In this document: one piece after another, positions 1 to 64,000 of the stretch | How positions within the stretch are numbered: position 1 is the first letter of the stretch | Layout of the letters: the number at the start of each line of letters is the position of its first letter | IMG/VR virus record: IMGVR_UViG_2511231028_000004 | Coordinates: 8,448-72,447 of that record | Length of the DNA stretch: 64,000 bases | DNA from: a virus | Taxonomy: Duplodnaviria; Caudoviricetes | Strand: one strand, 5' to 3' | Notes under the pieces: generated by a model | What the model was told of the DNA's origin: nothing | The model's input: only the letters and a program-made list of their open reading frames with translations | Database searches by the model: none | Program-made: the position numbers and the translations under genes

Positions 1-1243
1 CCTCGTTGAAGGGTTTTTGCGAGTTGCGCATCGTGGCGAGATGGACCGCGGCGACACGGCCTTCGTTCCCACCGGCCACGATCGTAGCCAGCGGCTCATT
101 CGCAGGTCGGGTCCGGGGATCGTGTCCCGGCTTTTCCATGTAGCGAGGGACCATCATCGGCGCGACGATGCAGAGGTCCGGCTTTCCTGTCTGCGTGATG
201 ATCGGTTCACCGGCGCCCTTCGCCTCGGTCTGCGCCGCGCGACCGCCGCAGCCAGCCAGCACCGGCGAGACGATTGCGAGCTCGCCTCGTTTGGCTGTGG
301 TGATGGTGCGCAGCGGCTCGTCTGCACTGTGTGTGCGCGGCGGTCCGCTATGGGTAATTGGCACGATGAAGGGCCGCGCGGCTTCGAGGACGTAACGATG
401 CGTTCCCTTGGCGACGCGTGCCATGGTGTTCTCGACGAGCGGGCGAATGGCGCGGATGCCGTACTTCGCCTTGATCTCTTTGGCGGTGTCGAAGATCGAC
501 GGGCAGGGCAGCGACCAGTCGATGCAGTCGGCGGCCGTCTTCCATGGTGTGAGAAGTCCAGCCGCGATCTTGGCGGCGTCCTCGGCTTCGTTTGGATTGC
601 CGCGCGTCGGTTCCGGCCAGACGATCGGCTCGCCGTCGCGGCGCATGATCATGTAGAGCCGCTTGCGGATCGTGGCGGCCTGCATCTTCCGGCCGGCGCG
701 CCAGGCGCGGCGCTCGCGCCATTCGACGACGTAGCCGAGCGCTTCCCATGAGGCGACGAATTGCTTGAAGATGACGCCCTTCTGGATCGGGCAGCGCTTC
801 CCTCCTTCGAGCAGCGGCGACCAGTCCTGGAACTCCTCGACGTTCTCGAGGAAGACGATGCGGGGCCGCTGCCATACCGGCAAGGCCTTGACCCAGCCGA
901 AGCAGGCCCAGGCGAGCCCGCGGATGTTCTTGTCGCGCGGCTTGCCGCCCTTCGCCTTGCTGTGGTCCTTGCAGTCCGGCGACATCCAGAGCATGCCGAC
1001 CGGCCGGCCATCGCACATGCTGATGGCGTCGATCGTGACGACGTCTTCGACGTAGTGCTCTGTCTTGGGATGGTTGATGCGGTGCATCGCCAGCGCGAAC
1101 TTGTCGTGATTAACGGCGATCGTGGGCGAAAAGCCGAGAGCGGCTTCGTGGCCTTCCGACGTTCCGCCGCCGCCCGCGAAGCTATCGATCGTAATCTCGT
1201 CGAGAAGTTCAAAACCCGTCAGATCGAGGCCGGTCCTTATCAT
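1..1243 (-). CDS. C5 DNA cytosine methyltransferase (3' end runs off the window)
   Basis: Hand translation from ATG at 1243 (overlapping the upstream stop): MIRTGLDL...DSFAGGG (motif I), WMSPDC (motif IV), FLENVEEF (motif VI); absent from the ORF track because its stop is outside the window. Confidence 0.9.
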   Translation of the reverse strand, partial: MIRTGLDLTGFELLDEITIDSFAGGGGTSEGHEAALGFSPTIAVNHDKFALAMHRINHPKTEHYVEDVVTIDAISMCDGRPVGMLWMSPDCKDHSKAKGGKPRDKNIRGLAWACFGWVKALPVWQRPRIVFLENVEEFQDWSPLLEGGKRCPIQKGVIFKQFVASWEALGYVVEWRERRAWRAGRKMQAATIRKRLYMIMRRDGEPIVWPEPTRGNPNEAEDAAKIAAGLLTPWKTAADCIDWSLPCPSIFDTAKEIKAKYGIRAIRPLVENTMARVAKGTHRYVLEAARPFIVPITHSGPPRTHSADEPLRTITTAKRGELAIVSPVLAGCGGRAAQTEAKGAGEPIITQTGKPDLCIVAPMMVPRYMEKPGHDPRTRPANEPLATIVAGGNEGRVAAVHLATMRNSQKPFNE

Positions 1244-1497
1244 TGACCTGCCTCGCACATCTCCATCGCCACCACATGCTCGGTCGCAACCTGCCTTGCA
1301 TCAGTGACCAGCGCGTGAACCTCGAAAGGCGCGTAGCCGAATGACGCCAGCACCATGATGGAATCGGAGTGGTCGACGAAGGCGCCGGTCTCGACAAGGC
1401 GCGAAGCCATTTCGGCGACCTTGGCGATGCGCTGGGCGCGGACGGCATCGAGGAAGAGGGAGCCGTCGATCAAGGGATGTATGGTGATGACGCTCAT
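1240..1497 (-). CDS. Hypothetical phage protein
   Basis: 3' part of ORF 1240..1806 (MSVITIHPL...); stop overlaps the MTase start; start approximate. Confidence 0.55.
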   Translation of the reverse strand: MSVITIHPLIDGSLFLDAVRAQRIAKVAEMASRLVETGAFVDHSDSIMVLASFGYAPFEVHALVTDARQVATEHVVAMEMCEAGQ

Positions 1498-1502
1498 CTG
1501 CA

Positions 1503-1718
1503 TCACGCCCAGAAGATTCGCGCGCAGTGGCAGCACACAACATCGCCGCAGGAGCCGATTGCATGGTGCCGCCCGTCCGGGCTGAGCGCGCAACGAGCGC
1601 TGGTGCCGAACGGATCCTCGATTGCGGCGATGACGTTGGCGATCTCGCGCTCGCCGACGAAACTGATGATGCTGGCAGGTCGCTCGGCGTGGCGGGCCGG
1701 TGTGCGGGCGATTTGCAT
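1503..1718 (-). CDS. Hypothetical phage protein
   Basis: 71-aa ORF in the leftward early operon. Confidence 0.4.
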   Translation of the reverse strand: MQIARTPARHAERPASIISFVGEREIANVIAAIEDPFGTSARCALSPDGRHHAIGSCGDVVCCHCARIFWA

Positions 1719-1802
1719 GGTAGTCGTCCCTCTGGCGGTTGAAGATCGCGAGGAGGGCGGCGGCGATACGCCACGTGCTGCCGCCCGGCCGCGCTGGTGA
1801 AC

Positions 1803-2261
1803 TCAAGCGAACTGGTTCCGGCTGTCGTGACGGGCATGGGCTGCGCGATACCCGCGATAGCCATTCCGCTTCGCGGCCGCGCGCTTGATGGCTTCGTCGA
1901 GCACGTCGCGTGTGGCCTGGTTGAAGAGATCAGGGTTGATGAAGCGTTCGCGCAGGCTCTTCTGCGCGGCGAAGGTTTTCGACATCGTCGCCACCAGGAT
2001 GCTGCGATCGAACGCCTCGATCGTCAGCATCGCCTTCGGCACCCACAGGGCGCGGCTGTAGATTCCACAGTCGGAGACGAGCAGGGCCTTCTCCGTTTGC
2101 CCATGGCGCACCAGCACCAGGGCCGTCCTGCCGGGGCTGGTCGCCAGGACGGCCCTTCGGCCACAGCCGCGAGTTGCTATCCCCGCGGTGAAGGTGTCGA
2201 TGGAATGGGCGATGTTACGCATGACGCTACTTTCCTTGCGCTTGTGATGAAGCTTGATCAT
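1803..2261 (-). CDS. Hypothetical phage protein
   Basis: 152-aa ORF chained to its neighbours by start/stop overlap. Confidence 0.55.
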   Translation of the reverse strand: MIKLHHKRKESSVMRNIAHSIDTFTAGIATRGCGRRAVLATSPGRTALVLVRHGQTEKALLVSDCGIYSRALWVPKAMLTIEAFDRSILVATMSKTFAAQKSLRERFINPDLFNQATRDVLDEAIKRAAAKRNGYRGYRAAHARHDSRNQFA

Positions 2262-2473
2262 GCGACCTCCAAGAGGTCGCGGCGCGCATGAAAGCCCGAA
2301 AGCTTGCAGGCGAGATCATGCAACGCTTGGGATTTGTCTTGATGCTTGGTGACGCACGCTGTCGTGTATCGATCGGGGCGCGCCTCGTAATAGTCAGCCT
2401 GTGACTGGCGTCGGCTGATCGCCATGTCGAGGGCTTCGAGGAGCAGCTGAAGTTCGGCGACGGTCAGGGTCAT
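2258..2473 (-). CDS. Hypothetical phage protein
   Basis: 71-aa ORF with 4-nt overlaps on both sides. Confidence 0.6.
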   Translation of the reverse strand: MTLTVAELQLLLEALDMAISRRQSQADYYEARPDRYTTACVTKHQDKSQALHDLACKLSGFHARRDLLEVA

Positions 2474-2958
2474 GCCGCCTCGTCCTGCAAAGCCGGCAGC
2501 GACCGCAGCTCGGCCGACGCGAGTAGCCAGTTAATGTGCAGCGCCTCGAAAATGGCGGGCTCAGACGCAGCGGCGCCGCGCCGGAAGGCGCTGAGCACTT
2601 CCTGCTCGATCGACGCGATGGTTTCGCGGGTTTCTTGATAGCGGCGCTGAGCGGCGCGCTGCGCGATGTCGGCCAGCCGGCATTTGTCGATCAGGTTGTC
2701 GCGCTGGACGACGGCCCAAATTTGATCCCAGATCGCCGATTGCGCCTTCGACGTCCGATCGAGCGCGCGGTGTTCGTCGCGGCGGGTATCTTTTTTGGCC
2801 GTGACGGGATTTGAGTGGATGACGTCCTCGGGCTGGCCGTGTCGATCAAGCCAGACGTGGAAACGGCGATCGCCGATCGTCCAGTGAATCGTCGGCTGCC
2901 CGCCGATCCCGCCGGTATGGACGTGGATGTCCTCGATCTTCGGCTTGGCGGACGGCAT
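2470..2958 (-). CDS. Hypothetical protein, first gene of the leftward (PL-like) operon
   Basis: 162-aa ORF just downstream of the operator pair 2992-3041. Confidence 0.65.
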   Translation of the reverse strand: MPSAKPKIEDIHVHTGGIGGQPTIHWTIGDRRFHVWLDRHGQPEDVIHSNPVTAKKDTRRDEHRALDRTSKAQSAIWDQIWAVVQRDNLIDKCRLADIAQRAAQRRYQETRETIASIEQEVLSAFRRGAAASEPAIFEALHINWLLASAELRSLPALQDEAA

Positions 2959-2991
2959 GGAAGGCTCCCGTGAAGTGGTTCACGGGAAGAT

Positions 2992-3041
2992 ATTTCCCAC
3001 AGAAATAATCTGCCGTCAATAAAAACATTTCTGTGGGAAAT
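2992..3041 (-). promoter_or_regulatory. Left operator pair and PL-like promoter
   Basis: ATTTCCCACAGAAAT (2992-3006) and its exact inverse ATTTCTGTGGGAAAT (3027-3041), flanking a minus-strand TTGAC. Confidence 0.75.
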
Positions 3042-3087
3042 GTCATCGGGCGCACAGCGCCATCGAGCCGATTTTTGGCTGCGCAGG

Positions 3088-3393
3088 TTAGGCCCGCAGG
3101 CGCTGTTTCTGAAGGATCGCTTCCTGGGCTTTGGGCGAGAGCTTCTTGAGCGCGTCCAGCTCCGCCTTTCGCGGGAGCGGACGGTAGAAGTCGTTGATCG
3201 TGACCTTCAGGTGTTCGGAAATCCGCAGCAAATAAAGCACGTTAACGTTGGGCTTCCGGTTGGCGATGATGTTGGAAACATAGCCTTGGCTGCATCCCGC
3301 GATCTTGGCCGCCTCCGTCACGTCCAACTCGAAAAAGTCGAGCCACTGGCCGAGAAACATCTGCGGAAGGTCTTCGTCATCATGCTTGCCCAT
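3088..3393 (-). CDS. XRE-family HTH repressor (cI-like)
   Basis: LDVTEAAKIAGCSQGYVSNIIANRKPNVNVLYLLRIS helix-turn-helix; divergent from a cro-like gene; start approximate. Confidence 0.8.
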   Translation of the reverse strand: MGKHDDEDLPQMFLGQWLDFFELDVTEAAKIAGCSQGYVSNIIANRKPNVNVLYLLRISEHLKVTINDFYRPLPRKAELDALKKLSPKAQEAILQKQRLRA

Positions 3394-3427
3394 GAGCCAT
3401 TTTAGGATGCTCGGCACCGGCGCCGAC

Positions 3428-3480
3428 GTTTCCCGGAGAAATATTGCGGCTTGACTGGAATCATTTCCGGGGGAAATACT
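3428..3480 (+). promoter_or_regulatory. Right operator pair and PR-like promoter
   Basis: GTTTCCCGGAGAAAT (3428-3442) and ATTTCCGGGGGAAAT (3463-3477); TTGACT -35 at 3451 and AATACT -10-like at 3475. Confidence 0.75.
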
Positions 3481-3487
3481 CTCACCC

Positions 3488-3703
3488 ATGTCTGATTCGC
3501 ACCCGATGCTCCGCTGGGCGGCCGAGAACGGCAAAACCGTCAAGGAATTGGCGGCCGCGGCGGGCTGTTCGGACTCGCACATGCGAAACATATTCGCGGG
3601 CCGCAAGGAAGCGTCTCTTCGGATGGCTGTGCGTCTGAGCGAGTTCTCGGGTGGGGTGGTGCCGGCTGATGCCTTCTTGCGACCCGAAGGAGCCCGCGCA
3701 TGA
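3488..3703 (+). CDS. Cro-like HTH regulator
   Basis: TVKELAAAAGCSDSHMRNIFAGRKEASLRMAVRLSE helix-turn-helix, divergent from the repressor. Confidence 0.85.
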   Translation: MSDSHPMLRWAAENGKTVKELAAAAGCSDSHMRNIFAGRKEASLRMAVRLSEFSGGVVPADAFLRPEGARA

Positions 3704-3864
3704 CGCCGCACGGGAAAGCGAACCACTGTACCCATACTCAACCCCCGCTTGTTCTTGCTTGTTTGTCCTATCCTGATGGGGGCAACAGGAACCTTCAACA
3801 GAAATCTTCACATATCCGTCAAAGTGCGGAGGATGTGTCCCGGGACGAAACAGGTTTTGCGCGC

Positions 3865-3966
3865 TCAGGTTGCGCAGCCGCGCAGGAGCGTCAGGCCGAG
3901 CGCGACCACGATCAGCGCCGCCATGCAGATCAGCGTGCGATAGCCGGTACGGTTGATGCGCTTCAT
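3865..3966 (-). CDS. Putative 33-aa single-TM peptide
   Basis: MKRINRTGYRTLICMAALIVVALGLTLLRGCAT, GC3-rich codons; below the ORF-track size cutoff. Confidence 0.4.
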   Translation of the reverse strand: MKRINRTGYRTLICMAALIVVALGLTLLRGCAT

Positions 3967-4055
3967 GAGAATTTCCCGACAGGAACAGTGCAGCGTTGCG
4001 GAGCCGTGCTGCAAGTTCGATCGACAGCGTCGCGTTGCGTGAGAGGTGCGTCAGA

Positions 4056-4328
4056 ATGTCCATGGCCGAATCGTGCACATTGCCGCCGGTGCGGCCAAGG
4101 AGAACACGAAGAAATCGATTTCTTCGAAACCTCCGGCAAGAAAATCTTCCTCCATTCGGACGCGTCTGCGTCGCGCTATTCGGCATCGACAAGCCCGGTC
4201 TCGCGCTCGCGCAGAAGGCCGGCTGCACAACGCGCCAGGCTGATCTGTACATCGACGGCAGCACGCCGCCTTCTTACGAAGCGCTCATGGTCGTGCTCGA
4301 CGAGCTGCGGCCTCGGCGGCGCGGTTGA
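4056..4328 (+). CDS. Putative HTH regulator (cII position)
   Basis: GLALAQKAGCTTRQADLYIDG resembles an HTH; located after cro. Confidence 0.5.
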   Translation: MSMAESCTLPPVRPRRTRRNRFLRNLRQENLPPFGRVCVALFGIDKPGLALAQKAGCTTRQADLYIDGSTPPSYEALMVVLDELRPRRRG

Positions 4329-4333
4329 GATAA

Positions 4334-5088
4334 TTGACGGCCGGCATGCCCGGGGGAATGCAAATGTCGGCGACCGGATCGGCCGTACCCGGCGTCCCGC
4401 CCATCCGATGGATACGATATCCGGAGGTCCGACAGGCCCGTCATTCGAATGCCGTAGCGAAAGCAACCAGAGGCAAGTCCGATCGGCTGGCAAGCCACAT
4501 GGGCCCCGTAAGACCACGGTCAATCCCGGTCGGAAGGTTGTGAGTAGGCGCGACTGCCGCGCAGCAGTCTGCCCGCGGGGTGATGAGCCCCGCGGTTCAA
4601 TTCGGGAATACCCCAGAGGCGTCAGGTACAGCTCGCAAGGCTCCCTGCGGAAAGGCCGTACGCACCTCGGTGCCGATGACCGATCCCTCGCGGCACTCAG
4701 TGCGCGCCTCGACCTTTTTGCAGGGTGGAGCAGCCCGGTAGCTCGCAAGGCTCATAACCTTGAGGCCGTCAGTTCGAATCTGACCCCTGCAACCAATTTT
4801 CGCGGTGAGGCGGGCGGCGACGCTCGCAAACAACCATCTATGGCAACGCGGCTGATGCCACCGCGCCCGCGGAGCGAGATTTCAGTTTGGGCCGCCGTAG
4901 CTACAGCAGGTGCACCACGCGGGACTGCTGCATCCCGGCTCGCTTCAGCGGGCGCGGCCCAATTCAGTTCGGACGACGGCCTTGGCATCCATCAGCCCGG
5001 GTCAATGACACGGGGTACCAGAGCAAAGGTTCAAACTCCGTCGGGAAGGGCGCGTGATCGCGCTATGTGCCCCGCCGTCGTCCGGAGC
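4334..5088 (+). ncRNA. Candidate large structured ncRNA enclosing a tRNA
   Basis: No credible CDS; many nested perfect stems (4546-52/4703-09, 4573-80/4588-95, 4801-07/4859-65, 4887-95/4954-62, 4970-80/5074-84) and GNRA/UUCA-type loops. Confidence 0.55.
4719..4795 (+). tRNA. Phage tRNA-Met(CAT), initiator-type scaffold, CCA encoded
   Basis: TGCAGGG/CCCTGCA acceptor, GAGC/GCTC D stem, CAAGG-CTCATAA-CCTTG anticodon arm, GTCAG-TTCGAAT-CTGAC T arm, ACCA end. Confidence 0.92.
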
Positions 5089-5105
5089 TTTGCGGGGAGG
5101 GCGGC

Positions 5106-5633
5106 ATGAGCGAGGCCGACGGCGATATCAAGTTCGAGCCGGCCAACATGGGTCAGGCACTCGGCGTCCTGGTCGATGTCGTCGGCTGCTACATCAGCGC
5201 CGCGCACACGGCGGCATTTGCCGACGATCGCAAGAAGTCCGCGCAGGTCAACCTTACACTGTTCCTGCACGGCCTCTGCATGCGCTCGAAGTACAAGGCC
5301 GAGACGGCCGACATCCTGGACATGGTCAGCGCTGAGCTTCGCAGGTCGACGCAAGAGGAAGCGGGCGCCGATGCAATGACCGCTGATCTCTTGAAGCCAA
5401 ACGGCAATGACGGCGTGGTCAATGCCGAGATCTGCTTCGGTTCACTCCTGCTCGTCGGCGACGTCGACGTCTCCCCGGAGATGGTCGCGACATGGGCGCA
5501 GGATCAGATGGACCTCGCCTATGACTGGGCGATGCGCGTTCATCTGCATGCCAGCGACAACAACGACGTCTTCGTCCCCGAGCGACCCGACTTCATTCCG
5601 AGATCCGTGAGGCCATCCAGCACCGATAGCTGA
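5106..5633 (+). CDS. Hypothetical phage protein
   Basis: GGGGAGG Shine-Dalgarno before ATG 5106; typical codon usage. Confidence 0.65.
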   Translation: MSEADGDIKFEPANMGQALGVLVDVVGCYISAAHTAAFADDRKKSAQVNLTLFLHGLCMRSKYKAETADILDMVSAELRRSTQEEAGADAMTADLLKPNGNDGVVNAEICFGSLLLVGDVDVSPEMVATWAQDQMDLAYDWAMRVHLHASDNNDVFVPERPDFIPRSVRPSSTDS

Positions 5634-5752
5634 AATCCTCGCGCCCAGTTCAAGTAAGCGTCACCAGCGTATCCCGACATCACCCGCAATTGCACCCGTC
5701 CGGTCACTTCCGGACGTGAGCCTCTGCGTCCCTGCAACAGGAGGGCATCTCG

Positions 5753-5992
5753 ATGCTTGCCGACCAGTCGTTGCTTCACGCCGCCATTACCGCGTGCCTG
5801 GTTCACGTCCAGGTCGGTTCGCTGGTGTGGTTCTGGGTCTATTGCCGCGGGCGCCTGGTGCACGTCTACGCGACCGAGCTGACCGGCGCCGGCGACGTGC
5901 TCGACTTCATCGGCAACGCCCTGATCACGCTGGTGCTGATCTGTGGCTGGCCGTTCATGCTGATCGCGCTTCGCAAGGGCAAGCTGCAATGA
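5753..5992 (+). CDS. Small membrane protein
   Basis: 79 aa with two hydrophobic segments; GGAGG upstream. Confidence 0.6.
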   Translation: MLADQSLLHAAITACLVHVQVGSLVWFWVYCRGRLVHVYATELTGAGDVLDFIGNALITLVLICGWPFMLIALRKGKLQ

Positions 5993-6150
5993 CGAGCGCC
6001 GAACACGAGCGGCGCAGGCTGATCGAGCGCAATGCCTTGCGCGGCTATCGCGCCATGCCATCGGGTCCGTCCAAGGCGGATATGCAGCGCGATCTTGAGC
6101 AGGCCGTCCGCAACACCGCAGCGACTCCTGCGAAGGAGGAGCAAACATGA
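5989..6150 (+). CDS. Hypothetical phage protein
   Basis: MTSAEHERRR..., ATGA overlaps on both sides. Confidence 0.55.
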   Translation: MTSAEHERRRLIERNALRGYRAMPSGPSKADMQRDLEQAVRNTAATPAKEEQT

Positions 6151-6482
6151 TCCGCATCATCGACATCCTGGCGGCGCTGCTGCCCGTCATTCTCATCGTG
6201 ATCGCGCTGCTGCTGGTATGCGCGGTACGGATCGTCCGCCGAGGGGCCGCGTCCAGGTCTTCGCTTTCCGCGGCAGCGGACGATCCGTTCTTCTTTCCGT
6301 TCGGCGAGGTGCCGACCCTACCGCGCGAGCGCCAGATGGTGGCGCGCGACTTCCGTGCGTGGGGCATTCCTCTGCGCACCAAGCCTTCCGCAGGCGCCCT
6401 CCGGCGGAACGAGAACGGCGGCCGTCCCTCCTCCCTCTCGAGGACGGCCGTCGTTCTCACTTTTCGCAAGAGAGGTGCGTGA
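6147..6482 (+). CDS. Hypothetical membrane-anchored protein
   Basis: N-terminal hydrophobic helix; coupled start. Confidence 0.5.
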   Translation: MIRIIDILAALLPVILIVIALLLVCAVRIVRRGAASRSSLSAAADDPFFFPFGEVPTLPRERQMVARDFRAWGIPLRTKPSAGALRRNENGGRPSSLSRTAVVLTFRKRGA

Positions 6483-6817
6483 TGCAGCAACACCTCACCC
6501 GCATCGAGCAGGCCAACCTCATCGCGGGCCACGCCGTCTCCTACGCCACCGCCTATCTCGACGGGCGCCACAATGCGCAGCAGCTCGGCGACAACGCCGA
6601 CCGGCTTTTCCTCGATCTCCTGGTGGTCGAGACACCCGAGACCAGCACCTTCCTCATCCCGGTGCAGCTTCTCGTCATCACCATGATGCGCACGGCGAAG
6701 TGCGCGCGCGATCTCTCGCAATGGCCGTCGCGGGAGGATCGTTGGCAGTCCGTCATCGCTTCCCTTGTCGAGCTCGTCACCCACGAAAGCCGCCATCTTA
6801 CGAAGGACCGCGCATGA
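6482..6817 (+). CDS. Hypothetical phage protein
   Basis: MQQHLTRIEQ..., coupled start after GAGGTG. Confidence 0.65.
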   Translation: MQQHLTRIEQANLIAGHAVSYATAYLDGRHNAQQLGDNADRLFLDLLVVETPETSTFLIPVQLLVITMMRTAKCARDLSQWPSREDRWQSVIASLVELVTHESRHLTKDRA

Positions 6818-7149
6818 AGCCGCTCTCTCAGTCGCTGACGGAGCTGATCGTCTTCACCGAGGAAGTGGTGACGAAGCCGGCGCGCCATCATGGCCTTGCC
6901 GCCGATTTGCGGTTCACTTCGCTCGCCCAGGAGATCCGCGCCGCCGACCGTCGCCCCGCCAGCGAAGGCGTCCGCTGCACCCATGCCGGCATGGCGATCG
7001 TGGCCAGTACCGAAGGCTTTTTCGCCGGCGACATGGACCCGGGCTCGCGCTGGCTCGCCGCGATCGGCGCGCTCCTGCCGGCGCTGCGCGTCGAGGCCTG
7101 GCAGCAGGTGAAGAACGAGAAGGCGGCGACGCAGGAGACGCGGCGATGA
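6814..7149 (+). CDS. Hypothetical phage protein
   Basis: MKPLSQSL..., ATGA overlaps. Confidence 0.6.
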   Translation: MKPLSQSLTELIVFTEEVVTKPARHHGLAADLRFTSLAQEIRAADRRPASEGVRCTHAGMAIVASTEGFFAGDMDPGSRWLAAIGALLPALRVEAWQQVKNEKAATQETRR

Positions 7150-7571
7150 GCGTGCAGATCACCCACTATTCCGGCATTGATGGTACGCCGGCGGTCGCCT
7201 TGGCGCTGCGCGGCCAATACGAAATGATCAATGACGGCGGCGAGCAGGCCGTCGGCTTGCATCACAGCTACAATGGCATCTTGGCGTCTATCGATGGCAA
7301 GGCCGTTGGCGTCATCATCTGGTTCGAACAGAAGGACAGCCACCGGCTTTGGCTCCAGCTCGGCTATGTCCTGCCGGAGCATCGCCGGAACGGCATCTAC
7401 AATATGCTTTGGGATCAGTTGGTCGACAAGGCGCGAAAGCTGGGGGCCTCTGCGATCTGGAGCGGCACGGCGATCGGCAACGATGCGATGCGGGCCGTCG
7501 CGCGCAAACAGGGCCGGAAGGAAATCGCGGTCAGCCTGAAGTTCGACGTGCCGGAGCTGGCTCGACAATGA
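7146..7571 (+). CDS. GNAT-family acetyltransferase
   Basis: LGYVLPEHRRNGIYNMLW acetyl-CoA-binding motif A, followed by GNDAMRAV. Confidence 0.8.
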   Translation: MSVQITHYSGIDGTPAVALALRGQYEMINDGGEQAVGLHHSYNGILASIDGKAVGVIIWFEQKDSHRLWLQLGYVLPEHRRNGIYNMLWDQLVDKARKLGASAIWSGTAIGNDAMRAVARKQGRKEIAVSLKFDVPELARQ

Positions 7572-8185
7572 GCCCGCAAGCCCAGCCGCAGGCACAGGCC
7601 TATCCCCTGAATTGGCCGTCCGGCTTCCCGCGCTGGAAGCACGGCCGCGGCGCCGGCACATTCAAGACCAACTTCGAGACGGCGCTTCGCAACGTCAAGA
7701 AGAGCCTCGAGCTGTTCGCCAAGGACAGCGGCAAGAAGATCGAAAATCCGATTCTGTCGAGCAACATCGACTTCAACCCGCTAACCCACAACACCGGCAC
7801 CCGCCCGGCTGATCCCGGCGTCGCGGTCTGGTTTGCCTGGGACGGTCTTCAGGTCTGCATCGCGGTCGACCGCTATGACAGCCCGGCGGCGAATCTGCAG
7901 GCAATCCACCACATCATCGAAGCCCGCCGCGTTGAGCTGCGCCACGGCACGCTCGCGCTGGTGCGCGCGACCTTCTCCGGCTTCCAGGCGCTGCCGGCGC
8001 CGAAGGGCAAGCACTGGCGGGATATTCTGGAGATCGGCCATGGCGTGCTCGTCACCAAGGGCGCGATCGAGGGCAACTACAAGCGCCTGGCGCAGGCCTA
8101 TCACCCCGACCGCGAAGGCGGATCGATCGACAAGATGTCCGAGCTCAACGCCGCGCGCGATGCGGCCATCGCGGAGATCGGGTGA
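7568..8185 (+). CDS. Phage protein with a C-terminal J-domain (DnaJ-like)
   Basis: WRDILEI...YKRLAQAYHPDREGGS...MSELNAARD, with the HPD motif. Confidence 0.85.
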   Translation: MSPQAQPQAQAYPLNWPSGFPRWKHGRGAGTFKTNFETALRNVKKSLELFAKDSGKKIENPILSSNIDFNPLTHNTGTRPADPGVAVWFAWDGLQVCIAVDRYDSPAANLQAIHHIIEARRVELRHGTLALVRATFSGFQALPAPKGKHWRDILEIGHGVLVTKGAIEGNYKRLAQAYHPDREGGSIDKMSELNAARDAAIAEIG

Positions 8186-8397
8186 TGCGCCAGGATCCCG
8201 ACGAAGTCGCCCCGCTGGTCGACGCCCGCCTCGCCGAAGCGCTGCGGCAGGTCGGCCAGAGCCCGCTCGGCATGCCCGCAACCGTCGATACCTTCCGCGC
8301 CATGCTCGATCGCGCGGGGCTGGCTCTGGTGCTCAAGCACAATCCCGATTTTCGTCATTCCGGCCTGGAGCCGGTGAACATGGAGCATGACACATGA
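8182..8397 (+). CDS. Hypothetical phage protein
   Basis: 71 aa, coupled to the J-domain gene and to the DGR target. Confidence 0.55.
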   Translation: MMRQDPDEVAPLVDARLAEALRQVGQSPLGMPATVDTFRAMLDRAGLALVLKHNPDFRHSGLEPVNMEHDT

Positions 8398-9287
8398 ACG
8401 CAACTGCGAAGATTGAGGACGCCACACCGCTGCTCGCCAAGATCGACCCGGCGGCGCCGGTGCTCAAGGTCGAGGGCCTTGGCCGGTTGCAGATCAAGGC
8501 CGGCACGTTCTTCAACGGCGGCGGTTTCTCGGCCGACACCGAGGTGAAGATCACCTCGCTCGAGCCCGGGACCGACTATGTGGTGCGGATCTCGGGCGAC
8601 GGCCCGGTCGCCGTGCCCTATGCCAATCGAGGCGATGATCCGTTCATCGGTGGCTTTCACTTTGCACCAGGCGGCAATGCCGAGGCGCGCAAGGGCGGCG
8701 ACACCGTGCCGGCGATCAACCCGTACTCGCTCTGGGATCACAATTTCCGCCCCGCGTGCCTGGACCCGCGCGGCATGGTGCTGGTCGAAGCGCCCGGCCA
8801 TCGCTTCTGGTGCGATATCTACCTGACCGGCGCCGAGCATTTGGAGAACGGCACCAGCGCCTTCGACGCGCTGATCGCCGATGGCCGCGATTGCCCGACC
8901 GATCCGGCCACCGGGAGGCGGTTCAAGCGCTTCGACTACGCCGCGGCCTGCGCCGTGATGAAGCACCACGGCAAGCAGCTGCTGTCGTTCGAAGAGTTCG
9001 CCGCCGCAGCATTCGGCGTCACCGAGCGCACCGCGACGAACAGCGATCCGGTGCGAACCAACCTCGACGCCCCGCGCACCAGCAAGTTCGGCCTGATGCA
9101 GGCGGCCGGCAACATGTGGGTGTGGGGCCACGATGGCGATCCCGACGAGCCGCGCGCTTCGATCCTCGGCGGGTCCTGGTGGGTCGAGGGCGACGCGGGC
9201 TCGCGCCTCGCGGGCCTCGGCGACTGGGCGGACGACTCGGGCGAGAGCATCGGCGCCCGCGGCCGCAGTGACCACCTGCAAACCTGA
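8394..9287 (+). CDS. DGR target protein, Mtd-like C-type-lectin (FGE-type) fold with C-terminal VR
   Basis: GGFHFAPGG, SLWDHNFRP...DPRGMV, FWCDIYL, GNMWVW, ILGGSW...GARGRSD motifs as in Mtd-like proteins; VR in the last ~45 codons. Confidence 0.9.
   Translation: MNATAKIEDATPLLAKIDPAAPVLKVEGLGRLQIKAGTFFNGGGFSADTEVKITSLEPGTDYVVRISGDGPVAVPYANRGDDPFIGGFHFAPGGNAEARKGGDTVPAINPYSLWDHNFRPACLDPRGMVLVEAPGHRFWCDIYLTGAEHLENGTSAFDALIADGRDCPTDPATGRRFKRFDYAAACAVMKHHGKQLLSFEEFAAAAFGVTERTATNSDPVRTNLDAPRTSKFGLMQAAGNMWVWGHDGDPDEPRASILGGSWWVEGDAGSRLAGLGDWADDSGESIGARGRSDHLQT
9149..9272 (+). repeat. DGR variable repeat (VR) with GC-rich IMH
   Basis: Matches 9759-9882 except at 12 positions, all A in the TR; ends GGCGCCCGCGGCCGCAGTGAC. 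Confidence 0.97.
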
Positions 9288-9290
9288 TCC

Positions 9291-9310
9291 CGCGTCGCGA
9301 CAGCGACGCG
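9291..9310 (+). promoter_or_regulatory. DGR target-recognition hairpin/cruciform
   Basis: CGCGTCGC-GACA-GCGACGCG: 8-bp GC stem with a GRNA-type loop just after the target stop. Confidence 0.85.
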
Positions 9311-9334
9311 TCTCCTCGAGGTGAAGCGGATTCG

Positions 9335-9754
9335 ATGATCGTCAGGGACGACAATTCGGCGACGGAAGCCCTGGCGATCGTCGAGAAGTACGAGGCTTTC
9401 GTGACCTATCTCTATCCGATCCTGCAAAACAGTCCGCGCAAGCATGGCGTCCTCAGGGACACCGTGCTTGCCCAGATGTTCACGCCGATCGGAGGTCTCT
9501 ACCACGCGGCGAAGTCGCGGCAGATCTCGAGGCTGTTTGCGATCGATGCCGAGTTCGCCACGCTGCGCGCGCTGCTGCGTTTCCTGGCGCGCGGCGAGAT
9601 CAAGATCCTGACGCCGCATCAGCATGTCACCGCACTCGCGCTCCTGGCGCAGCCGGGCGGCATGCTGAACGCATGGCAGAAGAAGCTTGCGGCATCGGGC
9701 ACGAACAGGGTTCCGCACGCCGCCGGCGTGCGGAAGGGGGAGGCGGGGCAATGA
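9335..9754 (+). CDS. avd: DGR accessory variability determinant (four-helix bundle)
   Basis: IVEKYEAFVTYLYPILQNSPRKHG...GGMLNAW pattern; located between VR and TR. Confidence 0.88.
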   Translation: MIVRDDNSATEALAIVEKYEAFVTYLYPILQNSPRKHGVLRDTVLAQMFTPIGGLYHAAKSRQISRLFAIDAEFATLRALLRFLARGEIKILTPHQHVTALALLAQPGGMLNAWQKKLAASGTNRVPHAAGVRKGEAGQ

Positions 9755-9758
9755 TGTC

Positions 9759-9882
9759 GCCGCGCGCTTCGATCCTCGGCGGGTCCTGGTGGAACGAGGG
9801 CAACGCGGGCTCGCGCCACGCGAACCTCGACAACTGGGCGGACAACTCGAACGAGAACATCGGCGCCCGCGGCCGCAGTGAC
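9759..9882 (+). repeat. DGR template repeat (TR)
   Basis: Adenine-rich copy of the VR: 23 adenines, including 7 AAC codons in the VR frame. Confidence 0.97.
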
Positions 9883-10077
9883 GACGGCTCCGTGACTATC
9901 GCTCGGCACAGGCCACGGCCTCGCCGGCCGGTCACAGCACAACTGTGGTCAGCTCGACTCTCCTGCTTCGGCAAACACACTGCGCGGTCCGGCAGAGCGG
10001 GGCGTAGCGGCGGTTCAGCGCAGAACTGCCGTCGAGACCCGCGGCCGGCTTCAGCTGCAATTGGAATGGGGCTCGCA

Positions 10078-11076
10078 ATGACGCGACGCTACCGCAACCT
10101 CATCGGCAAGATCACCTCGCCCCGCAACATGGAGGCGGCGCTTCGCCTGACCGCCGCCGGCAAGCGGCTGACGCCTGACTATCTCGACTTCAAGGAATTC
10201 TCCGCGCTCAACCTCGCCGACCTCGGCCGGGACATGGCGAGCGGTCGTTATCGGGCCGGTGCGCCGCACGAATTCTTCATTCTCGACCCCAAGCGCCGGC
10301 TGATCCAGGCGCTGCCGTTCCGGGACCGGATCGCCCAGCAGGCGCTCTGCCTGGTCATCGGCCCGATCTTCGATGCTGCCATGCTGCCGCGCGCCTATGC
10401 CTGCCGGACCGGCAAGGGCACTCATGCCGGCGTCGTCCAGTTGCAAAGCGATCTGCGGCGGGAAGCGCGCGGCGGCGAGCTCCACTTCCTCAAGACCGAC
10501 TTTTCGCGCTACTTCGCCTCGATCGAGCGGGGCGTGCTGTGGCGGCTCATCGAGGCGAAGATCTCCTGCCGGGCGACGCTTGAGCTGATCGAGGCAATGG
10601 TGCCTCGGACGGGAACGGGACTGCCGATCGGCAGCCTGACCTCGCAAATTTTCGCCAACGTCTACGCCGGCGCCACGCTCGACCGTCATTTGCAGCAGCA
10701 TCTCGGCGAACGGCTCTGGTACCGCTACATGGACGATCTCGTCGTGCTCGGCCGCGAACCTGCGCATTTGCGCAGGTTGAAGGATGAGATCGAATCCTAC
10801 GCCGCGCGCGAGCTGGGCCTGCGCTTCTCCAAATGGCAGGTCTCCAGCGTCTCCCGCGGCATCAACTTCCTCGGCTACCGGATCTGGGCCAACCACAAGC
10901 TCTTGCGCCGAGACAGCGTCATCCGCGCCCGCCGCACCATCGCGGCCCTTCGAGCCCGCGGCGATGACGAGCGCCTGCGCGAATTCCTGGCCGCGTGGCT
11001 TGGTCACGCCAGCTGGGCCGACAGCGGCAATCTGATCAGGAGCCTCGGGTTGCCACAACAACGGGAGAACCGGTGA
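10078..11076 (+). CDS. DGR reverse transcriptase (frame open upstream to 9751 or further)
   Basis: MTRRYRNLIGKI start, PFRDRIAQQAL, LKTDFSRYFASI, GLPIGSLTSQIFAN, YRYMDD, INFLGY. Confidence 0.95.
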   Translation: MTRRYRNLIGKITSPRNMEAALRLTAAGKRLTPDYLDFKEFSALNLADLGRDMASGRYRAGAPHEFFILDPKRRLIQALPFRDRIAQQALCLVIGPIFDAAMLPRAYACRTGKGTHAGVVQLQSDLRREARGGELHFLKTDFSRYFASIERGVLWRLIEAKISCRATLELIEAMVPRTGTGLPIGSLTSQIFANVYAGATLDRHLQQHLGERLWYRYMDDLVVLGREPAHLRRLKDEIESYAARELGLRFSKWQVSSVSRGINFLGYRIWANHKLLRRDSVIRARRTIAALRARGDDERLREFLAAWLGHASWADSGNLIRSLGLPQQRENR

Positions 11077-12398
11077 TGGCCGATCGGTCGGCAATCGAAT
11101 GGACGGATGCCAGTTGGAATCCGATCCGCGCCCGCGTCATGGAGATCCAGAACGACGGCTCCGGTAGAGAGCGCATCGGATGGCACTGCGAGCACGTCAG
11201 CGACGGTTGCCGCAACTGTTATGCGGAGGGCTTCAACCGGAGACTTGGCACTGGCCGGGACTTTAAACCGGGGGAGATGTTTCGTGAGGAACACAAAGGC
11301 TTCAACAACGGCGAGGTGAAGCTGTTCCTCGATGAGCAGATGTTGACCCAGCCGCTTCGCTGGAAGAAGCCTCGCAAGATCTTCGTTTGCTCAATGACGG
11401 ACGCCTTCGCGGACTTCGTCACCGACGAGATGCTCGACAAGATGTTCGCCGTCATGGCGCTGTGCCCGCAGCATACGTTCCAGGTGCTGACGAAGCGCGC
11501 GAAGCGGATGCGGGCATATATGGAACGGCTGTTCGGCTCGAAGGTCGCGCCGCGAGGCATTGCCTGTTCGCCGTGGAGCGCGCTGCTAAACCGCGCCGAA
11601 CGAAGCTGGATGGTGGCTAACCCGAACTACATGACCGACATCCGGCCGTTACTGCTTGCGGGCTTGCAGGGCCGCACGCTTCCTTCCGGGCCCCTCCCGA
11701 ACGCCTGGCTCGGCATCTCGGCCGAGCGGCAGCAGGAAGCAAATGAGCGGATTCCGGAGCTGCAGAAGACGCCGGCTGCGGTCCGCTTCGTCTCGCTTGA
11801 GCCGCTGCTGGGCCCGATCGACCTCGAGGACATCGTTCGCCACGGCGACGGGTGCGAGGACCACCACAGCGCGCTCGAATGCGACGTCGCCATCGAGGAC
11901 GACCAGGAATTCCACGGCGCCGTACTCGACTGGGTCATTGTCGGTGGCGAGAGCGGCAACCGCGCTCGCCCGATGCACCCGGATTGGGTGCGGGGCCTTC
12001 GCGATCAGTGCGACCGAAACGACACGGCGTTTTTCTTCAAGCAGTGGGGCGAATGGGGTATGCCGACCGATGATCTCGGCAACCTCGACTGGCCCTATCA
12101 TCCCGATCACGATCGCACGCACTGGTTTGACCGTCGCAGCTGTGTTCGACCGATCGAGAGCGGATGGTCAGATAAGTACCAATGTGGTGGCGGAGCGTAT
12201 CCGCCGCCGCCATTCGATCTTTTCCAGACGCCCGACTACCTCGACCAGGTCGCGCGCTGTCCGCAGTGCGGCTGCGGTGAAGCCAAGAAGTGTCAGGGAA
12301 ACGCCGCTCGCGCGGCAGTCACATGGGTAGGCAAGAAAAAGGCCGGTCGCCTCCTCGACGGAGCCGAGCATAACGCATTCCCGAAGGTGCCGGGATGA
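11076..12398 (+). CDS. Phage Gp37/Gp68 (DUF5131-like) protein
   Basis: SAIEWTDASWNP, CEHVSDGCRNCYAE (Cx6Cx2C), IFVCSMTD, RFVSLEPLLGP, WVIVGGESG, FFFKQWG. Confidence 0.88.
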   Translation: MADRSAIEWTDASWNPIRARVMEIQNDGSGRERIGWHCEHVSDGCRNCYAEGFNRRLGTGRDFKPGEMFREEHKGFNNGEVKLFLDEQMLTQPLRWKKPRKIFVCSMTDAFADFVTDEMLDKMFAVMALCPQHTFQVLTKRAKRMRAYMERLFGSKVAPRGIACSPWSALLNRAERSWMVANPNYMTDIRPLLLAGLQGRTLPSGPLPNAWLGISAERQQEANERIPELQKTPAAVRFVSLEPLLGPIDLEDIVRHGDGCEDHHSALECDVAIEDDQEFHGAVLDWVIVGGESGNRARPMHPDWVRGLRDQCDRNDTAFFFKQWGEWGMPTDDLGNLDWPYHPDHDRTHWFDRRSCVRPIESGWSDKYQCGGGAYPPPPFDLFQTPDYLDQVARCPQCGCGEAKKCQGNAARAAVTWVGKKKAGRLLDGAEHNAFPKVPG

Positions 12399-13630
12399 GC
12401 GACCTTCGCCGCATCGATCCAAAACCGTTCCTGCCGCGCATCCCGAAGGGCCCGAAGCCCGACGTCGGCGAGCGTCCGGAACTGCAATGGCTCAAGATCG
12501 ACCGCTTGCGCATCGATCCGCGCTATCAGCGCGAGATCGGCCGACGCGGTGCCGACAACATCGTCGCGATCGTGCCGAAGTTCAAATGGGCCAAGTTCAC
12601 GCCCGTGGTGGTGGCGCCGATCGGCGAGGGCCTGTTCGCCGTCATCGACGGCCAGCATCGCGCCACGGCCGCCGCTGCGTGCGAATTCGAGAGCGTGCCC
12701 TGCGTCATCATCCAGGTCGACCAGGCCGATCAGGCCGATGCCTTCGTCGCCATCAACGCCAACGTCACTGCGATGTCGCCGCTGCAACTGCATGCTGCGC
12801 GCCTGGCTGCCGGCGATAAAATCGCCGACGAACTGACGCAAGCCTGCGAGGCGGCCGGCGTCAGCATCTGCCGCTATCCGGTGCCGGCGAACAAGATGAA
12901 GCCGGGCGAGACGCTGGCGGTCGGCATGCTGCAATCGGCGCTGGCCAAATATGGACGCGACGTCCTGGTCGCCGCGCTGTCCTGCGTCACCAAGACCCGC
13001 AAGGGCAATCCCGGCATGATCCGCAAGGCGATTGTGCAGGCGTTGTGCTCCGTGATCGAGGCTGACCGGGAATGGCTCGGCGATCTGCCGCGACTGATTT
13101 TCGCCATGCAGACCTTCGACTTCGCCGCGCAGTTCAACCGCGCGTCGGCGGCGGCGATCGAAAGCGGCGAGGGCGTTGCCGCGCTGCTGATCGACGCGAT
13201 CGCCGCCCATCTTGATGGCAAGTTCGAAGCTTCAGTCCCTGCGGAGGCGGCCGAAGAGGTCACGACGCCTCGCAGGGACGGAAAGGCTCCGGTGCGGGCG
13301 GCAAAATCAGCGCCGATCGAGCCTCCGGTGGCCAAGGCTCCCGGCCGTCCATCCGCCACCGGTCCGGTCACGATCGGGCGCGACTTCATCAGCCGCGGCG
13401 GCCGGCGCATCGAGGTCGCTCCGCGCGCTGCGCTGCTCTTCGCCGCCGTGCACAAGGCGATGCCGAATTGCGTCGGTGACGAATGGCTGGTCTCTAAACT
13501 CTGGACGGTACGTCCGCCGAATGCCGGCGATCTGATCGACCAGATCGTCCGCAATCTCGACCTTGCCAGTCTCGGGCTCGAGATCCGCACCCACCGCGGC
13601 GTCGGCCGCCAACTGGTCGAGGTGGCATGA
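12395..13630 (+). CDS. ParB-like N-terminal domain protein with a probable C-terminal winged helix
   Basis: LRIDPRYQR...FAVIDGQHRATAA ParB-like motif; C-terminal segment LEIRTHRGVGRQL. Confidence 0.7.
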   Translation: MSDLRRIDPKPFLPRIPKGPKPDVGERPELQWLKIDRLRIDPRYQREIGRRGADNIVAIVPKFKWAKFTPVVVAPIGEGLFAVIDGQHRATAAAACEFESVPCVIIQVDQADQADAFVAINANVTAMSPLQLHAARLAAGDKIADELTQACEAAGVSICRYPVPANKMKPGETLAVGMLQSALAKYGRDVLVAALSCVTKTRKGNPGMIRKAIVQALCSVIEADREWLGDLPRLIFAMQTFDFAAQFNRASAAAIESGEGVAALLIDAIAAHLDGKFEASVPAEAAEEVTTPRRDGKAPVRAAKSAPIEPPVAKAPGRPSATGPVTIGRDFISRGGRRIEVAPRAALLFAAVHKAMPNCVGDEWLVSKLWTVRPPNAGDLIDQIVRNLDLASLGLEIRTHRGVGRQLVEVA

Positions 13631-14703
13631 CGCTGCTCGCCGCCTACGATCGCGCATGCCGGTCTCTCGCCGAGGTCAAGGACGCCGGCGAAGTCGTGCA
13701 GATCCACGACCTTTTCGAGCACGTCAAGCTCTATGCCAGACAGATCCAGGACAAGGCGCTGCTCGAAGAAGCCGTCGTTGCGCAGATGCGAGCCGACAGG
13801 CGCCTGGGCGAGATCATCGGTGCGCTCAAGGAAGCCGGCAGGATCTCGGACGGTCGCAAGCCGAAAGACGATGGCTCCGACCGCGTCACCCTGAAGGACA
13901 TCGGCGTCAAGGACTGGAAGCTCTCGTCACGGGCCCAGAAGGCGGCCGCGCTGTCCCCGGACGCATTCAAGCAGATCGAGGAGGCCGCGCGCCAGAAGGT
14001 TCGCGGCGGCGGCGCCATCCTGGTCGATCCGATTCAATCGGCTGCGAAGGAGGCCGAGATCGCCGGCCGCCGCGCCGCGCATGCGGCGCGCGCCGAGACC
14101 GGCGGCTGTGTCGCGGACCTGGAAGCTCTTGTCGCATCGGGCTTCCGCGCAGGCTTCGTCGGCATGGACCCCCAATGGCATTTCAAGACCCGTTCCGATG
14201 CAGGCGAGGGGCGGTCCGCCGGAATCCACTACAAGACGGAAGAGATCGAGAAGATCAAGAATATTCCAGTCGGCGCGATAGGCGCGGACGATTCGGCGAT
14301 CGGCATGTGGACGGTCGACTGGTGCCTCGAGGCCGCCTTCGCGCTGATGCGCCATTACGGCTATGAGCCCGTCACCAAGCTCTACACCTGGGCCAAGACC
14401 AATAACGATGGCAAGTTGCTCGCCCACGATGATTCCAGCTGGCACCTCGGCATGGGGTATTGGACGCGTGCCAACCCGGAGGATTGCTGGCTCGGAATCC
14501 GCGGCAAACCGAAGCGGCTCTATGCCGACGTCCGTCAGCTGATCGTTGCGCCTTTGATGGAGCACTCTCGCAAGCCCGATGAGTGGCTCGCGCGCTCCGA
14601 GCGCCTGGTCGAGGGCCCCTATATCGAATTGAACGCGCGGCGTCCTCGGAAAGGCTGGTTCAGCTGGGGGGACGAGCTCGAATGGACGGGGGTGGCAGCA
14701 TGA
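13627..14703 (+). CDS. MT-A70-family adenine methyltransferase
   Basis: DPQW (DPPW-like), MGYWTRANPEDC, HSRKPD, IELNARRPRKGWFSWGDE. Confidence 0.85.
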   Translation: MTLLAAYDRACRSLAEVKDAGEVVQIHDLFEHVKLYARQIQDKALLEEAVVAQMRADRRLGEIIGALKEAGRISDGRKPKDDGSDRVTLKDIGVKDWKLSSRAQKAAALSPDAFKQIEEAARQKVRGGGAILVDPIQSAAKEAEIAGRRAAHAARAETGGCVADLEALVASGFRAGFVGMDPQWHFKTRSDAGEGRSAGIHYKTEEIEKIKNIPVGAIGADDSAIGMWTVDWCLEAAFALMRHYGYEPVTKLYTWAKTNNDGKLLAHDDSSWHLGMGYWTRANPEDCWLGIRGKPKRLYADVRQLIVAPLMEHSRKPDEWLARSERLVEGPYIELNARRPRKGWFSWGDELEWTGVAA

Positions 14704-15011
14704 CGTCTCGCTCCAGGGAAGAAAACCGCGACTACATGCGCGACTACATGCGTGGGCATCGGAAGCGCAGCCGCGAGGCCGATCGCGCCCGCAAGCGCGC
14801 CGAGTACAAGTCCGAGGCGCCCGACATCTGGAGCAAGGCCGACTTCGTCGACCGCAGGCCCGCACTCTACGACCCGCTACGTGATGGCCCATTGCATCAC
14901 GCCGACCTCACGGCGTGGTTGATGCGAGACCCGCCGATCGGGCGCCGTGCGATCGACCAGCACCAGGCGCGCACGTCCGTTCGCTCGATATCGCTGGCCG
15001 GAGAGAGGTAA
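14700..15011 (+). CDS. Hypothetical phage protein
   Basis: MTSRSREENRDYMRDYMR..., ATGA overlap. Confidence 0.55.
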   Translation: MTSRSREENRDYMRDYMRGHRKRSREADRARKRAEYKSEAPDIWSKADFVDRRPALYDPLRDGPLHHADLTAWLMRDPPIGRRAIDQHQARTSVRSISLAGER

Positions 15012-15015
15012 AGCC

Positions 15016-15099
15016 ATGAGGTTCTACGGCTGGATCTGCGCTCTTCTCGTCATCTTCGCCGCCGGCGTCGGCCTCGCGTATCTGCTCGGAGCCATCTAG
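15016..15099 (+). CDS. Putative 27-aa TM micropeptide
   Basis: MRFYGWICALLVIFAAGVGLAYLLGAI after GAGAGG. Confidence 0.35.
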   Translation: MRFYGWICALLVIFAAGVGLAYLLGAI

Positions 15100-15101
15100 C
15101 C

Positions 15102-15218
15102 ATGATCCGGGCTCTTCTCCTCGCTCTCCTCTTCGCGGCAGGCCTGACGAGCCTGATGGCCGGCCATCCGCGATCCGGTTTCAACTGGAGTCATTCATGT
15201 CAGGGGTGCGCGCGATGA
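15102..15218 (+). CDS. Putative 38-aa TM or secreted micropeptide
   Basis: MIRALLLALLFAAGLTSLMAGHPRSGFNWSHSCQGCAR. Confidence 0.35.
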   Translation: MIRALLLALLFAAGLTSLMAGHPRSGFNWSHSCQGCAR

Positions 15219-15246
15219 CCGGGCAGCAGCTGGCTGGAGTGCGGCC

Positions 15247-15468
15247 ATGACGCGAAGACTTCCGTTCTTCAACGCGCACAGCATCTCCATCGGAACGTGC
15301 TCCGATCCGTTATGCAGGGCCGTCCATGTTCATCTGCTCGACGAAGACGAGCGCCCGCATGCACAGCTCACGCTGAACTGCGACAAGCTCGAAGACGTGA
15401 TCGCCGACCTGCGCTCCGTTCGCGACCGCATTGTCATGGGCGGCGCAAAGAAGGGGCTCGACAATTGA
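15247..15468 (+). CDS. Hypothetical protein (possible Zn-binding)
   Basis: 73 aa with CSDPLC...HVH. Confidence 0.55.
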   Translation: MTRRLPFFNAHSISIGTCSDPLCRAVHVHLLDEDERPHAQLTLNCDKLEDVIADLRSVRDRIVMGGAKKGLDN

Positions 15469-15815
15469 TCCGACGCCACCGCCTCGCCAATCGCCGTCGC
15501 CATGAAACCATCGCGATCGAGCACGAAGGCCAGCGCTACAAGGTCGGGCTCGGCAGGGAACTGCTCTGCGACGGCAGCTGCGGCGGGTCGGTGCGCTACG
15601 GTCCGATCGCAGAAGTCTTTATCACGGCGCAGAAGGTCAACACGCAGGCCGACGTTCTGGCGAAAGATGGCGCCATCCTGATGTCGCTGGCCCTGCAATT
15701 CGGCTGTCCGCTGGACGTCATTGCCCACGCCATGAAGCGCAACCCCGATGGCTCGCCGGCCTCGCCGCTGGGGCGGGCTGCGGCTTACCTGGTCGAGGAG
15801 AACTCGAATGTCTGA
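15465..15815 (+). CDS. Stand-alone TSCPD-like domain protein (resembles the C-terminus of class II RNR)
   Basis: RLANRRRHETIAI...IAEVFI...DGAILMSLALQFGCPL; TTG start overlapping the upstream stop. Confidence 0.6.
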   Translation: MIRRHRLANRRRHETIAIEHEGQRYKVGLGRELLCDGSCGGSVRYGPIAEVFITAQKVNTQADVLAKDGAILMSLALQFGCPLDVIAHAMKRNPDGSPASPLGRAAAYLVEENSNV

Positions 15816-16332
15816 CACCGAATGGTATCCGGCCGATTGGGTTGACGAGACATGCCCGCCGGCGAAGAAAGCACCTGCCGAATATATTGTGCCGATCGAG
15901 ACTGGCTTCGAGCTCGGATATGTCCGCACCGGCGATGCCGCAGCGGCGAAGTTCGCCGCGCACTACAACACGATCTACAATCAGCCCCTGTCGCTCGGCG
16001 ACGTCGTGGATTTCATCAGCTGCGAGCGCCTCGGCGACGTGGATGTGACGCTGCGGCGCGACGGGACCTATGTCCTGCATGGGACGCTTCCGCGCGTTTA
16101 CAACGCCCTGATCGTCGACGGCGATATCGATACGCTTTGCGACAGCTTCGAGGAGATGACGCGGCGCATCCAGGGTCGCGGGTGGGACGAACTCGGTACA
16201 CTCCTTCTGACCGACGTCGACGAACGCCGTATGAGCATGAGCTTTGCGAATTGGTCGGACCCCGTGCCGTACCTCTTCGAGATTGTCGACGGCAAACCCG
16301 TGTTCACTCCTGTGCCGGTGGCGAAGCAATGA
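15808..16332 (+). CDS. Hypothetical phage protein
   Basis: MSDTEWYPAD..., GAGGAG Shine-Dalgarno. Confidence 0.65.
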   Translation: MSDTEWYPADWVDETCPPAKKAPAEYIVPIETGFELGYVRTGDAAAAKFAAHYNTIYNQPLSLGDVVDFISCERLGDVDVTLRRDGTYVLHGTLPRVYNALIVDGDIDTLCDSFEEMTRRIQGRGWDELGTLLLTDVDERRMSMSFANWSDPVPYLFEIVDGKPVFTPVPVAKQ

Positions 16333-16493
16333 CCGACATCGAGCGCCAGATACTCCTCAACCAGATCGCCATCCTCGAGGCGCTGATGCCGCACGGCTCG
16401 GCCGGCCCTGAAGGTACGCGCGAGATCCTGCGCAAGCGCTACCGCGAGAGCGCCGAACTCGTCCGCCAACACTCACCCAACCCGCAACGCTGA
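16329..16493 (+). CDS. Hypothetical phage protein
   Basis: MTDIERQILL..., ATGA overlap. Confidence 0.5.
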   Translation: MTDIERQILLNQIAILEALMPHGSAGPEGTREILRKRYRESAELVRQHSPNPQR

Positions 16494-16508
16494 AGGGAAT
16501 CCGCCGCC

Positions 16509-18488
16509 ATGGATATCAAGGTCCCGCTGAAGATGCTCAAGTTCGGCCACGAGGACGGCGAGGGCATCAACGCCCGCGTCGCCGGCCGGGAAGACGGCAT
16601 CGCCGCGCTCGCCGCGAACATCTTCGCCAACCGGTCGGACGATAACCCCTCCGGCCTGATCGAGAACCTGATCGTCAAGGACGCAGGCGAGGGCTTCTAT
16701 TCGGTCGCCAACGGCAACCGCCGTCTCGCAGCGCTGCGCATGATCGAGGCCGAAGGCTCGGAGATGCCGGTCCCCTGCACCATGCACCAGGTCGACGAGA
16801 CCAAGGCCTTCGAATATTCGCTAACCACGGCGATCACCGCCGAGCAGCTCCACCCGGTCGACCAGTACGAGGCTTTCGCCCGCCTCGAGGAGCACGGCAA
16901 GACGCAGGAGGAGATCGCCCAGCAATACGGCATGGCGGGAAAGCAGGTCCGCCAGGCGCTGGCGCTGGGGCGGCTCAGCCCGAGGATCCGCGACGCCTGG
17001 CGCAAGGGCGATATCAAGGCGGAAGTTGCCCAGGCCTTCACGCTCGCGCTCGACCACGGCACGCAGGACAAGCTGTTTGCCCAGCTCGACAAGGCCCATG
17101 CCGTCACCGTGCACAACGTCAAGCGCGAGCTCGGCGCCTACGCCACGGACGAAGAGATCACGCAGCTGCTCGATGTCATTGGCGCCGAGGCGTACCAGTC
17201 TGCCGGCGGCATTGTCACCGTCGACCTCTTCGGTAAATCCCACATCATCAGCGACGAGGCGCTGCTGAAGCATCTGGCGCGGCAGCTGCTGATCTCGAAG
17301 TGCGAGGAGCTGACCTCGGCAGGCTGGGGCTGGGCGGAAATCCTGGCCGATCTGCCCTCCGGCGCGCGGCACTGGCCCATCTCGGAGGTCAAGACGAAGA
17401 TCTTCGAGGGCGACGAAGAGCAGCGGCTCGAACAGATCCGGGCCCGGTTGACCGCGATCGACGAAGAAGACGAGGCCAGCGATACTATCATCTCCGAAGA
17501 GACCGAGCAGGAGCAGGATCGCCTCGCGAGCGAGGCCGATACGATCGACCAGGCGGTCAAGCTCCGCAGCTACCCCGACAAGAAGCGCAAAACGCTCGGC
17601 TGCATCGTCACGATCGAGGACGGCCGGCTGATCGTGCTCGCCGGCATCAAGCGCCCTGAGGAAGCCAGGGCGCCGCAGTCCCGGAACGACGACGACATCG
17701 GCCCGGCAGGACCTGCCGCGACGTCCGCACCAGCTGCGAAAGCCGCTCCCGAAGAGCCGGAGATCTCCAATGCGCTGCTGCATCGTCTCTCGGTCCAGCT
17801 CACCCAGGCGGCCTCGACCGCATTGATCCAGGACACGCCCCTGGCGCTCGCGGTCCTGCTCGCCGGCTTCGACACCTACGGCGGCAAGGGCGTCAAGGTT
17901 TCCGTCAGCGGCCTCGGCATGGGCGGCGCGCCCGGCAAGCTGTTCGGGCAGCCCGACGACCTTCCGCGCACGCTGGCCCTCGCCAGCAAGCTCAAGCCCG
18001 CCGAGAAGCTGGACCTCCTGGTCCAGGTCGCCGCCGGCGCGCTCGACTTCCAGAACAAGAGCCTCGACGGCGGCGCCGACCAGCACGATTCCATCGTCTC
18101 GATCTGCAACGCGATCGAGCCCAAGGCCTTGAACGCGGCGCTGCGCGGCGCCTTCGACGCCAAGGACTATTTCGCCGGCGTCAACAAGGCGCTGTGCCTC
18201 AAGGCGATCGAGGAAGCCCTGGGCCCCGACCTTGCCCGCCAGCAGGCCAAGAATCCGAAAGCGGAGATCGCTGCGTTCGCATTCGAGAATGTCCCCACCA
18301 CCGGCTGGCTGCCGCTTCAGCTGCGGGCGAAGGGCTATGACGGGCCGCCGGTGAAGAAGCCGGCCGGCAAGCTGGCAGCGGCGCCGGCGAAGGCGAAGAA
18401 GTTCGCCAAGGCTGCGGCCAAGTCCGCGCCGAAGAAGCCCGCGAAGAAGCCCGCCAAAAAGCCGGCAAAGAAGCGAAAGGCCGCGTGA
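16509..18488 (+). CDS. ParB/Spo0J-family protein with a Lys/Ala/Pro-rich histone-like tail
   Basis: GLIENLIV...VANGNRRLAAL, LHPVDQYEAF, HTH VRQALALGRL; ends KKPAKKPAKKPAKKRKAA. Confidence 0.88.
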   Translation: MDIKVPLKMLKFGHEDGEGINARVAGREDGIAALAANIFANRSDDNPSGLIENLIVKDAGEGFYSVANGNRRLAALRMIEAEGSEMPVPCTMHQVDETKAFEYSLTTAITAEQLHPVDQYEAFARLEEHGKTQEEIAQQYGMAGKQVRQALALGRLSPRIRDAWRKGDIKAEVAQAFTLALDHGTQDKLFAQLDKAHAVTVHNVKRELGAYATDEEITQLLDVIGAEAYQSAGGIVTVDLFGKSHIISDEALLKHLARQLLISKCEELTSAGWGWAEILADLPSGARHWPISEVKTKIFEGDEEQRLEQIRARLTAIDEEDEASDTIISEETEQEQDRLASEADTIDQAVKLRSYPDKKRKTLGCIVTIEDGRLIVLAGIKRPEEARAPQSRNDDDIGPAGPAATSAPAAKAAPEEPEISNALLHRLSVQLTQAASTALIQDTPLALAVLLAGFDTYGGKGVKVSVSGLGMGGAPGKLFGQPDDLPRTLALASKLKPAEKLDLLVQVAAGALDFQNKSLDGGADQHDSIVSICNAIEPKALNAALRGAFDAKDYFAGVNKALCLKAIEEALGPDLARQQAKNPKAEIAAFAFENVPTTGWLPLQLRAKGYDGPPVKKPAGKLAAAPAKAKKFAKAAAKSAPKKPAKKPAKKPAKKRKAA

Positions 18489-18700
18489 TGACCTGCCGTC
18501 ACCTGCACAGATCGGCAGAGGCCTATCGCGTCGCGCCCGATGGTGCCGAGGCGCCGGCCATCGTGCTGCTGTGTGGCTGGGCCGAAAGCGCGCCGCCCCA
18601 GCTGGTCGACGTTCCCAGATGGATGCAGCGCGAAGCCCTCGGCGGCCATCTATGGCGCGAGGGCGATTGCGAGAAGTGCCCATGCTTCGAGGCTGCGTGA
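18485..18700 (+). CDS. Small Cys-rich hypothetical protein
   Basis: TCRH...CGW...CEKCPCF. Confidence 0.55.
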   Translation: MMTCRHLHRSAEAYRVAPDGAEAPAIVLLCGWAESAPPQLVDVPRWMQREALGGHLWREGDCEKCPCFEAA

Positions 18701-18978
18701 TGGACCAGCTGCACAGCGCTCATGAGGGCGTCGTGACCTTCGAGCCGCTGACGCTCGGCCGCGAGGCTGTGATGCTCGGCAAGGTGCGCGTTGGCGAGAT
18801 CCATGCGATCGAGGGCGATCGGCACCAGGCCTGCTTCCGCCTGCACCTGCCTGAGGCGTCGGCCTCGACCAGTTTCCGCCCGGCCAGCGACGTCGACGAA
18901 GCCAAGCGCCTCACCCTGGTCAAGATCAACGATTGGCTCAATGCGGCCGGCCTGGTGCCGGCGGGAGGGGTGACATGA
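18700..18978 (+). CDS. Hypothetical phage protein
   Basis: MDQLHSAHEG..., coupled start. Confidence 0.55.
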   Translation: MDQLHSAHEGVVTFEPLTLGREAVMLGKVRVGEIHAIEGDRHQACFRLHLPEASASTSFRPASDVDEAKRLTLVKINDWLNAAGLVPAGGVT

Positions 18979-19478
18979 GCGACGACCGAAAGTTTCATGA
19001 CCAGCAGAAATATGACCTCCTGCAAGCAGCTGAGGCTTTCCGCCGCGCGATGATCGAGAGCGGTGCAGTCAATCACGTTTCCCAAGACTCCTACATTGAG
19101 CAGCTCCGCGCCCTTGAGCGGGTGCTCAACCCGCTGAACTATCGAGCGCTGCCGCCTGAAGATCCCGATCACCGCGCGGAGTGCGATCGCTACATGAAGT
19201 CCGGCGGCATCCGCCGCGCCTTCGTCACCATCCTCGAACCCGGCAAGATTCCGGACGGTAAAGGGCCGTTCTTAACCGTCGAGCATCTCGATCGGTTCGT
19301 TAAATCGGCGATTGAACGTCATCCGGACCCCGCGACCCACATCATGATCCATCAGCTCACCTGGGATGGTGAACTTTGGACGGGGTGCGCGCGGGAGAGA
19401 GCGGCAATCGATGCCGCGCTAGATGGAGTTGACCCCGCGGCCATGGAAGCGGCCGGTGATGAGGAGGGCGAGCATTGA
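18975..19478 (+). CDS. Hypothetical phage protein
   Basis: MSDDRKFHDQ..., GGGAGG Shine-Dalgarno. Confidence 0.6.
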   Translation: MSDDRKFHDQQKYDLLQAAEAFRRAMIESGAVNHVSQDSYIEQLRALERVLNPLNYRALPPEDPDHRAECDRYMKSGGIRRAFVTILEPGKIPDGKGPFLTVEHLDRFVKSAIERHPDPATHIMIHQLTWDGELWTGCARERAAIDAALDGVDPAAMEAAGDEEGEH

Positions 19479-19789
19479 ATATCGTGTCCTCGCAGTCTTC
19501 GAATGTTCCAACAGCCAGCGAGCGGTTCAACCTTGCGCAGCTGAGCGAAGTGATGCTCCGCAGAGACCGGCCGGCGGTGGGCTTCTTCATATCGCAGGCA
19601 CTGTGGGATGCGATGGTGGCGCGCTGGAATCAGGAGAACTTCATCCGTAGTCTGGACCCTCCACCGACAACACTTCACGGCATCCGGATCATGGTTGATC
19701 CCGATCTGCCCGATCAAGAGTTTGACGTCGCTCTGACTGAGGAAGCTTGGTCGTCGCGGCTGGCCGAGATCAATCGGGGCGAATCCTGA
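19475..19789 (+). CDS. Hypothetical phage protein
   Basis: TTG start overlapping the upstream stop. Confidence 0.5.
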   Translation: MNIVSSQSSNVPTASERFNLAQLSEVMLRRDRPAVGFFISQALWDAMVARWNQENFIRSLDPPPTTLHGIRIMVDPDLPDQEFDVALTEEAWSSRLAEINRGES

Positions 19790-20256
19790 TGGTCGCCTAT
19801 TCCTACAAGGGCCGCTTCGTCGCCCCGATCCGCGTCGGTCTCGGCCTGCCGATCCAGGACGAGCACCGCGAACTCGGCGGCTACCAGCCCGGCCAGATCA
19901 TCAGGCCGAAGACGCAGACGATTCGGGCCATCGGCAAGCGGCGTCATGCCCGGCCGGGAGAAACCATTCAGCATTACCACGCCCAGCGCTCGCCGAAGTG
20001 TTTCAAGGTCGGCGAGGCAAAATGTATGGGCGCCAGCGCAATCCGGGTCTTTGTTCATAGCGAGCGGGTCGAGATCAGGCCGGACGGATCATCCAGTGAT
20101 CTGGTCTACAAGGGCGTCGCACTTGATGCATTCGCACGGATGGACGGCTTCGGCGATTGGGCCGACATGCGCGCCTTCTGGCTCGAGGAGCATGGTCACG
20201 AGCTCAAGCATCTCGGGCCGTTCATCGGCGTGCTGATTCAGTGGGGGCCGTTGTGA
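19789..20256 (+). CDS. ASCH/PUA-like domain protein
   Basis: KTQTIRAIGKRRHARPGETIQHY...FARMDGFGDWADMRAFW pattern. Confidence 0.6.
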   Translation: MVAYSYKGRFVAPIRVGLGLPIQDEHRELGGYQPGQIIRPKTQTIRAIGKRRHARPGETIQHYHAQRSPKCFKVGEAKCMGASAIRVFVHSERVEIRPDGSSSDLVYKGVALDAFARMDGFGDWADMRAFWLEEHGHELKHLGPFIGVLIQWGPL

Positions 20257-20573
20257 AACTGCCCGGAAAAACCTCAGTCGCCCGCATGCAGCGCACCGCC
20301 ATGCTCGAAGCCGAGCGCATCGAGATCGTCCAGGACCACTGGGTCAAGGAAGGCGCGATCACCGAGCCCGTGCCTTACATGGTGCAGCGCCGTGACGATC
20401 TCATGGGTGTGGTGCGCATGATCGATGCCATCAACAGCGATCCGGACCTGCTCGATCGGGTCAAGAAGCGCATGGCTGCGCTGGCATCGGCCGCGGACGC
20501 GGCAATGGCTGCACCGGCGACCACGGTAGGGGGTGAAGACGCCACTATCGATGACAGTGAGGTCGCCGACTGA
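20253..20573 (+). CDS. Hypothetical phage protein
   Basis: GTG start overlapping the upstream stop. Confidence 0.55.
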   Translation: MKLPGKTSVARMQRTAMLEAERIEIVQDHWVKEGAITEPVPYMVQRRDDLMGVVRMIDAINSDPDLLDRVKKRMAALASAADAAMAAPATTVGGEDATIDDSEVAD

Positions 20574-21820
20574 TGGCGCGCATCTCCGAGGACGAACTCG
20601 ACGACATCCGGGCGCGCAACCCGATCGCCGATATCGCGATGGGCTACACCAAGCTGCGTCGCGTCGGCGGCCGGCTGGTCGGCCCGTGTCCGATCTGCGG
20701 CGGTCGGGCGAGTTCGCAGCGTTTCGAAGTGATCGAAAAGGATGGCAACTGGGTATGTGCCGTGTGTCCAGATGGCGGCGACGTCATCAGGCTGGTCGAG
20801 AAGGTCGAGGGCTGCGACTTCCGCGCCGCGATCGAGAAGCTCGGCGGCCGCACGGCGATCGACGCGGCCCGCGCCAAGGAACTTTTCGAGGAACGCGAGC
20901 GCAAGCGCATGGCGCGGGAAAAGACGTCGGCCGACTATCGGGAGGCCGAGCGCAAGCGGCTGCACCGGACGTGGAAGCAGACGCTGCCGATTCATGACAC
21001 GATCGCGGCCCGCTACCTCGAGGGGCGAGGCCTGCAATTGCCGGAACGCTGTCCGGGCCTTCGCTTCGCGCCGGCGATACCCTACTGGCACGGCGAGACC
21101 GTCGACGAGCACGGCCGCAAAGCGGGCCCGCGCAAGATCCACGAAGGCCCGGCGATGGTCGGGGCCTTCATCCGGCCGGACGGCAAGTTCGGCGGGCTGC
21201 ATCTGACCTGGCTTCGCGAATTCCCTGCACACGTAGGTTCGGCCGCCACACTGCAGGGCGCATCTCCTCAGGGTTCCGGCCATGAGGAGCGACCATCCTT
21301 TACCAAAGCCGAGATCCTCGACCCCGACACCGGCGAGATCCTCAACGCCAAGAAAATGCGCGGCTCCAAGACCGGCGCGTACATCGCCATCGTGATGCAC
21401 GACGCGCCGAAGCGCCTGGTGATCGGCGAAGGCATCGAGACCGTGCTCTCGGTCTGGACCGCGATGCACCAGGCCGGACGTCCGGTAGACGGCATGGCCT
21501 TCTGGGCCGCCGGCGACCTCGGCAATCTCGCCGGCCGGGCGAACAGGACGATCAACCACCCGACCTTGAAGCGGCCGAACGGCCAGTCCCAGAAGGTGCC
21601 GGATCGATTCCCCGATCTCGACGATCCCGGCCTGTCGATTCCGGATTCCGTCGAGGAACTGATCCTGCTCGGCGATGGCGACAGCGAAGCCGTGCTGACC
21701 GAATACGCCATGGAACGCGCAGCGCGACGCTACGCACGGGTAGGGCGCGTGATCAGGATTGCGTTCGCGCCGGCGGGACTGGATTTCAACGATTTGCTCA
21801 AGGCTGAGGTGGCGGCTTGA
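20573..21820 (+). CDS. DNA primase (CHC2 zinc finger plus Toprim-like domain)
   Basis: GPCPICGG...WVCAVCPDGGDVI zinc finger; IGEGIET and LGDGD Toprim motifs. Confidence 0.88.
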   Translation: MARISEDELDDIRARNPIADIAMGYTKLRRVGGRLVGPCPICGGRASSQRFEVIEKDGNWVCAVCPDGGDVIRLVEKVEGCDFRAAIEKLGGRTAIDAARAKELFEERERKRMAREKTSADYREAERKRLHRTWKQTLPIHDTIAARYLEGRGLQLPERCPGLRFAPAIPYWHGETVDEHGRKAGPRKIHEGPAMVGAFIRPDGKFGGLHLTWLREFPAHVGSAATLQGASPQGSGHEERPSFTKAEILDPDTGEILNAKKMRGSKTGAYIAIVMHDAPKRLVIGEGIETVLSVWTAMHQAGRPVDGMAFWAAGDLGNLAGRANRTINHPTLKRPNGQSQKVPDRFPDLDDPGLSIPDSVEELILLGDGDSEAVLTEYAMERAARRYARVGRVIRIAFAPAGLDFNDLLKAEVAA

Positions 21821-22557
21821 CCAAGACATCCCGTTACGCCGGAATTGGTGGCCACCATTCCAACCGTCCGCAGACGGTCGAGTGGCTGACTCCGCCATCG
21901 ATCATCGCCGCGCTTGGCCCGTTCGATCTCGATCCCTGTGCGCCTGTCGACCAGCCGTATCCAACGGCCGCGCGCACCTTCACGCGACGGGAAAACGGTT
22001 TGTTGCAGCGCTGGGAAGGGCGCGTGCGGCTCAATCCGCCCTATACCAACGGTGAAATCGAGAAGTGGCTCGGTCGTATGGGCGAGCACGGCTGCGGCTC
22101 GGCGCTGATTTTCGCGCGCACCGAGACGGAGGCATTCTTTCGGCACGTCTGGGAGCGAGCATCCGCGCTGCTGTTCATGCGCGGGCGGATCAACTTCCAC
22201 CTGCCGGACGGACGTCGCGCGGACGGTAACGCCGGCGCGCCGACGGTGTTGTGCGCCTACGGCATGCATGACGCCGACGTGCTCGCCGCGTGTGAGATCG
22301 ATGGCCAATTCGTTCCGCTCCGCTTTCCGCGTTCTGTTCTGGTCGCTGTGCTCGCCGATGCGACCTGGATGGAGATCGTGCGCGAGGCAGTTGCCTCCGC
22401 CGGCGCTGACGGGCCCGTGCGCGTCGCGGATATCTGGGACGTGGTCCGCACGGACCCCAAAGCCGCAGGCAAGGAACACGCTCGCGCAAAGGTTCGACAG
22501 GTTTTGCAGCGCGGCGCCGGCATGAGCATCGGCCGCGATCAGTGGATTCCAGCATGA
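21817..22557 (+). CDS. Phage N6-adenine DNA methyltransferase (Dam-like)
   Basis: EWLTPP, FDLDPCA, VRLNPPY, ARTET motifs. Confidence 0.85.
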   Translation: MTKTSRYAGIGGHHSNRPQTVEWLTPPSIIAALGPFDLDPCAPVDQPYPTAARTFTRRENGLLQRWEGRVRLNPPYTNGEIEKWLGRMGEHGCGSALIFARTETEAFFRHVWERASALLFMRGRINFHLPDGRRADGNAGAPTVLCAYGMHDADVLAACEIDGQFVPLRFPRSVLVAVLADATWMEIVREAVASAGADGPVRVADIWDVVRTDPKAAGKEHARAKVRQVLQRGAGMSIGRDQWIPA

Positions 22558-23441
22558 TGAGTGGGATCACCCGTCCGCCCGTGCGCTGGCATGGCGCAAA
22601 GTTCCTGATGTCGCGCCAGATCCTGCCGCATCTGCCGTCGCACCGGCTCTATACCGAGGTCTATGGGGGGGGCGCCGGCGTGTTGCTCCATAAGCCCCGC
22701 TCGCATGCCGAGGTCTATAACGACCTCGACGAGGACATCGTCAACCTGTTCCGCGTGTTGCAGGACACGAGCGCCGCGGCGCGGCTGATCGAGCTGCTGC
22801 GCCTGACGCCGTTCGCGCGGGCGGAATTCGAGCTGGCCTATGAATGGTCGCCGGAGCCGGTCGAGCGCGCGCGCCGGCTAGTCATCCGCTCGTTCATGGG
22901 GTTCGGCAGCAATGCGCATTCCTCGACGCAGCGCGGCCATCAATCGACCGGCTTTCGCTCCAACTCCAACCGCAGCGGCACCACGCCCGCGCACGATTGG
23001 GCCAATTTGCCGGAGGCCTATCCGGCGATCGTCGCGCGCTTTCGGGGTGTCGTGATCGAGCATCGCGACGCGGTCGAGGTGCTCCAGCGCCACGACGGCG
23101 AGCGCGCGCTGCACTACGTCGATCCGCCCTACGTCCACGACACGCGCTCGATGTTCAAGGGCGGCAAGTCTGCCTACAAGCACGAAATGGACCTGGCGGC
23201 CCATAAATGCCTGCTCGGCGTGCTGCGCGGCCTCAAGGGCATGGTGGTGCTGTCCGGCTATGCACACCCGCTCTATGACGCCGCGCTCGACGACTGGCGC
23301 CGCATCGAATTCGAGGCCTATGCCGACGGAGCTCGGCCGCGCATTGAAGTCCTCTGGATCAATCCGTCAGCTGCCGCTGCGCTCGATCGCGAGCATGCCG
23401 GCATTGGCGTGACGCCGCTGTTTTGCGGAGGCGCCGCTTGA
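22554..23441 (+). CDS. D12-class adenine DNA methyltransferase (Dam family)
   Basis: RWHGAKF, YTEVYGGGAGV, VYNDLD, HYVDPPY, VLSGY. Confidence 0.9.
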   Translation: MMSGITRPPVRWHGAKFLMSRQILPHLPSHRLYTEVYGGGAGVLLHKPRSHAEVYNDLDEDIVNLFRVLQDTSAAARLIELLRLTPFARAEFELAYEWSPEPVERARRLVIRSFMGFGSNAHSSTQRGHQSTGFRSNSNRSGTTPAHDWANLPEAYPAIVARFRGVVIEHRDAVEVLQRHDGERALHYVDPPYVHDTRSMFKGGKSAYKHEMDLAAHKCLLGVLRGLKGMVVLSGYAHPLYDAALDDWRRIEFEAYADGARPRIEVLWINPSAAAALDREHAGIGVTPLFCGGAA

Positions 23442-25750
23442 CCATCGAAGCCGTTCTCGACCTGGTCGACAACGCTCCCGCGTTCGTCGACGTCGACCCT
23501 GCAACCCTCGCCCAGGCCGAGCGCAAGTTCGGCAACGAGCAGATGGCCGCAGGCCTGGCGCATTTGCGCGCCACCGAGGGCGACGATCGCCTGCCGGCGC
23601 TGTCAGATCTCGCCGAGCAGCTCGGAGCGCTTGCGGCCGCCGGCGCGATCGCCGAGGCGCTCGCCAAGGCCTCGCTCGAGGCGGCTGTGGTCGAGATCGG
23701 CCTGATCCGTGACCTCGGCGCCAAGGCCGTCAAGGCTGCGGTCGCCGCCGGCCTCAAGCTCGGCAGAAAGACTCCTGCGGATCTATCGGAGGTGCGACGC
23801 GCCGCTTCAGCGGCGCTTGGAGCACCTCACATCAATGGGCGCCCGCGAGAGGCGGGCGACGATGTGATCTCTTCCACGGCTCTGGCTGCCCCGCCTTCCT
23901 CGCCTTCCGGCGACGCAGACGATTCCGGTCAAACCCTCGCATCTCTTTTTGCGTCTTCCCCTTCGTCTTCCCCCCGCACCCCCTCAGGGGAAGAGAAGGA
24001 GGAAGCCGAAACCCTCGAAAACGAGGACGAGGGCGAAAGCCCGCCGGACGAAACGATCAGCGATGAGACGTTCCGGGAATGCGCTGACCTCGATCAGTCC
24101 GACGTCGACAACGGCAAGCGCCTGATCGCCTATTTCGGGCGCGACCTCATGGTGCGGCAGGAAGACGACGTCGCGGCGGGCCAGATGCTCGCCTGGACCG
24201 GCACGCATTGGGACCTTGCCGGCGGCGAAGCGCTGGCGCACCTGATCGGACAGCGCGTCGGCGACCTGATCAAGCTCGAAGCGGCCTATATTGAGTTCTC
24301 CAATTCGGAGGCGCGCGCGGTCAATGCGGCCGAAGCGGCGGCCAGGGAGCTGAAAGACATCGTTCCCGACGACACGCCTGAACAATTTGCGAGGGTTGAG
24401 GAGCTTCTCGCGCTTGTCGCGGCGGGGAAAAAGGCGCGGACAGCGCTCTCGACGCGGCGCGCCAACCGCAAGAAATGGGGTATCTCGACCAAGAATGCCG
24501 GCCGCATCGCCGCGATGATCAAATGCGCCGCGCCGCATCTGCGCCGGCATCCCGACGCGTTCAACGCGGATCCGCTGAAGGTCGCCACGCTGACGCACAC
24601 GCTCTCCTTAGTGCCGGTGATGGACCCGGAAAACCCTGATCCTGACGGCAAGCGGCCGCTCGTCGTTGATGGCCGCGTCCAGTACGAACTCGTCGCCAAG
24701 CGTGGCCACGACCGCGAGGATTTGCTGACCGCCGTCATCCCCTTCGCCTACATCAAGGGCGCAACGGCGCGCGAGTTCGCCAACTTCCTCGACCTGTTCC
24801 AGCCGGAGCCGGACAAGCGCCGCACGGTGCAGCAATATTCGGGCATGAGCCTGACGGCGCAGCCCGTGCAGCGCGTGATGTTCCATACCGGTACGGGCGG
24901 CAACGGCAAGAGCGTCTTCCTCGAGGTGCTGGCGCGCGTCTTTGGCGATGGGCTGTCGGTCGGCGTGCCGGCGGAAACCGTCTCTGGCGTCGTCGCCAAC
25001 AATCCCAGCGCACCGACGCCGGATATCGCGCGCTGCTATGCCAAACGCTACTTGAGAATCGCCGAGCTTCCGAAGGATGCTCCGCTCAAGATGGAAACGA
25101 TCAAGAAGCTCACCGGCGGCGAGCGCTGGCCGGTGCGCACGATGTACAAGGGTTATTTCGAGTTCAAGCCGACGGCCAAGCCCCACATGAGCGGCAACGG
25201 CGAGCCGAAATTCGACGGCTCCGACGGCGGCATGAAGCGGCGCCTGGCGATCGTGGAATGGTCCGTGACGCTGCCGCCGGAACGACACCGCGACTTCGAG
25301 GACGTCGTCTCCGAGATCGTCGCCGAAGGCTCCGGCATCCTCAACTGGCTCATCGCCGGCGCACTCGATTTCCTCAACAACGGCTTCATCCTTTCCGACG
25401 ACGTACTCCAGACCACGGCCGAGCACTTCGCCGAGATGGATCCCGTCGGCCAGTTTGCCGATGCTCATGTGAAGCCCGACGTTGGCGGACCAGGCGTGCC
25501 CGCTCGCGCGATGTTCCTGGCTTACAAGGCCTGGAGCGAAGCCAACGGCAAGGCACATATGCACGAAACGCGCTTCGGCCGCACGATGAAGAAGAAGTTC
25601 AAGCGCGACGACAGTGGCCGCATTCATCGGTACGTCGACGTTGCCTTGCACGACGTGCCGGAGGCGCCAAGCCAACCCGGCGCGCAGGCTTCACCGCCGA
25701 ATGACGGCTATGAGCCGCCCGACAAATATCCGGGCGACGAGGAAATCTGA
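23438..25750 (+). CDS. P4/D5-family SF3 helicase (phage/plasmid primase, P4 type)
   Basis: HTGTGGNGKSVF Walker A, IAELP, IKKLTGGE, GMKRRLAIVEW; TTG start. Confidence 0.92.
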   Translation: MTIEAVLDLVDNAPAFVDVDPATLAQAERKFGNEQMAAGLAHLRATEGDDRLPALSDLAEQLGALAAAGAIAEALAKASLEAAVVEIGLIRDLGAKAVKAAVAAGLKLGRKTPADLSEVRRAASAALGAPHINGRPREAGDDVISSTALAAPPSSPSGDADDSGQTLASLFASSPSSSPRTPSGEEKEEAETLENEDEGESPPDETISDETFRECADLDQSDVDNGKRLIAYFGRDLMVRQEDDVAAGQMLAWTGTHWDLAGGEALAHLIGQRVGDLIKLEAAYIEFSNSEARAVNAAEAAARELKDIVPDDTPEQFARVEELLALVAAGKKARTALSTRRANRKKWGISTKNAGRIAAMIKCAAPHLRRHPDAFNADPLKVATLTHTLSLVPVMDPENPDPDGKRPLVVDGRVQYELVAKRGHDREDLLTAVIPFAYIKGATAREFANFLDLFQPEPDKRRTVQQYSGMSLTAQPVQRVMFHTGTGGNGKSVFLEVLARVFGDGLSVGVPAETVSGVVANNPSAPTPDIARCYAKRYLRIAELPKDAPLKMETIKKLTGGERWPVRTMYKGYFEFKPTAKPHMSGNGEPKFDGSDGGMKRRLAIVEWSVTLPPERHRDFEDVVSEIVAEGSGILNWLIAGALDFLNNGFILSDDVLQTTAEHFAEMDPVGQFADAHVKPDVGGPGVPARAMFLAYKAWSEANGKAHMHETRFGRTMKKKFKRDDSGRIHRYVDVALHDVPEAPSQPGAQASPPNDGYEPPDKYPGDEEI

Positions 25751-25784
25751 CCATAGAGGGACTCACCTGTTGCAGATAGGTCAC

Positions 25785-26102
25785 CGAGGGTCGTGGATTT
25801 TGCGAGGGTTCGGCGAGGGTTTGTCAAAAACCCTCGACGTTCGACATGTGCCTGTGCCGCAAGGGCTTTTGCAATCGTGTCGAGGGTTGCGAGGGTCTCG
25901 CGCGCGCATACACATGCGAGAAGGGAAGCGGACGCACAGGGCGCGGAGAGGCAACAGCAGGATGGAAAGGATAAGATGACTCAGGCGTTACACGGAAAAA
26001 CCCTCTCTACCCTCGCACCCCCTCTCTAACCATCGAAGATCATTTGTTATTCTGCGTTCTAGACCCTCTACCAAACCCTCTCTCAACCCTCGCAAACCCT
26101 CG
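25785..26102. repeat. Iteron-like ACCCTC(G/T) array, putative replication origin
   Basis: Five CGAGGGT (25785, 25803, 25814, 25881, 25890) and seven ACCCTC(G/T) (25830, 26000, 26009, 26063, 26075, 26086, 26096) next to an AT-rich tract, downstream of the helicase. Confidence 0.6.
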
Positions 26103-26289
26103 AAAGAATAAAAGTGAATTAGAATCTAGACGTTTTTGACTGTTCGGAGCTCTGGGCAAGCGTTCGAAGTGATGTCCGCGAAATTGGACCCACAGGGGAC
26201 AGTTTCGTGGACGAAAAACCCTTCCAGATCGGAAGGGTTTCTGACGGCCAGCAAATCGAGAGGGAAAATCGAGATGTTGGAGCTATCGA

Positions 26290-26952
26290 ATGAAACCGAT
26301 CGCAGAGGCGTTGGAGAAGCTTTCGCCTGAAGTCCGCGCCGAGCTAGCGAGGCCGCACGAACGGCGAGATCCCCGCCATGCGGAGATCGTCGTCGGAAAT
26401 GACCCGCGATGGTATGTGATTGAGGTGTTCGTGTCGGCGCAGTCGGAGGTCGCCGAAGTGCTCGCTGGCCATCGTTTCGGCGTGTACATGCCCGAAGTGG
26501 AGGAAGAGATCATTAGACGCGGGCGCAAGGTCGAGCGACGCGTGCCGATGTTCTCCGGCTATCTGTTCGTCTTCATGTGGTACAGCGACCAGCACTGGCA
26601 GTGCATCAGCGGCATTCCTGGCGTCGTCGAGATCGTCGGCAGCTTGACCGATGCAGAGATCGACATCGTGCGCGCCATGGAGAACATGAAGCGTCCTGTG
26701 GTCATCGATATCGAGCCGGAGCCCGAACCAGAGCCGGTCATCCCGACGGCGAAGTCCAAAAAGAAGCGCCGATGGAAGGATCGCAAGAAAGCCAAGGCCA
26801 AGGCGAAAGCGGCGAAGCCGAAGGTGATCACGGAAGCCGATCTCCGGGCGCAAATCATAACTACCCGTGCATGGTCGGCGTTCGACGACGTACTACAGCT
26901 TGACAGCGAGGGACGGAATCAGACCTTGATGCGCGCCTTGGGCCTGTCCTAG
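26290..26952 (+). CDS. NusG-family (NGN) transcription antiterminator, late regulator
   Basis: RWYVIEV...FGVYMPEV...RRVPMFSGYLFV...ISGIPGVVEIV. Confidence 0.88.
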   Translation: MKPIAEALEKLSPEVRAELARPHERRDPRHAEIVVGNDPRWYVIEVFVSAQSEVAEVLAGHRFGVYMPEVEEEIIRRGRKVERRVPMFSGYLFVFMWYSDQHWQCISGIPGVVEIVGSLTDAEIDIVRAMENMKRPVVIDIEPEPEPEPVIPTAKSKKKRRWKDRKKAKAKAKAAKPKVITEADLRAQIITTRAWSAFDDVLQLDSEGRNQTLMRALGLS

Positions 26953-27052
26953 TACCGACCGCATCACAACGGAACGCCGGAACGGACCCCATCGAAGCAG
27001 AGTTGATGCTTCACACATCCGGCATTGTGCCCAAAGCATGCTATATCGGAAC

Positions 27053-27183
27053 GGCGCTGCGGTGGCGGAAAACGCACCTAACTGACAGACGCGAAAGTCG
27101 GCTTCGGCCGGCGAGCCGAGCGGAATGGTGATATCCGAAGGATCGGCGTATTGCAGGTTTGAGTCCTGCCCGCAGCGTTACCA
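27053..27183 (+). ncRNA. tRNA-like structured RNA without a canonical anticodon arm
   Basis: GCTGCGG/CCGCAGC acceptor-like stem, TG-GCGGAA D-arm start, GCAGG-TTTGAGT-CCTGC T arm, ACCA 3' end. Confidence 0.55.
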
Positions 27184-27220
27184 AAAGCCCGGACACGGAA
27201 ACGTGCCGGGCTTTCGCGTT
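27184..27220 (+). terminator. Intrinsic terminator-like hairpin
   Basis: AAAGCCCGG-A-CACG-GAAA-CGTG-CCGGGCTTT followed by a T-rich tract. Confidence 0.6.
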
Positions 27221-27329
27221 TGCATAGGGTGTGCGGTAGCGCGGTTCGTTGCCGCTGCCCTCCTTGGGCGTTTCCTCCCTAGACTTGGGGCGCCTCTTCG
27301 GAAGCGGCCTGATCTTTCCCCGGTGATCG

Positions 27330-27692
27330 ATGGCTGGCAGACTGCGCGTCCTTGGTCAGAAGCTGAAGCCGCCGGCACGCAACCCGCGCATCTCGGTCAG
27401 GCCGAAGGAAGCAAAGCCGTTCTATCTGTCTCCAGAGTGGAAGGCCTTGATGCGCCAGATCATCAAGGTCCGTGGCCGTAGTTGCGAAGATCAGGATCAT
27501 GACTCGGCACAGCCGCGTCATGGCGTCAGGCTCTACGGTGACCACATCGTCGAGATCGAGGATGGCGGCGCCAAGCTCGATCCATCCAACGTGCTCTTGC
27601 GTTGTGGTCCGTGCCATGGGCGCAAGACGGCAGCGGCCCGCGCGGCCCGCGCACACACCGGGGTAGGGGGGAGGTCAATCTCTGGGCCGTAG
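27330..27692 (+). CDS. HNH endonuclease (packaging-associated)
   Basis: FYLSPEWKALM...CED...DHIVEIEDGG...NVLLRCGPCHGRKT, directly before the terminase. Confidence 0.9.
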   Translation: MAGRLRVLGQKLKPPARNPRISVRPKEAKPFYLSPEWKALMRQIIKVRGRSCEDQDHDSAQPRHGVRLYGDHIVEIEDGGAKLDPSNVLLRCGPCHGRKTAAARAARAHTGVGGRSISGP

Positions 27693-27735
27693 GGAGCCGG
27701 AACCGCATGGGTAGTCATGCGCAAAACTTTTTTTC
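27660..27735. other. Probable cos/packaging region
   Basis: G-run GGGGTAGGGGGGAGGTC to CGCAAAACTTTTTTT between HNH and TerS, the usual layout in HNH-cos phages; cut site not identified. Confidence 0.4.
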
Positions 27736-27787
27736 TGGCCCAGAGCTTTGAATCAATCGAACGACAATCAAAGAAATCAAACCGCCC

Positions 27788-28417
27788 ATGAGTTCCGGCG
27801 ACGAGACGGCTCCGAAGTCCAAGCGCGGCGGTAAACGCCCTGGCGCTGGTCGGAAGCCGAAGGGACACAAGGCGACCTCAGCGTTGCCGGCGCTCGACCT
27901 CGAGGCCGCCCTGGCGGCGCCGGCGCCCGATGACATCGAGTCGACAGCGCAGGCCTATTCCCGCGGTGCGATCGCCTCGCTGGTGAAGCAGCTCTGCCAC
28001 GGCAAGAGCGAGAGCTCGAAAGTCAATGCGGCGAACGCGATCCTTGATCGCGGCTACGGCAAGCCCTCGGTCGACGTCGGGGGTCTCTCGCAGCTCTCGC
28101 TGTTCGGCGGCATCCGGCCCGCGGCGGTCGTCGGCGACGAAATCCGGGTCGAGGCGCGCAAGTACGCCAACCTGGCCATCGAGGTGCTCGGCTCGATCGC
28201 CACCCGCGGCGAAACCGAGAGCGCGAGGGTTTCGGCGGCGAAGTCGCTGCTTGATCGCGGCGTCGGAACGGTCCAGGTCGCGAAGGTGCCGGAAGGGCTG
28301 CAGCCGAAGACGCTGGGCAAGAAGGAAGAGGCCGCAGTGGCCGCCCGCAATGCCGCCGCTGGCAAATACGCGCCGCCGCCGGCGCCCGGCGCAAGAAGGA
28401 TTGAGACCGTCCAGTGA
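27788..28417 (+). CDS. Terminase small subunit (probable)
   Basis: RGGKRPGAGRKP N-terminus, GKKEEAA...AAGKYAPPPAP C-terminus; stop overlaps the TerL start. Confidence 0.7.
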   Translation: MSSGDETAPKSKRGGKRPGAGRKPKGHKATSALPALDLEAALAAPAPDDIESTAQAYSRGAIASLVKQLCHGKSESSKVNAANAILDRGYGKPSVDVGGLSQLSLFGGIRPAAVVGDEIRVEARKYANLAIEVLGSIATRGETESARVSAAKSLLDRGVGTVQVAKVPEGLQPKTLGKKEEAAVAARNAAAGKYAPPPAPGARRIETVQ

Positions 28418-30357
28418 ACATGATGCCGACGTGGTCGACGGCGTGCCTGGATTGGAAGCAGCGCATCGTCAACCGGCAATCGCTGGTGACATTCGACGCG
28501 CTCTTTCCGGCAGAGGCTGAAGCGGCGCTGTCGATATTCCGAGACCTTCGGATCATCGACGTGCCCGGACGCCCGACGATCGAGCAATGTTGCCTGCCGT
28601 GGGTCTACGATCTTCCGCGTGCACTCTTCGGCTCATTCGACGCCGACGGGATCTCGGGAGATGACAACCTCGGGCGCCGGCTTATCCGGTATTTCTTCCT
28701 CTGCGTAGCGAAGAAGAACACCAAGTCCACGCTTGCCGCCGGCATCATGGTTACTGCGCTCTTGCGCAATTGGCGCGAGAGCGGCGAGTTCTACATCCTG
28801 GCGCCGACCAAGGAGGTCGCCGACAATTCGTTCTTCCCCGCGCGCGATATGATCCGCGCCGATGAGGAGCTGCTGAAACTGCTGCACGTCCAGGACAGCC
28901 AGCGCCTGATCACGCATCGGACGACCGGTGCCTTCCTGAAGGTCGCCGCCGCCGACAGCGAAACGGTGTCGGGCAAGAAGACGATTGGGCTCCTGATCGA
29001 CGAGCTCTGGCTGTTTGGCCAGCGCGCCAACGCGGAGTCGATGATCCGCGAAGCCGAGGGCGGTCTGAACTCTCGTCCGGAAGGGTTCGTGATCTACGCG
29101 ACGACGCAATCGAACAAACCGCCGTCGGGCATCTTCGATCAGAAGCTGAAGGACTTTCGCGATATCCGGGACGGCAAGCTGGTCGATCCACAGAGTCTGC
29201 CGATCATCTACGAATTCCCGGAGGAGATGATCAAGTCGAAGGCTTATGAGAAGCCGGAAAACTGGTTCATCCCCAACCCCAACTGGGGCAAGTCGGTCGA
29301 TCCGAACTTCCTGATCGGAAAGCGTGCTGAGGCCGCGCGCGGCGGCAAGGCCTCGCTGATTGACTGGGACGCGAAGTTTCTCAACGTTCAGGCCGGCATG
29401 TCGCAGCGTGCCGACGGTTGGGCCGGTGCCGAGCTCTGGGATCGCGGCATCGACACGTCGCTCACGCTCGACGCGGTGCTCGATCGGAGCGAAGTCGTGA
29501 CGATGGGCCTTGACGGCGGCGGTCTCGATGATCTTCTCGGCGCCGGGGTGGTTGGCCGCGAGAAGGTAACGAAGCGCTGGCTTGGCTGGGCATGTGCGCT
29601 CATCTCAACGATCGGGCTTTATCGTCGAAAGGCGAACCTGACCGAGTACAGGAAGTTCATCGCGTCCGGCGATCTGATCGTGTTTCGCTTTCACAGCAAG
29701 GATGCCGAGGAGGCCGAAAGCGACCCGGATGTTGCTGCGCTGCTGGCTGAATTTCCGCCGGCCATTAGCGTCGAGGGCGAGCTTCCATTCGACATCAAGT
29801 TCGTTGTCGACCTGGTGGCGAAGATCCGGGACATTGGCTTGCTTGCCCAGGTCGGGGTCGACGCTGCCGGCATCGGCGCCATCGTCGACGCGCTGGCCGG
29901 CATCGATATTACCCAGGATGCCGAGACGCTCGATGCGGTGCGGCAGGGCATCGGCCTGATGGGTGCTTACAAGACGGTCGAGCGCAAGCTCGGCGACCGG
30001 ACCTTCCTCCACTGCGGTTCGGAGCTGCTCAACTGGTGCGTCGGCAATGCGCGCGTCGTGCTAACGACGACCGCTTCGCGGATCGCCCGCGAAGAAGCCG
30101 GCTTTGGAAAGATCGACCCCTTGATCGCGCTCTTCAATGCAGCCCATCTGATGACCCTCAATCCGGAAGCTGGCGGACTGTCGGTTTTCGACACCATGGG
30201 CGACGACCAAGACCCGCAATCGGATGCTGAATCGGCGGCATCACTCGCCGAAGAGGCGGCGATCCTCGGCGATCCGCAGCATCCGCGCTTCGAAGAGATG
30301 CGCGAACGAGTCAACGCCCGTCTCGCTGCCAACGATACGGATGAATTCTATGCGTAA
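28414..30357 (+). CDS. Terminase large subunit
   Basis: VAKKNTKS Walker A, LLIDELW Walker B, GLDGGGLDD nuclease motif, KIDPLIALFNA. Confidence 0.93.
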   Translation: MNMMPTWSTACLDWKQRIVNRQSLVTFDALFPAEAEAALSIFRDLRIIDVPGRPTIEQCCLPWVYDLPRALFGSFDADGISGDDNLGRRLIRYFFLCVAKKNTKSTLAAGIMVTALLRNWRESGEFYILAPTKEVADNSFFPARDMIRADEELLKLLHVQDSQRLITHRTTGAFLKVAAADSETVSGKKTIGLLIDELWLFGQRANAESMIREAEGGLNSRPEGFVIYATTQSNKPPSGIFDQKLKDFRDIRDGKLVDPQSLPIIYEFPEEMIKSKAYEKPENWFIPNPNWGKSVDPNFLIGKRAEAARGGKASLIDWDAKFLNVQAGMSQRADGWAGAELWDRGIDTSLTLDAVLDRSEVVTMGLDGGGLDDLLGAGVVGREKVTKRWLGWACALISTIGLYRRKANLTEYRKFIASGDLIVFRFHSKDAEEAESDPDVAALLAEFPPAISVEGELPFDIKFVVDLVAKIRDIGLLAQVGVDAAGIGAIVDALAGIDITQDAETLDAVRQGIGLMGAYKTVERKLGDRTFLHCGSELLNWCVGNARVVLTTTASRIAREEAGFGKIDPLIALFNAAHLMTLNPEAGGLSVFDTMGDDQDPQSDAESAASLAEEAAILGDPQHPRFEEMRERVNARLAANDTDEFYA

Positions 30358-30553
30358 CGCCCTTGTTTCGATTGGCAGCTGGCTGGCGCGGACTTTCGAC
30401 GTCCGCGACGTCATGCTGACGATCGGACTTCTGCTGCTGGCGGGCGGGTTCTACCTGGTCTGGCCGCCGGCCGCGCTGATCGTGCCCGGCGCGATCGTCA
30501 CGGCCGTTGCCGTGTTCGCGAGCCGCATCAACAGCCACGCGGAGGAGGGCTGA
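30350..30553 (+). CDS. Small membrane protein before the portal
   Basis: Two hydrophobic helices. Confidence 0.65.
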
Positions 30554-30554
30554 C

Positions 30555-31937
30555 ATGGGAATCCTCAACCGCATGACCTCCGACCAGCGCTATCCGGGCG
30601 CTGCGAGGGTTTCCAATCCTGGCCGCACGCTCGCCGGCGTCGCGATCACGCCGGATTCGGCAATGATGCTGTCGGCTGTCTGGGCCGCCTTCCGCTATCT
30701 GTCGCAGACCGTCGCGGTGCTGCCCTGGCACGTCAAGAAGGACGGCAAGACCGGCCCGGAGATCCAGTCGTCGCACGGCGTCGACTATCTGTTGTGGAAG
30801 CGGCCGAGCAAGGAATGGTCGTCCTTTCAGTTTCGCGAGACGCTGACGCATTGGGCGTTGCGCTGGGGCAACGGCTATGCCGAGATCGAGCAGGATCAGC
30901 TCGGCCGCCCCTTCGCCATGTGGCCGATCCATCCGGAGCGCGTGCGGGTCTGTCGCGCAACCGACCATGAAGTCGACGCGTACGGCGATCCGATCGAGCC
31001 GGGCGATCTCTATTACGAGATCGACCAGCGCGGTACGACGATGGGTGGGGCGACCATCCTCGCGGCGAAGAACATGTTCCACATTCGCGGATTCGGCGAA
31101 GGACCGGTCGGCGTCAACGTGATTGCATATGCCGCCCAGTCGCTGGGCTGGGCGCGTGCCGCGCAATTGTTCGGCGCGGCCTTCTTCGGCAACGGCATGA
31201 ATCCTGCCGGTGTCGTCATCAACAAGAAGCCGTTGAAGCCGGATGGGCTGAAGCGCCAGAAGGCTGAGTTCGATCAGCTCTACAAAGGGCCGAACAACGC
31301 CAACCGGACCGCATTCCTGGACAATGAAGCCGACTGGAAGCCGATCGGCTTCAATGCCCAGAACTCGCAGCTGATCGAGGTGCACCAGTTCCTGATCGAG
31401 GAGCAGTGTCGGTGGACCGGCGCACCGCCGCACAAGGTCATGCACCTGCTGCGGGCGACGTTCACCAACATCGAATCCCAGGGCATCGAAGTCGTCGTCG
31501 ACAGCATCTCGCCTTGGGTGAAGCGCTTCGAGGATGAGGCCGAGTTCAAGCTGTTCGGCCAGAACCGCCAGAAGCTCTACACCAAGATCGACATGCGCGC
31601 CCTGATGCGCGGCGACATGGCGGCGCGCATCGCATACTACAAGGGTATGACGTCGATCGGCGCCTATTCGCCGAACCGGGTGCTCGAGCTCGAGGACGAG
31701 AACACGCTCGGCCCCGAGGGTGACATCCACACCATGCAGGGTCAGAACGTCACGTTGAAGCAGATCGCAGAGGGCAAGGTTGAGACCGCGCCTGGCGCGC
31801 CGCCGGCGCCGACCGAGAGCGACGACGCCGAGCCGGCCACGCCGCCAGAAGTCGGTGAGGACGAAGAGACCCAAGCGCGTATCGCCCGACGGCTTTACGC
31901 GATCGAGCAGCTGATGGGCGAGCCGGCACATGTCTAA
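30555..31937 (+). CDS. Portal protein, HK97 family
   Basis: [46 protein letters not shown] motifs. Confidence 0.95.
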
Positions 31938-32898
31938 ATCCCCCGTGATGCTCGCGCGCAGCGAAGCCTCGCCGCCGGAAAAGCCGGTGTCGCTGCTGGA
32001 GCGGACCGTTGCGCTGGTCGAGCGTCTCGTCGGTCGCGTCAGCGCGCTCGAGCAGAAGCCGCTCGGCCGTGACGGTCGCGATGGTATCCAGGGCGAGCGC
32101 GGTCCTGTCGGAGAAGCCGGGCCGCGCGGTGAGGTGGGTCCGGTCGGCGAGCGCGGTGAACAAGGCATGCCCGGCGAGGTTGGCCCTTCCGGCCCGCGCG
32201 GCGAGGCGGGCGAGCGCGGTCCGGTGGGGGAAACCGGACCACGTGGCGAGGCAGGCCCGGTTGGCGAGCGCGGTGAACAAGGCGTCCCCGGCGAGGTTGG
32301 CGAACGCGGTGAGCGCGGTCCACAGGGAGAGGCTGGCCCGCGCGGCGAAGCGGGTCCGCAGGGCGAACGCGGCGAGCGCGGTGAGCAAGGTTTGCGCGGT
32401 GAAGGCGGCCCTGTCGGCGAGCGCGGTCCGGCTGGCGAGGCCGGCCCGCGCGGTGAAGCCGGTCCGGCTGGTCCGATCGGCCGCGATGGGCGCGATGGTT
32501 TGCCGGGTGTCCAAGGCGAACGCGGTCCGCAGGGTGAAGCCGGCCCGACGGGCGAGGTCGGTCCGCAGGGCGAACCGGGTCTACGCGGCGAAGCCGGCGA
32601 GCCGGGTCCGCGCGGCGAGGGTGGTCCGATGGGCCCGCAGGGCGATGCCGGGCCGCAAGGGCCGCGGGGCGAGCCAGGCGAGCCTGGCCCCCGTGGTGAG
32701 CAGGGACTGCCGGGCCCGATGGGCAAGCAGGGCCCGCGCGGCGAGGTCGGTCCCGTCGGCCCGCGCGGCGAGCCTGGTGTCAGCATCGAGATCGGCGATG
32801 TCTTCCGAGCCGGCATCACGGCAAAGGACCTCGACCGCGTCATGGTCCGGGAGATCACCATCAATGGCGAGACCTTCCAGGTTCTCGTTCCGAATTGA
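31930..32898 (+). CDS. Collagen-like protein (80 uninterrupted Gly-X-Y triplets)
   Basis: 45-aa N-terminal segment with a coiled-coil pattern, (GXY)80, 37-aa C-terminal domain. Confidence 0.9.
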
Positions 32899-32905
32899 GG
32901 GCAGC

Positions 32906-33646
32906 ATGAGCAAGCATCTCTTTCCGATCTTCAACGCCGTGGTGCCGATCAAGGCCAAGCCCGCCGCGGGCGCCAAGCCGAGCGGCTATCGCGTCGTCGT
33001 CAACAAGGCAAAGGACAGCGCCGAGATCTACGTCTATGGCGTGATCGGCGGCGACTGGTTCGGCGAGGGCGTCACAGCGAAGCAATTCGCCGACGACCTC
33101 AAGGCGCTCGGCAGCGTCAAGACGATCGACCTGCGGATCAATTCCGAAGGCGGCTCGGTGTTCGACGGCAAGGCGATGTATTCGCTGCTCAACGAGCACA
33201 AGGCGAGGAAGATCGTGCACATCGACGGGCTGGCCGCCTCGGCCGCCTCGTTCTTGGCGATGGCCGGCGACGAGATCGAGATCGCCGAGGGCGCCTTCGT
33301 GATGATCCACAACGCCTATACCATCGCGATGGGCGATGCGCGCGAGCTGCGCCGCTCGGCCGAGATGCTGGACACTGTCAACAACACAATCATCGACGTC
33401 TATGCCGCGCGCACCAAGGCCGAGCGCAAGAAGATCGTGCAGTGGATGGACGACGAGACATGGATGACCGGCGCCGAAGCCGTCGAGAACGGTTTTGCCG
33501 ATCGCATGGTTGAGAACCTGAAGGTCGCGGCCTGCGTCAGCAATCCGAAGGCACTGGAAACCTTCAAGAAGGTTCCGTCAGCGCTGAAGCCGAACAACCG
33601 CCGCGCCGCTGCCGCTTTCGCGCGCATCGCGGCGCTGAAGGCCTGA
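32906..33646 (+). CDS. ClpP-like head maturation protease
   Basis: [44 protein letters not shown]. Confidence 0.93.
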
Positions 33647-33774
33647 CACCGAGATTCCGTCTGCAGACGGATACGCGCCGCAGTGATGCGCCGCGTCAAT
33701 CGCGACCGATGTGAGATCGGCCGCATCACAGGTCCCGCCGTGAGGCGAGACAGCCCATAGAAGGACAGAATTCT

Positions 33775-35223
33775 ATGACCATGAAGAGCGCCCTTCTGGG
33801 CGATTACTCGCGTCTCGCCGCTCTCGCTGCGCTTGGCGCTGTCTCCCTCGGTGCGATCCGCATGGACGCGCCGGTGCTCGCTGACCTCGAGGCGCGCGTC
33901 GTCGAGATCAACGCCGCACTCGATGCCTTCCGCGTCCGCGCCGAAGCCGGCGAGGATCTCACGGACGAAGAGACCGCTGAAATCGAGGAGAGCGCCGGCG
34001 AGCTCGAAAAGCTCACCAAGAAGATCAAGGCGCTGAAGCTGCTGCAGCCCACCGGCCAGGGCCGCCGCAGCGCGCCGGAAGCGCGGACCGAGCCTGCGGG
34101 CGGCGGCCAGCGCCGCACCGTCCCGGCCGAACCGCGTCAGGACAACCAGCGCCATGGCTTCCGCTCGTTCGGCAGCTTTGCCCAGTCGGTGCTCAACCAC
34201 TACCGTGGCAACGTCACGGAAGAGGTCGGACGGCTCCGCAACATCGCCACCACCTATGGCGGCGAGGGTGTCGGTGCGGACGGCGGCTTCCTGATCCCGC
34301 CGACCTTCTCTCAGGAGATCTGGCAGAAGGTGATGGCGGAGGAGAACCTGCTCAGCCGCTGTACCCCGCTGACGACCGACGGCAACAGCATGATGATCCC
34401 GAAGGACGAGACTACGCCGTGGCAGACGTCCGGCGGCGTCCAGGTCTATTGGGAAGGCGAGGCGCAAGTCCCGTCCGCATCCAAGCCGCTGCTCGAGCTT
34501 GGCAACTTCCGGCTTTGCAAGCTGATGGGCATCGTGCCCATCAGCGAGGAGATGATGCAGGATGCCTCGGGCCTCGAATCCTGGTTGCGTGCCAAGGCGC
34601 CGAGCAAGATGGTGGCCAAGATCAACACCGCCATCATCGCCGGCACCGGTGTCGGCCAGCCGCTCGGCATCATCCCGGGCTACGGCGCGGTCGGCGCGTC
34701 CGTCGTCCAGGTCAGCAAGGCCACCTCGCAGCCGGCCGACACGCTCTGGATGGCCAACGTCGAAGACATGTATTCCCGCATGTACTCCGGCTGGCGGCGC
34801 AACGGGATCTGGCTGATCAACCAGGATCTCGAGCCGCAGCTCAACCGCATGGCGTTCCAGGCAGCCGGTGCGTCGTCTCTGTTGCCGGGCACCAATCCGG
34901 TGCCCGCCTACATGCCGGCCGGCGGGCTGTCGAACTCGCCCTATGCGACGCTGAAGGGACGCCCGGTGGTGCCGCTCGAGGCCTGCGCCGCGATCGGCGA
35001 TCTCGGCGACATCATCTTTGCCGATCTCAGCCAGTATTGGGCGCTGACCAAGGCTAATGGCGGCGTTCAGACCGACAGTTCAATCCATCTCTATTTCGAC
35101 CAGGCGCTGACCGCGTTCCGGTTCATTTTCCGGGTCAACGGCCAGCCGGCATGGTCTTCGACCATCGCCCGTCAGAACGGCAGCAACACGCTGTCCTGGG
35201 CCGTCGCGCTGCAAGCGCGCTGA
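33775..35223 (+). CDS. Major capsid protein, HK97 fold, with N-terminal delta-like domain
   Basis: DGGFLIPP, YWEGEA, ISEEMMQD, IIAGTGVGQPLGI, FADLSQY. Confidence 0.95.
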   Translation: MTMKSALLGDYSRLAALAALGAVSLGAIRMDAPVLADLEARVVEINAALDAFRVRAEAGEDLTDEETAEIEESAGELEKLTKKIKALKLLQPTGQGRRSAPEARTEPAGGGQRRTVPAEPRQDNQRHGFRSFGSFAQSVLNHYRGNVTEEVGRLRNIATTYGGEGVGADGGFLIPPTFSQEIWQKVMAEENLLSRCTPLTTDGNSMMIPKDETTPWQTSGGVQVYWEGEAQVPSASKPLLELGNFRLCKLMGIVPISEEMMQDASGLESWLRAKAPSKMVAKINTAIIAGTGVGQPLGIIPGYGAVGASVVQVSKATSQPADTLWMANVEDMYSRMYSGWRRNGIWLINQDLEPQLNRMAFQAAGASSLLPGTNPVPAYMPAGGLSNSPYATLKGRPVVPLEACAAIGDLGDIIFADLSQYWALTKANGGVQTDSSIHLYFDQALTAFRFIFRVNGQPAWSSTIARQNGSNTLSWAVALQAR

Positions 35224-35351
35224 TCGAACCAATGACGATGCCGCGCGCCGCCTGACCGCTGGCGCGCGGCCCATCTCTTCCCCGAATTGCTCCGGCGCCG
35301 GCGCGGATGTTGCCAGAGGCGCTCTCCTCATTCCCAAAAGGGAAATCTGCC

Positions 35352-35891
35352 ATGAAGAACGCTCACTTCGTCGAGAAGAACCAGGTGGTGCTCGGCTTCA
35401 AGCCGGTCGCAATGAACACCGCGGCCAACAATGGCGACTATGTCAGCCTGAAAGGCTATGCCCGCTGCGCCGTGATCTTCATCAAGGCGGTCGGCACCGC
35501 CGGCGACGATCCGACCCTGTCGTTCAAGCAGGCGACCGACGTGTCCGGTACCGGCGTCAAGGCGCTCGGCGTCACCCGCATCGACAAGAAGCAGGCAGCG
35601 ACCGACCTGACCGCGGTCGGCACGTTCACCAAGTCGACGACGGACTCGCCGGCGACCAATGACACCTTCAACACCACGAATGGCACCTGGACCAATTCGG
35701 ACCTTGCCGAGCAGGCGGCGATCGTCGTCGCCGACATCAAGGCCGAGGATCTCGACATCGCCAACGGCTTCGACTGCATCACCTGCAACGTCGGCGACGT
35801 CGGCACCAATGCCCAGCTCGGCACGCTGATCTTCGTGCTGCATGAGCCGCGCAACATGAAGGAAACGCTGGATTCGGCGATCGTCGACTGA
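35352..35891 (+). CDS. Probable head decoration/cement protein
   Basis: Beta-rich 179-aa ORF directly after the capsid gene, followed by a hairpin. Confidence 0.55.
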   Translation: MKNAHFVEKNQVVLGFKPVAMNTAANNGDYVSLKGYARCAVIFIKAVGTAGDDPTLSFKQATDVSGTGVKALGVTRIDKKQAATDLTAVGTFTKSTTDSPATNDTFNTTNGTWTNSDLAEQAAIVVADIKAEDLDIANGFDCITCNVGDVGTNAQLGTLIFVLHEPRNMKETLDSAIVD

Positions 35892-35914
35892 CGGCGTTCG
35901 AACCCCGATGAGAT

Positions 35915-35943
35915 GAGGCTCCGGCATTTGCCGGAGCCTCTTC
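35915..35943 (+). terminator. Hairpin terminator/attenuator after the capsid genes
   Basis: GAGGCTCCGGC-ATTT-GCCGGAGCCTC; short U tract. Confidence 0.5.
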
Positions 35944-35974
35944 ACCGCCAACTCAAGAACCAGCGAGTCCTGTC

Positions 35975-36373
35975 ATGAAAGTCAAGATGCTCGTCACCCC
36001 GCCCGGTGGCCGCCGCGAATTCGAGAAGGGCGAGACCTACGATCTCGAGGAGAGCTACGCGAAGAAGTTCATCTCGCGCAGCTGGGCCGAGCCCGCCGAC
36101 AAGGCGGCGGAACGGGCCGCGAAGGAAGAGCAGGAGCGTTCTGCTGCGACAGCCAAGGCCAAGACCGAGCAGGAGGCCAGGGACAAGGCGGCGGCGCAAC
36201 TCGCGGCCAGGCTCGAAGCCCGCGGGAAGATCATGATCCCGGCCGACATCTCGAATTTGTCCGCCGGCGATGTCATCAAGCTCGCCCAGTCGCTGAGCGA
36301 TGACCAGATCAAGACTCCTGACGACGCGATGAAGGCGATCGAGACCGAAAAGGCTCGCCGCAACCCTACGTGA
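35975..36373 (+). CDS. Hypothetical head-module protein
   Basis: 132 aa, charged helical. Confidence 0.65.
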   Translation: MKVKMLVTPPGGRREFEKGETYDLEESYAKKFISRSWAEPADKAAERAAKEEQERSAATAKAKTEQEARDKAAAQLAARLEARGKIMIPADISNLSAGDVIKLAQSLSDDQIKTPDDAMKAIETEKARRNPT

Positions 36374-36693
36374 CGCCGGAAGGCGATCGTCTCGATCGCC
36401 ATCTCCGCACCTCGATCTTCGAGCTCTCGAAACCAGACGAGCAAGCCACCATGCGCGGACTCCAGCGGCTGGCCAACGTGACCGGCAATTTGATGAAGCA
36501 AGCGGACGCCGAGGCCGATGCCGCGGCGTCCGAGCTCGAGGCCGCCTATGCCGAGCAGGTGAGCGTCGCGAAGCGCTACTCGGCCTTCGCCAAGCAGGTC
36601 TCGCAGGCCTCGAAAGAGGCGATCGATAACCTCAACCAGATCAGCAACATCCCTTTGCCGGAGTCCGAAGGCTCCGGGAATTCGCAGGGCTGA
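36370..36693 (+). CDS. Hypothetical coiled-coil protein
   Basis: 107 aa, coupled start. Confidence 0.6.
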   Translation: MTPEGDRLDRHLRTSIFELSKPDEQATMRGLQRLANVTGNLMKQADAEADAAASELEAAYAEQVSVAKRYSAFAKQVSQASKEAIDNLNQISNIPLPESEGSGNSQG

Positions 36694-36696
36694 CCG

Positions 36697-37236
36697 GTGA
36701 TCGACCCGTCTGCGCAAATCCACCGGCTTGCGCTGGTTGAGGATTCCGAGATCGGTCCGCGGAGCCGCGTCTGGCAGTTCGCCAGCGTGATCCGGGGGAC
36801 CGTTCTCGGCGCCGACTGCAACGTCGCATCCTGCGCGACGCTCGACGGGCCCGTCTTCGGCGACCGCTGTATCATTTCGCAGGGCGCTGCGATGGGACCC
36901 GGGTTTCGGTTCGGCAGCGACATCTTCGTCGGGCCGAACGTCACGATCTGCAATGACCGCTGGCCGCGTGTGAGCAAGTCCGGATTCGACGCAGAGGCGT
37001 TCCGGCGCGGCGACTTCACCGTAGTGGTGAAGGATGGCGCCACGATCGGGGCGAACGCCGTGGTGTTGCCGGGCGTGATCATCGGCAAGCGGGTCATGGT
37101 CGCCGCCGGCGCGGTGGTCGATCGCGATATTCCGGACGACCACCTGTTCCGGCGCGACGGCCGGATAACACCTTTCAACCCGCGACGCAGTCCGCAGCGC
37201 ATGCGCATCGTGCTGATGCGGCAGGAGGTGGCGTAA
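36697..37236 (+). CDS. Hexapeptide-repeat (left-handed beta-helix) sugar acetyltransferase
   Basis: IGPRSRVWQFASV, IFVGPNVTICND, ATIGANAVVLPGVIIGKRVMVAAGAVVDRD. Confidence 0.88.
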   Translation: MIDPSAQIHRLALVEDSEIGPRSRVWQFASVIRGTVLGADCNVASCATLDGPVFGDRCIISQGAAMGPGFRFGSDIFVGPNVTICNDRWPRVSKSGFDAEAFRRGDFTVVVKDGATIGANAVVLPGVIIGKRVMVAAGAVVDRDIPDDHLFRRDGRITPFNPRRSPQRMRIVLMRQEVA

Positions 37237-37850
37237 TGCTGACGGTCGCCACGCTGCTTTGGGACCCGAACGAGGCCTCGCTGCCGTTCTCGCGCTGCTA
37301 TGACGAGTCCTGGGTGCGCAAGCTCCACGACGGCTTCGACCGGCACCTGAAGCAACCGTTCCGGTTCGTGTTGTTCACCGATCGTGACCGGCGGCTGCCG
37401 GCGCATATCGAGCAGGTCCGGATGAAGGCGAAGCCCCCGGACTATTCGTCCTGCATCGAGCCGTATCGGTTCGGCGTGCCGATGATCCTGGTCGGTCTCG
37501 ACACGATCATCACGGGTCCCATCGACCATCTGGCCAATTACTGCTTGAACGCCTCGACCATCGCTTTGCCGCGCGATCCCTTCATGCCATCGCGCGCATG
37601 CAACGGCGTGGCGCTGATTCCGGAAGGGCAGCAGCACGTCTGGCGCAACCACCGCGGCGAAAACGATATGGAATGGATGAGGGCGCAGGATCACGTCTTC
37701 ATCGACGATTTGTTTCCCGGGCAGGTGCAGAGCTTCAAGGGCCATGTCCGTGACCGTGGGCTGGCCGATACCCGGATTTGCTACTTTCACGGTGAGCAGA
37801 AGCCGCACCAGCTGCCACACGTGCCGTGGATCGCGGAGCATTGGCGATGA
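37236..37850 (+). CDS. Putative glycosyltransferase (GT-A-like)
   Basis: FRFVLFTD, ILVGLDTIITGPID (DxD-like), CNGVAL, ICYFHGEQKPH. Confidence 0.65.
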   Translation: MLTVATLLWDPNEASLPFSRCYDESWVRKLHDGFDRHLKQPFRFVLFTDRDRRLPAHIEQVRMKAKPPDYSSCIEPYRFGVPMILVGLDTIITGPIDHLANYCLNASTIALPRDPFMPSRACNGVALIPEGQQHVWRNHRGENDMEWMRAQDHVFIDDLFPGQVQSFKGHVRDRGLADTRICYFHGEQKPHQLPHVPWIAEHWR

Positions 37851-38038
37851 AGGTTGAAGATTGCTTCGTCAATGAGCGCGGGAATGCGATCAGAATGGTC
37901 GTAACCGGCGGGGGATCGTTGTCGACTTCGGTGAAGATATTCATGGCTGGCCCAACTAGCACGGTGACCAACGAAATCACCTTGATGGAAGCGCGGCGCT
38001 TGCGTGATCTTCTTAATGAGGTTGTCGGACAGCAATGA
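37847..38038 (+). CDS. Hypothetical protein
   Basis: 63 aa, ATGA overlap. Confidence 0.5.
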   Translation: MKVEDCFVNERGNAIRMVVTGGGSLSTSVKIFMAGPTSTVTNEITLMEARRLRDLLNEVVGQQ

Positions 38039-38676
38039 CCTCACGGGAGCTCGAATACTGGTCGCCCGAACCCCTGTTCAAGGGCGAGACGATCTTCTGC
38101 CTGGCGTCGGGTCCGAGCCTGACCGCGGACATCTGCGCGCGCATCCGTGGGCGCAGGACGATCGCGATCAACTCCAGCGCCGTGTTGGCGCCATGGGCCA
38201 GCGTCCTCTTCTTCACCGATTCCAGCTGGTATGAGGCGCGGCGCGATCTGGTGGCGAACTGGTGCGGCCTCGTGATCTCGATGTCGCGCACCGCCAAGCG
38301 AGAATTGCCGGACAAGGTCAAGCGGGTGCAGGGCGAGGGCGACCCGCAGGCACTGCCGGGCTTCAGCCGCGGCCCGCATGTGATCCAGCAGGGCCGGTCC
38401 AGCGGGCACACGGCGGTGAGCCTTGCGATCGCGCTCGGCGCTTCGCGGGTGGTTCTACTCGGCTACGACATGCGTTTCGTCGCCGGCCGCGAGCACTGCC
38501 ATGACGAGTACAAGGGCTCAGCGCGCGATGCCGAGATCTACAGCCGCGAGTTTGTGCCGGGCTTCGCTGGCTGGGATGAGGCCGCGCGCGCGGTCGGCGT
38601 CGAGGTCGTCAACGCGACCGAGGGCAGCGCGGTGAAGGAATTCCGGTTCGCGCCACTGGACGATGTGCTGAGGTGA
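38035..38676 (+). CDS. Maf/DUF115-like (sialyltransferase-like fold) protein
   Basis: CLASGPSL, IAINSS, SSGHTAVSLAIALGASRVVLLGYDM, VVNAT. Confidence 0.7.
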   Translation: MTSRELEYWSPEPLFKGETIFCLASGPSLTADICARIRGRRTIAINSSAVLAPWASVLFFTDSSWYEARRDLVANWCGLVISMSRTAKRELPDKVKRVQGEGDPQALPGFSRGPHVIQQGRSSGHTAVSLAIALGASRVVLLGYDMRFVAGREHCHDEYKGSARDAEIYSREFVPGFAGWDEAARAVGVEVVNATEGSAVKEFRFAPLDDVLR

Positions 38677-38686
38677 GATTGGTCGC

Positions 38687-40345
38687 ATGACCCAGCAGAA
38701 TATCAATACAGGGCTGTTTCCGGAGCAACTTCGCCGTGTCGCCCAAGATAACTTCGTCGATCTCTATGCGCAGTTGAACTCGGTTTACGCTCTGAGCCTC
38801 CAACCCCGCAATCTTAACGCGGGAATGTCCTCAGATCAGCTTCGCGCCGCCGCGCAGGCAAATTTCAGCGAGATCTATGCTGCTTTGCAAGCGCGCGGCG
38901 TCAACGGATCGCAGCAGCATCTCAATGCGGGCCTCGCGGTCGATCGCCTGCGATCTTTCGCGCAGCTCAACTTCACAGATCTGTATACGCTTCTTGCCGG
39001 AGCGAGCGCTGCGGTCAGAGTTGTTGCCGACACGACCAACAGCTTCTACGTCATGGCCCGCAGTCTGCGCGGGACGGCCTTTGCCTATCACTTTATCAGG
39101 AATTCCGGCGGCAACACCGCAACGGATCTCGGCGGCTCATGGCCAAACTGGCGTTATGCCGGCTGTGCCGAATTCCTCAGTGTCTCGCTGGCGCCGACAG
39201 GAACGCCCTTGCGGACGTTTTCGAACGACACCGGCGCGCAGGACTACGCCTTCGTGCTTCCGACTTCGTCCGTCAAGTTTGCCGGCTCCTATCACGGTGT
39301 TGGTGCAGGAGGCTCCCTGACCGCCGAGACCCTTACGATCGACGGGCAGGCGTTCGACCCGACGTCGAGCGCCGCCGTAGGCAGCCAGGTCATCCTGACG
39401 CATAGCGTATCGATCACCGATGGTTCCAGTACAGTCACCGTGACCGGCTTCACTGTGACGATCGATGCGAGCGGAATCGTATTCAATCCAGGCACGATTT
39501 CGTCCAGCGCGGTTCTGTCGACCGCGTTCGTTGGTATGGCCATCGCTACGGGCTCGTTTGATGAGGGCACGCTCACCCTGACCAGCGGCACCACGGAGTA
39601 CAAGACGCCGATCTCGACAGGCACGACGACCTATGGCCGCACCTATATGCAGAAGGCCAATATGGTGAGCTTGCGCAAGACGTCGGATGGTCTGACTGTC
39701 CGCGTTTCCCATGGAGGAACGGCGCTTGCGGGTTATCGTCGGACTTCTGTGGTACGCGACACCGTCCTCAACCGGGCGAAGCTCTATTTCGATTTCGGCA
39801 ATTCCGGGGGTGCATTCGGGTCATTGTCCGGATTTACGTGGTCGCAGAGCTACGAGCTCGGCGCCGCCGGTGCGACATCGTTCGCCGCCAACCTGATCAC
39901 CAATGGCGCCTTTGCGGCGAACATCAACAACTGGACGACGACCTCTGGCAGCGTCGCATGGAACGCGGCGGGCGTGATGCGGCATTCGAGATCCGCAACG
40001 GGAACGGACGATCGGAGCTTGCAGGCGATCACGACGGTCGTGGGCGCGCCCTACCTGCTCGCGGCAGAGAACACGTACACGCCGGTCGGGCCCGGTAATG
40101 CCGGGACCTACGTCAATCCCGGCTCTATTGCGCTCGGCAGTGCATCGAACGGCAGCCTGATCACGCCCGCGCCGGCCTATGCCAAGGTGGCGTTCGACCA
40201 GAACGGGTACAACGCTCATGTCGTTATCCCGACCCAGACGACACAGTACCCCATGCTGATCCTGGAGGCACAGGGCGCAGCAAACACACTGGTTGGCGAC
40301 ACCTCGGACTTCGACAACGTGTCGATGTTCGCACTGGCGGCTTAG
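38687..40345 (+). CDS. Putative virion fibre/appendage protein
   Basis: Three N-terminal repeats N(T/A)G..D.LR..AQ.NF..(L/I)Y, Ser/Thr-rich beta body, C-terminal NLITNGAF carbohydrate-binding-like domain. Confidence 0.6.
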   Translation: MTQQNINTGLFPEQLRRVAQDNFVDLYAQLNSVYALSLQPRNLNAGMSSDQLRAAAQANFSEIYAALQARGVNGSQQHLNAGLAVDRLRSFAQLNFTDLYTLLAGASAAVRVVADTTNSFYVMARSLRGTAFAYHFIRNSGGNTATDLGGSWPNWRYAGCAEFLSVSLAPTGTPLRTFSNDTGAQDYAFVLPTSSVKFAGSYHGVGAGGSLTAETLTIDGQAFDPTSSAAVGSQVILTHSVSITDGSSTVTVTGFTVTIDASGIVFNPGTISSSAVLSTAFVGMAIATGSFDEGTLTLTSGTTEYKTPISTGTTTYGRTYMQKANMVSLRKTSDGLTVRVSHGGTALAGYRRTSVVRDTVLNRAKLYFDFGNSGGAFGSLSGFTWSQSYELGAAGATSFAANLITNGAFAANINNWTTTSGSVAWNAAGVMRHSRSATGTDDRSLQAITTVVGAPYLLAAENTYTPVGPGNAGTYVNPGSIALGSASNGSLITPAPAYAKVAFDQNGYNAHVVIPTQTTQYPMLILEAQGAANTLVGDTSDFDNVSMFALAA

Positions 40346-40399
40346 GTCGCGCTGCTTGGCGGCTGTGATGTTGCAATGCCAAAAGGTTGAAATGTCGTC

Positions 40400-41044
40400 A
40401 TGAGATCGATCGTCATAGTCGCATCGCCTGCCTCGGATACGGCACTGACGACCCTGGAGCGCGTCAAGCTCGAACTCGACATTTCCTCCGGCGACACCAG
40501 CAACGACACGGTTCTCCAGGAGAAGATCGACGAGGCTTCGGACGACATCGAGGCGTCGCTCGGCTTTCGCCTGGTGCGGGAGAGCGCGGTCGAGACCTTC
40601 TGGCATGAGCAATATGACAACGCGCCGGAGAAGCTGGTCCTGGACCGGACGCCGGTGGCGTCGATCGCGAGCGTGATCGTCGATGGGGTCACGGTTGATC
40701 CGTCGGCCTATCGCTATGATCCCAACACGGGCGAGCTGTTCGCGCTCTGCAATGGCTATCCGCATGTCTGGATCTTCTGCCAGAGCGTCGTCGTGACCTA
40801 TGACGGGGGCTACATCCTGCCGGGCGCGAGCAACCGGACCTTGCCCAAGGGCATCGAGGGCGCCTGCGTTGCGCTGGTGTCGAGCTTCTGGGCGGCGAAG
40901 GGGCGGGATCCGACGAAGAAGTCGGAGGATGTGCCCGGGGTCGGACGCGTCGAATATTGGGTGGGAACTGTCGGCGAGGCCGGCGAGCTGCCGCCCGATA
41001 TTGTTGCCAGGCTTGCGCCCTTTCGAAGGCCGGTGGTGGCATGA
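40400..41044 (+). CDS. Head-tail connector (adaptor)
   Basis: LTTLERVKLEL, PVASIASV, VTYDGGY, PKGIEGAC; located before the neck genes. Confidence 0.8.
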   Translation: MRSIVIVASPASDTALTTLERVKLELDISSGDTSNDTVLQEKIDEASDDIEASLGFRLVRESAVETFWHEQYDNAPEKLVLDRTPVASIASVIVDGVTVDPSAYRYDPNTGELFALCNGYPHVWIFCQSVVVTYDGGYILPGASNRTLPKGIEGACVALVSSFWAAKGRDPTKKSEDVPGVGRVEYWVGTVGEAGELPPDIVARLAPFRRPVVA

Positions 41045-41415
41045 CCGCAGACCAGGCCATTGCGATGCTCGATCGCATGCTGTTGACGCAGGAGGGGGAA
41101 GACATCGTTCTTACGCGCGAGGACGACGACAACAACGTCATCGCATCTGTCACATGCCGTGCTCGCGTCGACCGCACCAAGGCAGACGACGCTCCCGCCG
41201 GCATTGCGCGGTCAGGATTTACTCTCATCCTGTCACCGACTCCGTTGCTCGCAGCCGGATGGCCGGATGGCGATCCGGCCAACATCGTCCCAGTCGAGAA
41301 CGAGGGCGACAAGGTCGCGCTCGATAGTTCTGATCGCCGCCAAACCGTGGTGTGGGTCGATGCACCAAAAATCGGTAATAGGGTGGTTCGGATCAATCTG
41401 AGGATTTCGGGCTGA
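41041..41415 (+). CDS. Probable head-closure/neck protein
   Basis: Position and ATGA overlap. Confidence 0.55.
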   Translation: MTADQAIAMLDRMLLTQEGEDIVLTREDDDNNVIASVTCRARVDRTKADDAPAGIARSGFTLILSPTPLLAAGWPDGDPANIVPVENEGDKVALDSSDRRQTVVWVDAPKIGNRVVRINLRISG

Positions 41416-41831
41416 TGGCGCTGACGGACCCAGCTGCGGATCTTCGCGCTGCGATCGAGGCAAAGCTGTTGGCGACGCCGGCGCTGTTCGCGTTGATCGA
41501 GAAACGCATCTTCGATCGCGTTCCGGCAAAACCGGATTATCCGCTGGTGACCATCGGCAACATCCAGGTCTTGCCGGAGTCTGCCGACGGCGTCGATGCG
41601 GCAGAGTCCATCGTCACGGTGCACGTCTGGGATCAGTACAAGCGCGCCGACAAGGCTAAGCCGGTTGGCGCGCTCGTCATCAGCGCGTTGCATGAGGAAG
41701 AGTTGCAGACCGACGGCGTCGGCACACAGTCAATACTGCTCGAAAGCGCGAACTATCTGCGCGACCCCGACGGCGTCACCAACCACGGCATCCTCACCTT
41801 CAGCATCCTCACGGATGCGAACACCGATTGA
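41415..41831 (+). CDS. Tail terminator (DUF3168-like)
   Basis: LRAAIEAKL...RIFDRVPAKPDYPLVTIG, VHVWD, NHGILTF. Confidence 0.82.
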   Translation: MALTDPAADLRAAIEAKLLATPALFALIEKRIFDRVPAKPDYPLVTIGNIQVLPESADGVDAAESIVTVHVWDQYKRADKAKPVGALVISALHEEELQTDGVGTQSILLESANYLRDPDGVTNHGILTFSILTDANTD

Positions 41832-41872
41832 TTTAGTTTCCGCGTCTCAACCTCAGCAGGAGCTCAAGAGCC

Positions 41873-42373
41873 ATGACTTCGCTCTCCACCAACGTGCGCG
41901 CGTCGATTTCCGCAGTGAACAAGAAGAGCCTCGACGGACGCGACGTCGTCGACAAGATGCCGGAGTCTGCCGACGTGCTGATCGCGAGCGGGACCGGCTA
42001 CGGCAAGGCCGACATTGCGTTCATGGACATCCGTACGCTCGCATCGAACACCAGCGAAAACCTCGATCTCGCCGGCAGCCTGACCGACGCCTTCGGCGCC
42101 ACTATCACCTTTGCCAAGCTCAAGGCGATCGAGATCGAGAACCCGGAAGCCTCGACCACAAACCTGACGGTCGGTGCGGCGGGCTCGAACACGTTCGTCG
42201 GCCCGTTCGCCGACGCGACCGACGCGATCATCCTGAAGCCTGGCGACAAGTTCGTCGCCGTTAGCCGGACCGGATGGACGGTCACCGCAAGCACCGGCGA
42301 CATCTTGAAGGTGGCCAACGCTTCGGGCGCGGCTGTCAGCTACACCGTCAAGCTGATCGGCGCATCAGCCTAG
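41873..42373 (+). CDS. Hypothetical virion structural protein
   Basis: Beta-rich 166 aa in the tail module; CAGGAG Shine-Dalgarno. Confidence 0.65.
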   Translation: MTSLSTNVRASISAVNKKSLDGRDVVDKMPESADVLIASGTGYGKADIAFMDIRTLASNTSENLDLAGSLTDAFGATITFAKLKAIEIENPEASTTNLTVGAAGSNTFVGPFADATDAIILKPGDKFVAVSRTGWTVTASTGDILKVANASGAAVSYTVKLIGASA

Positions 42374-42407
42374 CCCGCCAGCGACTTTCGGACAGGGGAT
42401 CTTCGCT

Positions 42408-42893
42408 GTGGGCAACAATCCCAGTGTCAAGCAGTTCAAGACGGACATGCTGTCACTGAAAAACCAGGTGGCGAAGAAGTTTCGCAACCAGTTCCTCGCG
42501 CAGGCCGCAGAGCTGCGCGAGAACATTCAGGTAGCGATCCAGCACAATATCACTGGGCATCTGCACGATTCGGTGCGCGTTAAAGACGTGTCCACCGATA
42601 CCAAGCCGTCCGTCCTGGTCCTCGCCGGCGGCCCGTTGACGACAAAGCGCACCGATGCAGGCGCATTTGACTATGCGCTCGCCGAGGAATTCGGGACGGT
42701 CAAGGAAGAAGCACTTCCATTCTTCTATCCGACCGTTCGCGGTTACAAGAACGCCTTCCGCGAGGGCGCTCGCGAGACTTTCCAAGAGACGATCGAAGAG
42801 AGCAACAAGATCCGCGCTGCGAGAGCCAGCAATAGCGGTGCTGCCGGTCAGACGGCGGCCTATCGCGGCGCCCTGACGCTGCGGCGTTCGTAA
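42408..42893 (+). CDS. HK97 gp10-like neck/tail-completion protein
   Basis: TGHLHDSV, DYALAEEFGT, PFFYP. Confidence 0.75.
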   Translation: MGNNPSVKQFKTDMLSLKNQVAKKFRNQFLAQAAELRENIQVAIQHNITGHLHDSVRVKDVSTDTKPSVLVLAGGPLTTKRTDAGAFDYALAEEFGTVKEEALPFFYPTVRGYKNAFREGARETFQETIEESNKIRAARASNSGAAGQTAAYRGALTLRRS

Positions 42894-42922
42894 AGAAGTC
42901 AACTCGAAAGGAGATCGCCGCC

Positions 42923-43339
42923 ATGGCGCAAGCCCAGACGCTGAAATATTCGACGTTTCTGATCCAGCTCGGCAGCGGTTCGCCGACTGTCTACGCTTCG
43001 CCTTGCGGCCTCAACTCAAAGGGCTTCTCGCGTACGGCTGCAACCAACGACACCAACGTGCCGGATTGCGATGATCCGGATGCGCCGTCCTGGCTCGAGC
43101 GCGACGTCGTTTCGCTGTCGGGACAGATGACCGGGGCCGGCGTGGTAGCGGACGAAGATTTCGACGTCTGGAACGACTGGTTCGAATCCGGCGCATCCCT
43201 GCCTGTACAGATCAAGCTCGGCACGCGGACATGGCAAGGAAATGCGATCCTGTCCAAGCTCGATGTCACCGCCAGCCGTGGCCAGCGCGTCAATTTTTCT
43301 GCAACGATCGACAGTGACGGCGAGATCCTCAAGCTGTGA
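42923..43339 (+). CDS. Major tail (tube) protein
   Basis: PCGLNSKGF, VPDCDDPDAPSW, LSGQMTGAGV, DSDGE. Confidence 0.85.
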   Translation: MAQAQTLKYSTFLIQLGSGSPTVYASPCGLNSKGFSRTAATNDTNVPDCDDPDAPSWLERDVVSLSGQMTGAGVVADEDFDVWNDWFESGASLPVQIKLGTRTWQGNAILSKLDVTASRGQRVNFSATIDSDGEILKL

Positions 43340-43734
43340 GCGAGATCGATCTGATCTGGGGAAGCGGTCAGCACGCATTCAAGTTCGGGCTGGGGCAGTT
43401 CCGCGCGCTCCAGGAGAACGTCAACCGGCGGCGCCTGGCGATCGGGGCGCCGCTGGTAGGTCCGATGGACCTGGTCGAGCAGCTCAGGGCCAAGAACCTC
43501 TGGCCGGACGATTTGCGCGATATCCTGCGCCTCGGCCTGATCGGCGGCGGTATGACGCCGCGCGATGCGCACATCGAGATGACGCAGAGTTTCGATGACA
43601 CGCCGCCGCTCGAGCACGTGAAGCCTGCGCTGTCGGTCCTGCTCGCCGGACTGGTCGGGCCGCCGTCCGCGGCGGTGCCTGACGACGCAAAAAAAAAGAC
43701 GATGACGAAGGCGGCCCCGTCGATTTTGCCGTGA
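43336..43734 (+). CDS. Tail assembly chaperone G (GTA-gp10-like)
   Basis: FKFGLGQFRALQE, DLRDILRLGLIGGGM; slippery site near the 3' end. Confidence 0.85.
   Translation: MSEIDLIWGSGQHAFKFGLGQFRALQENVNRRRLAIGAPLVGPMDLVEQLRAKNLWPDDLRDILRLGLIGGGMTPRDAHIEMTQSFDDTPPLEHVKPALSVLLAGLVGPPSAAVPDDAKKKTMTKAAPSILP
43689..43698 (+). other. Programmed -1 frameshift site (A AAA AAG) for the G-T chaperone fusion
   Basis: GCA AAA AAA AAG in frame; the -1 frame runs without a stop into ORF 43731..43916. Confidence 0.8.
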
Positions 43735-43916
43735 TCTACGGCAACGGCGCGGCGATGGGCTTTGCGCCCGACCAGGTCGACCGCATGTCGTTCTGGCAGT
43801 TCCGCGCCTGCATCGATGGTTTCAACAAGGCCAACGGCGGCGAGGAAACCATTCCGCCACCGACCGATGCCGAATTTGACGCGCTCCTGCAAGGGAAGCC
43901 CCTGAATGTCGACTGA
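43731..43916 (+). CDS. Tail assembly chaperone T portion
   Basis: GFAPDQVDRMSFWQFRAC; lies in the -1 frame of G. Confidence 0.75.
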   Translation: MIYGNGAAMGFAPDQVDRMSFWQFRACIDGFNKANGGEETIPPPTDAEFDALLQGKPLNVD

Positions 43917-45876
43917 TCTCGTCGCCGTGCTCGGCGCTCGTCTCGACCAGTTCTCATCTGATCTCGATCAGGCGGGCAACATGGCCGATGACGCGATCTC
44001 GCGCATCGAGTCCGCATTCGACGGGCTCAATCCGGGCTTTGCCGGACTGTCAGGCCTCGGCGCCGTGATCGGCGGCGCGACTGCGGCCGCCGGCGCCTTG
44101 CTGGCGGCGATGACCAGCATCAATTCCGAGGTCGCCAGCATCGGCAAGAACGCCGAATTCGTCGGTCAGAGCGTGGCGGATTTCCAGCGCACGTTGTTCG
44201 CGGCCGGGCAGGGCGGCGTCTCCAGCGAACAGGCGACCAAGGACCTGCGCGGTCTCGCAACGCTGCTGGCCGATGCCAAGGAAAACGAGAACTCGCTGAC
44301 CAAGCTGCTCGACGCCAACAACGTCAAATACAAGGACCGTACCGGGCAGGTCATCAACACCAGTCAGGCGCTGAAGGTCGCGGAGGATCTGATCGGCCGC
44401 TTCCAGTCATTGCCGGAAAAAACCAAGGCAGCCGAGATGCTCGGCCTGTCCGAGGGTTGGGTACGTGCGCTGACCGAAGCCGCGGGCGGCTTTCAGGCGG
44501 TCGCGGCTCGCGCCGACGCCGCCGGCGTCGTGATTGACGCGGCCACGGTCGCCAAGGCCGAGCTGTTCGAGCGCGCATGGCAGCAGTCGACCGACGCATG
44601 GGGGAAGCAGTTCAAGTCGGTCGCCGGGGATGTTGCCGTCTATCTCGGCGGCCTGATCGACCAGGCCGGCGAGTTTCTTCAAAAGTCATTAGCGGCGAAT
44701 GGAATCAAGCCCGGCGACAATAACGAAAAGTTCAACGCGACGATGGACGCGCTCGACATCGCCCGCAAGGATGCGCTGGGTCTGGCGCAGGATGTCGACC
44801 AGCTCACGCGCGTCATCGATCGCATGGCCCGGACTGGCGGCGATCCCGACATCATCGCGGGGCTCGAAGCAGCGCGCTTCAAGGCGCAGGTTTTCCGCAT
44901 GGAATTGGAGAAAGCGCAGGCCGCGGCGGCCAAGGCCGAGTTTCCGGACGGCGTGCCGCTCCCGGCGGCAAGGCCTGCCTCGGCCAATGATCCTGATCCG
45001 AATGCAGCCAGGCTGCCGGTCCGCAAGAAGGGCAGCGACAAGCGCGATCAGTTCGATATCGCGGTTGACGACATCACCAAGCGCACCGCGACCATCAAGG
45101 CCGACACGGCTGCGATGTTCCAGAACAACGTGGCGCAGGCGCAGATGCGCGCCGAGTTCCGCGAGCTGACCGCGATCATGCGCGACAATGGCGAGGTGAC
45201 GCAGGAGCGGATCGACAAATACGAGGATCTTCGCAAGACGATGTCAGCACAGCAGGCGCTCGAAGCGGCCGGCATCACGCTGACCGCCGATCACGCGCAG
45301 AAATTTCTCAGTTCGTCGCAGGCAATCGCCTCGGCAACAGCGTCTTATGACGCGGCCAAAAAATCGCTGACCGAGATCAACGGCGCCAGCGCGCAGCTCG
45401 GCGGCGCTCTCTCGACCGCATTCTCGGACGCGATTTTCGAAGCCAAAAGCCTCGACCAGGTCGTATCCAACCTCGCCAAGACGATCGGCAAAGCCGGCAT
45501 CAACTCGCTTGCTGCCTCGTTCTTCAATGCGCCGGCCTCCGGCGGCCTGTCGCCGTTTGCCTCGATCTTCAAAAGCTTCATTCCGGGCTTCGCCGGCGGC
45601 ACGGATTCAGCGCCAGGCGGGCTGGCGTGGGTCGGTGAAAGCGGCAGGGAATTGGTCAACCTGCCGCGCGGCTCTCAGGTTATCCCGAACGACGTCGCTC
45701 GCCAGATGACCGGCGGTTCGACCATCCAGAACGTGTTCCATGTCGCTGGCGACGTCACGCCGGGAACGGTCGACCGGCTGCACGCCATGGTGATCGCCGC
45801 CAACCAGAAGGCGGACCGGGTGACGCGGATCGTCTCCTCGGCGCAGAGCTACAACGCGACTGGGGTAGGCCGGTGA
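43906..45876 (+). CDS. Tail tape measure protein
   Basis: 656 aa, Ala-rich helical; C-terminal PGFAGGT...AWVGESGRELV motif; follows the chaperones. Confidence 0.9.
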   Translation: MSTDLVAVLGARLDQFSSDLDQAGNMADDAISRIESAFDGLNPGFAGLSGLGAVIGGATAAAGALLAAMTSINSEVASIGKNAEFVGQSVADFQRTLFAAGQGGVSSEQATKDLRGLATLLADAKENENSLTKLLDANNVKYKDRTGQVINTSQALKVAEDLIGRFQSLPEKTKAAEMLGLSEGWVRALTEAAGGFQAVAARADAAGVVIDAATVAKAELFERAWQQSTDAWGKQFKSVAGDVAVYLGGLIDQAGEFLQKSLAANGIKPGDNNEKFNATMDALDIARKDALGLAQDVDQLTRVIDRMARTGGDPDIIAGLEAARFKAQVFRMELEKAQAAAAKAEFPDGVPLPAARPASANDPDPNAARLPVRKKGSDKRDQFDIAVDDITKRTATIKADTAAMFQNNVAQAQMRAEFRELTAIMRDNGEVTQERIDKYEDLRKTMSAQQALEAAGITLTADHAQKFLSSSQAIASATASYDAAKKSLTEINGASAQLGGALSTAFSDAIFEAKSLDQVVSNLAKTIGKAGINSLAASFFNAPASGGLSPFASIFKSFIPGFAGGTDSAPGGLAWVGESGRELVNLPRGSQVIPNDVARQMTGGSTIQNVFHVAGDVTPGTVDRLHAMVIAANQKADRVTRIVSSAQSYNATGVGR

Positions 45877-45988
45877 TCGACTATGCGCTCGCGCATCCTC
45901 AACTGATGGCTTTGGCGGTCGCCGCTTGGGCTCTCGCGCGTCTCCTGCGCTGGATGCTGACGCCGGCACCGCGTGACTGGCTGGACTG

Positions 45989-46735
45989 ATGACCTTCGCC
46001 CCCGAATTCCCCCGCGCGCTGCTGCGCGAAAAGTCCCATGCGTGGAACCTCGCCGGCAACGCCGTGTCGGGTGGCCAGACCTCCGTCGGTCAATCCTATG
46101 CGACCTCGGACGGTGGCGGCTTCTGGACCTGCAAGATGTCGGACGTCTCGCTCTCAGGCGGCCGCAAGGGCATCGACAGGGGCCGCGACCGCCAGAAGGT
46201 GTCCACGCAGCTCTGGCGGGCCGTGCAGATGCTCGCCGACGGCGGGGCGGGGCAGCTGGTGGTGCCGCGCAATGACGCGCTGGTGCGGCCCTGGCCGCCG
46301 GGGTTCGCGGCAAGCTTCGGTGACGGCGTCCCGCATGACGACGACAGCCTGCTCGATGACGGCTCGGACTATTACCAGCAGGTGATCGACATCGTTGCCG
46401 CGGCCGCGGACCTGCGCGCCACCTCGCTCGACATCTCGATCGCGCTCGCCGGCGAGCTGCTCGGCGGCGAGGAGTTCTCGATCCGGCATCCGACCAAGGG
46501 CCCGCGGCTCTACCGCATTCGGACCGTCGAGATGATCTCGGTCGATGAGGCCACCATCACCATCCGCCCGCCGCTGCGCGAGGCGATCGAGGACGACACG
46601 CCGCTGGAATTCGACCGGCCGGTCTGCCTGATGCGGCTGGTCTCGCCGTCGTCGATGGACCTGACCGAGCAGCCTTGGACCTTCAACTCGGCGAGCGTCG
46701 ATTTCGTTGAGGATCTGCGGGACGTCGTGACGTGA
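45989..46735 (+). CDS. Distal tail-like protein
   Basis: First gene after the tape measure; ITIRPPLREA motif. Confidence 0.6.
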   Translation: MTFAPEFPRALLREKSHAWNLAGNAVSGGQTSVGQSYATSDGGGFWTCKMSDVSLSGGRKGIDRGRDRQKVSTQLWRAVQMLADGGAGQLVVPRNDALVRPWPPGFAASFGDGVPHDDDSLLDDGSDYYQQVIDIVAAAADLRATSLDISIALAGELLGGEEFSIRHPTKGPRLYRIRTVEMISVDEATITIRPPLREAIEDDTPLEFDRPVCLMRLVSPSSMDLTEQPWTFNSASVDFVEDLRDVVT

Positions 46736-47340
46736 CCTTCAACGAAGCGGAGCTCGCCGCGCTCGACAGCGGCGTCGCGCGGTTCGGCGACCTGTTCCGG
46801 CTGGAGGTCGACCCGGTGGCGCGGCTCTGGCTCGGCGCCGGCGATCTCGACGTCGGCACCAACGTCTATGACACCGCCGGCGGCATCTACAAGGGCCTCG
46901 GTCAGATCGGCCCCATCCCGGAATTCGACGCCATGATCAACGGCGCCGCCAGCCGGATCGAGGTGGTTTTGAGCGGCGTGTCCGGACAGATCGCCGAAGT
47001 CGCGCAGGGCGACGATACCGACCAGATCAAGAACAAGCGCGCCGCCTTCGGCTTCGTGCTGTTCGGCGACGATTTGCAGCCGCTCGGCTCTGCGCATTGG
47101 TATGCGCATTACCGCGCCGACGTGCTGTCCTCCGGCAGCGAGCCGGTGCTCGAGCCGACCGGCGTGCCGGTGCGCTGGATCAAGCTGTCCTGTGGCTCTC
47201 AGCTGACACGGCGGCGCAGGCCGGCGCGCAGCTACTTTTCGGACAAGGACCAGCAGGCCCGTTTCCCCGGCGATCTCTTCTGCTCGCTGACGCCGCGTTA
47301 CGTGACCGGATTCAACAAGCCATGGCCGGTGCTGGTGTGA
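46732..47340 (+). CDS. Tail tip/hub protein
   Basis: ARLWLGAGD...YKGLG, DQQARFPGDLFC. Confidence 0.6.
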   Translation: MTFNEAELAALDSGVARFGDLFRLEVDPVARLWLGAGDLDVGTNVYDTAGGIYKGLGQIGPIPEFDAMINGAASRIEVVLSGVSGQIAEVAQGDDTDQIKNKRAAFGFVLFGDDLQPLGSAHWYAHYRADVLSSGSEPVLEPTGVPVRWIKLSCGSQLTRRRRPARSYFSDKDQQARFPGDLFCSLTPRYVTGFNKPWPVLV

Positions 47341-47762
47341 GCCTTGCCGATTATCTCGACCGCGCGGCCGCGGGCCGCTTTCGCTATGGCGTGCTGGATT
47401 GCTGCACGCTGATGGCCGACTGGCTGTGCGCGCAGGGGCTTTGCGACGTGATGGCGGACCGCCGCGGCACCTACGCGACCATGGCCGCCTACAAGACGGC
47501 AATCCGCAGCGAGGGCGGCATGCTGGCATCCTGTCGCGCGCGCTTTGCGGCAGCCGGCCTTGTGGAGACCTGCGATCCGCAGCCCGGCGATGTCGCGCTG
47601 GTGCTGGCGCCGATCGGCCGGCGGCGTGACGGCCGCCTGGTCTCGGCGCCGACCGGGGCGATCTGCCTTGCCGGCGGCCTGCGCGCGATCGTCACCAGCG
47701 ACCAGGGCGTGATGGCCTTCGCCCTCCCGGTGGTCGCGGCCTGGAGCCTGCCGCATGGCTGA
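47337..47762 (+). CDS. NlpC/P60-like tail protein
   Basis: FRYGVLDCCTLMADW, PQPGDVA. Confidence 0.75.
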   Translation: MSLADYLDRAAAGRFRYGVLDCCTLMADWLCAQGLCDVMADRRGTYATMAAYKTAIRSEGGMLASCRARFAAAGLVETCDPQPGDVALVLAPIGRRRDGRLVSAPTGAICLAGGLRAIVTSDQGVMAFALPVVAAWSLPHG

Positions 47763-49329
47763 GACGGTCGGACTTCTGATCCTCTCGGCCGCGGGCGCGA
47801 CCGAGGCCGCCAGCGGCTTTGGCGCCGCGGCGGTGACGCTGGAGATCGCCGGCACGACCATCAGCGCGGCCTCGATCGTCGGGGCGGCTGCGATCACGGC
47901 GGCCTCGATCGGGCTGTCCTATGCGCTTGCGCCGTCGCCCGACGTGCCCAAGCCGGAAAACGGCTCGCAGGCGATCCGCCAGGCCGTGCCGCCGCGGGTG
48001 CGCGGCTATGGCCGCAACCGGATGGCCGGGGCCTATATGTTCTTCGAGGCTGGCGGCGCGCCGCCGAACACGTCCTATGACGTGATCGCGTACCATCACG
48101 GCGAGATCGAGCGCATCGCCGGGGTCTATCTCAACGACGACAGCGTCACCGCCAACATCGACTTCAACAATTTCGGAACGCTGCTGACGGTCAACCCGAC
48201 CGCCGACGGCTACTATGGCGGTGGGCACGTGACGCTGGAATTGTGGAAAGGGACCACGCCGCAGCCGGCCTCCAGCTTCCTCGGCCCGCTCAGCCCGTGG
48301 TCGCCAGCCTTCCACGGTCACGGCATCGCCTATCTGGTGTGCGCGGCCTCGGCGCCGTCGGACCCGACGGATTTCACGAAGTTCTTTCCACACCAGAAGC
48401 CCGAACCGTCGGTCGTCGCCGATTGCGCGCTGGTATGGGACCCTCGCGATCCCGAGCAGGACCGCGAGGACCCCTCGACCTGGCCGCGGACGATCGACAA
48501 CCCCGTCATCGGCCTGATCGATTATCTGACGGGCGATCCGGAGGTGACCGGCGGCCCCGGCCTCGATTACGACATCGCGGTCGCGCCGGTGCTGGACCAG
48601 CTGCTGATCGAAGCCTCGCTCTGCGATGACACCATCGCAGGCGAACCGCGCTACGCCTGCAATGGCTGGTACCAGCTGACCAACAATCCGGAAGACGTCA
48701 TCGGCAAGTTCCTTGCCACCTGCGACGGCTGGCTCTCGGAAGGTGGCGACGGCACCATCGCGTTGACCGTCGGCTATTATCGCGAGCCGGCCGAGCCGCC
48801 GCTGACCGACCGGCACATCGTCGGATGGTCGGTCGAGAACGGCGTCGCCGAAGAGAGCCTGATCAACCATCTCGACATCACCATCACCGACCCTGCGCAG
48901 AAATACGTCTCGGCGCCGATCGACCCGGTCGAGGATGAGGAGTCCATCGCGATCTACGGCAAGCACGATCAGCCGCTCGATCTCAGCTGGGTGCAGTCGG
49001 AGGCACAGGGAGGACGGCTCGGCCGCCGCGGCATGCTGCGGCTCAATACCAAGGCGAGCGGCACGCTGGTGACCGATCTCTATGGCCTCGTCTACATCGG
49101 CAAGCGCTGGGTGCGGGTGCAGGATCCGCGCATCCGCGTGCTCAATGATGCCGTGATCGAGATCCAGTCCGCCACCATCCGCCGCGCGGACGGCCAGGTG
49201 GTGTTCGGCTGGAAGCTCGTCGATGTCTCGCAGCTCGAGGAAAGCATCGCGCTGCCGAAAATGTACCGCCAGGACGGCTCGTTCCTGGTCCGCCAGGACG
49301 GCTCCGTTTTCACAAGGCAAGCAGCATGA
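47755..49329 (+). CDS. Tail tip (central fibre/Tal-like) protein
   Basis: RVRGYGRNRMAG, WDPRD...DNPVIGLIDY, RYACNGW. Confidence 0.78.
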   Translation: MAETVGLLILSAAGATEAASGFGAAAVTLEIAGTTISAASIVGAAAITAASIGLSYALAPSPDVPKPENGSQAIRQAVPPRVRGYGRNRMAGAYMFFEAGGAPPNTSYDVIAYHHGEIERIAGVYLNDDSVTANIDFNNFGTLLTVNPTADGYYGGGHVTLELWKGTTPQPASSFLGPLSPWSPAFHGHGIAYLVCAASAPSDPTDFTKFFPHQKPEPSVVADCALVWDPRDPEQDREDPSTWPRTIDNPVIGLIDYLTGDPEVTGGPGLDYDIAVAPVLDQLLIEASLCDDTIAGEPRYACNGWYQLTNNPEDVIGKFLATCDGWLSEGGDGTIALTVGYYREPAEPPLTDRHIVGWSVENGVAEESLINHLDITITDPAQKYVSAPIDPVEDEESIAIYGKHDQPLDLSWVQSEAQGGRLGRRGMLRLNTKASGTLVTDLYGLVYIGKRWVRVQDPRIRVLNDAVIEIQSATIRRADGQVVFGWKLVDVSQLEESIALPKMYRQDGSFLVRQDGSVFTRQAA

Positions 49330-51260
49330 CCGGCAAGATTTGGGACGATCCGGACAAGCCGTCGCTGGACGGCACCGAGAAGGTGGCCCTGGTCACCGAG
49401 GCAGACAATTACGGCAGCTTGCTCTCGACCATCGCGGCCTGGCTGGCGGGTCTGGCGCAGACGCTGACCAACAAGACGATCGACGCCGCCAGCAACACGG
49501 TCTCGAACATCACCACCGCGATGTTTGAGGCCAATGCCGTCGACACCGACGCCACGCTGGCCGCCAACAGCGACACGCGGCTTGCCTCGCAGAAGGCGGT
49601 GAAGACCTATATCGGCAACCGGCGCCTCGACCAAGCGGCGCTGCCGACCGCCGACGTCTCGCTCAACAGCCACAAGCTGACCAATGTCACGGACCCGACC
49701 GGCGCGCAGGACGCGGCGACCAAGAACTACGTCGACACGGTCGCGCAGGGGCTCGATACCAAGCCGAGCGTCAAGGCGGCAACCACGGCCAACATCACGC
49801 TGTCGGGCACGCAGACCGTCGACGGTGTCGCGCTGGTGGTGGCAGATCGCTGCCTGGTCAAGAACCAGTCGACGGCCTCGCAGAACGGCATCTATGTCGT
49901 TGCGTCGGGCTCATGGACGCGTGCGACCGACGCCGACGCGTGGACCGAGCTGCCCGGCGCCTATGTGTTCGTCGAGCAGGGCACGGTCAATGCCGATACC
50001 GGCTGGGTCTGCACGGTCGACCAGGGCGGCACGCTCGGCAGCACCTCCGTCACGTTCTCGCAATTCTCCGGCGTTGGCGCGTATGTCGCCGGGCCCGGTT
50101 CGTCGACGTCGGGCAACATCGCGACCTTCAACGGCACGACCGGGCGCACGATTCAGGACAGTGGCGTTGCCTTCTCGACGGACGGCACTTTCGCCAGCAA
50201 CAGCGACGCGAAGGCCCCGACCGAGAAGGCCGTCAAGACCTACGCCGATGCGAGGGCGGTCATCGGCAAGAATTATCTGTTCAATCCTTCCGGGGAGCTG
50301 GCGCAGCGTGGCGTTACGTCGGCGGCCGATGCGACCTATGATTTCGACCGATGGCTGACACTGACGCAGTCCAATCCGGTCACGCCGTCGAGCGTGTCGG
50401 ACGCCGAGAACGCCACGCCCTTCATGATGCGCTCGCTGCAAGCCAATGCGTCGGCGCAGCGGTTTGGCCGTATCCAGTGGATCGAAAAGGCGCTGTGCCG
50501 CGATTTGCGTGGCCAGGCAGTGTCGCTGTCCGCACGGGTGCGGATGTCAGCCTCGACCACGCTGCGCTATGCCGTGGTGGAATGGACCGGCACCGCCGAC
50601 ACCATCACCAAGGACATCGTCAACGATTGGACATCGGGCACCTTCACGACCGGGAATTTTTTCACCTCGACCACGACGACGGTCGTCGGTACCGGCTCGA
50701 TCGCGCTGACCGCGAACACCTTCGCCGACATCTCTGCTGCGGCGCTCGGCACGGTGTCGGGGTCGATGAACAATCTGGCCGTGTTCTTCTGGACCGACTC
50801 GACGCAGGCACAGAACGTCACGCTGGATATCGCCAAGGTGAAGCTGGAAAAGGGCTCGCTCTGCACGGGGTTCGTTTCGCCCGACATGGCGGCGGTGGTC
50901 GCGGCTTGTCAGCGCTATTACGAAAAATCCTACAATCTCTCGGTGGCGCCGGCCACTGCGTCGGTGCCGGCCGGTCTCAATGCGATCTGCGTCAATTCGA
51001 ACACGATCGTGAACGGTCAGAGCATGGGGTCGCGCGAGTTTCAGGTCCGCAAGATGAAGGCCCCGACCGTGACCGTCTACGGATACCAGGGCGGCTCCGG
51101 CAAGGTCTCTGACGCCACACCGACGGATCTTGCCGCAAGCTCCGGTTCGACAGGTCTTGTCGGAGAACGCAGCTTCAACGTCACCAATGGCAGCGGCGGA
51201 TCGATCACCACCACCAACAACGTCGTGGTGTTTCACTTCGCGGCTGACGCCGAGCTCTAA
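49326..51260 (+). CDS. Tail fibre protein
   Basis: DAATKNYVD, VKAATTANITLSG...LVKNQ...QNGIY, C-terminal KLEKGS...ACQRYYEKSY...FHFAADAEL. Confidence 0.82.
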   Translation: MTGKIWDDPDKPSLDGTEKVALVTEADNYGSLLSTIAAWLAGLAQTLTNKTIDAASNTVSNITTAMFEANAVDTDATLAANSDTRLASQKAVKTYIGNRRLDQAALPTADVSLNSHKLTNVTDPTGAQDAATKNYVDTVAQGLDTKPSVKAATTANITLSGTQTVDGVALVVADRCLVKNQSTASQNGIYVVASGSWTRATDADAWTELPGAYVFVEQGTVNADTGWVCTVDQGGTLGSTSVTFSQFSGVGAYVAGPGSSTSGNIATFNGTTGRTIQDSGVAFSTDGTFASNSDAKAPTEKAVKTYADARAVIGKNYLFNPSGELAQRGVTSAADATYDFDRWLTLTQSNPVTPSSVSDAENATPFMMRSLQANASAQRFGRIQWIEKALCRDLRGQAVSLSARVRMSASTTLRYAVVEWTGTADTITKDIVNDWTSGTFTTGNFFTSTTTTVVGTGSIALTANTFADISAAALGTVSGSMNNLAVFFWTDSTQAQNVTLDIAKVKLEKGSLCTGFVSPDMAAVVAACQRYYEKSYNLSVAPATASVPAGLNAICVNSNTIVNGQSMGSREFQVRKMKAPTVTVYGYQGGSGKVSDATPTDLAASSGSTGLVGERSFNVTNGSGGSITTTNNVVVFHFAADAEL

Positions 51261-51299
51261 CGCTCGCCCTTTAACCTCCCTGACAGACGAGAGACACGC

Positions 51300-53420
51300 A
51301 TGCTGATGCAGAGCGCGAAAGAGATCTGGCGCAAATACGTCACCGATGGCGTGCCGGCGTCCGGCGTCAACAAGGTCAGCAAATCGGCAAATTCGATCTG
51401 GGGCACATGGGTCGAGACCATGCTGCAAACCGGCATCGCCGGGCTGATGTACGGCACGCTGGCCGAACTCGCCGCCGACCTCAACCACGGTGCCAATACC
51501 TCGGCGGCCGTCTACAACGACGCGACGCCGGCGAACAATGGCCTGTATCAGAAGGTCGGCGCCTCCGGCGCCGGCTCATGGACACGTGTCGGCGACCTGC
51601 CGATCGCGATCGTGCCGCTCACCGTCACCGGCGGCACCGCCAATGCCATTGTCGCGACGGCGCCCGAAACGCCGCAGATGCCCGGACGCAAGCTGTTCGT
51701 GCTGACACCGACGGCGAACAATTCCGGCGCGACCACGCTGGCGTATAACGGCCAATCGGCACTGCCGATCAAGTCGGCGTTCGGCGACCCGCTGATCGGC
51801 GGCGAGCTGCTGAACGGCAGCCCGATCGTGATGCTCGGCGCCAGCGATCACTTCACGCTGCTGCTGTCGACCAATGTCGACGCCGACGGCATTCTTGCTG
51901 CGGCGGTCGCTGCGCGGGATGACGCGGCTGCTTCGGCCGCTGCGGCCGCGTCAGCTGCCTCGGTGCTCGGCAACCAGGTGCATCAGTACGACACCCGCGC
52001 CGCGGCGATCGCCGCGACCGTGCCGGCCGGCGTCAATTTCATCCGGACGCTGGCCTATGATTCCTCGTTCACGGAGAACAGCGGCGCGCTGTTCAAGCGC
52101 GTGGCGGCGGGGACGCCGTTCACGGATACGTGGCCGTTGACTGGGACGATCGTGGGCGGAACGACGGCGGCGCCGGACGGCACCTATTATTTTGGCCTTC
52201 TGAGCGGCTCGGCGACGGGCTCGGGGCTTTGTGCGACCATCACCGTCGCCGGTGGCACGATCACGGCTGTCGATCATTCGACCCAGCCCGGCAACGCCTA
52301 CAAGGTCGGCGACGTCATCACGATTGGAAGCATTGTCGCAGCCGACCTTGTGACCGCCTACTCGGTCACGGGCTTTTCCTACACGATCGCGACGATCTCC
52401 TCGCCGCTCGCCAGCTTCGTCAACACCCACGATTCCAGCCGCTGGCAGTACCTGGAGAGCAAGGGCTGTCCGCACGTCAACGAGTTTGGCGCCAATGCGA
52501 ACTGGATCAGTACGGATACCGGTACCACCAATAATTTTGCAGCGTTCCAGGCTGCGCTGTTTTATGCGGCCTGCAACTTGACGGGCACCGCCGAAGGCGG
52601 CGGCGGCTATCAGGGTCACTTCGTGAAGGCCGGCCGCGGCAGCTACATGATCCGGCATCCGTCGAACCTAGTGTCTCTGATCATTCCGAACGGCGTCACT
52701 CTGGAAGGCGTCGGCGGCACAATGATCAAAATTCACGATTCCTGGTATCCCGCGACGCATTGCATCTGCCTAGGAAACCCGAACGCACATTTTGCAAACT
52801 TCCGTTGTGGTATGCGCCACCTCGGCGTTGCCTTCACGCGCGGCATTTCAGTCGCCGTTGGCACATACATGGTGTACGGCAACAACAACCAAGATGGTGG
52901 CGGCCTCGACGAGGTATTTCTTTACACGGGACAGTTCGGCGGAATCAAATACGAGAAAGGCTACGGCGGCGCGTCAACAGTAAAGTTCCACAATCTCAAC
53001 TTCAGTTGCGAAGGCGTAAATCCTGCGTTCGAATGCAATGTTGGCACCACACTTGTTGATTGTCGAACCTGGTCTGTCAACGCGCCGTCGTCGGGCACGA
53101 ACACCACGAGCGCTGGAATCGTGCTTTCGGGCACGGGCGGAATTTATAGTTTTGAAGGCATCCATTTGGAGGGCTTCAACGACTGTGGGTTCACCGTCGA
53201 CCTGCGTTCTGGCAACAACCCCAACGTCGCCTTCAAGGGAATTACCGGGGGACTGAGCATCGATTGGCTTTTTATCATCCAAGGCACGTCGCAGTCCGGC
53301 AGCTTCTCGTTCGAGCGATGCATCAAGAACAATGGCGCCGCGACAGGCCTGATCAACAACGGGCTCGGATCGTCCCGGACTGATGACATCCGGGCCGGCG
53401 ACGGTGTCTTTACGATTTGA
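51300..53420 (+). CDS. Tailspike / depolymerase-like protein (probable beta-helix)
   Basis: IWRKYVTDGVP N-terminus, VNEFGA...TNNFAAFQAAL entry motif, Gly/Asn-rich lower-GC C-terminus. Confidence 0.75.
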   Translation: MLMQSAKEIWRKYVTDGVPASGVNKVSKSANSIWGTWVETMLQTGIAGLMYGTLAELAADLNHGANTSAAVYNDATPANNGLYQKVGASGAGSWTRVGDLPIAIVPLTVTGGTANAIVATAPETPQMPGRKLFVLTPTANNSGATTLAYNGQSALPIKSAFGDPLIGGELLNGSPIVMLGASDHFTLLLSTNVDADGILAAAVAARDDAAASAAAAASAASVLGNQVHQYDTRAAAIAATVPAGVNFIRTLAYDSSFTENSGALFKRVAAGTPFTDTWPLTGTIVGGTTAAPDGTYYFGLLSGSATGSGLCATITVAGGTITAVDHSTQPGNAYKVGDVITIGSIVAADLVTAYSVTGFSYTIATISSPLASFVNTHDSSRWQYLESKGCPHVNEFGANANWISTDTGTTNNFAAFQAALFYAACNLTGTAEGGGGYQGHFVKAGRGSYMIRHPSNLVSLIIPNGVTLEGVGGTMIKIHDSWYPATHCICLGNPNAHFANFRCGMRHLGVAFTRGISVAVGTYMVYGNNNQDGGGLDEVFLYTGQFGGIKYEKGYGGASTVKFHNLNFSCEGVNPAFECNVGTTLVDCRTWSVNAPSSGTNTTSAGIVLSGTGGIYSFEGIHLEGFNDCGFTVDLRSGNNPNVAFKGITGGLSIDWLFIIQGTSQSGSFSFERCIKNNGAATGLINNGLGSSRTDDIRAGDGVFTI

Positions 53421-53535
53421 ATAGCGGCGCGCGCCAATGACTATAGGTTGTGGAACTCTCACGAGCCATCCGTTCTACCTGCTTGACAGCAGGCAGAACG
53501 GATCAGCTAATGGTTGCATGGGGCGAGAACTATCG

Positions 53536-55605
53536 ATGACAGGCGGAAGGCGCGGGGCGTGGCTTGCCCTCGCGCTCGTCGTCTTCGTCAGCTTGTTCAT
53601 GTTCCAGCGCCACGTCGGCCGCTATCCCTACTACGCGCTCGACGACATGGATCAGCTGACCGCCCTCGATGTCCTGCTGATCAGAGGCGGGACCTTGCCG
53701 GATCACGTCACGCATCCGACGGCCGGCATGTACGTATTCCTGACCTTGACCCACCGGATCGGATATTTGCTGGGTTTGCTGCATTTGCACGATTTCCGGT
53801 TCCTCGACCACTGGGCAAACCCGCTGCTCGGGACGGCTGAGCTGATCGACTTCCTCCGGGCTCACCTGCCGTTTCTAGCCATCGGCAGTTCGCTGTTGCT
53901 GGCGTTGGCCGTTACCTCAGCTGTCGGGGCCGGGCCGTGGATGGTGATTATAATCTTCCTGTGTATCGCGGTCTCGCGAGCACTTGCCTTCCACACGATC
54001 ATCTTCCGAACCGACAGCTTCGCGCTGTTTTATGCGGCTGCGGCCGCTTCACTCGCTGTGTGGGCAGTTCAGCGGCGTGGATGGGTCGCAGTTGCGCTCG
54101 CCGTCTGCAGCGGCATTGCCGGTGGTTTCGCCTTCACGTCAAAGCTCACGATCGTGCCGACAGTCGCCCTCGCGCCGGCCCTGGTTCTGTTCATGATGGT
54201 GAGGCGCGACCAGGCCTTTACCGGAGCCTTCCATGCGACGCGGCGTTTCAACGCCATCGTGTGCATCACTGCGGTGGCCGTCTATGTCGTCTTGCTGGGA
54301 CTGTCGCAAATCCCGATGGCCTCGACCTTCATCCACACCCGCATCTCGTTTCACAATTACGCGCTTTGCGCGGCGGCCTTGCTGGCGATCGCCGGGCCCG
54401 GCATTGCCACACGTATCCTGCCTGAGCGCTCGGTGTTCTACCGCTTCTTTTCGTTCGCCAACCTGATGGCGCTGGGGTTTACACTGTCTTTCCTGGCCCT
54501 GTGGTTCGTCATGCTGAGCCCAAGCGGCGGCGTGCGGTTCGTTGCAGCGCTTGCGCGCATCTGTTTCCTCGGTGTCATCGATCCCGCTCTCGCGCCGGGC
54601 TATGCCGGCTTCTGGGAACAAGTCTCAAGCTCGCCCTTTTTGCTGCTGCCGCCGCTCGTCCTGTTCCTGTTGCTTGGCATCCTGTCCCTTGCTTCGCTAC
54701 GAGAGTTAGGAGCGCTGACGGTAATCGGCCTGCTGGTCGTGGTTTCAATTCTCTGGTTCGACCGGATGATCATTCATCAGGACGGGATCTATACCGAGCC
54801 TCTGTTGCTGGCACTTTTCGGCCTGATGCTGTCAATGGCTTGGCCAAGGGGTGGTCTGCCAGTTCGTGCAATCGCGGCCGTCTGCGTCGTGATTCTTCTC
54901 GCCCGCGGTGCAGCGCAGGGTGAGATCTCGGAGCTGATGGATGCGGGTTATGCCGGTTACTTCAAGGAGAGCCGGCAGATTATGACGCCGTACCAGACAG
55001 GCAATCAGCAGCAAATCCAGGATGCGCTGGGACAGGCGCTGGTCAGGGATAGCAGCACGGGGCACGTCGTCTCCGGCCATGCGCGTGAATTGATCTACGC
55101 TCAGGCTGCTGACTATCGCGAGGTCGCAACCAGGGTATCCTATGTTGTTCCGAACCTTGGCCGTATCGACTGGAGCAGGATCGGTGTGCTTGGAGAAGGT
55201 CTCAAGCCCTTCGGGCAGACACGCCGAGAGCTCTGGTTTACCAGTGTCCCGCGCGAACTCGAGGGCGCTATTATCTACACGCCGCCCGACGATCGGGTAG
55301 AGCGCCCCGGCGCCGACTGGCTTAGGATGATTCTTACCTATTGCGGCTTGTACGATCAGGAAATCGACGCATGGGTGCGATCGCGCACCGAGATGATACG
55401 ACCGCGCTCAGACATGAACGTGCTGGTGTTCGTGCCTGCTGATAAAAGAGAGAGCTTCGCGCTGTCGCCAACGGCGCCCATCGTCGGCACCACCGAGCAC
55501 CTCTACGTCGGTGTAGTAGTCCCCATCAACGCTCCCGGCGATCTGCTTCGCCGCCTAAAGCTCGAAAGCGACCGCTTTGTCGTCATCGGGCGCAGGTTCG
55601 GGTAG
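53536..55605 (+). CDS. Multi-pass membrane protein, putative GT-C glycosyltransferase (moron)
   Basis: More than 10 hydrophobic segments, acidic ALDDMD in the first loop, HPT motif, SK motif; lower GC. Confidence 0.6.
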   Translation: MTGGRRGAWLALALVVFVSLFMFQRHVGRYPYYALDDMDQLTALDVLLIRGGTLPDHVTHPTAGMYVFLTLTHRIGYLLGLLHLHDFRFLDHWANPLLGTAELIDFLRAHLPFLAIGSSLLLALAVTSAVGAGPWMVIIIFLCIAVSRALAFHTIIFRTDSFALFYAAAAASLAVWAVQRRGWVAVALAVCSGIAGGFAFTSKLTIVPTVALAPALVLFMMVRRDQAFTGAFHATRRFNAIVCITAVAVYVVLLGLSQIPMASTFIHTRISFHNYALCAAALLAIAGPGIATRILPERSVFYRFFSFANLMALGFTLSFLALWFVMLSPSGGVRFVAALARICFLGVIDPALAPGYAGFWEQVSSSPFLLLPPLVLFLLLGILSLASLRELGALTVIGLLVVVSILWFDRMIIHQDGIYTEPLLLALFGLMLSMAWPRGGLPVRAIAAVCVVILLARGAAQGEISELMDAGYAGYFKESRQIMTPYQTGNQQQIQDALGQALVRDSSTGHVVSGHARELIYAQAADYREVATRVSYVVPNLGRIDWSRIGVLGEGLKPFGQTRRELWFTSVPRELEGAIIYTPPDDRVERPGADWLRMILTYCGLYDQEIDAWVRSRTEMIRPRSDMNVLVFVPADKRESFALSPTAPIVGTTEHLYVGVVVPINAPGDLLRRLKLESDRFVVIGRRFG

Positions 55606-55609
55606 TGCC

Positions 55610-56014
55610 GTGCCAAGGGTTGCAGTCCAGCCGGTGCTTGCTGGTCTCGCAATAGCGCTCGGCGGTTGTGGCTTTGCCGACAGTCACGCTCCACTCCCTT
55701 CTTTTATGCGCATCAAGGAAGCCGGGCCTGCAACTCCCGAACCTGCACCAGATGTCAAGATCGTCGTGCGTGGGCAGATGGAGATCGTCTTTCTCGCAAC
55801 GTCCTATCCGCGCGATGTGCGCGTTGCGACGCCCCGTCGCGCGGTCCGCGGGCCGGGATGGACGGCCTGCGTGCAGGCTCAGTTGACCTCCGCGATCGGT
55901 TCACCGCTGGGCGTACAAACTTATATCGTGACGATCGTCGACGGGAAGATCGTCGATCGCCGCCGCGCAGAGGTCGATGATACCTGCGGCTCGGAAACGT
56001 TCGAGCCGATCTGA
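55610..56014 (+). CDS. Putative lipoprotein
   Basis: LAIALGGC lipobox; GTG start approximate. Confidence 0.6.
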   Translation: MPRVAVQPVLAGLAIALGGCGFADSHAPLPSFMRIKEAGPATPEPAPDVKIVVRGQMEIVFLATSYPRDVRVATPRRAVRGPGWTACVQAQLTSAIGSPLGVQTYIVTIVDGKIVDRRRAEVDDTCGSETFEPI

Positions 56015-56137
56015 GCTGCGCCCGCGGCTCTCGCACCAAGACCACTCGCACTCAAACACATTTTGAGAGGCTCACAACATGCCCGACCTGCATGGCATTT
56101 GGCGCGCCCTGATGCGCCCGACCAGGAGTTAACCGAT

Positions 56138-57556
56138 ATGGCTGGCATCACGGCTGCGCGGGTCAAGGCCATCGCCGGGCCCGGCGCGCGCAACGATCTC
56201 GTCAACGCCATCGTGCGCGGCTGGCCGCAGGCGGTGGCGAAGGCCAAAATCACGACCCGGCTGCGGGCCTGTCATTTTCTCGCGCAGATCATGACCGAGA
56301 CGGGCGGTTTGCAGATCCTGAGCGAGAGCGGCGCCTATCGCTATGAGACGATCCTGAAGATCTTCGGGGCGGCGCAATATGCGCGTCAGTATGGCGGACG
56401 AGGCCATTCCGCCGGGATCGGGCCCGACGAAGCGCGGCGCATCGCGAGCCTGCCGGTCGACCAGCGCGGGCCGGTTCTGTTCAACCGCGTCTATGGCGTC
56501 GGCAACCCGGCCAAGGTCCGCGAGTTCAACAACACCGGCCCGAACGACGGCTGGCTCTACCGCGGCGGCGGCATGATGCAGGCCACAGGCAAGAGCAACT
56601 ATGCCCGGCTGGAGAAGAAGACGGGACTGCCGCTGGTGGCGCATCCCGAATTGCTGCATCAGCCGGATTCCGCGTTCGTCGCCGCGTATCTGGAATGGGG
56701 GCAGGACGGACGCTGCAACGCCGCCGCCGATCGCGACGACGTCAAGGGCGTCCGCCGCATCATCAACGGCGGCGAGAACGGGATTGCCGCATGCGAGACG
56801 TTCCTTGCGCGGGCCAAGCAGGTCTTGCAGGACTACCAGCCTCCGGCCGTCGATCATCTGACGCCGGCTACGCCTGATCCATCGGCCGCCGATACCGGCC
56901 CGGCCGCGCCCTCTATGCCGGATGATCCTGCGCCGGCGGCGCCATCCGCGCCGGTCGCAGCGGACGTGCAGGGCGATCCGGAATTGTTCTCGGTGCAGAA
57001 GCGCCTGAAGGCGATGAACTACACGCCGGGCGTCCTGACTGGCGTCTGGGGCGGCATGACGGCTGGCGCACTCGCCGGCTTCATCAATGACCGTCAGGCG
57101 GCAATTGCCGTGCCCGCATCGGTCGAGGCTTTTGGCGCGGAACGCGAAGCCATCAAGGCCGAGCTCGCCCGCGCCGAAGCCGAGCATTTCGTCAGGCCGG
57201 TGACAGCGGCGCGGGCCAATGGCGACGTTGCAACCGTCACGTCCGTGGCGCCGGAGGCCGCGCCCGTGCGCCGCAACTTCCTCACAAGCCTCTGGGTCAC
57301 CATCACCACGGCTGCCGCGGCGGTCTGGTCGACGGTACAGGACAAGGTGCAGCAGGCGTGGGCCTTCGTCTTCGACCACAAGGACGATATTCCGACCGAT
57401 CCTGGCACGCTGTCGACCGTATGGTCGTATGTCGAGAAGGTGCCGACCTCGTTCTGGCTCATGCTGCTCGCCGGCGTGCTTGCCTTCATCACGCTCGATG
57501 CAGCCCGCGGCCTCGCCAAGATCAAGCAGGCCGTCCAGACCGGAGCCCGCCAATGA
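56138..57556 (+). CDS. Endolysin: GH19-like domain, peptidoglycan-binding domain and C-terminal TM segments
   Basis: HFLAQIMTETGG, YRGGGMMQATGKSNY, RRIINGGENG, VQKRLKAMNY...GVWG. Confidence 0.85.
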   Translation: MAGITAARVKAIAGPGARNDLVNAIVRGWPQAVAKAKITTRLRACHFLAQIMTETGGLQILSESGAYRYETILKIFGAAQYARQYGGRGHSAGIGPDEARRIASLPVDQRGPVLFNRVYGVGNPAKVREFNNTGPNDGWLYRGGGMMQATGKSNYARLEKKTGLPLVAHPELLHQPDSAFVAAYLEWGQDGRCNAAADRDDVKGVRRIINGGENGIAACETFLARAKQVLQDYQPPAVDHLTPATPDPSAADTGPAAPSMPDDPAPAAPSAPVAADVQGDPELFSVQKRLKAMNYTPGVLTGVWGGMTAGALAGFINDRQAAIAVPASVEAFGAEREAIKAELARAEAEHFVRPVTAARANGDVATVTSVAPEAAPVRRNFLTSLWVTITTAAAAVWSTVQDKVQQAWAFVFDHKDDIPTDPGTLSTVWSYVEKVPTSFWLMLLAGVLAFITLDAARGLAKIKQAVQTGARQ

Positions 57557-57843
57557 TCGTCGAATTGATTGCATCCGCCGCCGCGCGCTTCGGTGGTTTG
57601 AGCTTTGCCATGAAGGCACTGATCGCGCTCGCCTTCGCCGCGACCGTTGCGCTGACCGTGACCTCGGTCTACGGCATCTGGCATCACAAGGTCTACAAGA
57701 GCGGTTACGACCGCGCGATGCTCGACATCGCCCGCGCCGACGACAAGGCGATCGATCGTGCTTCGACCCTGCGCAACGGCTATGTGGCGTGCCATGCGCT
57801 TGGCCGCAACTGGGATCAGTCGACCGGGAGCTGCGGCAAATGA
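57553..57843 (+). CDS. Probable i-spanin-like membrane protein
   Basis: N-terminal TM helix; after the endolysin and overlapping a lipoprotein gene. Confidence 0.55.
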   Translation: MIVELIASAAARFGGLSFAMKALIALAFAATVALTVTSVYGIWHHKVYKSGYDRAMLDIARADDKAIDRASTLRNGYVACHALGRNWDQSTGSCGK

Positions 57844-58343
57844 AGCGCCTCATCCTGATGGCGCCGATGGCGCTGCTGTTGGCCGGCTGCGCATCCGAGA
57901 GCCTGAAGGGCTCGATCGCGGGCGGCGAATGCCGGATCTTCGAGCGGCCGTCCTATGCCGTCCGCGGCGTCAAGCCATATGACCAGGACTGGATCGACCG
58001 GCAGGTCGAGGGCGGCGTCGGCGGCTGCGGCTGGCATCGGCCGGCGCCGCGGCCGGCCGAGATCGATGCGCCCGGCGCTGCCACGGTGAAACCGGTGCCG
58101 GTGAAGCGTCGGGGCATCATGGCGCGCATCAAGTCCGCGGTGCAGAAGACGCCGATTGCAGCCCCGCCGATCGCGCCGGTCCCGGCCTCGCCGTCCGAGG
58201 CGGTGCCGGACGCAACGCCACCTGTCCCCGTGCCTGAGGCCAAGCCGCACGATGTGCCGGCTGTCCCGCCGCCGCCGCCGCGGACGCGGCTCGAGCTGCT
58301 GCTCGATCCCAGCGGGCCCGCCGTGACAGGCACCGGGCGGTAG
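57840..58343 (+). CDS. Probable o-spanin-like lipoprotein
   Basis: MKRLILMAPMALLLAGC lipobox, Pro-rich tail. Confidence 0.6.
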   Translation: MKRLILMAPMALLLAGCASESLKGSIAGGECRIFERPSYAVRGVKPYDQDWIDRQVEGGVGGCGWHRPAPRPAEIDAPGAATVKPVPVKRRGIMARIKSAVQKTPIAAPPIAPVPASPSEAVPDATPPVPVPEAKPHDVPAVPPPPPRTRLELLLDPSGPAVTGTGR

Positions 58344-58345
58344 CA

Positions 58346-58720
58346 GTGGTGGCGGATCACGAGACCAACGCCGTGCTGCTCAGCATGGCAGAGAAGATCG
58401 GCCGTCTCACGGCGTCGCTGGAAGCTCATACCAGCCAGTGGCGCCAGCAGGACGAGAAGGCCTCGCAGGGCCGCAGAGACACGCATCAGAAGATCGACGC
58501 GATGCGCGCGGAGATGCAGAAGCTCGACGGCCAGCTGACCACGGCGATCAAGGACATCGCCGACATGAAGCCGACGGTCCAGACCGTCAAGAACGCGGAG
58601 CAGCAGGTCGCCGGCGCGACGTGGATGAGCAAATGGCTCTATCGCGCCGCGATCCTGGCCACCGGCGGCGCTGCATGGGTGGTCCTCAAATATCTCAACA
58701 TCACGGTAGCCCTGAAATGA
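58346..58720 (+). CDS. Coiled-coil protein with C-terminal TM (holin-like)
   Basis: Heptad pattern then WLYRAAILATGGAAWVVL. Confidence 0.55.
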   Translation: MVADHETNAVLLSMAEKIGRLTASLEAHTSQWRQQDEKASQGRRDTHQKIDAMRAEMQKLDGQLTTAIKDIADMKPTVQTVKNAEQQVAGATWMSKWLYRAAILATGGAAWVVLKYLNITVALK

Positions 58721-59238
58721 AGCTCGAACCGAAACTGCTCTACGAGATGCACGGCTTCGAGCTGGGCTTGCAGAAGGTGCTCGTCGCCGCCGCGATCGTG
58801 CTGGCGCTGCTGGCGTTCGTGGTCGCGATCGTGGAAGCCCGGCGGCGCCCGCCGGCGACCGAGCTGGCGCTGCTCGGCGGCATCGCGATGGTCGCGGCGA
58901 TCGTCGCCGCGGTGCTGGTGCTGAGTGCCTCGGCCGGTCATTCGTGTGGGCGGCGGTTCTCCGGCGTTGCTTCCTATTATTCCAACGGCGAGAGCGGCAG
59001 CCGCACGGCCTCCGGCGCGCGTTTCAACGATGCGCTGCCGACCGCCGCGCATCGCTGCCTGCCGTTCGGCACCAGGCTGCGCGTCACGCGCGCCGGGCGC
59101 TCCGTGATCGTCACCATCAACGATCGCGGCCCGGCGGCGTGGACCGGCCGCGTGCTCGACCTGGCGCGGGCGCCGGCGGCCTCGCTCGGCATGCTCGGCG
59201 CCGGCATCGCCCGGATCGAGGCCGAAGTGATCGACTGA
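58717..59238 (+). CDS. rlpA: RlpA-family lytic transglycosylase (double-psi barrel) with N-terminal TM helices
   Basis: GVASYY, TASGARF, TAAHRCLPFGTRLRV, VTINDRGP, RVLDL. Confidence 0.9.
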   Translation: MKLEPKLLYEMHGFELGLQKVLVAAAIVLALLAFVVAIVEARRRPPATELALLGGIAMVAAIVAAVLVLSASAGHSCGRRFSGVASYYSNGESGSRTASGARFNDALPTAAHRCLPFGTRLRVTRAGRSVIVTINDRGPAAWTGRVLDLARAPAASLGMLGAGIARIEAEVID

Positions 59239-59278
59239 CGCCGCGTTCGACATCGCAACAAACCAGAGGGGTTCAATC

Positions 59279-59722
59279 ATGTGGGGACTGTTCGTCGCCG
59301 CGCTGCTGCTGCTCGCGGGCATCTGGTGCGCGATCCAGCGCTTGCGCGGCCTTGCCGCCGTGCTGATCGCGGTCGCGCTGTCGCTTCTGGTGACCAAGGC
59401 CTTCGCCCGCGATGACGGCCGCTATGCCAATTCCGCGCTCAAGCCCTGGTTCGACAGCTTGCGCAGCGGCAAGGGCCCGTGCTGTTCCGATGCCGACGGC
59501 TATGTGCTCTCGGAGGTCGACTGGGAAAGCGCCGACGGCCGCTACCGCGTTCGCGTGCCGATCAGCAATGACGAGGCCGACAACAATGTCCTCATCTGGG
59601 TCGACGTTCCTGAGGATGCCGTCATCACCGAGCCCAACCGCGCCGGCCGCACCATGGTCTGGCCGATCTGGGGATTTCAGGGGCCGACGATACGCTGCTT
59701 CATGCCGGGGTCGATGACGTGA
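59279..59722 (+). CDS. Exported Cys-containing hypothetical protein
   Basis: Hydrophobic N-terminus, GPCCSDADG, RCFMPG. Confidence 0.7.
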   Translation: MWGLFVAALLLLAGIWCAIQRLRGLAAVLIAVALSLLVTKAFARDDGRYANSALKPWFDSLRSGKGPCCSDADGYVLSEVDWESADGRYRVRVPISNDEADNNVLIWVDVPEDAVITEPNRAGRTMVWPIWGFQGPTIRCFMPGSMT

Positions 59723-60039
59723 GGTTAGTCGATCTCGATCCCCAGTGGATCATGAAGGACGGCGAGCGAGTGGGTTTCACCTTCTTCAGTCCGGTCCAGT
59801 CCGCAGGCATGGGCAAGAGCCGGTGGCGCCAAAGCTGTTTTCCAAACCCGACGCCCACGGACGAACAATTCGAGCTGCTAGGCGATGCCCCTGTGCAGCA
59901 TTGCAACCCGTCCTGTGGGTGGAAGATCGCCGGCGGGATCGATGTGGCGAGTTTCGAAACGATGACAGTGACGCCGTCGATCGACGGTAGCGCTGGCGGG
60001 CTCTGGCACGGCTTCATCACCAACGGCGAAATCCGGTGA
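59719..60039 (+). CDS. DUF6527-like hypothetical protein
   Basis: C-terminal TVTPSI...WHGFITNG signature. Confidence 0.55.
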   Translation: MRLVDLDPQWIMKDGERVGFTFFSPVQSAGMGKSRWRQSCFPNPTPTDEQFELLGDAPVQHCNPSCGWKIAGGIDVASFETMTVTPSIDGSAGGLWHGFITNGEIR

Positions 60040-60458
60040 GCCGTCTACCCATCCGCATCAAGCCGCGCCGCGTAAAACACTGCTATGTCGGCGCGCCGGC
60101 GATCTTTCGGCTCGAGATCGCGTGCCAGAAGCTCGAGGATGCGTGGCCGGACGCCTTCGGCTGTTACCTCGTCGGCTCCTGCCTGGAGCGTCCGGACTTC
60201 CGTGACGTCGACGTCCGGATGATGATGAAGGACTACGATTTCACGCGCGAGTTTCCGGACTGCCATTCGCTCGACGGCCACTGGGAGCACGATCCGAAGT
60301 GGCTGGTAATGACGGTGGCGATCACCGGATGGCTGCGCGAACAAACGGGCCTGCCGATCGATTTCCAGTTCCAGCCGCAGACCTTTGCCAATAAGCATCA
60401 CAGCGGCACCCGGCATGCGATCGGGATACGTTACGCCTCTCGCCGAAAGCAAGGGTGA
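60036..60458 (+). CDS. Minimal Pol-beta-superfamily nucleotidyltransferase
   Basis: YLVGS-x8-DVD motif and a later PIDFQ acidic strand. Confidence 0.7.
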   Translation: MSRLPIRIKPRRVKHCYVGAPAIFRLEIACQKLEDAWPDAFGCYLVGSCLERPDFRDVDVRMMMKDYDFTREFPDCHSLDGHWEHDPKWLVMTVAITGWLREQTGLPIDFQFQPQTFANKHHSGTRHAIGIRYASRRKQG

Positions 60459-60503
60459 GGAGACCTCGACGTCTCCTCGATCGTGTCAAACCTCCTCAAA
60501 CTG

Positions 60504-60541
60504 AAGTCCGGCGCGGGGTGCCCCTCGCGCCGGACTTTTTC
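60504..60541. terminator. Bidirectional terminator between convergent genes
   Basis: AAGTCCGGCGCG...CGCGCCGGACTT stem followed by TTTTT. Confidence 0.7.
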
Positions 60542-61328
60542 ATTCGGGCGTCCAGTGCGGCCGCAGCTGAAATCCGCCCAGCTCGAACGTTGGCGCTGTT
60601 GGATTCCACATATCGAGGACCTCGAACCGATCTTTTTCCGAGAACATGCGGCGATCGTGCTTGGTCGGTCCGACGATTTTGAGAAACCGCTCGGTTCCGG
60701 ATTCGTCCGAAAGCCGAAAAAGATCGCCGGGCTTGATCGCGCGCGCTTCTTCGCCCGCGGGCAGGAGATGAAACTCTGTCCCGCCGTCATGAGTCTCATA
60801 TCCCTTGATCCAGCCGAGGTCCTCGAGACGTTCGAACTTGCGGATGTTCGAGCCGGCGGGGGCGACATATCCGGGATTGAAGGCGGTTGACATGAGTAGC
60901 TTGCGGTCCGTTGCGGTCGGTCGCAACGGCTGGTATTCGAGGACGGGCGTATCCGTGCTGCCGCTGACATGTTGCGTGAGCTTGATCTCCGCATCGTCGG
61001 GTAACAGCGAGATCGCGATCGCGATTGCCTGATGATGAGCCGCGCTTGAAGGGAACCTGAACGCCCGCGCCTCTTCGTCGTCGCGGGGAAGGCCGATAAC
61101 GAAGACATTTCCCCGCGGCGTCTGTAGCAGTTGCTCGGCGAGCTTGGCGCCGGCTGCGTGAATCCCGCGTGACAACGTCTGCAACTCATTGATCGCCCAG
61201 CTCGGCGCCGGCCTGCGGTCGCTCGACCAGGACTTTACCGTGTCCAGCCTGGTGCCGTGTACGTGTTCGGCCGCCTCAGCCTGTGAGATCCCGCAGGCCT
61301 CGCGCAAGAGATTGTAGACGCTCGTCAT
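60540..61328 (-). CDS. XRE-type HTH protein with an uncharacterised C-terminal domain
   Basis: LREACGISQAEAAEHV...DTVKSW. Confidence 0.7.
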   Translation of the reverse strand: MTSVYNLLREACGISQAEAAEHVHGTRLDTVKSWSSDRRPAPSWAINELQTLSRGIHAAGAKLAEQLLQTPRGNVFVIGLPRDDEEARAFRFPSSAAHHQAIAIAISLLPDDAEIKLTQHVSGSTDTPVLEYQPLRPTATDRKLLMSTAFNPGYVAPAGSNIRKFERLEDLGWIKGYETHDGGTEFHLLPAGEEARAIKPGDLFRLSDESGTERFLKIVGPTKHDRRMFSEKDRFEVLDMWNPTAPTFELGGFQLRPHWTPE

Positions 61329-61369
61329 GGCGTCGCTCCTTTTCGTTCGATTGATGCAGGTGAAAAGGT

Positions 61370-61393
61370 GCGGCTCCCGTTTCCGGGAGCCGC
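61370..61393 (-). terminator. Intrinsic terminator hairpin
   Basis: Minus strand GCGGCTCCCG-GAAA-CGGGAGCCGC then ACCTTTT. Confidence 0.65.
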
Positions 61394-61399
61394 TGTCGC

Positions 61400-61696
61400 T
61401 CAGTTGTGGTCGTGATCGAAGCGCTCGTCATAGGTCTGGCGCTCGCTCATCATCCCCGCAGCCCGCAGGCCAGCGACGGCCTTGGTGTAGCGGGAGGCGC
61501 GGCGGCGATCCGGAATCCGCTCGGTCACTTCATCGGGGTGGAAGTTCATGATGCGAGCCATCCCAACGATATGCTGGCGGGTGATCTTGCCGTTGACCGC
61601 CAGCTTTTCGAGATAGGCGAGGCCGATGCGCTCGGCGCGGTCGCGCAGGGCCTGTACCTCGTTGAGCGGATTGCGCTTGCGGAAGAAGTTGAACAT
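61400..61696 (-). CDS. Hypothetical protein
   Basis: 98 aa, GGAG Shine-Dalgarno, own promoter. Confidence 0.65.
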   Translation of the reverse strand: MFNFFRKRNPLNEVQALRDRAERIGLAYLEKLAVNGKITRQHIVGMARIMNFHPDEVTERIPDRRRASRYTKAVAGLRAAGMMSERQTYDERFDHDHN

Positions 61697-61748
61697 GTAA
61701 GGACTCCATTTCCTTGTTCAGCATCGGGCCAATCCCAACGCTGAAAAC

Positions 61749-61776
61749 AGTGTACACGCCGAGTGTACAAAGTCAA
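61749..61776 (-). promoter_or_regulatory. Sigma70-like promoter overlapped by two TGTACA palindromes
   Basis: Minus strand TTGACT-16nt-TACACT; AGTGTACA repeated at 61749 and 61762. Confidence 0.55.
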
Positions 61777-61780
61777 CGCC

Positions 61781-62059
61781 CTAACGAATAATCCGAAAAG
61801 ATTTTGCGCGCTTGCTCCGCTCGATCGCCGGCGACGGCTTCCCGGTATTGAGTGCGCGCATCAAGCCGATGCGGGCGAGCATGGTATCGCCGCCGCGCTC
61901 GGCGACCAGCAGGACCGCCTCGGTCGCCGCCTGCCATTCCGGCCGCTTCTGGGCCGCTGCCGGCAGCGCGGCGATATACTCGCCGGCATCGAGCAGCGTC
62001 AGCAGCTGGCGTCCGTCCGGCAGCGCGATCGGCTCGTCGAAGGCGGCGGACCAGCTCAT
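61781..62059 (-). CDS. Hypothetical protein
   Basis: MSWSAAFDEPIALPDGRQLLTL..., ATGA overlap. Confidence 0.7.
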   Translation of the reverse strand: MSWSAAFDEPIALPDGRQLLTLLDAGEYIAALPAAAQKRPEWQAATEAVLLVAERGGDTMLARIGLMRALNTGKPSPAIERSKRAKSFRIIR

Positions 62060-62382
62060 CCGCGCCGATGCCAGGGCCGCGAGCGGTCGGCATCGATTGC
62101 GCGGGCCTGCCGGATCTCGTCATAGCTCAGCTGGGTTTGCACCTCCGTCCATGCGGTCCGGAAGTCGATCTTGGCCGCCTCCAGGCTGCCGGCGCGTCCG
62201 CGATGCGCGCTTCGCTGCGGAACATTCGGCAGGCCGCAGGACCATTGCCAACCGTCCTTGCCGCCAACGGCGACCGTCTTGAAGATGCGGCCGATGGTGA
62301 TGCCGTCCCAGATCACGACATAGTCGCCGGGGACGGTCTCGCCGCCGATCACGGTGCGGCGCAGGGTGAGGTCGTCGGGCAT
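62056..62382 (-). CDS. Hypothetical protein
   Basis: MPDDLTLRRT..., typical codon usage. Confidence 0.65.
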   Translation of the reverse strand: MPDDLTLRRTVIGGETVPGDYVVIWDGITIGRIFKTVAVGGKDGWQWSCGLPNVPQRSAHRGRAGSLEAAKIDFRTAWTEVQTQLSYDEIRQARAIDADRSRPWHRRG

Positions 62383-62436
62383 GGTGGCGGTATGCCGTGA
62401 GAACGTCCCCGGAACAACTGATCCTGTTTTAGTGGC

Positions 62437-62523
62437 TGGCAAAACCGCTCCCGTTTGCCATCCGTGCCGACTTTGCCAACCTGCGCAGGACAGAAAGTTC
62501 TTTTGTTTTCAATCGTATTCCGG
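62437..62523. other. att-arm region with putative integrase arm-binding repeats
   Basis: TGGCAAA (62437) and TTTGCCA (62454, 62472) plus an AT-rich tract beside the tRNA 3' end. Confidence 0.5.
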
Positions 62524-62595
62524 TGCCGGCTGAGGGGATTGAACCCCCGACCTTCGGTTTACAAAACCGCTGCTCTACCGCTGAGCTAAGCCGGC
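62524..62595 (-). tRNA. Host tRNA-Thr(TGT), probable prophage attachment site
   Basis: GCCGGCT TA GCTCAGCGGTAGAGC A GCGGT-TTTGTAA-ACCGA AGGTC GGGGG-TTCAATC-CCCTC AGCCGGC A; followed by CCG rather than CCA. Confidence 0.95.
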
Positions 62596-62755
62596 AATCC
62601 TGGAATCCGGGCAGGGCGGCAGGCGTCGGGCCCTCCGCCCGTGCGCGCCGCAATATCAGACGTGGTTGGAAAGGGCCAGAACCTCCGCGCAGATTGCAGT
62701 CATGAATCAGGCGGCCCGAGGGCCGCCTGATCCGTTTCGCTCAACGCAAATCCGC

Positions 62756-63235
62756 TTACTGGCACAGATGCGGGCGGCCGTCCTCGCCCTTGAAGTACGT
62801 GCCCGGCGTGCAGACGAAGCCGTTGCGCTGGGCATAGCTGCGGGTGTCCCAGCCGCGGTTGTCCCAACCACGATTATCCCAGCTGTCGTCGTAGGCGTAG
62901 CTGTTGTCCCAGGCGCGGGCAGGCGCTGTTGCAACCGCCGCCGCAGTGCCGATCGCGGCGCCGGCTACGCCGGCCGCGACGTCAGTCGGCCAGAAACCGG
63001 TGCGGCTCCTGTTCCAGTCGTTGTTCCAGTCGCCATTGCTCTGGCGGTAGGCCGCGCGGCGCTGGCGAGTGCCGCTGTCGGTGTAGGGATTGCCGGGGCC
63101 GAGGTTCTGGCAATTGGCATTCGGGAATTGGGCCGAGCAGCGTGCCGGATTGGTGACCACCGCTTGTGCCATGGCGGAGCCGGCCAGCATGGTCGATGCG
63201 ACCGCAACGGCGCCGAGGAGTTTCAGTTTCGTCAT
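62756..63235 (-). CDS. Host exported hypothetical protein
   Basis: MTKLKLLGAVAVASTMLAGSAMA signal peptide; WDNRG repeats. Confidence 0.75.
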   Translation of the reverse strand: MTKLKLLGAVAVASTMLAGSAMAQAVVTNPARCSAQFPNANCQNLGPGNPYTDSGTRQRRAAYRQSNGDWNNDWNRSRTGFWPTDVAAGVAGAAIGTAAAVATAPARAWDNSYAYDDSWDNRGWDNRGWDTRSYAQRNGFVCTPGTYFKGEDGRPHLCQ

Positions 63236-63514
63236 TATGCGTCTCCCGTCTAAGTGATGGGGGCTAAACATCGGCGCCGGTGGATGTTCCGACCAAACAG
63301 TTGGATTTCGCGATACAGCGGTCAAACGGGTGTGAGCGCTTGGAAAGGGTTCCGGCGCGTCCCTGCACCTCGTTAACGCTTCGCTAGCTCGCGTTGCGGC
63401 ATTTGAGCGGCGCGCAATCCTTGCACGTTAGGCTTACCGGAAGTTGGTGAGCGGACCTTAACCCTCTCTGCGTCCCGATCGGATAGGTTGTGGCCGGATA
63501 ATTGGGATCTCCTC

Positions 63515-64000
63515 ATGCGCGCCATGGTGCTCGCCGCCATTCTGATCGGACTGCCGGCGACGGCGTTTGCCGGCGGCGGCTTCGATATCGTCGTTCCCGG
63601 CCGCCCCGGTGTGCCCATCATCATCAATGGTATCGATGCGTCCTACACCGTCGTCGAAGGTGTCTGGGGCCTCGGCAAGAACGTCCAGGTGCAGCCGACC
63701 ATCTATGGCGGGCGCTATGTCGCCGAGCGGCAGCCCGCCGAGGTCGGACATTATTATCCGACGCTGGGCCTGCGGCCCGGCTACGGCCGGCTCGAGGTCG
63801 AGCCGCCCGCGAACCGCAAATTGCCCAAGCCTGCCGAGAGCTATCATCAAAGCTGGGGCGCGCAATCGGCGCCGTTGCCCGCGCAGATGGACGTTCCCGT
63901 CGATCCGCCGCCGGTGATCCTCGCGCCCGAGATCAACGACCGTCCGCGGCGTCCTCGGCCGCGGCCGCACGCAGAAATGCCCGTCAAACCGCCGGGTTAA
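63515..64000 (+). CDS. Host exported hypothetical protein
   Basis: MRAMVLAAILIGLPATAFA signal peptide. Confidence 0.7.
   Translation: MRAMVLAAILIGLPATAFAGGGFDIVVPGRPGVPIIINGIDASYTVVEGVWGLGKNVQVQPTIYGGRYVAERQPAEVGHYYPTLGLRPGYGRLEVEPPANRKLPKPAESYHQSWGAQSAPLPAQMDVPVDPPPVILAPEINDRPRRPRPRPHAEMPVKPPG

Follow-up and report, generated by a model that had tools for sequence, protein, structure and literature searches.

What does a temperate phage encode in a long interval of its early region that is packed with helices, holds a tRNA and lies between a regulatory gene and a very long operon? The earlier note on this DNA had proposed one giant structured RNA of ~750 nt, a GOLLD-like member or a new class. 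To our knowledge, large or complex structured RNAs are rare in bacteria and phages, and most of them (GOLLD, ROOL, OLE, raiA) have no known function. We examined the interval 4334–5088 of the window (the whole 64,000-nt stretch of phage DNA that was analysed), and within it an RNA island at 4447–5086 on the + strand, using coding statistics, folding, collection of homologues and comparison with known RNA families.

Coding status and folding of the island

The interval 4334–5088 is non-coding. GC content compared across the three codon positions is flat, at 0.58–0.72, from ~4260 to 5000, as opposed to a GC3 of ~0.8 in the flanking genes. The interval had been described as poor in ORFs, which holds for coding signal and fails for the ORFs themselves: an ORF of 469 aa (3700–5109, + strand) spans the region, and further ORFs of 70–190 aa also cross it, one of them passing through the tRNA. 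None of these island-crossing ORFs shows GC3 periodicity, and Pfam and PHROG searches with them were without match. The protein-coding reading of the 469-aa ORF and of the others was therefore rejected, and we regard them as artefacts of high GC content.

Thermodynamics alone gives weak support for structure, with MFE z-scores for the whole 755 nt of −2.0 on the + strand and −1.6 on the − strand (20 shuffles each); support beyond chance is comparative. The nested helices listed from the sequence are all present exactly as described (4546–52/4703–09, 4552–57/4564–69, 4573–80/4588–95, 4801–07/4859–65, 4887–95/4954–62 and 4970–80/5074–84), and the motif CCAGAG does occur three times, at 4467, 4613 and 5018. 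Comparison supports the helices 4552–57/4564–69, 4573–80/4588–95 and 4970–80/5074–84, and more weakly 4546–52/4703–09. Homologues of the segments 4334–4446 and 4796–4964 were searched for and none were found, so that comparative support is restricted to the other helices. The first of these segments, on the + strand, is a hairpin-rich, lineage-specific spacer, and relatives have unrelated hairpins at its position.

Two domains with conserved structure

When homologues were collected, both the 5′ and the 3′ domain of the island were found to covary well above shuffled and slid controls. The earlier proposal holds in its core: the region is a conserved and structured RNA of alphaproteobacterial prophages, does not code for protein, and has a tRNA between its domains.

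Model R1 scores 136.8 bits at 4964–5088, over the 3′ domain (4965–5086, + strand). A 12-bp P1, whose 5′ border lies at ~4968, closes with a 5-bp extension a junction with P2/P3, whose tip is variable, and a P4 hairpin; the junction nucleotides are invariant. Across the 20 sequences of alignment A5, 98.1% of cells in the domain are paired, compensatory changes affect 14 of 37 pairs as against 7.3 ± 1.4 in shuffles, and the covariation score is 0.264, compared with 0.107 for shuffled and at most 0.057 for slid controls. Invariant G–U pairs, which would be A–C mismatches if read on the other strand, place the RNA on the + (gene) strand. A short distance beyond the end of the domain comes either an RBS or a tRNA (tRNA-Asn in locus L032, and a tRNA also in L092). 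The gene that follows differs between loci, and the RBS is not part of the conserved fold, which leaves it unpaired. The conserved 5′ flank of the domain, (U/C)CAG, is supplied in L041 and L083 by the tRNA's own CCA end; in most loci the domain lies 80–170 nt from the tRNA, or there is no tRNA nearby.

The 5′ domain (~4447–4712, + strand) is represented by at least 29 distinct sequences. Its core, at 4447–4599 on the same strand, consists of a leader AAUGCC, the invariant string GCGAAAGCAACCAGAGGCAA, a covarying hairpin, CCCGUAAGA and GGUUGUGAGUAGGCG; the hairpin at 4552–4569 has a CGCGC loop and is followed by another at 4573–4595. Model R2 scores 98.7 bits at 4443–4582. Compensatory changes are present in 9 of the 22 predicted pairs of the domain (alignment A6, 29 sequences). 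The pair between leader S and loop S′, predicted to be tertiary and formed here by 4452 and 4562, is G:C in 7 sequences and C:G in 22, with zero exceptions, and the domain probably holds a pseudoknot, as read from the aligned sequences. The extension of the core (4600–4712, + strand), defined from alignments, is closed by the 4546–52/4703–09 helix. It is common to the window and L038 and, in part, to G047; other lineages have a different extension with the same closing helix at its end. A compensatory change from CAGG/CCUG to CUGG/CCAG was read from the alignment of the extension, a weak support that comes from three sequences only. BLAST of the 5′ domain against 400 genomes of the same genus gave no match, a weak negative in which two candidates per genome were scored.

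Modularity and distribution

The proposal of a single ~750-nt RNA did not survive the comparison. Each domain occurs alone in many phages, the gap between matched 5′ and 3′ cores varies from 102 to 536 nt, an ORF lies between the domains in L003, and the insert 4796–4964 is missing in relatives; the domains are therefore separable modules and not one giant RNA. Where they are found together, the 5′ domain always precedes the 3′ domain, and their strand is that of the flanking genes. The domains measure 155–270 nt (5′) and ~115 nt (3′), and a minimal pair of the two is ~290 nt long, L051 and L053 being examples of the smallest natural form that has both.

Carriers include Bradyrhizobium, Reyranella, Azospirillum and Hyphomicrobiales records. 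The elements are sporadic and prophage-borne, in single copy in each of 3 of 150 other genomes of the same genus, and in the 'phages' GenBank collection the tRNA was the sole match to the island. The modules lie directly after a gene for a 90-aa CII-like protein, in a layout of cI, cro and CII-like gene. Five distinct loci fetched via this upstream protein alone all have a gap of 350–740 nt after the gene, with at least one module in each: the 3′ domain in four, a 5′-like domain in four and tRNA-Met in two. The 5′ domain also follows methyltransferase and terminase-like genes, either domain can be missing, and the modules are independent of the identity of the next gene. In L068 the 5′ domain is a late-operon leader, with the gene of a phage NusG paralogue on one side and the terminase genes on the other.

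The tRNA and the lineage-specific insert

Between the domains, as had been noticed, lies a tRNA-Met(CAU) gene at 4719–4795 on the + strand, identified by ARAGORN and by Rfam (RF00005, 64.3 bits). From its sequence we class this tRNA as initiator-type: it has an encoded CCA end, A11:U24 and GG/CC beside the anticodon loop (G30–C40/G31–C39), and is 82% identical to the host initiator tRNA. It differs in the 1:72 criterion, having U1–A72 and not the C1×A72 mismatch, which is present in L040 and L092. The same tRNA type adjoins or separates modules in at least 12 loci.

The 170 nt that follow (4796–4964, + strand) are a lineage-specific insert with two hairpin domains, 4801–4865 and 4887–4962. L041 and L083 are without it and join the tRNA directly to the 3′ domain, and a contig of run X15 joins 4793 to 4965, skipping the insert. 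The contigs of sequencing runs that match the island, whose status as RNA is uncertain, cover the tRNA and parts of the domains only. L003 and L040 have an ORF at its position, that of L003 with its own RBS. A second tRNA at 4889–4962 (74 nt, 7-bp closing stem) was rejected, as neither ARAGORN nor Rfam found one and the arms are not those of a cloverleaf.

Family membership

Rfam cmscan gave no match to GOLLD or ROOL at the gathering score on the window, at E ≤ 10 on 4100–5300, or at E ≤ 1 on seven related loci, and membership in either family is abandoned even at permissive thresholds. No Rfam family other than tRNA matches, so the island is not GOLLD, ROOL or RNase P RNA, and the other half of the earlier proposal, a new class from alphaproteobacterial prophages, is retained. 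Among Rfam 15 ribozymes and riboswitches, the search of 4100–5300 at E ≤ 10 returned only chance-level matches besides the tRNA (Hammerhead_II, 17.3 bits, E 1.9, − strand 5180–5223; HIV_FS2, 17 bits; Sr006, 16.7 bits). An RNase P-like RNA had been considered on the strength of GAGGCAAGUCCG, which recalls CR-I, and CAGCCCGGGUCAA, which recalls CR-V. It was rejected: RF00010 is absent at the locus and matches only at the host rnpB on contig C175 (308 bits), local alignments of each domain with host rnpB are within the shuffle range, and the CR-I-like string is a short resemblance only. Judged by sequence comparison, the two domains are a new phage structured-RNA class outside Rfam, with a layout that is GOLLD-like (5′ domain, tRNA linker, 3′ domain) but modular.

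Genes and signals around the island

Upstream of the island, a cI-like repressor gene (3088–3798, − strand) diverges from a cro-like HTH gene (3488–3703, + strand) that matches Pfam HTH_3/HTH_31 and PHROG transcriptional repressor families. The cro-like gene is preceded by a PR-like sigma-70 promoter match at 3451–3480 (+ strand; TTGACT-18-AATACT, 9 of 12 positions), a match to the consensus only and the sole promoter-like site that the consensus scan found in 3300–5700. On the + strand of 4334–5088 the simple scan, which is insensitive for alphaproteobacterial promoters, found no promoter- or terminator-like site.

The CII-like gene (4059–4328, + strand; 90 aa) encodes a four-helix HTH protein of the XRE type, whose N-terminal tail is disordered and rich in Arg. 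The AlphaFold model has a mean pLDDT of 78.6, and above 90 for residues 31–80. Its 27 homologues, of ~90 aa, are all named 'hypothetical', none has a Pfam domain, and the Arg-rich tail is conserved in their alignment. Foldseek returned weak (E ≥ 0.4) likeness to a phage 186 transcriptional regulator, C proteins, P22 c2 and 434 Cro, that is, to HTH proteins of the XRE/Cro/CII type, and no antiterminator fold.

Downstream, the next gene (5095–5633, + strand) has the RBS GGGGAGGG and an ATG at 5106; it encodes 175 aa, shows a GC3 signal and has no Pfam or PHROG match. The island is followed by ~55 kb of + strand genes. The phage has a NusG paralogue at 26290–26952 and encodes a primase and a D5-type helicase, the island being 15 kb from the replication genes. 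No boxA- or boxB-like nut sequences were seen by eye. Hairpins resembling intrinsic terminators show no enrichment in the 1.5 kb that follow the modules (0.15 vs 0.14 per kb), and along the operon such hairpins are at shuffle level.

Possible functions of the island

Our slight preference is for a leader that sustains transcription in cis, rather than for a stable RNA released by processing, and we give the leader a probability of about 35%. The island would be transcribed in sense within the early rightward operon, which comprises the cro-like gene, the 90-aa CII-like gene, the island and the ~55 kb of + strand genes, presumably from the PR-like promoter at 3451–3480. Its domains would fold as they are transcribed and act on the transcription complex in cis, enabling RNA polymerase to traverse the long untranslated island and proceed into the operon beyond. 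By analogy with HK022 put, EAR or conAn2, the mode could be anti-Rho or processive antitermination, possibly with help from the Arg-rich CII-like protein, whose gene lies directly upstream; the tRNA would be excised by normal tRNA processing and so punctuate the transcript. Counted in favour of the cis-acting leader are the compensatory pairs (14 vs 7.3 ± 1.4 in the 3′ domain, 9 of 22 in the 5′ domain), the perfect G:C/C:G switch, the sense strand, the modules in all five gaps after the CII-like gene, their constant order and the lack of an internal promoter- or terminator-like site, together with the late-leader position in L068, the NusG paralogue of the window, the Arg-rich tail and the put and conAn precedents. 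Against it, terminators are not enriched downstream, two structurally unrelated domains and a tRNA exceed what an antitermination site needs, either domain can be missing, and the 5′ domain can also have a methyltransferase or terminase-like gene before it. The model leaves unexplained why an initiator-type tRNA is constantly associated with the domains, and the 90-aa protein, as modelled, looks like an ordinary XRE/CII DNA binder.

The precedents match the island in part. HK022 putL and putR are located downstream of early promoters, act as RNA and are indifferent to the genes that follow (PMC9378689). The island is likewise a sense-strand structured RNA downstream of an early promoter of a temperate phage (in its case the PR-like site), but put, which suppresses termination in cis, is ~70 nt with two stem-loops, whereas the island domains are ~115 and 155–270 nt with junctions and a probable pseudoknot; there is no sequence likeness, and no terminator is evident downstream of the island. 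In conAn, a small protein gene and a downstream RNA region of 260–600 bp head a long operon (PMC8191782). Layout alone was compared, and the ConAn1 protein with conAn2 RNA resembles the island in its gene-plus-RNA arrangement, which likewise opens a very long operon transcribed in one direction. The conAn system belongs to Gram-positive conjugative plasmids, with other hosts, requires both its parts for long-range read-through, and has no tRNA; conAn2 is poorly conserved in sequence, in contrast to the highly conserved island domains. Lambdoid late leaders (e.g. in 933W, between Q/PR′ and stx) have tRNA genes embedded in them that are excised from the transcript. Those tRNAs differ from that of the island in not being of the initiator type, and we know of no conserved multi-helix RNA domains in such leaders.

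A second possibility, which we hold tentatively, is that the island is a gene, or genes, for stable trans-acting non-coding RNA of the GOLLD/ROOL kind. The domains would be released by tRNA processing (RNase P at the 5′ end, 3′ trimming) and might, for example, form a higher-order particle or engage the translation machinery with the phage initiator tRNA. The complex folds, the many invariant unpaired nucleotides and the probable pseudoknot are consistent with this, as are the sporadic carriage by prophages (3 of 150 other same-genus genomes, single copy), the presence in at least 12 loci of a tRNA-Met that separates or adjoins the domains, and the indifference of the modules to the following gene. 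In GOLLD the 3′ region is conserved and the 5′ region variable, tRNAs sometimes lie in the linker, and one member is located downstream of a Met-tRNA (10.1101/2024.12.08.627333); ROOL and GOLLD are phage or prophage RNAs found near tRNAs (PMC5737381). The island shares with GOLLD (RF01998) and ROOL (RF03087) a phage- or prophage-borne, ornate and non-coding character close to tRNAs, and the two-part layout of GOLLD has its analog in the 5′ domain, tRNA-Met and 3′ domain on a prophage. In contrast to GOLLD, neither island domain is universal, and the island is a third to a half of GOLLD's size. GOLLD and ROOL extend over 580 to more than 800 nt, as against ~290 nt for the minimal island pair; the island domains need not occur together and may have an ORF between them, their hosts are GC-rich Alphaproteobacteria, and they have a fixed place after the CII-like gene in the early operon. 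The lack of a GOLLD or ROOL match at permissive thresholds and the failure to detect a promoter or terminator of the island's own also argue against stable trans-acting RNAs. It is rather unlikely that both domains and the initiator-type tRNA are one functional unit, a new GOLLD-like class in which the domains would hold, present or regulate the initiator tRNA, or form an RNA particle, and through which the phage would control translation initiation or protect its early transcript; here the 3′ domain might itself generate the CCA end of the tRNA.

We are doubtful that either domain, or both, serves in RNA processing, be it as a self-cleaving ribozyme or as a dedicated RNase substrate. Such an element would cut the polycistronic early transcript, define the tRNA 3′ end or protect the 5′ end of the downstream mRNA. 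Modules and tRNAs are strung like beads in any combination, the end of the 3′ domain always falls shortly before the next RBS or tRNA, the (U/C)CAG flank comes from the tRNA CCA end in L041 and L083, and the 3′ domain is compatible with a small ribozyme in its size and in its junction of invariant nucleotides. HDV-like 'theta' ribozymes are located directly downstream of phage tRNAs. However, no Rfam ribozyme family matches (the nearest, Hammerhead_II at 17 bits and E 1.9, is on the other strand), and the 3′ domain is mostly 80–170 nt from a tRNA or has none nearby. We consider it improbable that the 3′ domain controls translation of the following gene, as a riboswitch-like or protein-binding operator. 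Its place just upstream of the RBS in most loci and its invariant junction nucleotides would fit, but the following gene varies and is replaced by a tRNA in L032 and L092, the fold neither includes nor pairs the RBS, and known riboswitch families do not match. There is very little likelihood that the hairpins act at the DNA level, as a replication origin, single-strand initiation signal or recombination site, or that they are chance structure in GC-rich DNA. Such DNA folds on both strands (z −2.0 and −1.6), and the phage has a primase and a D5-type helicase; against this stand compensatory changes far above controls, invariant G–U pairs that would be A–C mismatches on the other strand, an early-leader position 15 kb from the replication genes, and sequence kept across Bradyrhizobium, Reyranella, Azospirillum and Hyphomicrobiales records.

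Significance

The two strongly covarying motifs, of ~115 nt and ~155–270 nt, are small enough for structure determination and reporter assays. In temperate phages of soil Alphaproteobacteria, Bradyrhizobium among them, their position within the genetic switch region is fixed, and they are repeatedly linked to an initiator-type tRNA; their host phages have standard cI/cro switches, and their function is therefore testable genetically. If the island modifies elongation, it would represent an RNA-based antitermination class beyond the enterobacterial and Gram-positive examples. If its domains are stable trans-acting RNAs, they would be compact RNAs of a kind with GOLLD and ROOL, and could make the link of those RNAs to tRNAs testable.

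An Island Outside Known RNA Families

The gene-free island at ~4334–5088 on the + strand lies outside every Rfam family. An earlier note had read it as a single giant noncoding RNA with an embedded tRNA, belonging either to a GOLLD-like group or to a new class. All of the helices and motifs it listed are present where it placed them, and a tRNA-Met(CAU) is indeed embedded in the interval, at 4719–4795. Membership in GOLLD or ROOL was not borne out: a permissive cmscan-type search of 4100–5300 against Rfam 15 (E≤10) matched the tRNA only, in line with the suggestion of a new class, and GOLLD, ROOL, C4, tmRNA, RNase P, ribozymes and riboswitches were all absent from its matches. Searches of seven related loci (E≤1) likewise returned only tRNAs. 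A short resemblance to CR-I and CR-V of RNase P was examined further and rejected. GOLLD and ROOL are closest in kind, being phage-borne, tRNA-linked and ornate, and the put, nut and conAn leaders are closest in position; the region's sequence, fold, size and modularity are unlike those of any of them.

Codon-position GC is flat over 4260–5000, while GC3 is ~0.8 in the flanking genes. For this reason a 469-aa ORF (3700–5109) that spans the whole island and the tRNA, and has no Pfam or PHROG match, was rejected as a high-GC artefact. Folding energy by itself says little, with z-scores of −2.0 on the + strand and −1.6 on the − strand.

Separable Domains and an Initiator-Type tRNA

BLAST over 300 genomes of the family gave matches to the tRNA and also to its flanks, the latter in genomes G297, G027, G138 and G047. 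Pattern scans of IMG/VR, GTDB genomes and metagenomes yielded ~50 loci, all of which were searched with covariance models of the 3′ domain (R1) and the 5′ core (R2). These collections were scanned with exact patterns, so conserved cores are over-represented in the sequence sets, and related phages are non-independent samples in the counts and alignments below.

The core of the 5′ domain (4447 to ~4600, + strand) consists of invariant blocks, GCGAAAGCAACC.GAGGCAA, CCCGUAAGA and GGUUGYGAGUAGGCG, plus hairpins; its extension up to 4712 is an addition of this lineage. The 3′ domain occupies 4965–5086 (+ strand). Between the tRNA and the 3′ domain lies an insert (4796–4964) without a homologue among the loci found. 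The tRNA is joined directly to the 3′ domain in loci L041 and L083, a metagenome contig joins 4793 to 4965, and a small ORF takes the place of the insert in L003 and L040.

The idea of a single-unit RNA had to be given up, since the domains are separable and each is also found alone, in loci with several kb of flanking sequence. They occur together in the window and in L003, L035, L037, L041, L046/52, L047, L051/53, L061+L079, L074, L076, L082, L083, L085 and L092, always 5′ before 3′ on one strand, with 102–536 nt between the pattern-matched cores. In L046, L047, L051, L052 and L053 no tRNA intervenes and the 3′ domain follows immediately on the 5′ domain; in L038 both the tRNA and the 3′ domain are absent, and a homologue of the gene at 5106–5633 directly follows the 5′ domain. 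Both domains are single-copy in this genome. The 3′ domain is present in 3 of 150 other genomes of the same genus, so the elements have a sporadic, phage-borne distribution. At the end of many 5′ domains is a small extra module, ACGUGACAG-stem-GAGAGA-stem-CACC, whose stem covaries; it is absent from the window and was seen in L035 (3480–3700; two copies), L043, L045–L048, L051–L055 and other metagenome or viral loci.

The tRNA between or beside the domains is always of the same kind, the sole exception being a tRNA-Asn after the 3′ domain in L032. An initiator-type tRNA-Met accompanies the modules in at least 12 loci, placed between the domains, abutting the 3′ domain or just after it (L092). 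It has a D arm UGGAGCAGCCCGGUAGCUCG with A11:U24, GG/CC adjoining the CUCAUAA loop and a 3′ end GCAACCA, and is 82% identical to the host tRNA bearing the initiator hallmark C1xA72; position 1:72 is U1-A72 in the window copy and C1xA72 in L040 and L092. In L041 and L083 its CCA end provides the conserved (U/C)CAG that precedes helix P1 of the 3′ domain. Why the modules should be linked to an initiator-type tRNA is harder to explain than anything else about the island. An exact 14-nt direct repeat, AGCTCGCAAGGCTC, with GGTA before each copy, lies in a hairpin of the 5′ extension (4630–4643) and in the tRNA (4740–4753), where it forms the D-stem and anticodon-stem; as the equivalent hairpin in L038 differs in sequence, it appears to be a lineage-specific duplicate of part of a tRNA.

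Conserved Structure

The RNAalifold consensus for 20 distinct 3′ domain sequences (alignment A5) contains 37 pairs in six helices, with pairing in 98.1% of cells. Homologue covariation, which the earlier note had proposed as a check, was found here: compensatory changes affect 14 pairs, versus 7.3 ± 1.4 in shuffled alignments (reached in 0 of 500 shuffles), and the covariation score is 0.264, versus 0.107 for shuffles and at most 0.057 with slid partners. Two G-U pairs never vary, and other G-U pairs are replaced by A-U or G-C in some sequences, a pattern that assigns the RNA to the + strand, which is the gene strand, and makes it unlikely that the conserved structure acts at the DNA level.

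In the 5′ core (alignment A6, 29 distinct sequences), compensatory changes occur in 9 of 22 predicted pairs, mostly in two hairpins, and a long-range GCAACC/GGUUGC helix is invariant except for G-C to G-U changes. Among the helices first proposed, the alignments support 4552–57/4564–69, 4573–80/4588–95 and 4970–80/5074–84, and 4546–52/4703–09 is retained in both extension types, while 4801–07/4859–65 and 4887–95/4954–62 fall within the insert at 4796–4964; the 5′ domain fold, including a CCGG/CCGG helix and the extension, is resolved in part. The leader AAU[G/C]CC and the loop CGCG[C/G] of hairpin 4552–4569 switch together in all 29 sequences (7 G:C, 22 C:G; L037 read by eye). In L051 the G:C state occurs although the rest of the sequence is of the C:G type, and the co-switching thus points to a putative tertiary pair or pseudoknot. 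The variable tip of helix P3 in the 3′ domain (5012–5036) is UACCAGAGCAAAGG in three lineages (the window, L035 and L037) and a plain GC-rich hairpin in others. This string is similar to the 5′ domain's invariant AACCAGAGGCAAAG and may be a shared binding motif.

Setting in the Prophage

The window is part of contig C214 of a 7.8-Mb genome, and the genes next to the island have close homologues among annotated Bradyrhizobium sequences. Positions 1 to ~62000 are a prophage encoding DUF5131, ParB-like, methylase, primase, D5-helicase, terminase, portal and protease proteins; from 3488 onward, almost every gene lies on the + strand. A tRNA-Thr(UGU) (62522–62595, − strand) close to the right-hand end of this array may be the prophage attachment site. 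The early region holds a complete DGR cassette (8394–11076), comprising an Mtd-like target gene (8394–9287), bAvd (9335–9754), a Phage_DGR RNA (9901–10049; Rfam, 83.5 bits) and a reverse transcriptase ending at 11076. Within 26290–27330, a 370-nt gene-free leader separates a NusG paralogue (26290–26952, PF02357) from the late genes; it contains a strong hairpin followed by TTCGCGTTT (~27183–27225) and a suhB/mmgR Rfam match (27250–27324, 58 bits), and looks like a late-operon antitermination leader.

A cI-like gene (3088–3798, − strand), a cro-like gene (3488–3703, + strand) and a 90-aa gene (4059–4328, + strand) lie upstream of the island; the last directly precedes it, and the RBS of the gene at 5106–5633 (+ strand) ends it. 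A tblastn search with the window's proteins showed that the modules come immediately after homologues of the 90-aa gene. As an unbiased check, loci were fetched with the 90-aa protein alone: all five distinct loci have the order cI-like, cro-like, 90-aa gene, then 350–740 nt without a credible gene. Four of these gaps contain the 3′ domain, four a 5′-like domain and two a tRNA-Met. By position, the 90-aa protein is a CII analogue. Its predicted structure is a confident four-helix XRE-type HTH (pLDDT >90), with weak likeness to the phage 186 transcriptional regulator, C proteins, P22 c2 and 434 Cro. The predicted-disordered N-terminal tail (gene region 4059–4150) has a conserved Arg-rich character, RPRRTRRNRFLRN, and recalls the arginine-rich RNA-binding motifs of N-type antiterminators. 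The position of the 5′ domain differs in more distant phages: it directly follows a Cro-type HTH gene in L059 and comes after methylase or terminase-like genes in L055, L067 and L062. In the related viral contig L068 (8867–9680) it directly follows a NusG-paralogue gene and precedes MarR-like and terminase genes, an operon position different from that in the window.

Possible Roles of the Island

A stable, processed noncoding RNA of the GOLLD/ROOL kind is only slightly less probable than the leader described below. It would fit the complexity, the junctions that never vary, the association with a tRNA and the two-part layout resembling that of GOLLD; the separability of the domains and the lack of any sign of an independent transcription unit count against it. 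That the modules are processing elements or ribozymes seems improbable, although the way they are strung like beads with tRNAs and the overlap of CCA and CAG speak in its favor. A gene-specific riboswitch is unlikely, since the gene that follows is not constant.

We slightly favor, with a probability of roughly one in three, a cis-acting leader, for which put (PMC9378689) and conAn, a small gene with a downstream 260–600-bp RNA (PMC8191782), provide precedents. The tRNA is left unexplained by such a leader, two unrelated domains are in use, and terminator-like hairpins are not enriched downstream of the modules. Arguing for it are the fixed place of the island close to the start of a 55-kb array of genes pointing in one direction, the Arg-rich protein encoded just upstream and, in L068, the location of the 5′ domain behind a NusG paralogue. 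The island is inside an operon on the sense strand, and neither promoter-like nor terminator-like sites were detected within it; most likely, it is made as a segment of the early transcript and then cleaved at the tRNA. As a cis-acting leader, its RNA would act on elongating polymerase, through an anti-Rho effect or processive antitermination.

Follow-up and report, generated by a model that had tools for sequence, protein, structure and literature searches.

A complete diversity-generating retroelement in a Bradyrhizobium prophage with a short, anchor-less Mtd-like target encoded among DNA-modification genes

We identified a complete BPP-1-type diversity-generating retroelement (DGR), arranged as target-avd-TR-RT, in the part of a Bradyrhizobium prophage that lies within the 64,000-nucleotide stretch of DNA analysed here (the window; coordinates refer to it, and the DGR features and the genes adjoining them lie on its plus strand). 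The accepted role of phage DGRs is to diversify receptor binders at the tail tip, and in surveys any Mtd-like target is classed as a tail protein (PMC5758913, PMC8144416). The prophage element belongs to a sizeable clade combining an Mtd module without anchor, a cassette position among early DNA-modification genes and unrelated virion modules; our literature search found no paper describing a short-Mtd DGR among early DNA-modification genes. If the short Mtd is an adhesin joining the virion in trans, very different virions can recruit Mtd trimers without a dedicated anchor, a point of interest both for understanding receptor-binding modules and for engineering them; if it acts off the virion, targeted hypermutation would serve something other than adsorption, and DGRs would have gained a new use. 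As the prophage is intact and its host genus is non-pathogenic and culturable, the role of the short Mtd is directly testable.

Anatomy and activity of the retroelement

A direct repeat at 9149-9275 and 9759-9885, offset by 610 nt, contains the VR (9149-9272), encoding the last ~45 target residues, and the TR (9759-9882), position 9273 bearing the first non-A VR/TR mismatch and being taken as the repeat end. Over 124 nt, VR and TR differ at 12 positions, all 12 being TR adenines (10 A>G and 2 A>T), with no non-A mismatch. The TR contains 23 adenines, including those of seven AAC codons, and because its remaining A-containing codons are ATC, GAG, CAC, GAC and AGT, no adenine substitution can create a stop codon. 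Our repeat comparison thereby agrees with the original prediction in the coordinates of both repeats, the 12 A-only differences, the adenine and AAC counts and the impossibility of a stop. The 3' end of the VR carries the IMH core, a run of 16 G/C-only nucleotides (9251-9266; second copy at 9861-9876 in the TR) matching the (GC)14 element required by BPP-1 (PMC3240598). It is followed by a hairpin/cruciform (9291-9310), predicted by DNA folding, with an 8-bp GC stem and a GACA loop of the GRNA consensus. This agrees with published elements of the kind, in which the GC stem measures 7-10 bp, the GRNA loop 4 nt and the distance to the VR 4-34 bp (PMC3240598).

Downstream of the hairpin lies avd (9335-9754; Pfam bAvd, E 2.4e-25; 39% identity to BPP-1 Avd). 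The interval between TR and RT contains a DGR RNA spacer element (9901-10049), which is a full-length match to the Rfam model RF03022 Phage_DGR with 83.5 bits (E 8.5e-13) at a gathering score of 50. The DGR reverse transcriptase (10066-11076, the start being either 10066 or 10078; Pfam RVT_1, E 1.2e-16) contains the YMDD motif at 10726-10737 and shares 52% identity with BPP-1 Brt across 320 aa. The DGR is therefore complete as predicted, with TR/VR pair, G/C-rich IMH, GRNA hairpin, avd and YMDD RT, to which the Rfam DGR RNA can be added. Remote VRs, for which a search with the TR across the host genome had been proposed, did not turn up: the 7.8-Mb genome contains no further TR or VR copy.

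The TRs of the prophage and of its relative L051 differ at four non-A sites, and each VR has the base of its own TR at 4/4 of these, indicating TR-to-VR transfer after the split of the two lineages. Each VR having taken up the changes particular to the TR of its own lineage, the DGR must have homed recently. The TR is 96.9% identical to the L051 TR, whereas mtd identity outside the VR is only 76%. Most related loci compared have A-only TR/VR differences (L024 and L030 also have a few non-A differences), and two loci, L002 and G122_C1, have two VRs per TR. Among 117 homologues, the AAC-templated residues show an entropy of 3.2 bits, compared to 0.41 bits in the rest of the VR, and are mostly D, S, N, Y and G on a conserved scaffold. 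The mirrored TR substitutions and the hypervariable AAC positions give only indirect support to the possibility that mutagenic retrohoming is ongoing. By analogy to the steps shown for the family in BPP-1, the RT-Avd complex would copy the TR-spacer RNA into cDNA with misincorporation opposite the 23 template adenines, and the cDNA would then take the place of the VR, with the G/C-rich IMH and the GRNA hairpin as guides. About 16 surface residues of the Mtd-like binder, a presumed trimer, would be rewritten in this way on its C-type lectin face.

The same data bear on the reading that the element is an inactive relic or neutral passenger, i.e. a decaying hitch-hiker cassette with a truncated Mtd having no current function. 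A syntenic metagenomic phage (L056) retaining short mtd and avd without an adjacent RT, and second paralogues without TR match in two other loci (G371 and G052), would be in line with such decay. We nevertheless regard it as very improbable, as all DGR parts of the prophage are intact, non-A TR/VR differences are absent, lineage-specific TR changes are copied into the VR, and the short form has a constant length of ~300 aa and a strongly conserved scaffold over hundreds of members.

The target as a short Mtd homologue

The DGR target gene (8394-9287) encodes a stand-alone short Mtd homologue of 297 aa, the residues 15-295 of which align with Mtd residues 58-378 (PDB 1yu3, E 7.2e-48). The protein also matches Pfam mtd_2nd (PF21916, E 4.8e-8) and phrog_11262, annotated as 'tail protein' (E 1e-109, profile positions 63-392 of 393). 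Judged by these alignments, it is a true Mtd homologue with predicted beta-sandwich and C-type lectin domains, the VR-bearing C-type lectin domain following the beta-sandwich as is characteristic of the Mtd family. An AlphaFold2 monomer model, which the original prediction had proposed and which we built from a 30-sequence alignment, reached a mean pLDDT of 57, only the sandwich domain being confident and the C-type lectin domain unresolved.

The N-terminal beta-prism (Mtd_N, Mtd residues 1-57) is missing in the target, as Mtd is aligned only from residue 58 onwards and a Pfam match to Mtd_N is absent. In BPP-1, the beta-prism is thought to attach Mtd to its fibre. Mtd residues 1-60 had no tblastn match anywhere in the host genome, and neither a Bbp9-like docking partner nor a prism encoded elsewhere was found in window or genome. 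The 12 N-terminal target residues are highly variable (2.95 bits, 117 homologues). The description of the target as Mtd-like, with neither signal peptide nor fibre shaft, holds.

The target start is preceded by GGAG 8 nt upstream and overlaps as ATGA with a 71-aa ORF (8182-8397). The translational coupling suggested before is not conserved, the relative L051 (73% identical) having a 52-nt gap at this site. We rejected a split gene with the 71-aa ORF being the missing prism: the ORF shows no resemblance to Mtd (E 0.35) and has no Pfam or PHROG match. A split gene is further disfavoured by the lack of a slippery heptamer just 5' of the overlap and by the homologue of the 71-aa ORF in L002 being located after the RT.

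Placement of the cassette and the short Mtd clade

The element lies in an intact siphovirus-type prophage of 65,242 bp, integrated in tRNA-Thr of the Bradyrhizobium genome. Its attR (62522-62568) perfectly repeats 47 bp from the 3' part of tRNA-Thr, and attL, the partner of attR, adjoins the integrase at 2.7 kb to the left of the window. The target is separated from the tail genes by 32-46 kb on the prophage map, bearing out the distance of about 40 kb given before. A prophage-permutation artefact was rejected: att repeats and integrase define the excised circle, on which the shortest path from the fibre genes to mtd is still ~18 kb and crosses lysis genes, att, integrase and immunity region. 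As predicted, the tail module comes with fibres of its own and lacks a VR. The target is located in a rightward operon between a cI/cro-like switch on the upstream side and a NusG-like gene (26290) and the terminase on the downstream side, and lies neither within nor at the end of the tail/late structural operon. The cassette lies ~5 kb into this operon among DNA-modification genes; from gene order only, we infer early expression of the operon. Promoter and terminator consensus scans returned sites no more numerous than in shuffled controls. A single sigma-70-like match is found at 3451-3480, just 5' of the cro-like ORF.

Adjoining the RT are genes for DUF5131, a ParB-like protein and an MT-A70 methyltransferase (11076-14703, Pfam and PHROG matches), which are not DGR parts. 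The DUF5131 start overlaps the RT stop, and all three families flank the cassette in relatives as well. Three small plus-strand ORFs (168-1055) seemingly travelling with the cassette were dismissed, as they are shadow frames: the gene at this site encodes a C5 DNA methyltransferase and lies on the minus strand.

Short Mtd proteins of ~300 aa constitute a separate clade, which comprises about 15-20 of 543 clusters (50% identity) and hundreds of sequences, originating from Bradyrhizobium, Afipia, Pseudolabrys, Rhizomicrobium and soil/water metagenomes. None of the 13 short-form loci examined, in sipho- and myovirus-type prophages, is located in a tail module, and most of them lie among methyltransferase, ParB-like and DUF5131 genes; G380 is borderline, its cassette directly adjoining a sheath gene and one for a tail-collar-fibre-like protein. 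In contrast, the longer Mtd forms with N-terminal extensions were found in structural modules in 5/5 loci examined, so that placement outside the tail module correlates with loss of the N-terminal anchor. The phage collection searched contains no cultured phage with the short form, and a pattern scan of genome contigs gave no match.

Between loci, Mtd is 56-64%, Avd 65-78% and RT 70-80% identical, whereas TerL, portal and capsid are only 24-37% identical or undetectable; carriers include the sheath-bearing myovirus-type G371 and G380 as well as the sheath-less Bradyrhizobium prophage. Homologues of the three fibre genes of the prophage (49326-51260, 51300-53420 and 53437-55605) are absent from the relatives' loci. 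Clustering of neighbouring ORFs in nine loci revealed no conserved small adaptor gene by the cassette, the only families being avd, mtd/RT, MT-A70, C5-MTase, ParB and DUF5131. The cassette behaves as a portable unit, placed by DNA-modification genes in a plastic early/pre-late region of many unrelated phage backbones, and this portability, rather than a need for early Mtd, most simply explains its position.

Candidate roles and comparison with known systems

Two functions had been proposed for the target, an intracellular binder and an adhesin added in trans, and both are candidates. The placement on which they were built is found clade-wide (13 loci). Our preferred model, which stands at about even chances, is that the short Mtd is a receptor-binding adhesin that would be made separately and join the virion in trans as a hypervariable component. 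The only characterised relative of the short Mtd binds its receptor at the tail tip (PMC5758913). Among the longer proteins with an Mtd module, many have fibre-like N-terminal parts and are encoded in tail modules, and in two long forms (P0240 and P0136) parts of the shaft directly N-terminal to the Mtd module are homologous to the fibre-like protein of the prophage (49326-51260), which together with the G380 cassette adjoining tail-collar-fibre-like and sheath genes supports the adhesin. Against it stand the lack of an evident anchor (with no Mtd_N-like sequence in the genome and the 71-aa ORF not being the missing piece), the variability of the N-terminal 12 residues, the contrast in location between short and extended forms and the absence of the short form from the cultured phages searched. 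The same short protein also accompanies non-homologous tail modules, making a specific docking partner hard to name.

The missing anchor and the early placement would suit an off-virion intracellular binder, i.e. an early cytoplasmic short Mtd trimer whose diversified face is directed against changeable intracellular targets such as host defence/restriction proteins or proteins of a competitor phage; we consider this rather unlikely. In its specific version, which we judge to be equally doubtful, the protein would be a hypermutating counter-defence or host-takeover factor, expressed from the early/pre-late operon as a member of an anti-restriction/DNA-modification island, in a clade of alphaproteobacterial temperate phages. 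The protein has neither signal peptide nor anchor domain, its gene sits by methyltransferase, ParB-like and DUF5131 genes upstream of NusG-like gene and terminase across virion types (13 loci), anchor presence and tail-module location go together in the Mtd family, and cellular conflict systems provide known examples of cytoplasmic DGR targets (PMC10907252). All this support is by association. Virion proteins likewise lack signal peptides, the nearest characterised relative binds a cell-surface receptor, cassette mobility can explain the position, and the G380 cassette adjoins tail genes.

A third role, which we hold to be improbable, is that of a free extracellular factor, a trimer released at lysis as a soluble lectin on host surface receptors, e.g. 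masking receptors on debris or neighbouring lysogens, with diversification tracking the surface variation seen by the virion fibres. A receptor-binding fold that lacks an anchor and is encoded away from the tail module would be compatible with this role, but we know of no precedent for it, the selective link between the variant gene and a diffusible product would be weak, and no sequence feature points specifically to it. The adhesin acting in trans remains our preferred model, and three known systems can be set beside the prophage element.

Cellular DGR targets with cytoplasmic C-type lectin domains, putative antigen sensors of multicellular bacteria (PMC10907252), resemble the prophage target in having a DGR-diversified C-type lectin domain in a protein without export signals, providing a precedent for an intracellular hypervariable binder. 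They differ in being multidomain chromosomal conflict proteins of the STAND NTPase type, neither Mtd homologues nor phage-encoded, and conflict-protein domains of this kind are absent from the prophage element. Long-form tail fibres with an Mtd module, e.g. Rpal_0689 of Rhodopseudomonas palustris TIE-1 and the DUF2793-Mtd proteins, contain the same sandwich and C-type lectin module with 35-48% identity, the module boundary corresponding to target residue ~13-16. Their N-termini are extended by 100-700 aa (DUF2793, collagen, Mtd_N, tail repeats), and their genes belong to tail modules that may or may not have a DGR, whereas the prophage target is the bare module encoded outside the tail module. 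The BPP-1 DGR (mtd-avd-TR-brt; Mtd PDB 1YU0-1YU4) differs in its target having the beta-prism and in its cassette being placed behind bbp9, a tail-fibre gene, where the structural operon ends, instead of lying among DNA-modification genes, and BPP-1, a podovirus, shares no other gene with the siphovirus-type prophage. Both elements nevertheless have the same gene order, RT, Avd and Mtd being 52%, 39% and 36-37% identical, and share 23 TR adenines with AAC codons, a G/C-rich IMH, a GRNA hairpin, the DGR RNA element and the Mtd beta-sandwich with C-type lectin domain.

Organisation and activity of the retroelement

Our data provide good support for the locus being a complete and recently active diversity-generating retroelement (DGR) of the type known from Bordetella phage BPP-1. 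A repeat finder returned a single long direct repeat here, pairing 9149-9275 with 9759-9885 (offset 610 nt). Compared base by base, the copies differ at 12 of their first 124 nt, always at an adenine of the downstream copy, which is replaced by G (ten) or T (two) in the upstream copy; the repeat ends at 9273, the first mismatch at a non-adenine. The upstream copy is the variable repeat (VR; 9149-9272, plus strand), coding for the last ~45 residues of the target, the 297-aa Mtd homologue encoded by ORF 8394-9287, and the downstream copy is the template repeat (TR; 9759-9882, plus strand). Fourteen of the 23 TR adenines are found within seven AAC codons in the VR frame and the remaining ones in ATC, GAG, CAC, GAC and AGT codons, so that adenine substitution cannot generate a stop codon. 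Each repeat ends in a 16-nt run of only G and C (9251-9266 and 9861-9876, plus strand), and a hairpin with an 8-bp GC stem and the loop GACA follows 3' of the target stop codon (9291-9310, plus strand), both in agreement with the target-site rules published for phage DGRs, i.e. a (GC)14 IMH, the G/C-rich element at the VR 3' end, and a 7-10 bp GC stem with a 4-nt GRNA loop 4-34 bp from the VR (PMC3240598). All further components are encoded on the plus strand: a bAvd gene between VR and TR (Pfam E 2.4e-25) and, 3' of the TR, a full-length match to the Phage_DGR RNA of Rfam (83.5 bits against a gathering score of 50), then a reverse transcriptase (RT) extending to 11076 with a YMDD motif and 52% identity to BPP-1 Brt. 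The original prediction of adenine-restricted differences, IMH, GRNA hairpin, avd and YMDD RT is thereby borne out in every part, and the search for remote VRs that it proposed yielded no further TR or VR copy across the entire 7.8-Mb genome. A single open frame (9673-11076, plus strand) runs from inside avd across the TR and the spacer into the RT; it may have arisen by chance in this DNA of 67% G+C.

In most related loci compared, TR and VR differ only at TR adenines, two loci (L024 and L030) showing a few non-adenine differences besides, and in two (IMG/VR contig L002 and G122_C1) one TR is accompanied by two diversified targets. Most informative is L051, the syntenic prophage of a Bradyrhizobium strain, which encodes an Mtd 73% identical to the target; the two TRs share 96.9% identity, whereas the mtd genes, leaving the VR aside, share 76%. 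The TRs differ from one another at four non-adenine positions, and at every one of these the VR matches its cognate TR, so that TR-to-VR transfer has taken place after the two phages diverged. Beside this record of transfer, we give hardly any probability to the target being a relic. The JGI metagenome contig L056, syntenic with the early region of the window, retains a short mtd and, apart from it, an avd (4021-4425, 10001-10897) with no RT called within the 21 kb shown, and may carry a decaying or rearranged DGR. In G371_C5 and G052_C16 (loci L026 and L028) a second short-Mtd paralogue, encoded on the strand opposite to the DGR and 9-12 kb away from it, adjoins a DUF5131 gene; these paralogues gave no VR matching the TR.

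Position within the prophage

The window belongs to a contig of 90.9 kb in a draft genome of 7.8 Mb, which is placed in Bradyrhizobium by the names that its nearest homologues bear. The 3' part of tRNA-Thr(TGT) is duplicated as a perfect 47-bp direct repeat, with one copy at 62522-62568 and the other 2.7 kb left of the window, 55 nt away from the gene of a tyrosine integrase; the repeat pair together with the integrase delimits a prophage of 65,242 bp, which we regard as siphovirus-type since no sheath gene was seen in it. From the left end, the integrase is followed by a C5 DNA methyltransferase gene (minus strand), a divergent cI-like/cro-like pair with the sole sigma-70-like promoter match (3451-3480), tRNA-Met, a long plus-strand run of small genes (5067-8397) and the DGR. 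Further 3' lie genes for DUF5131, a ParB-like protein, an MT-A70 methylase, a second ParB-like protein, a primase, two further methylases and a primase/helicase, then a NusG-like antiterminator homologue (26290), those for TerS, TerL, portal, protease and capsid, a glycosyltransferase group, those for adaptor, tail terminator, tube, tape measure, Dit and a J-like protein, three fibre-like genes (47755-55605) and an endolysin-like gene. Consensus scans for promoters and terminators gave no improvement over shuffled controls, and the target region is termed early on the basis of gene order.

Counted from the immunity switch, the target is ~5 kb into the rightward operon; the NusG-like gene lies 17 kb downstream of it, and the tail genes are 32-46 kb away, in line with the predicted distance of about 40 kb. 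On the excised circle, ~18 kb still separate it from the last fibre gene in the other direction, excluding that the separation is a product of the prophage opening point.

Several neighbouring features deserve mention. The C5 methyltransferase (677 aa, FAGGGG and GNSVCPP motifs; window 1-1258, minus strand) extends to the left (contig 15256-17289) and adjoins the integrase; plus-strand ORFs 168-395, 408-656 and 765-1055 are its shadow frames, and homologues lie next to the DGR cassette in G122_C1, G122_C2, G052, G228 and the Afipia locus L054. The tRNA-Met(CAT) gene (4719-4795, plus strand) is located in the rightward-operon leader, after the cro-like gene and ahead of the first of the small early genes. 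ORF 7568-8185 (plus strand), the second gene upstream of mtd, matches phrog_9210 and weakly a J-domain (DnaJ, E 1e-3), an arrangement kept in L051 and absent from more distant relatives. The RT stop (11074-11078) overlaps the start of the DUF5131 (Gp37/Gp68) gene (11076-12398, plus strand), and DUF5131 directly follows the RT or a second Mtd paralogue in at least five loci (relatives L002, L051, G122_C1, G371 and G052). A suhB/mmgR sRNA family match (27250-27324, plus strand; Rfam 58.4 bits, gathering 41) lies between the NusG-like and small terminase genes, and acetyltransferase-like, glycosyltransferase (phrog_1962) and sialyltransferase-like (phrog_4603) genes occupy the capsid-connector interval (36697-38676, plus strand). 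In the distal tail module G+C falls to 0.59-0.61 (52000-56000); here ORF 53437-55605 (plus strand, 722 aa), which has no Pfam or PHROG match, may encode a recently acquired fibre or spike.

Short and extended Mtd forms

The target aligns with solved Mtd structures (E 7e-48; target 15-295 to Mtd 58-378) and matches Pfam mtd_2nd as well as PHROG 11262 ('tail protein'), the latter from profile position 63 onward only. From these starting points, it comprises the beta-sandwich and C-type lectin domains without the N-terminal beta-prism, which is viewed as the part attaching the Mtd trimer to the tail fibre (PMC10743442). A 71-aa ORF with an ATGA overlap to the target start was considered as the missing prism and rejected, having neither Mtd similarity nor a family match; Mtd_N has no match among the tail proteins of the phage, and Mtd residues 1-60 as query found no match in the genome. 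As far as sequence similarity can tell, the prism is not encoded as a separate gene. Of the BPP-1 genes, only mtd, avd and brt have credible homologues here, the fibre gene bbp9 being among those without one; the only other tblastn match is bbp1 (E 0.008 over 50 aa).

A word-indexed search returned 915 homologues (E <= 1e-10), the best 120 of which are nearly all 297-330 aa long, 56-75% identical and derived from Bradyrhizobium, Afipia, Pseudolabrys, Rhizomicrobium and metagenomes. In an exhaustive search of 50%-identity representatives (543 matches), this short kind forms roughly 15-20 clusters, and almost all others (<= 48% identity) carry 100-700 additional N-terminal residues, recognised by Pfam, if at all, as DUF2793, collagen, Mtd_N or tail repeats. 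Their match begins at query residue ~13-16, indicating that the short form is the bare Mtd module plus a leader of 12 residues. Across 117 aligned short forms this leader is highly variable (2.95 bits entropy), followed by (nearly) invariant L14, K16 and D18; AAC-templated positions reach 3.2 bits, dominated by D, S, N, Y and G, compared to 0.41 bits for other VR positions and 1.33 bits for the remainder.

Short forms were examined at 13 loci (those of the window, L051, L002, L054, L055 and L056, and seven from six genomes within the same bacterial family), and at none of them inside a tail module. In most, the cassette neighbours MT-A70, C5 or other methyltransferases, ParB-like proteins and DUF5131, upstream of replication or NusG-like/HNH/terminase genes; in the Rhizomicrobium locus it is placed between integrase and immunity region. 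Only in G380 does it abut tail genes: an unknown gene of 919 aa comes next, and then a tail-collar-fibre-like and a sheath gene. The relatives' TerL, portal and capsid proteins are 24-37% identical to those of the window or undetectable, G371 and G380 have sheath genes, and their loci hold no homologues of the three window fibre genes; despite these differing backbones, Mtd, Avd and RT remain 56-80% identical. This gives good support for a portable cassette that has taken up residence in the plastic early or pre-late part of various temperate phage genomes. All five extended forms examined lie in structural modules: BPP-1 Mtd 3' of bbp9, the Marinomonas P12026 form at the end of the tail genes, the S-CBS3 form between head and tail genes, Rpal_0689 of Rhodopseudomonas palustris TIE-1 between P2-type baseplate/fibre genes and sheath and tube genes, and P0123 in the order long Mtd, avd, RT, lysis genes. 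N-terminal extension and structural-module location go together in the 5 extended and 13 short loci examined.

Role of the target and comparison with known systems

The conventional reading, a virion-associated hypervariable receptor-binding adhesin joining the virion in trans, has in our view an even chance of being correct. The Mtd homology, the binding-site-like residue usage, the numerous fibre-fused long forms and the G380 arrangement count for it, whereas the missing anchor, the variable leader, the co-occurrence with non-homologous tails and the short/long location dichotomy count against it. The shafts directly N-terminal to the Mtd module in the long-form proteins P0240 and P0136 are partly homologous (44% over 102 aa and 53% over 32 aa) to residues ~140-285 of the fibre-like protein encoded at 49326-51260 (plus strand), which may be a Rosetta-stone hint for a virion adhesin, albeit a weak one because this domain is widespread, many phages having it in their head-decoration and fibre proteins. 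That the target instead acts off the virion, as an intracellular hypervariable binder within an anti-restriction island, appears rather doubtful: cytoplasmic DGR targets do exist in cellular conflict systems (PMC10907252), but association is the sole basis of this assignment. A soluble extracellular factor, likewise in need of no anchor, is quite improbable, and a part of the probability we assign to none of these readings.

The window locus represents a well-preserved and experimentally tractable example of an anchor-less Mtd DGR. We found no description in the searchable literature of an anchor-less Mtd clade with conserved non-tail location, surveys classing Mtd-type targets as tail proteins (PMC5758913; PMC8144416). 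The DGR itself is of an already well-known kind, to which the window adds one more member.
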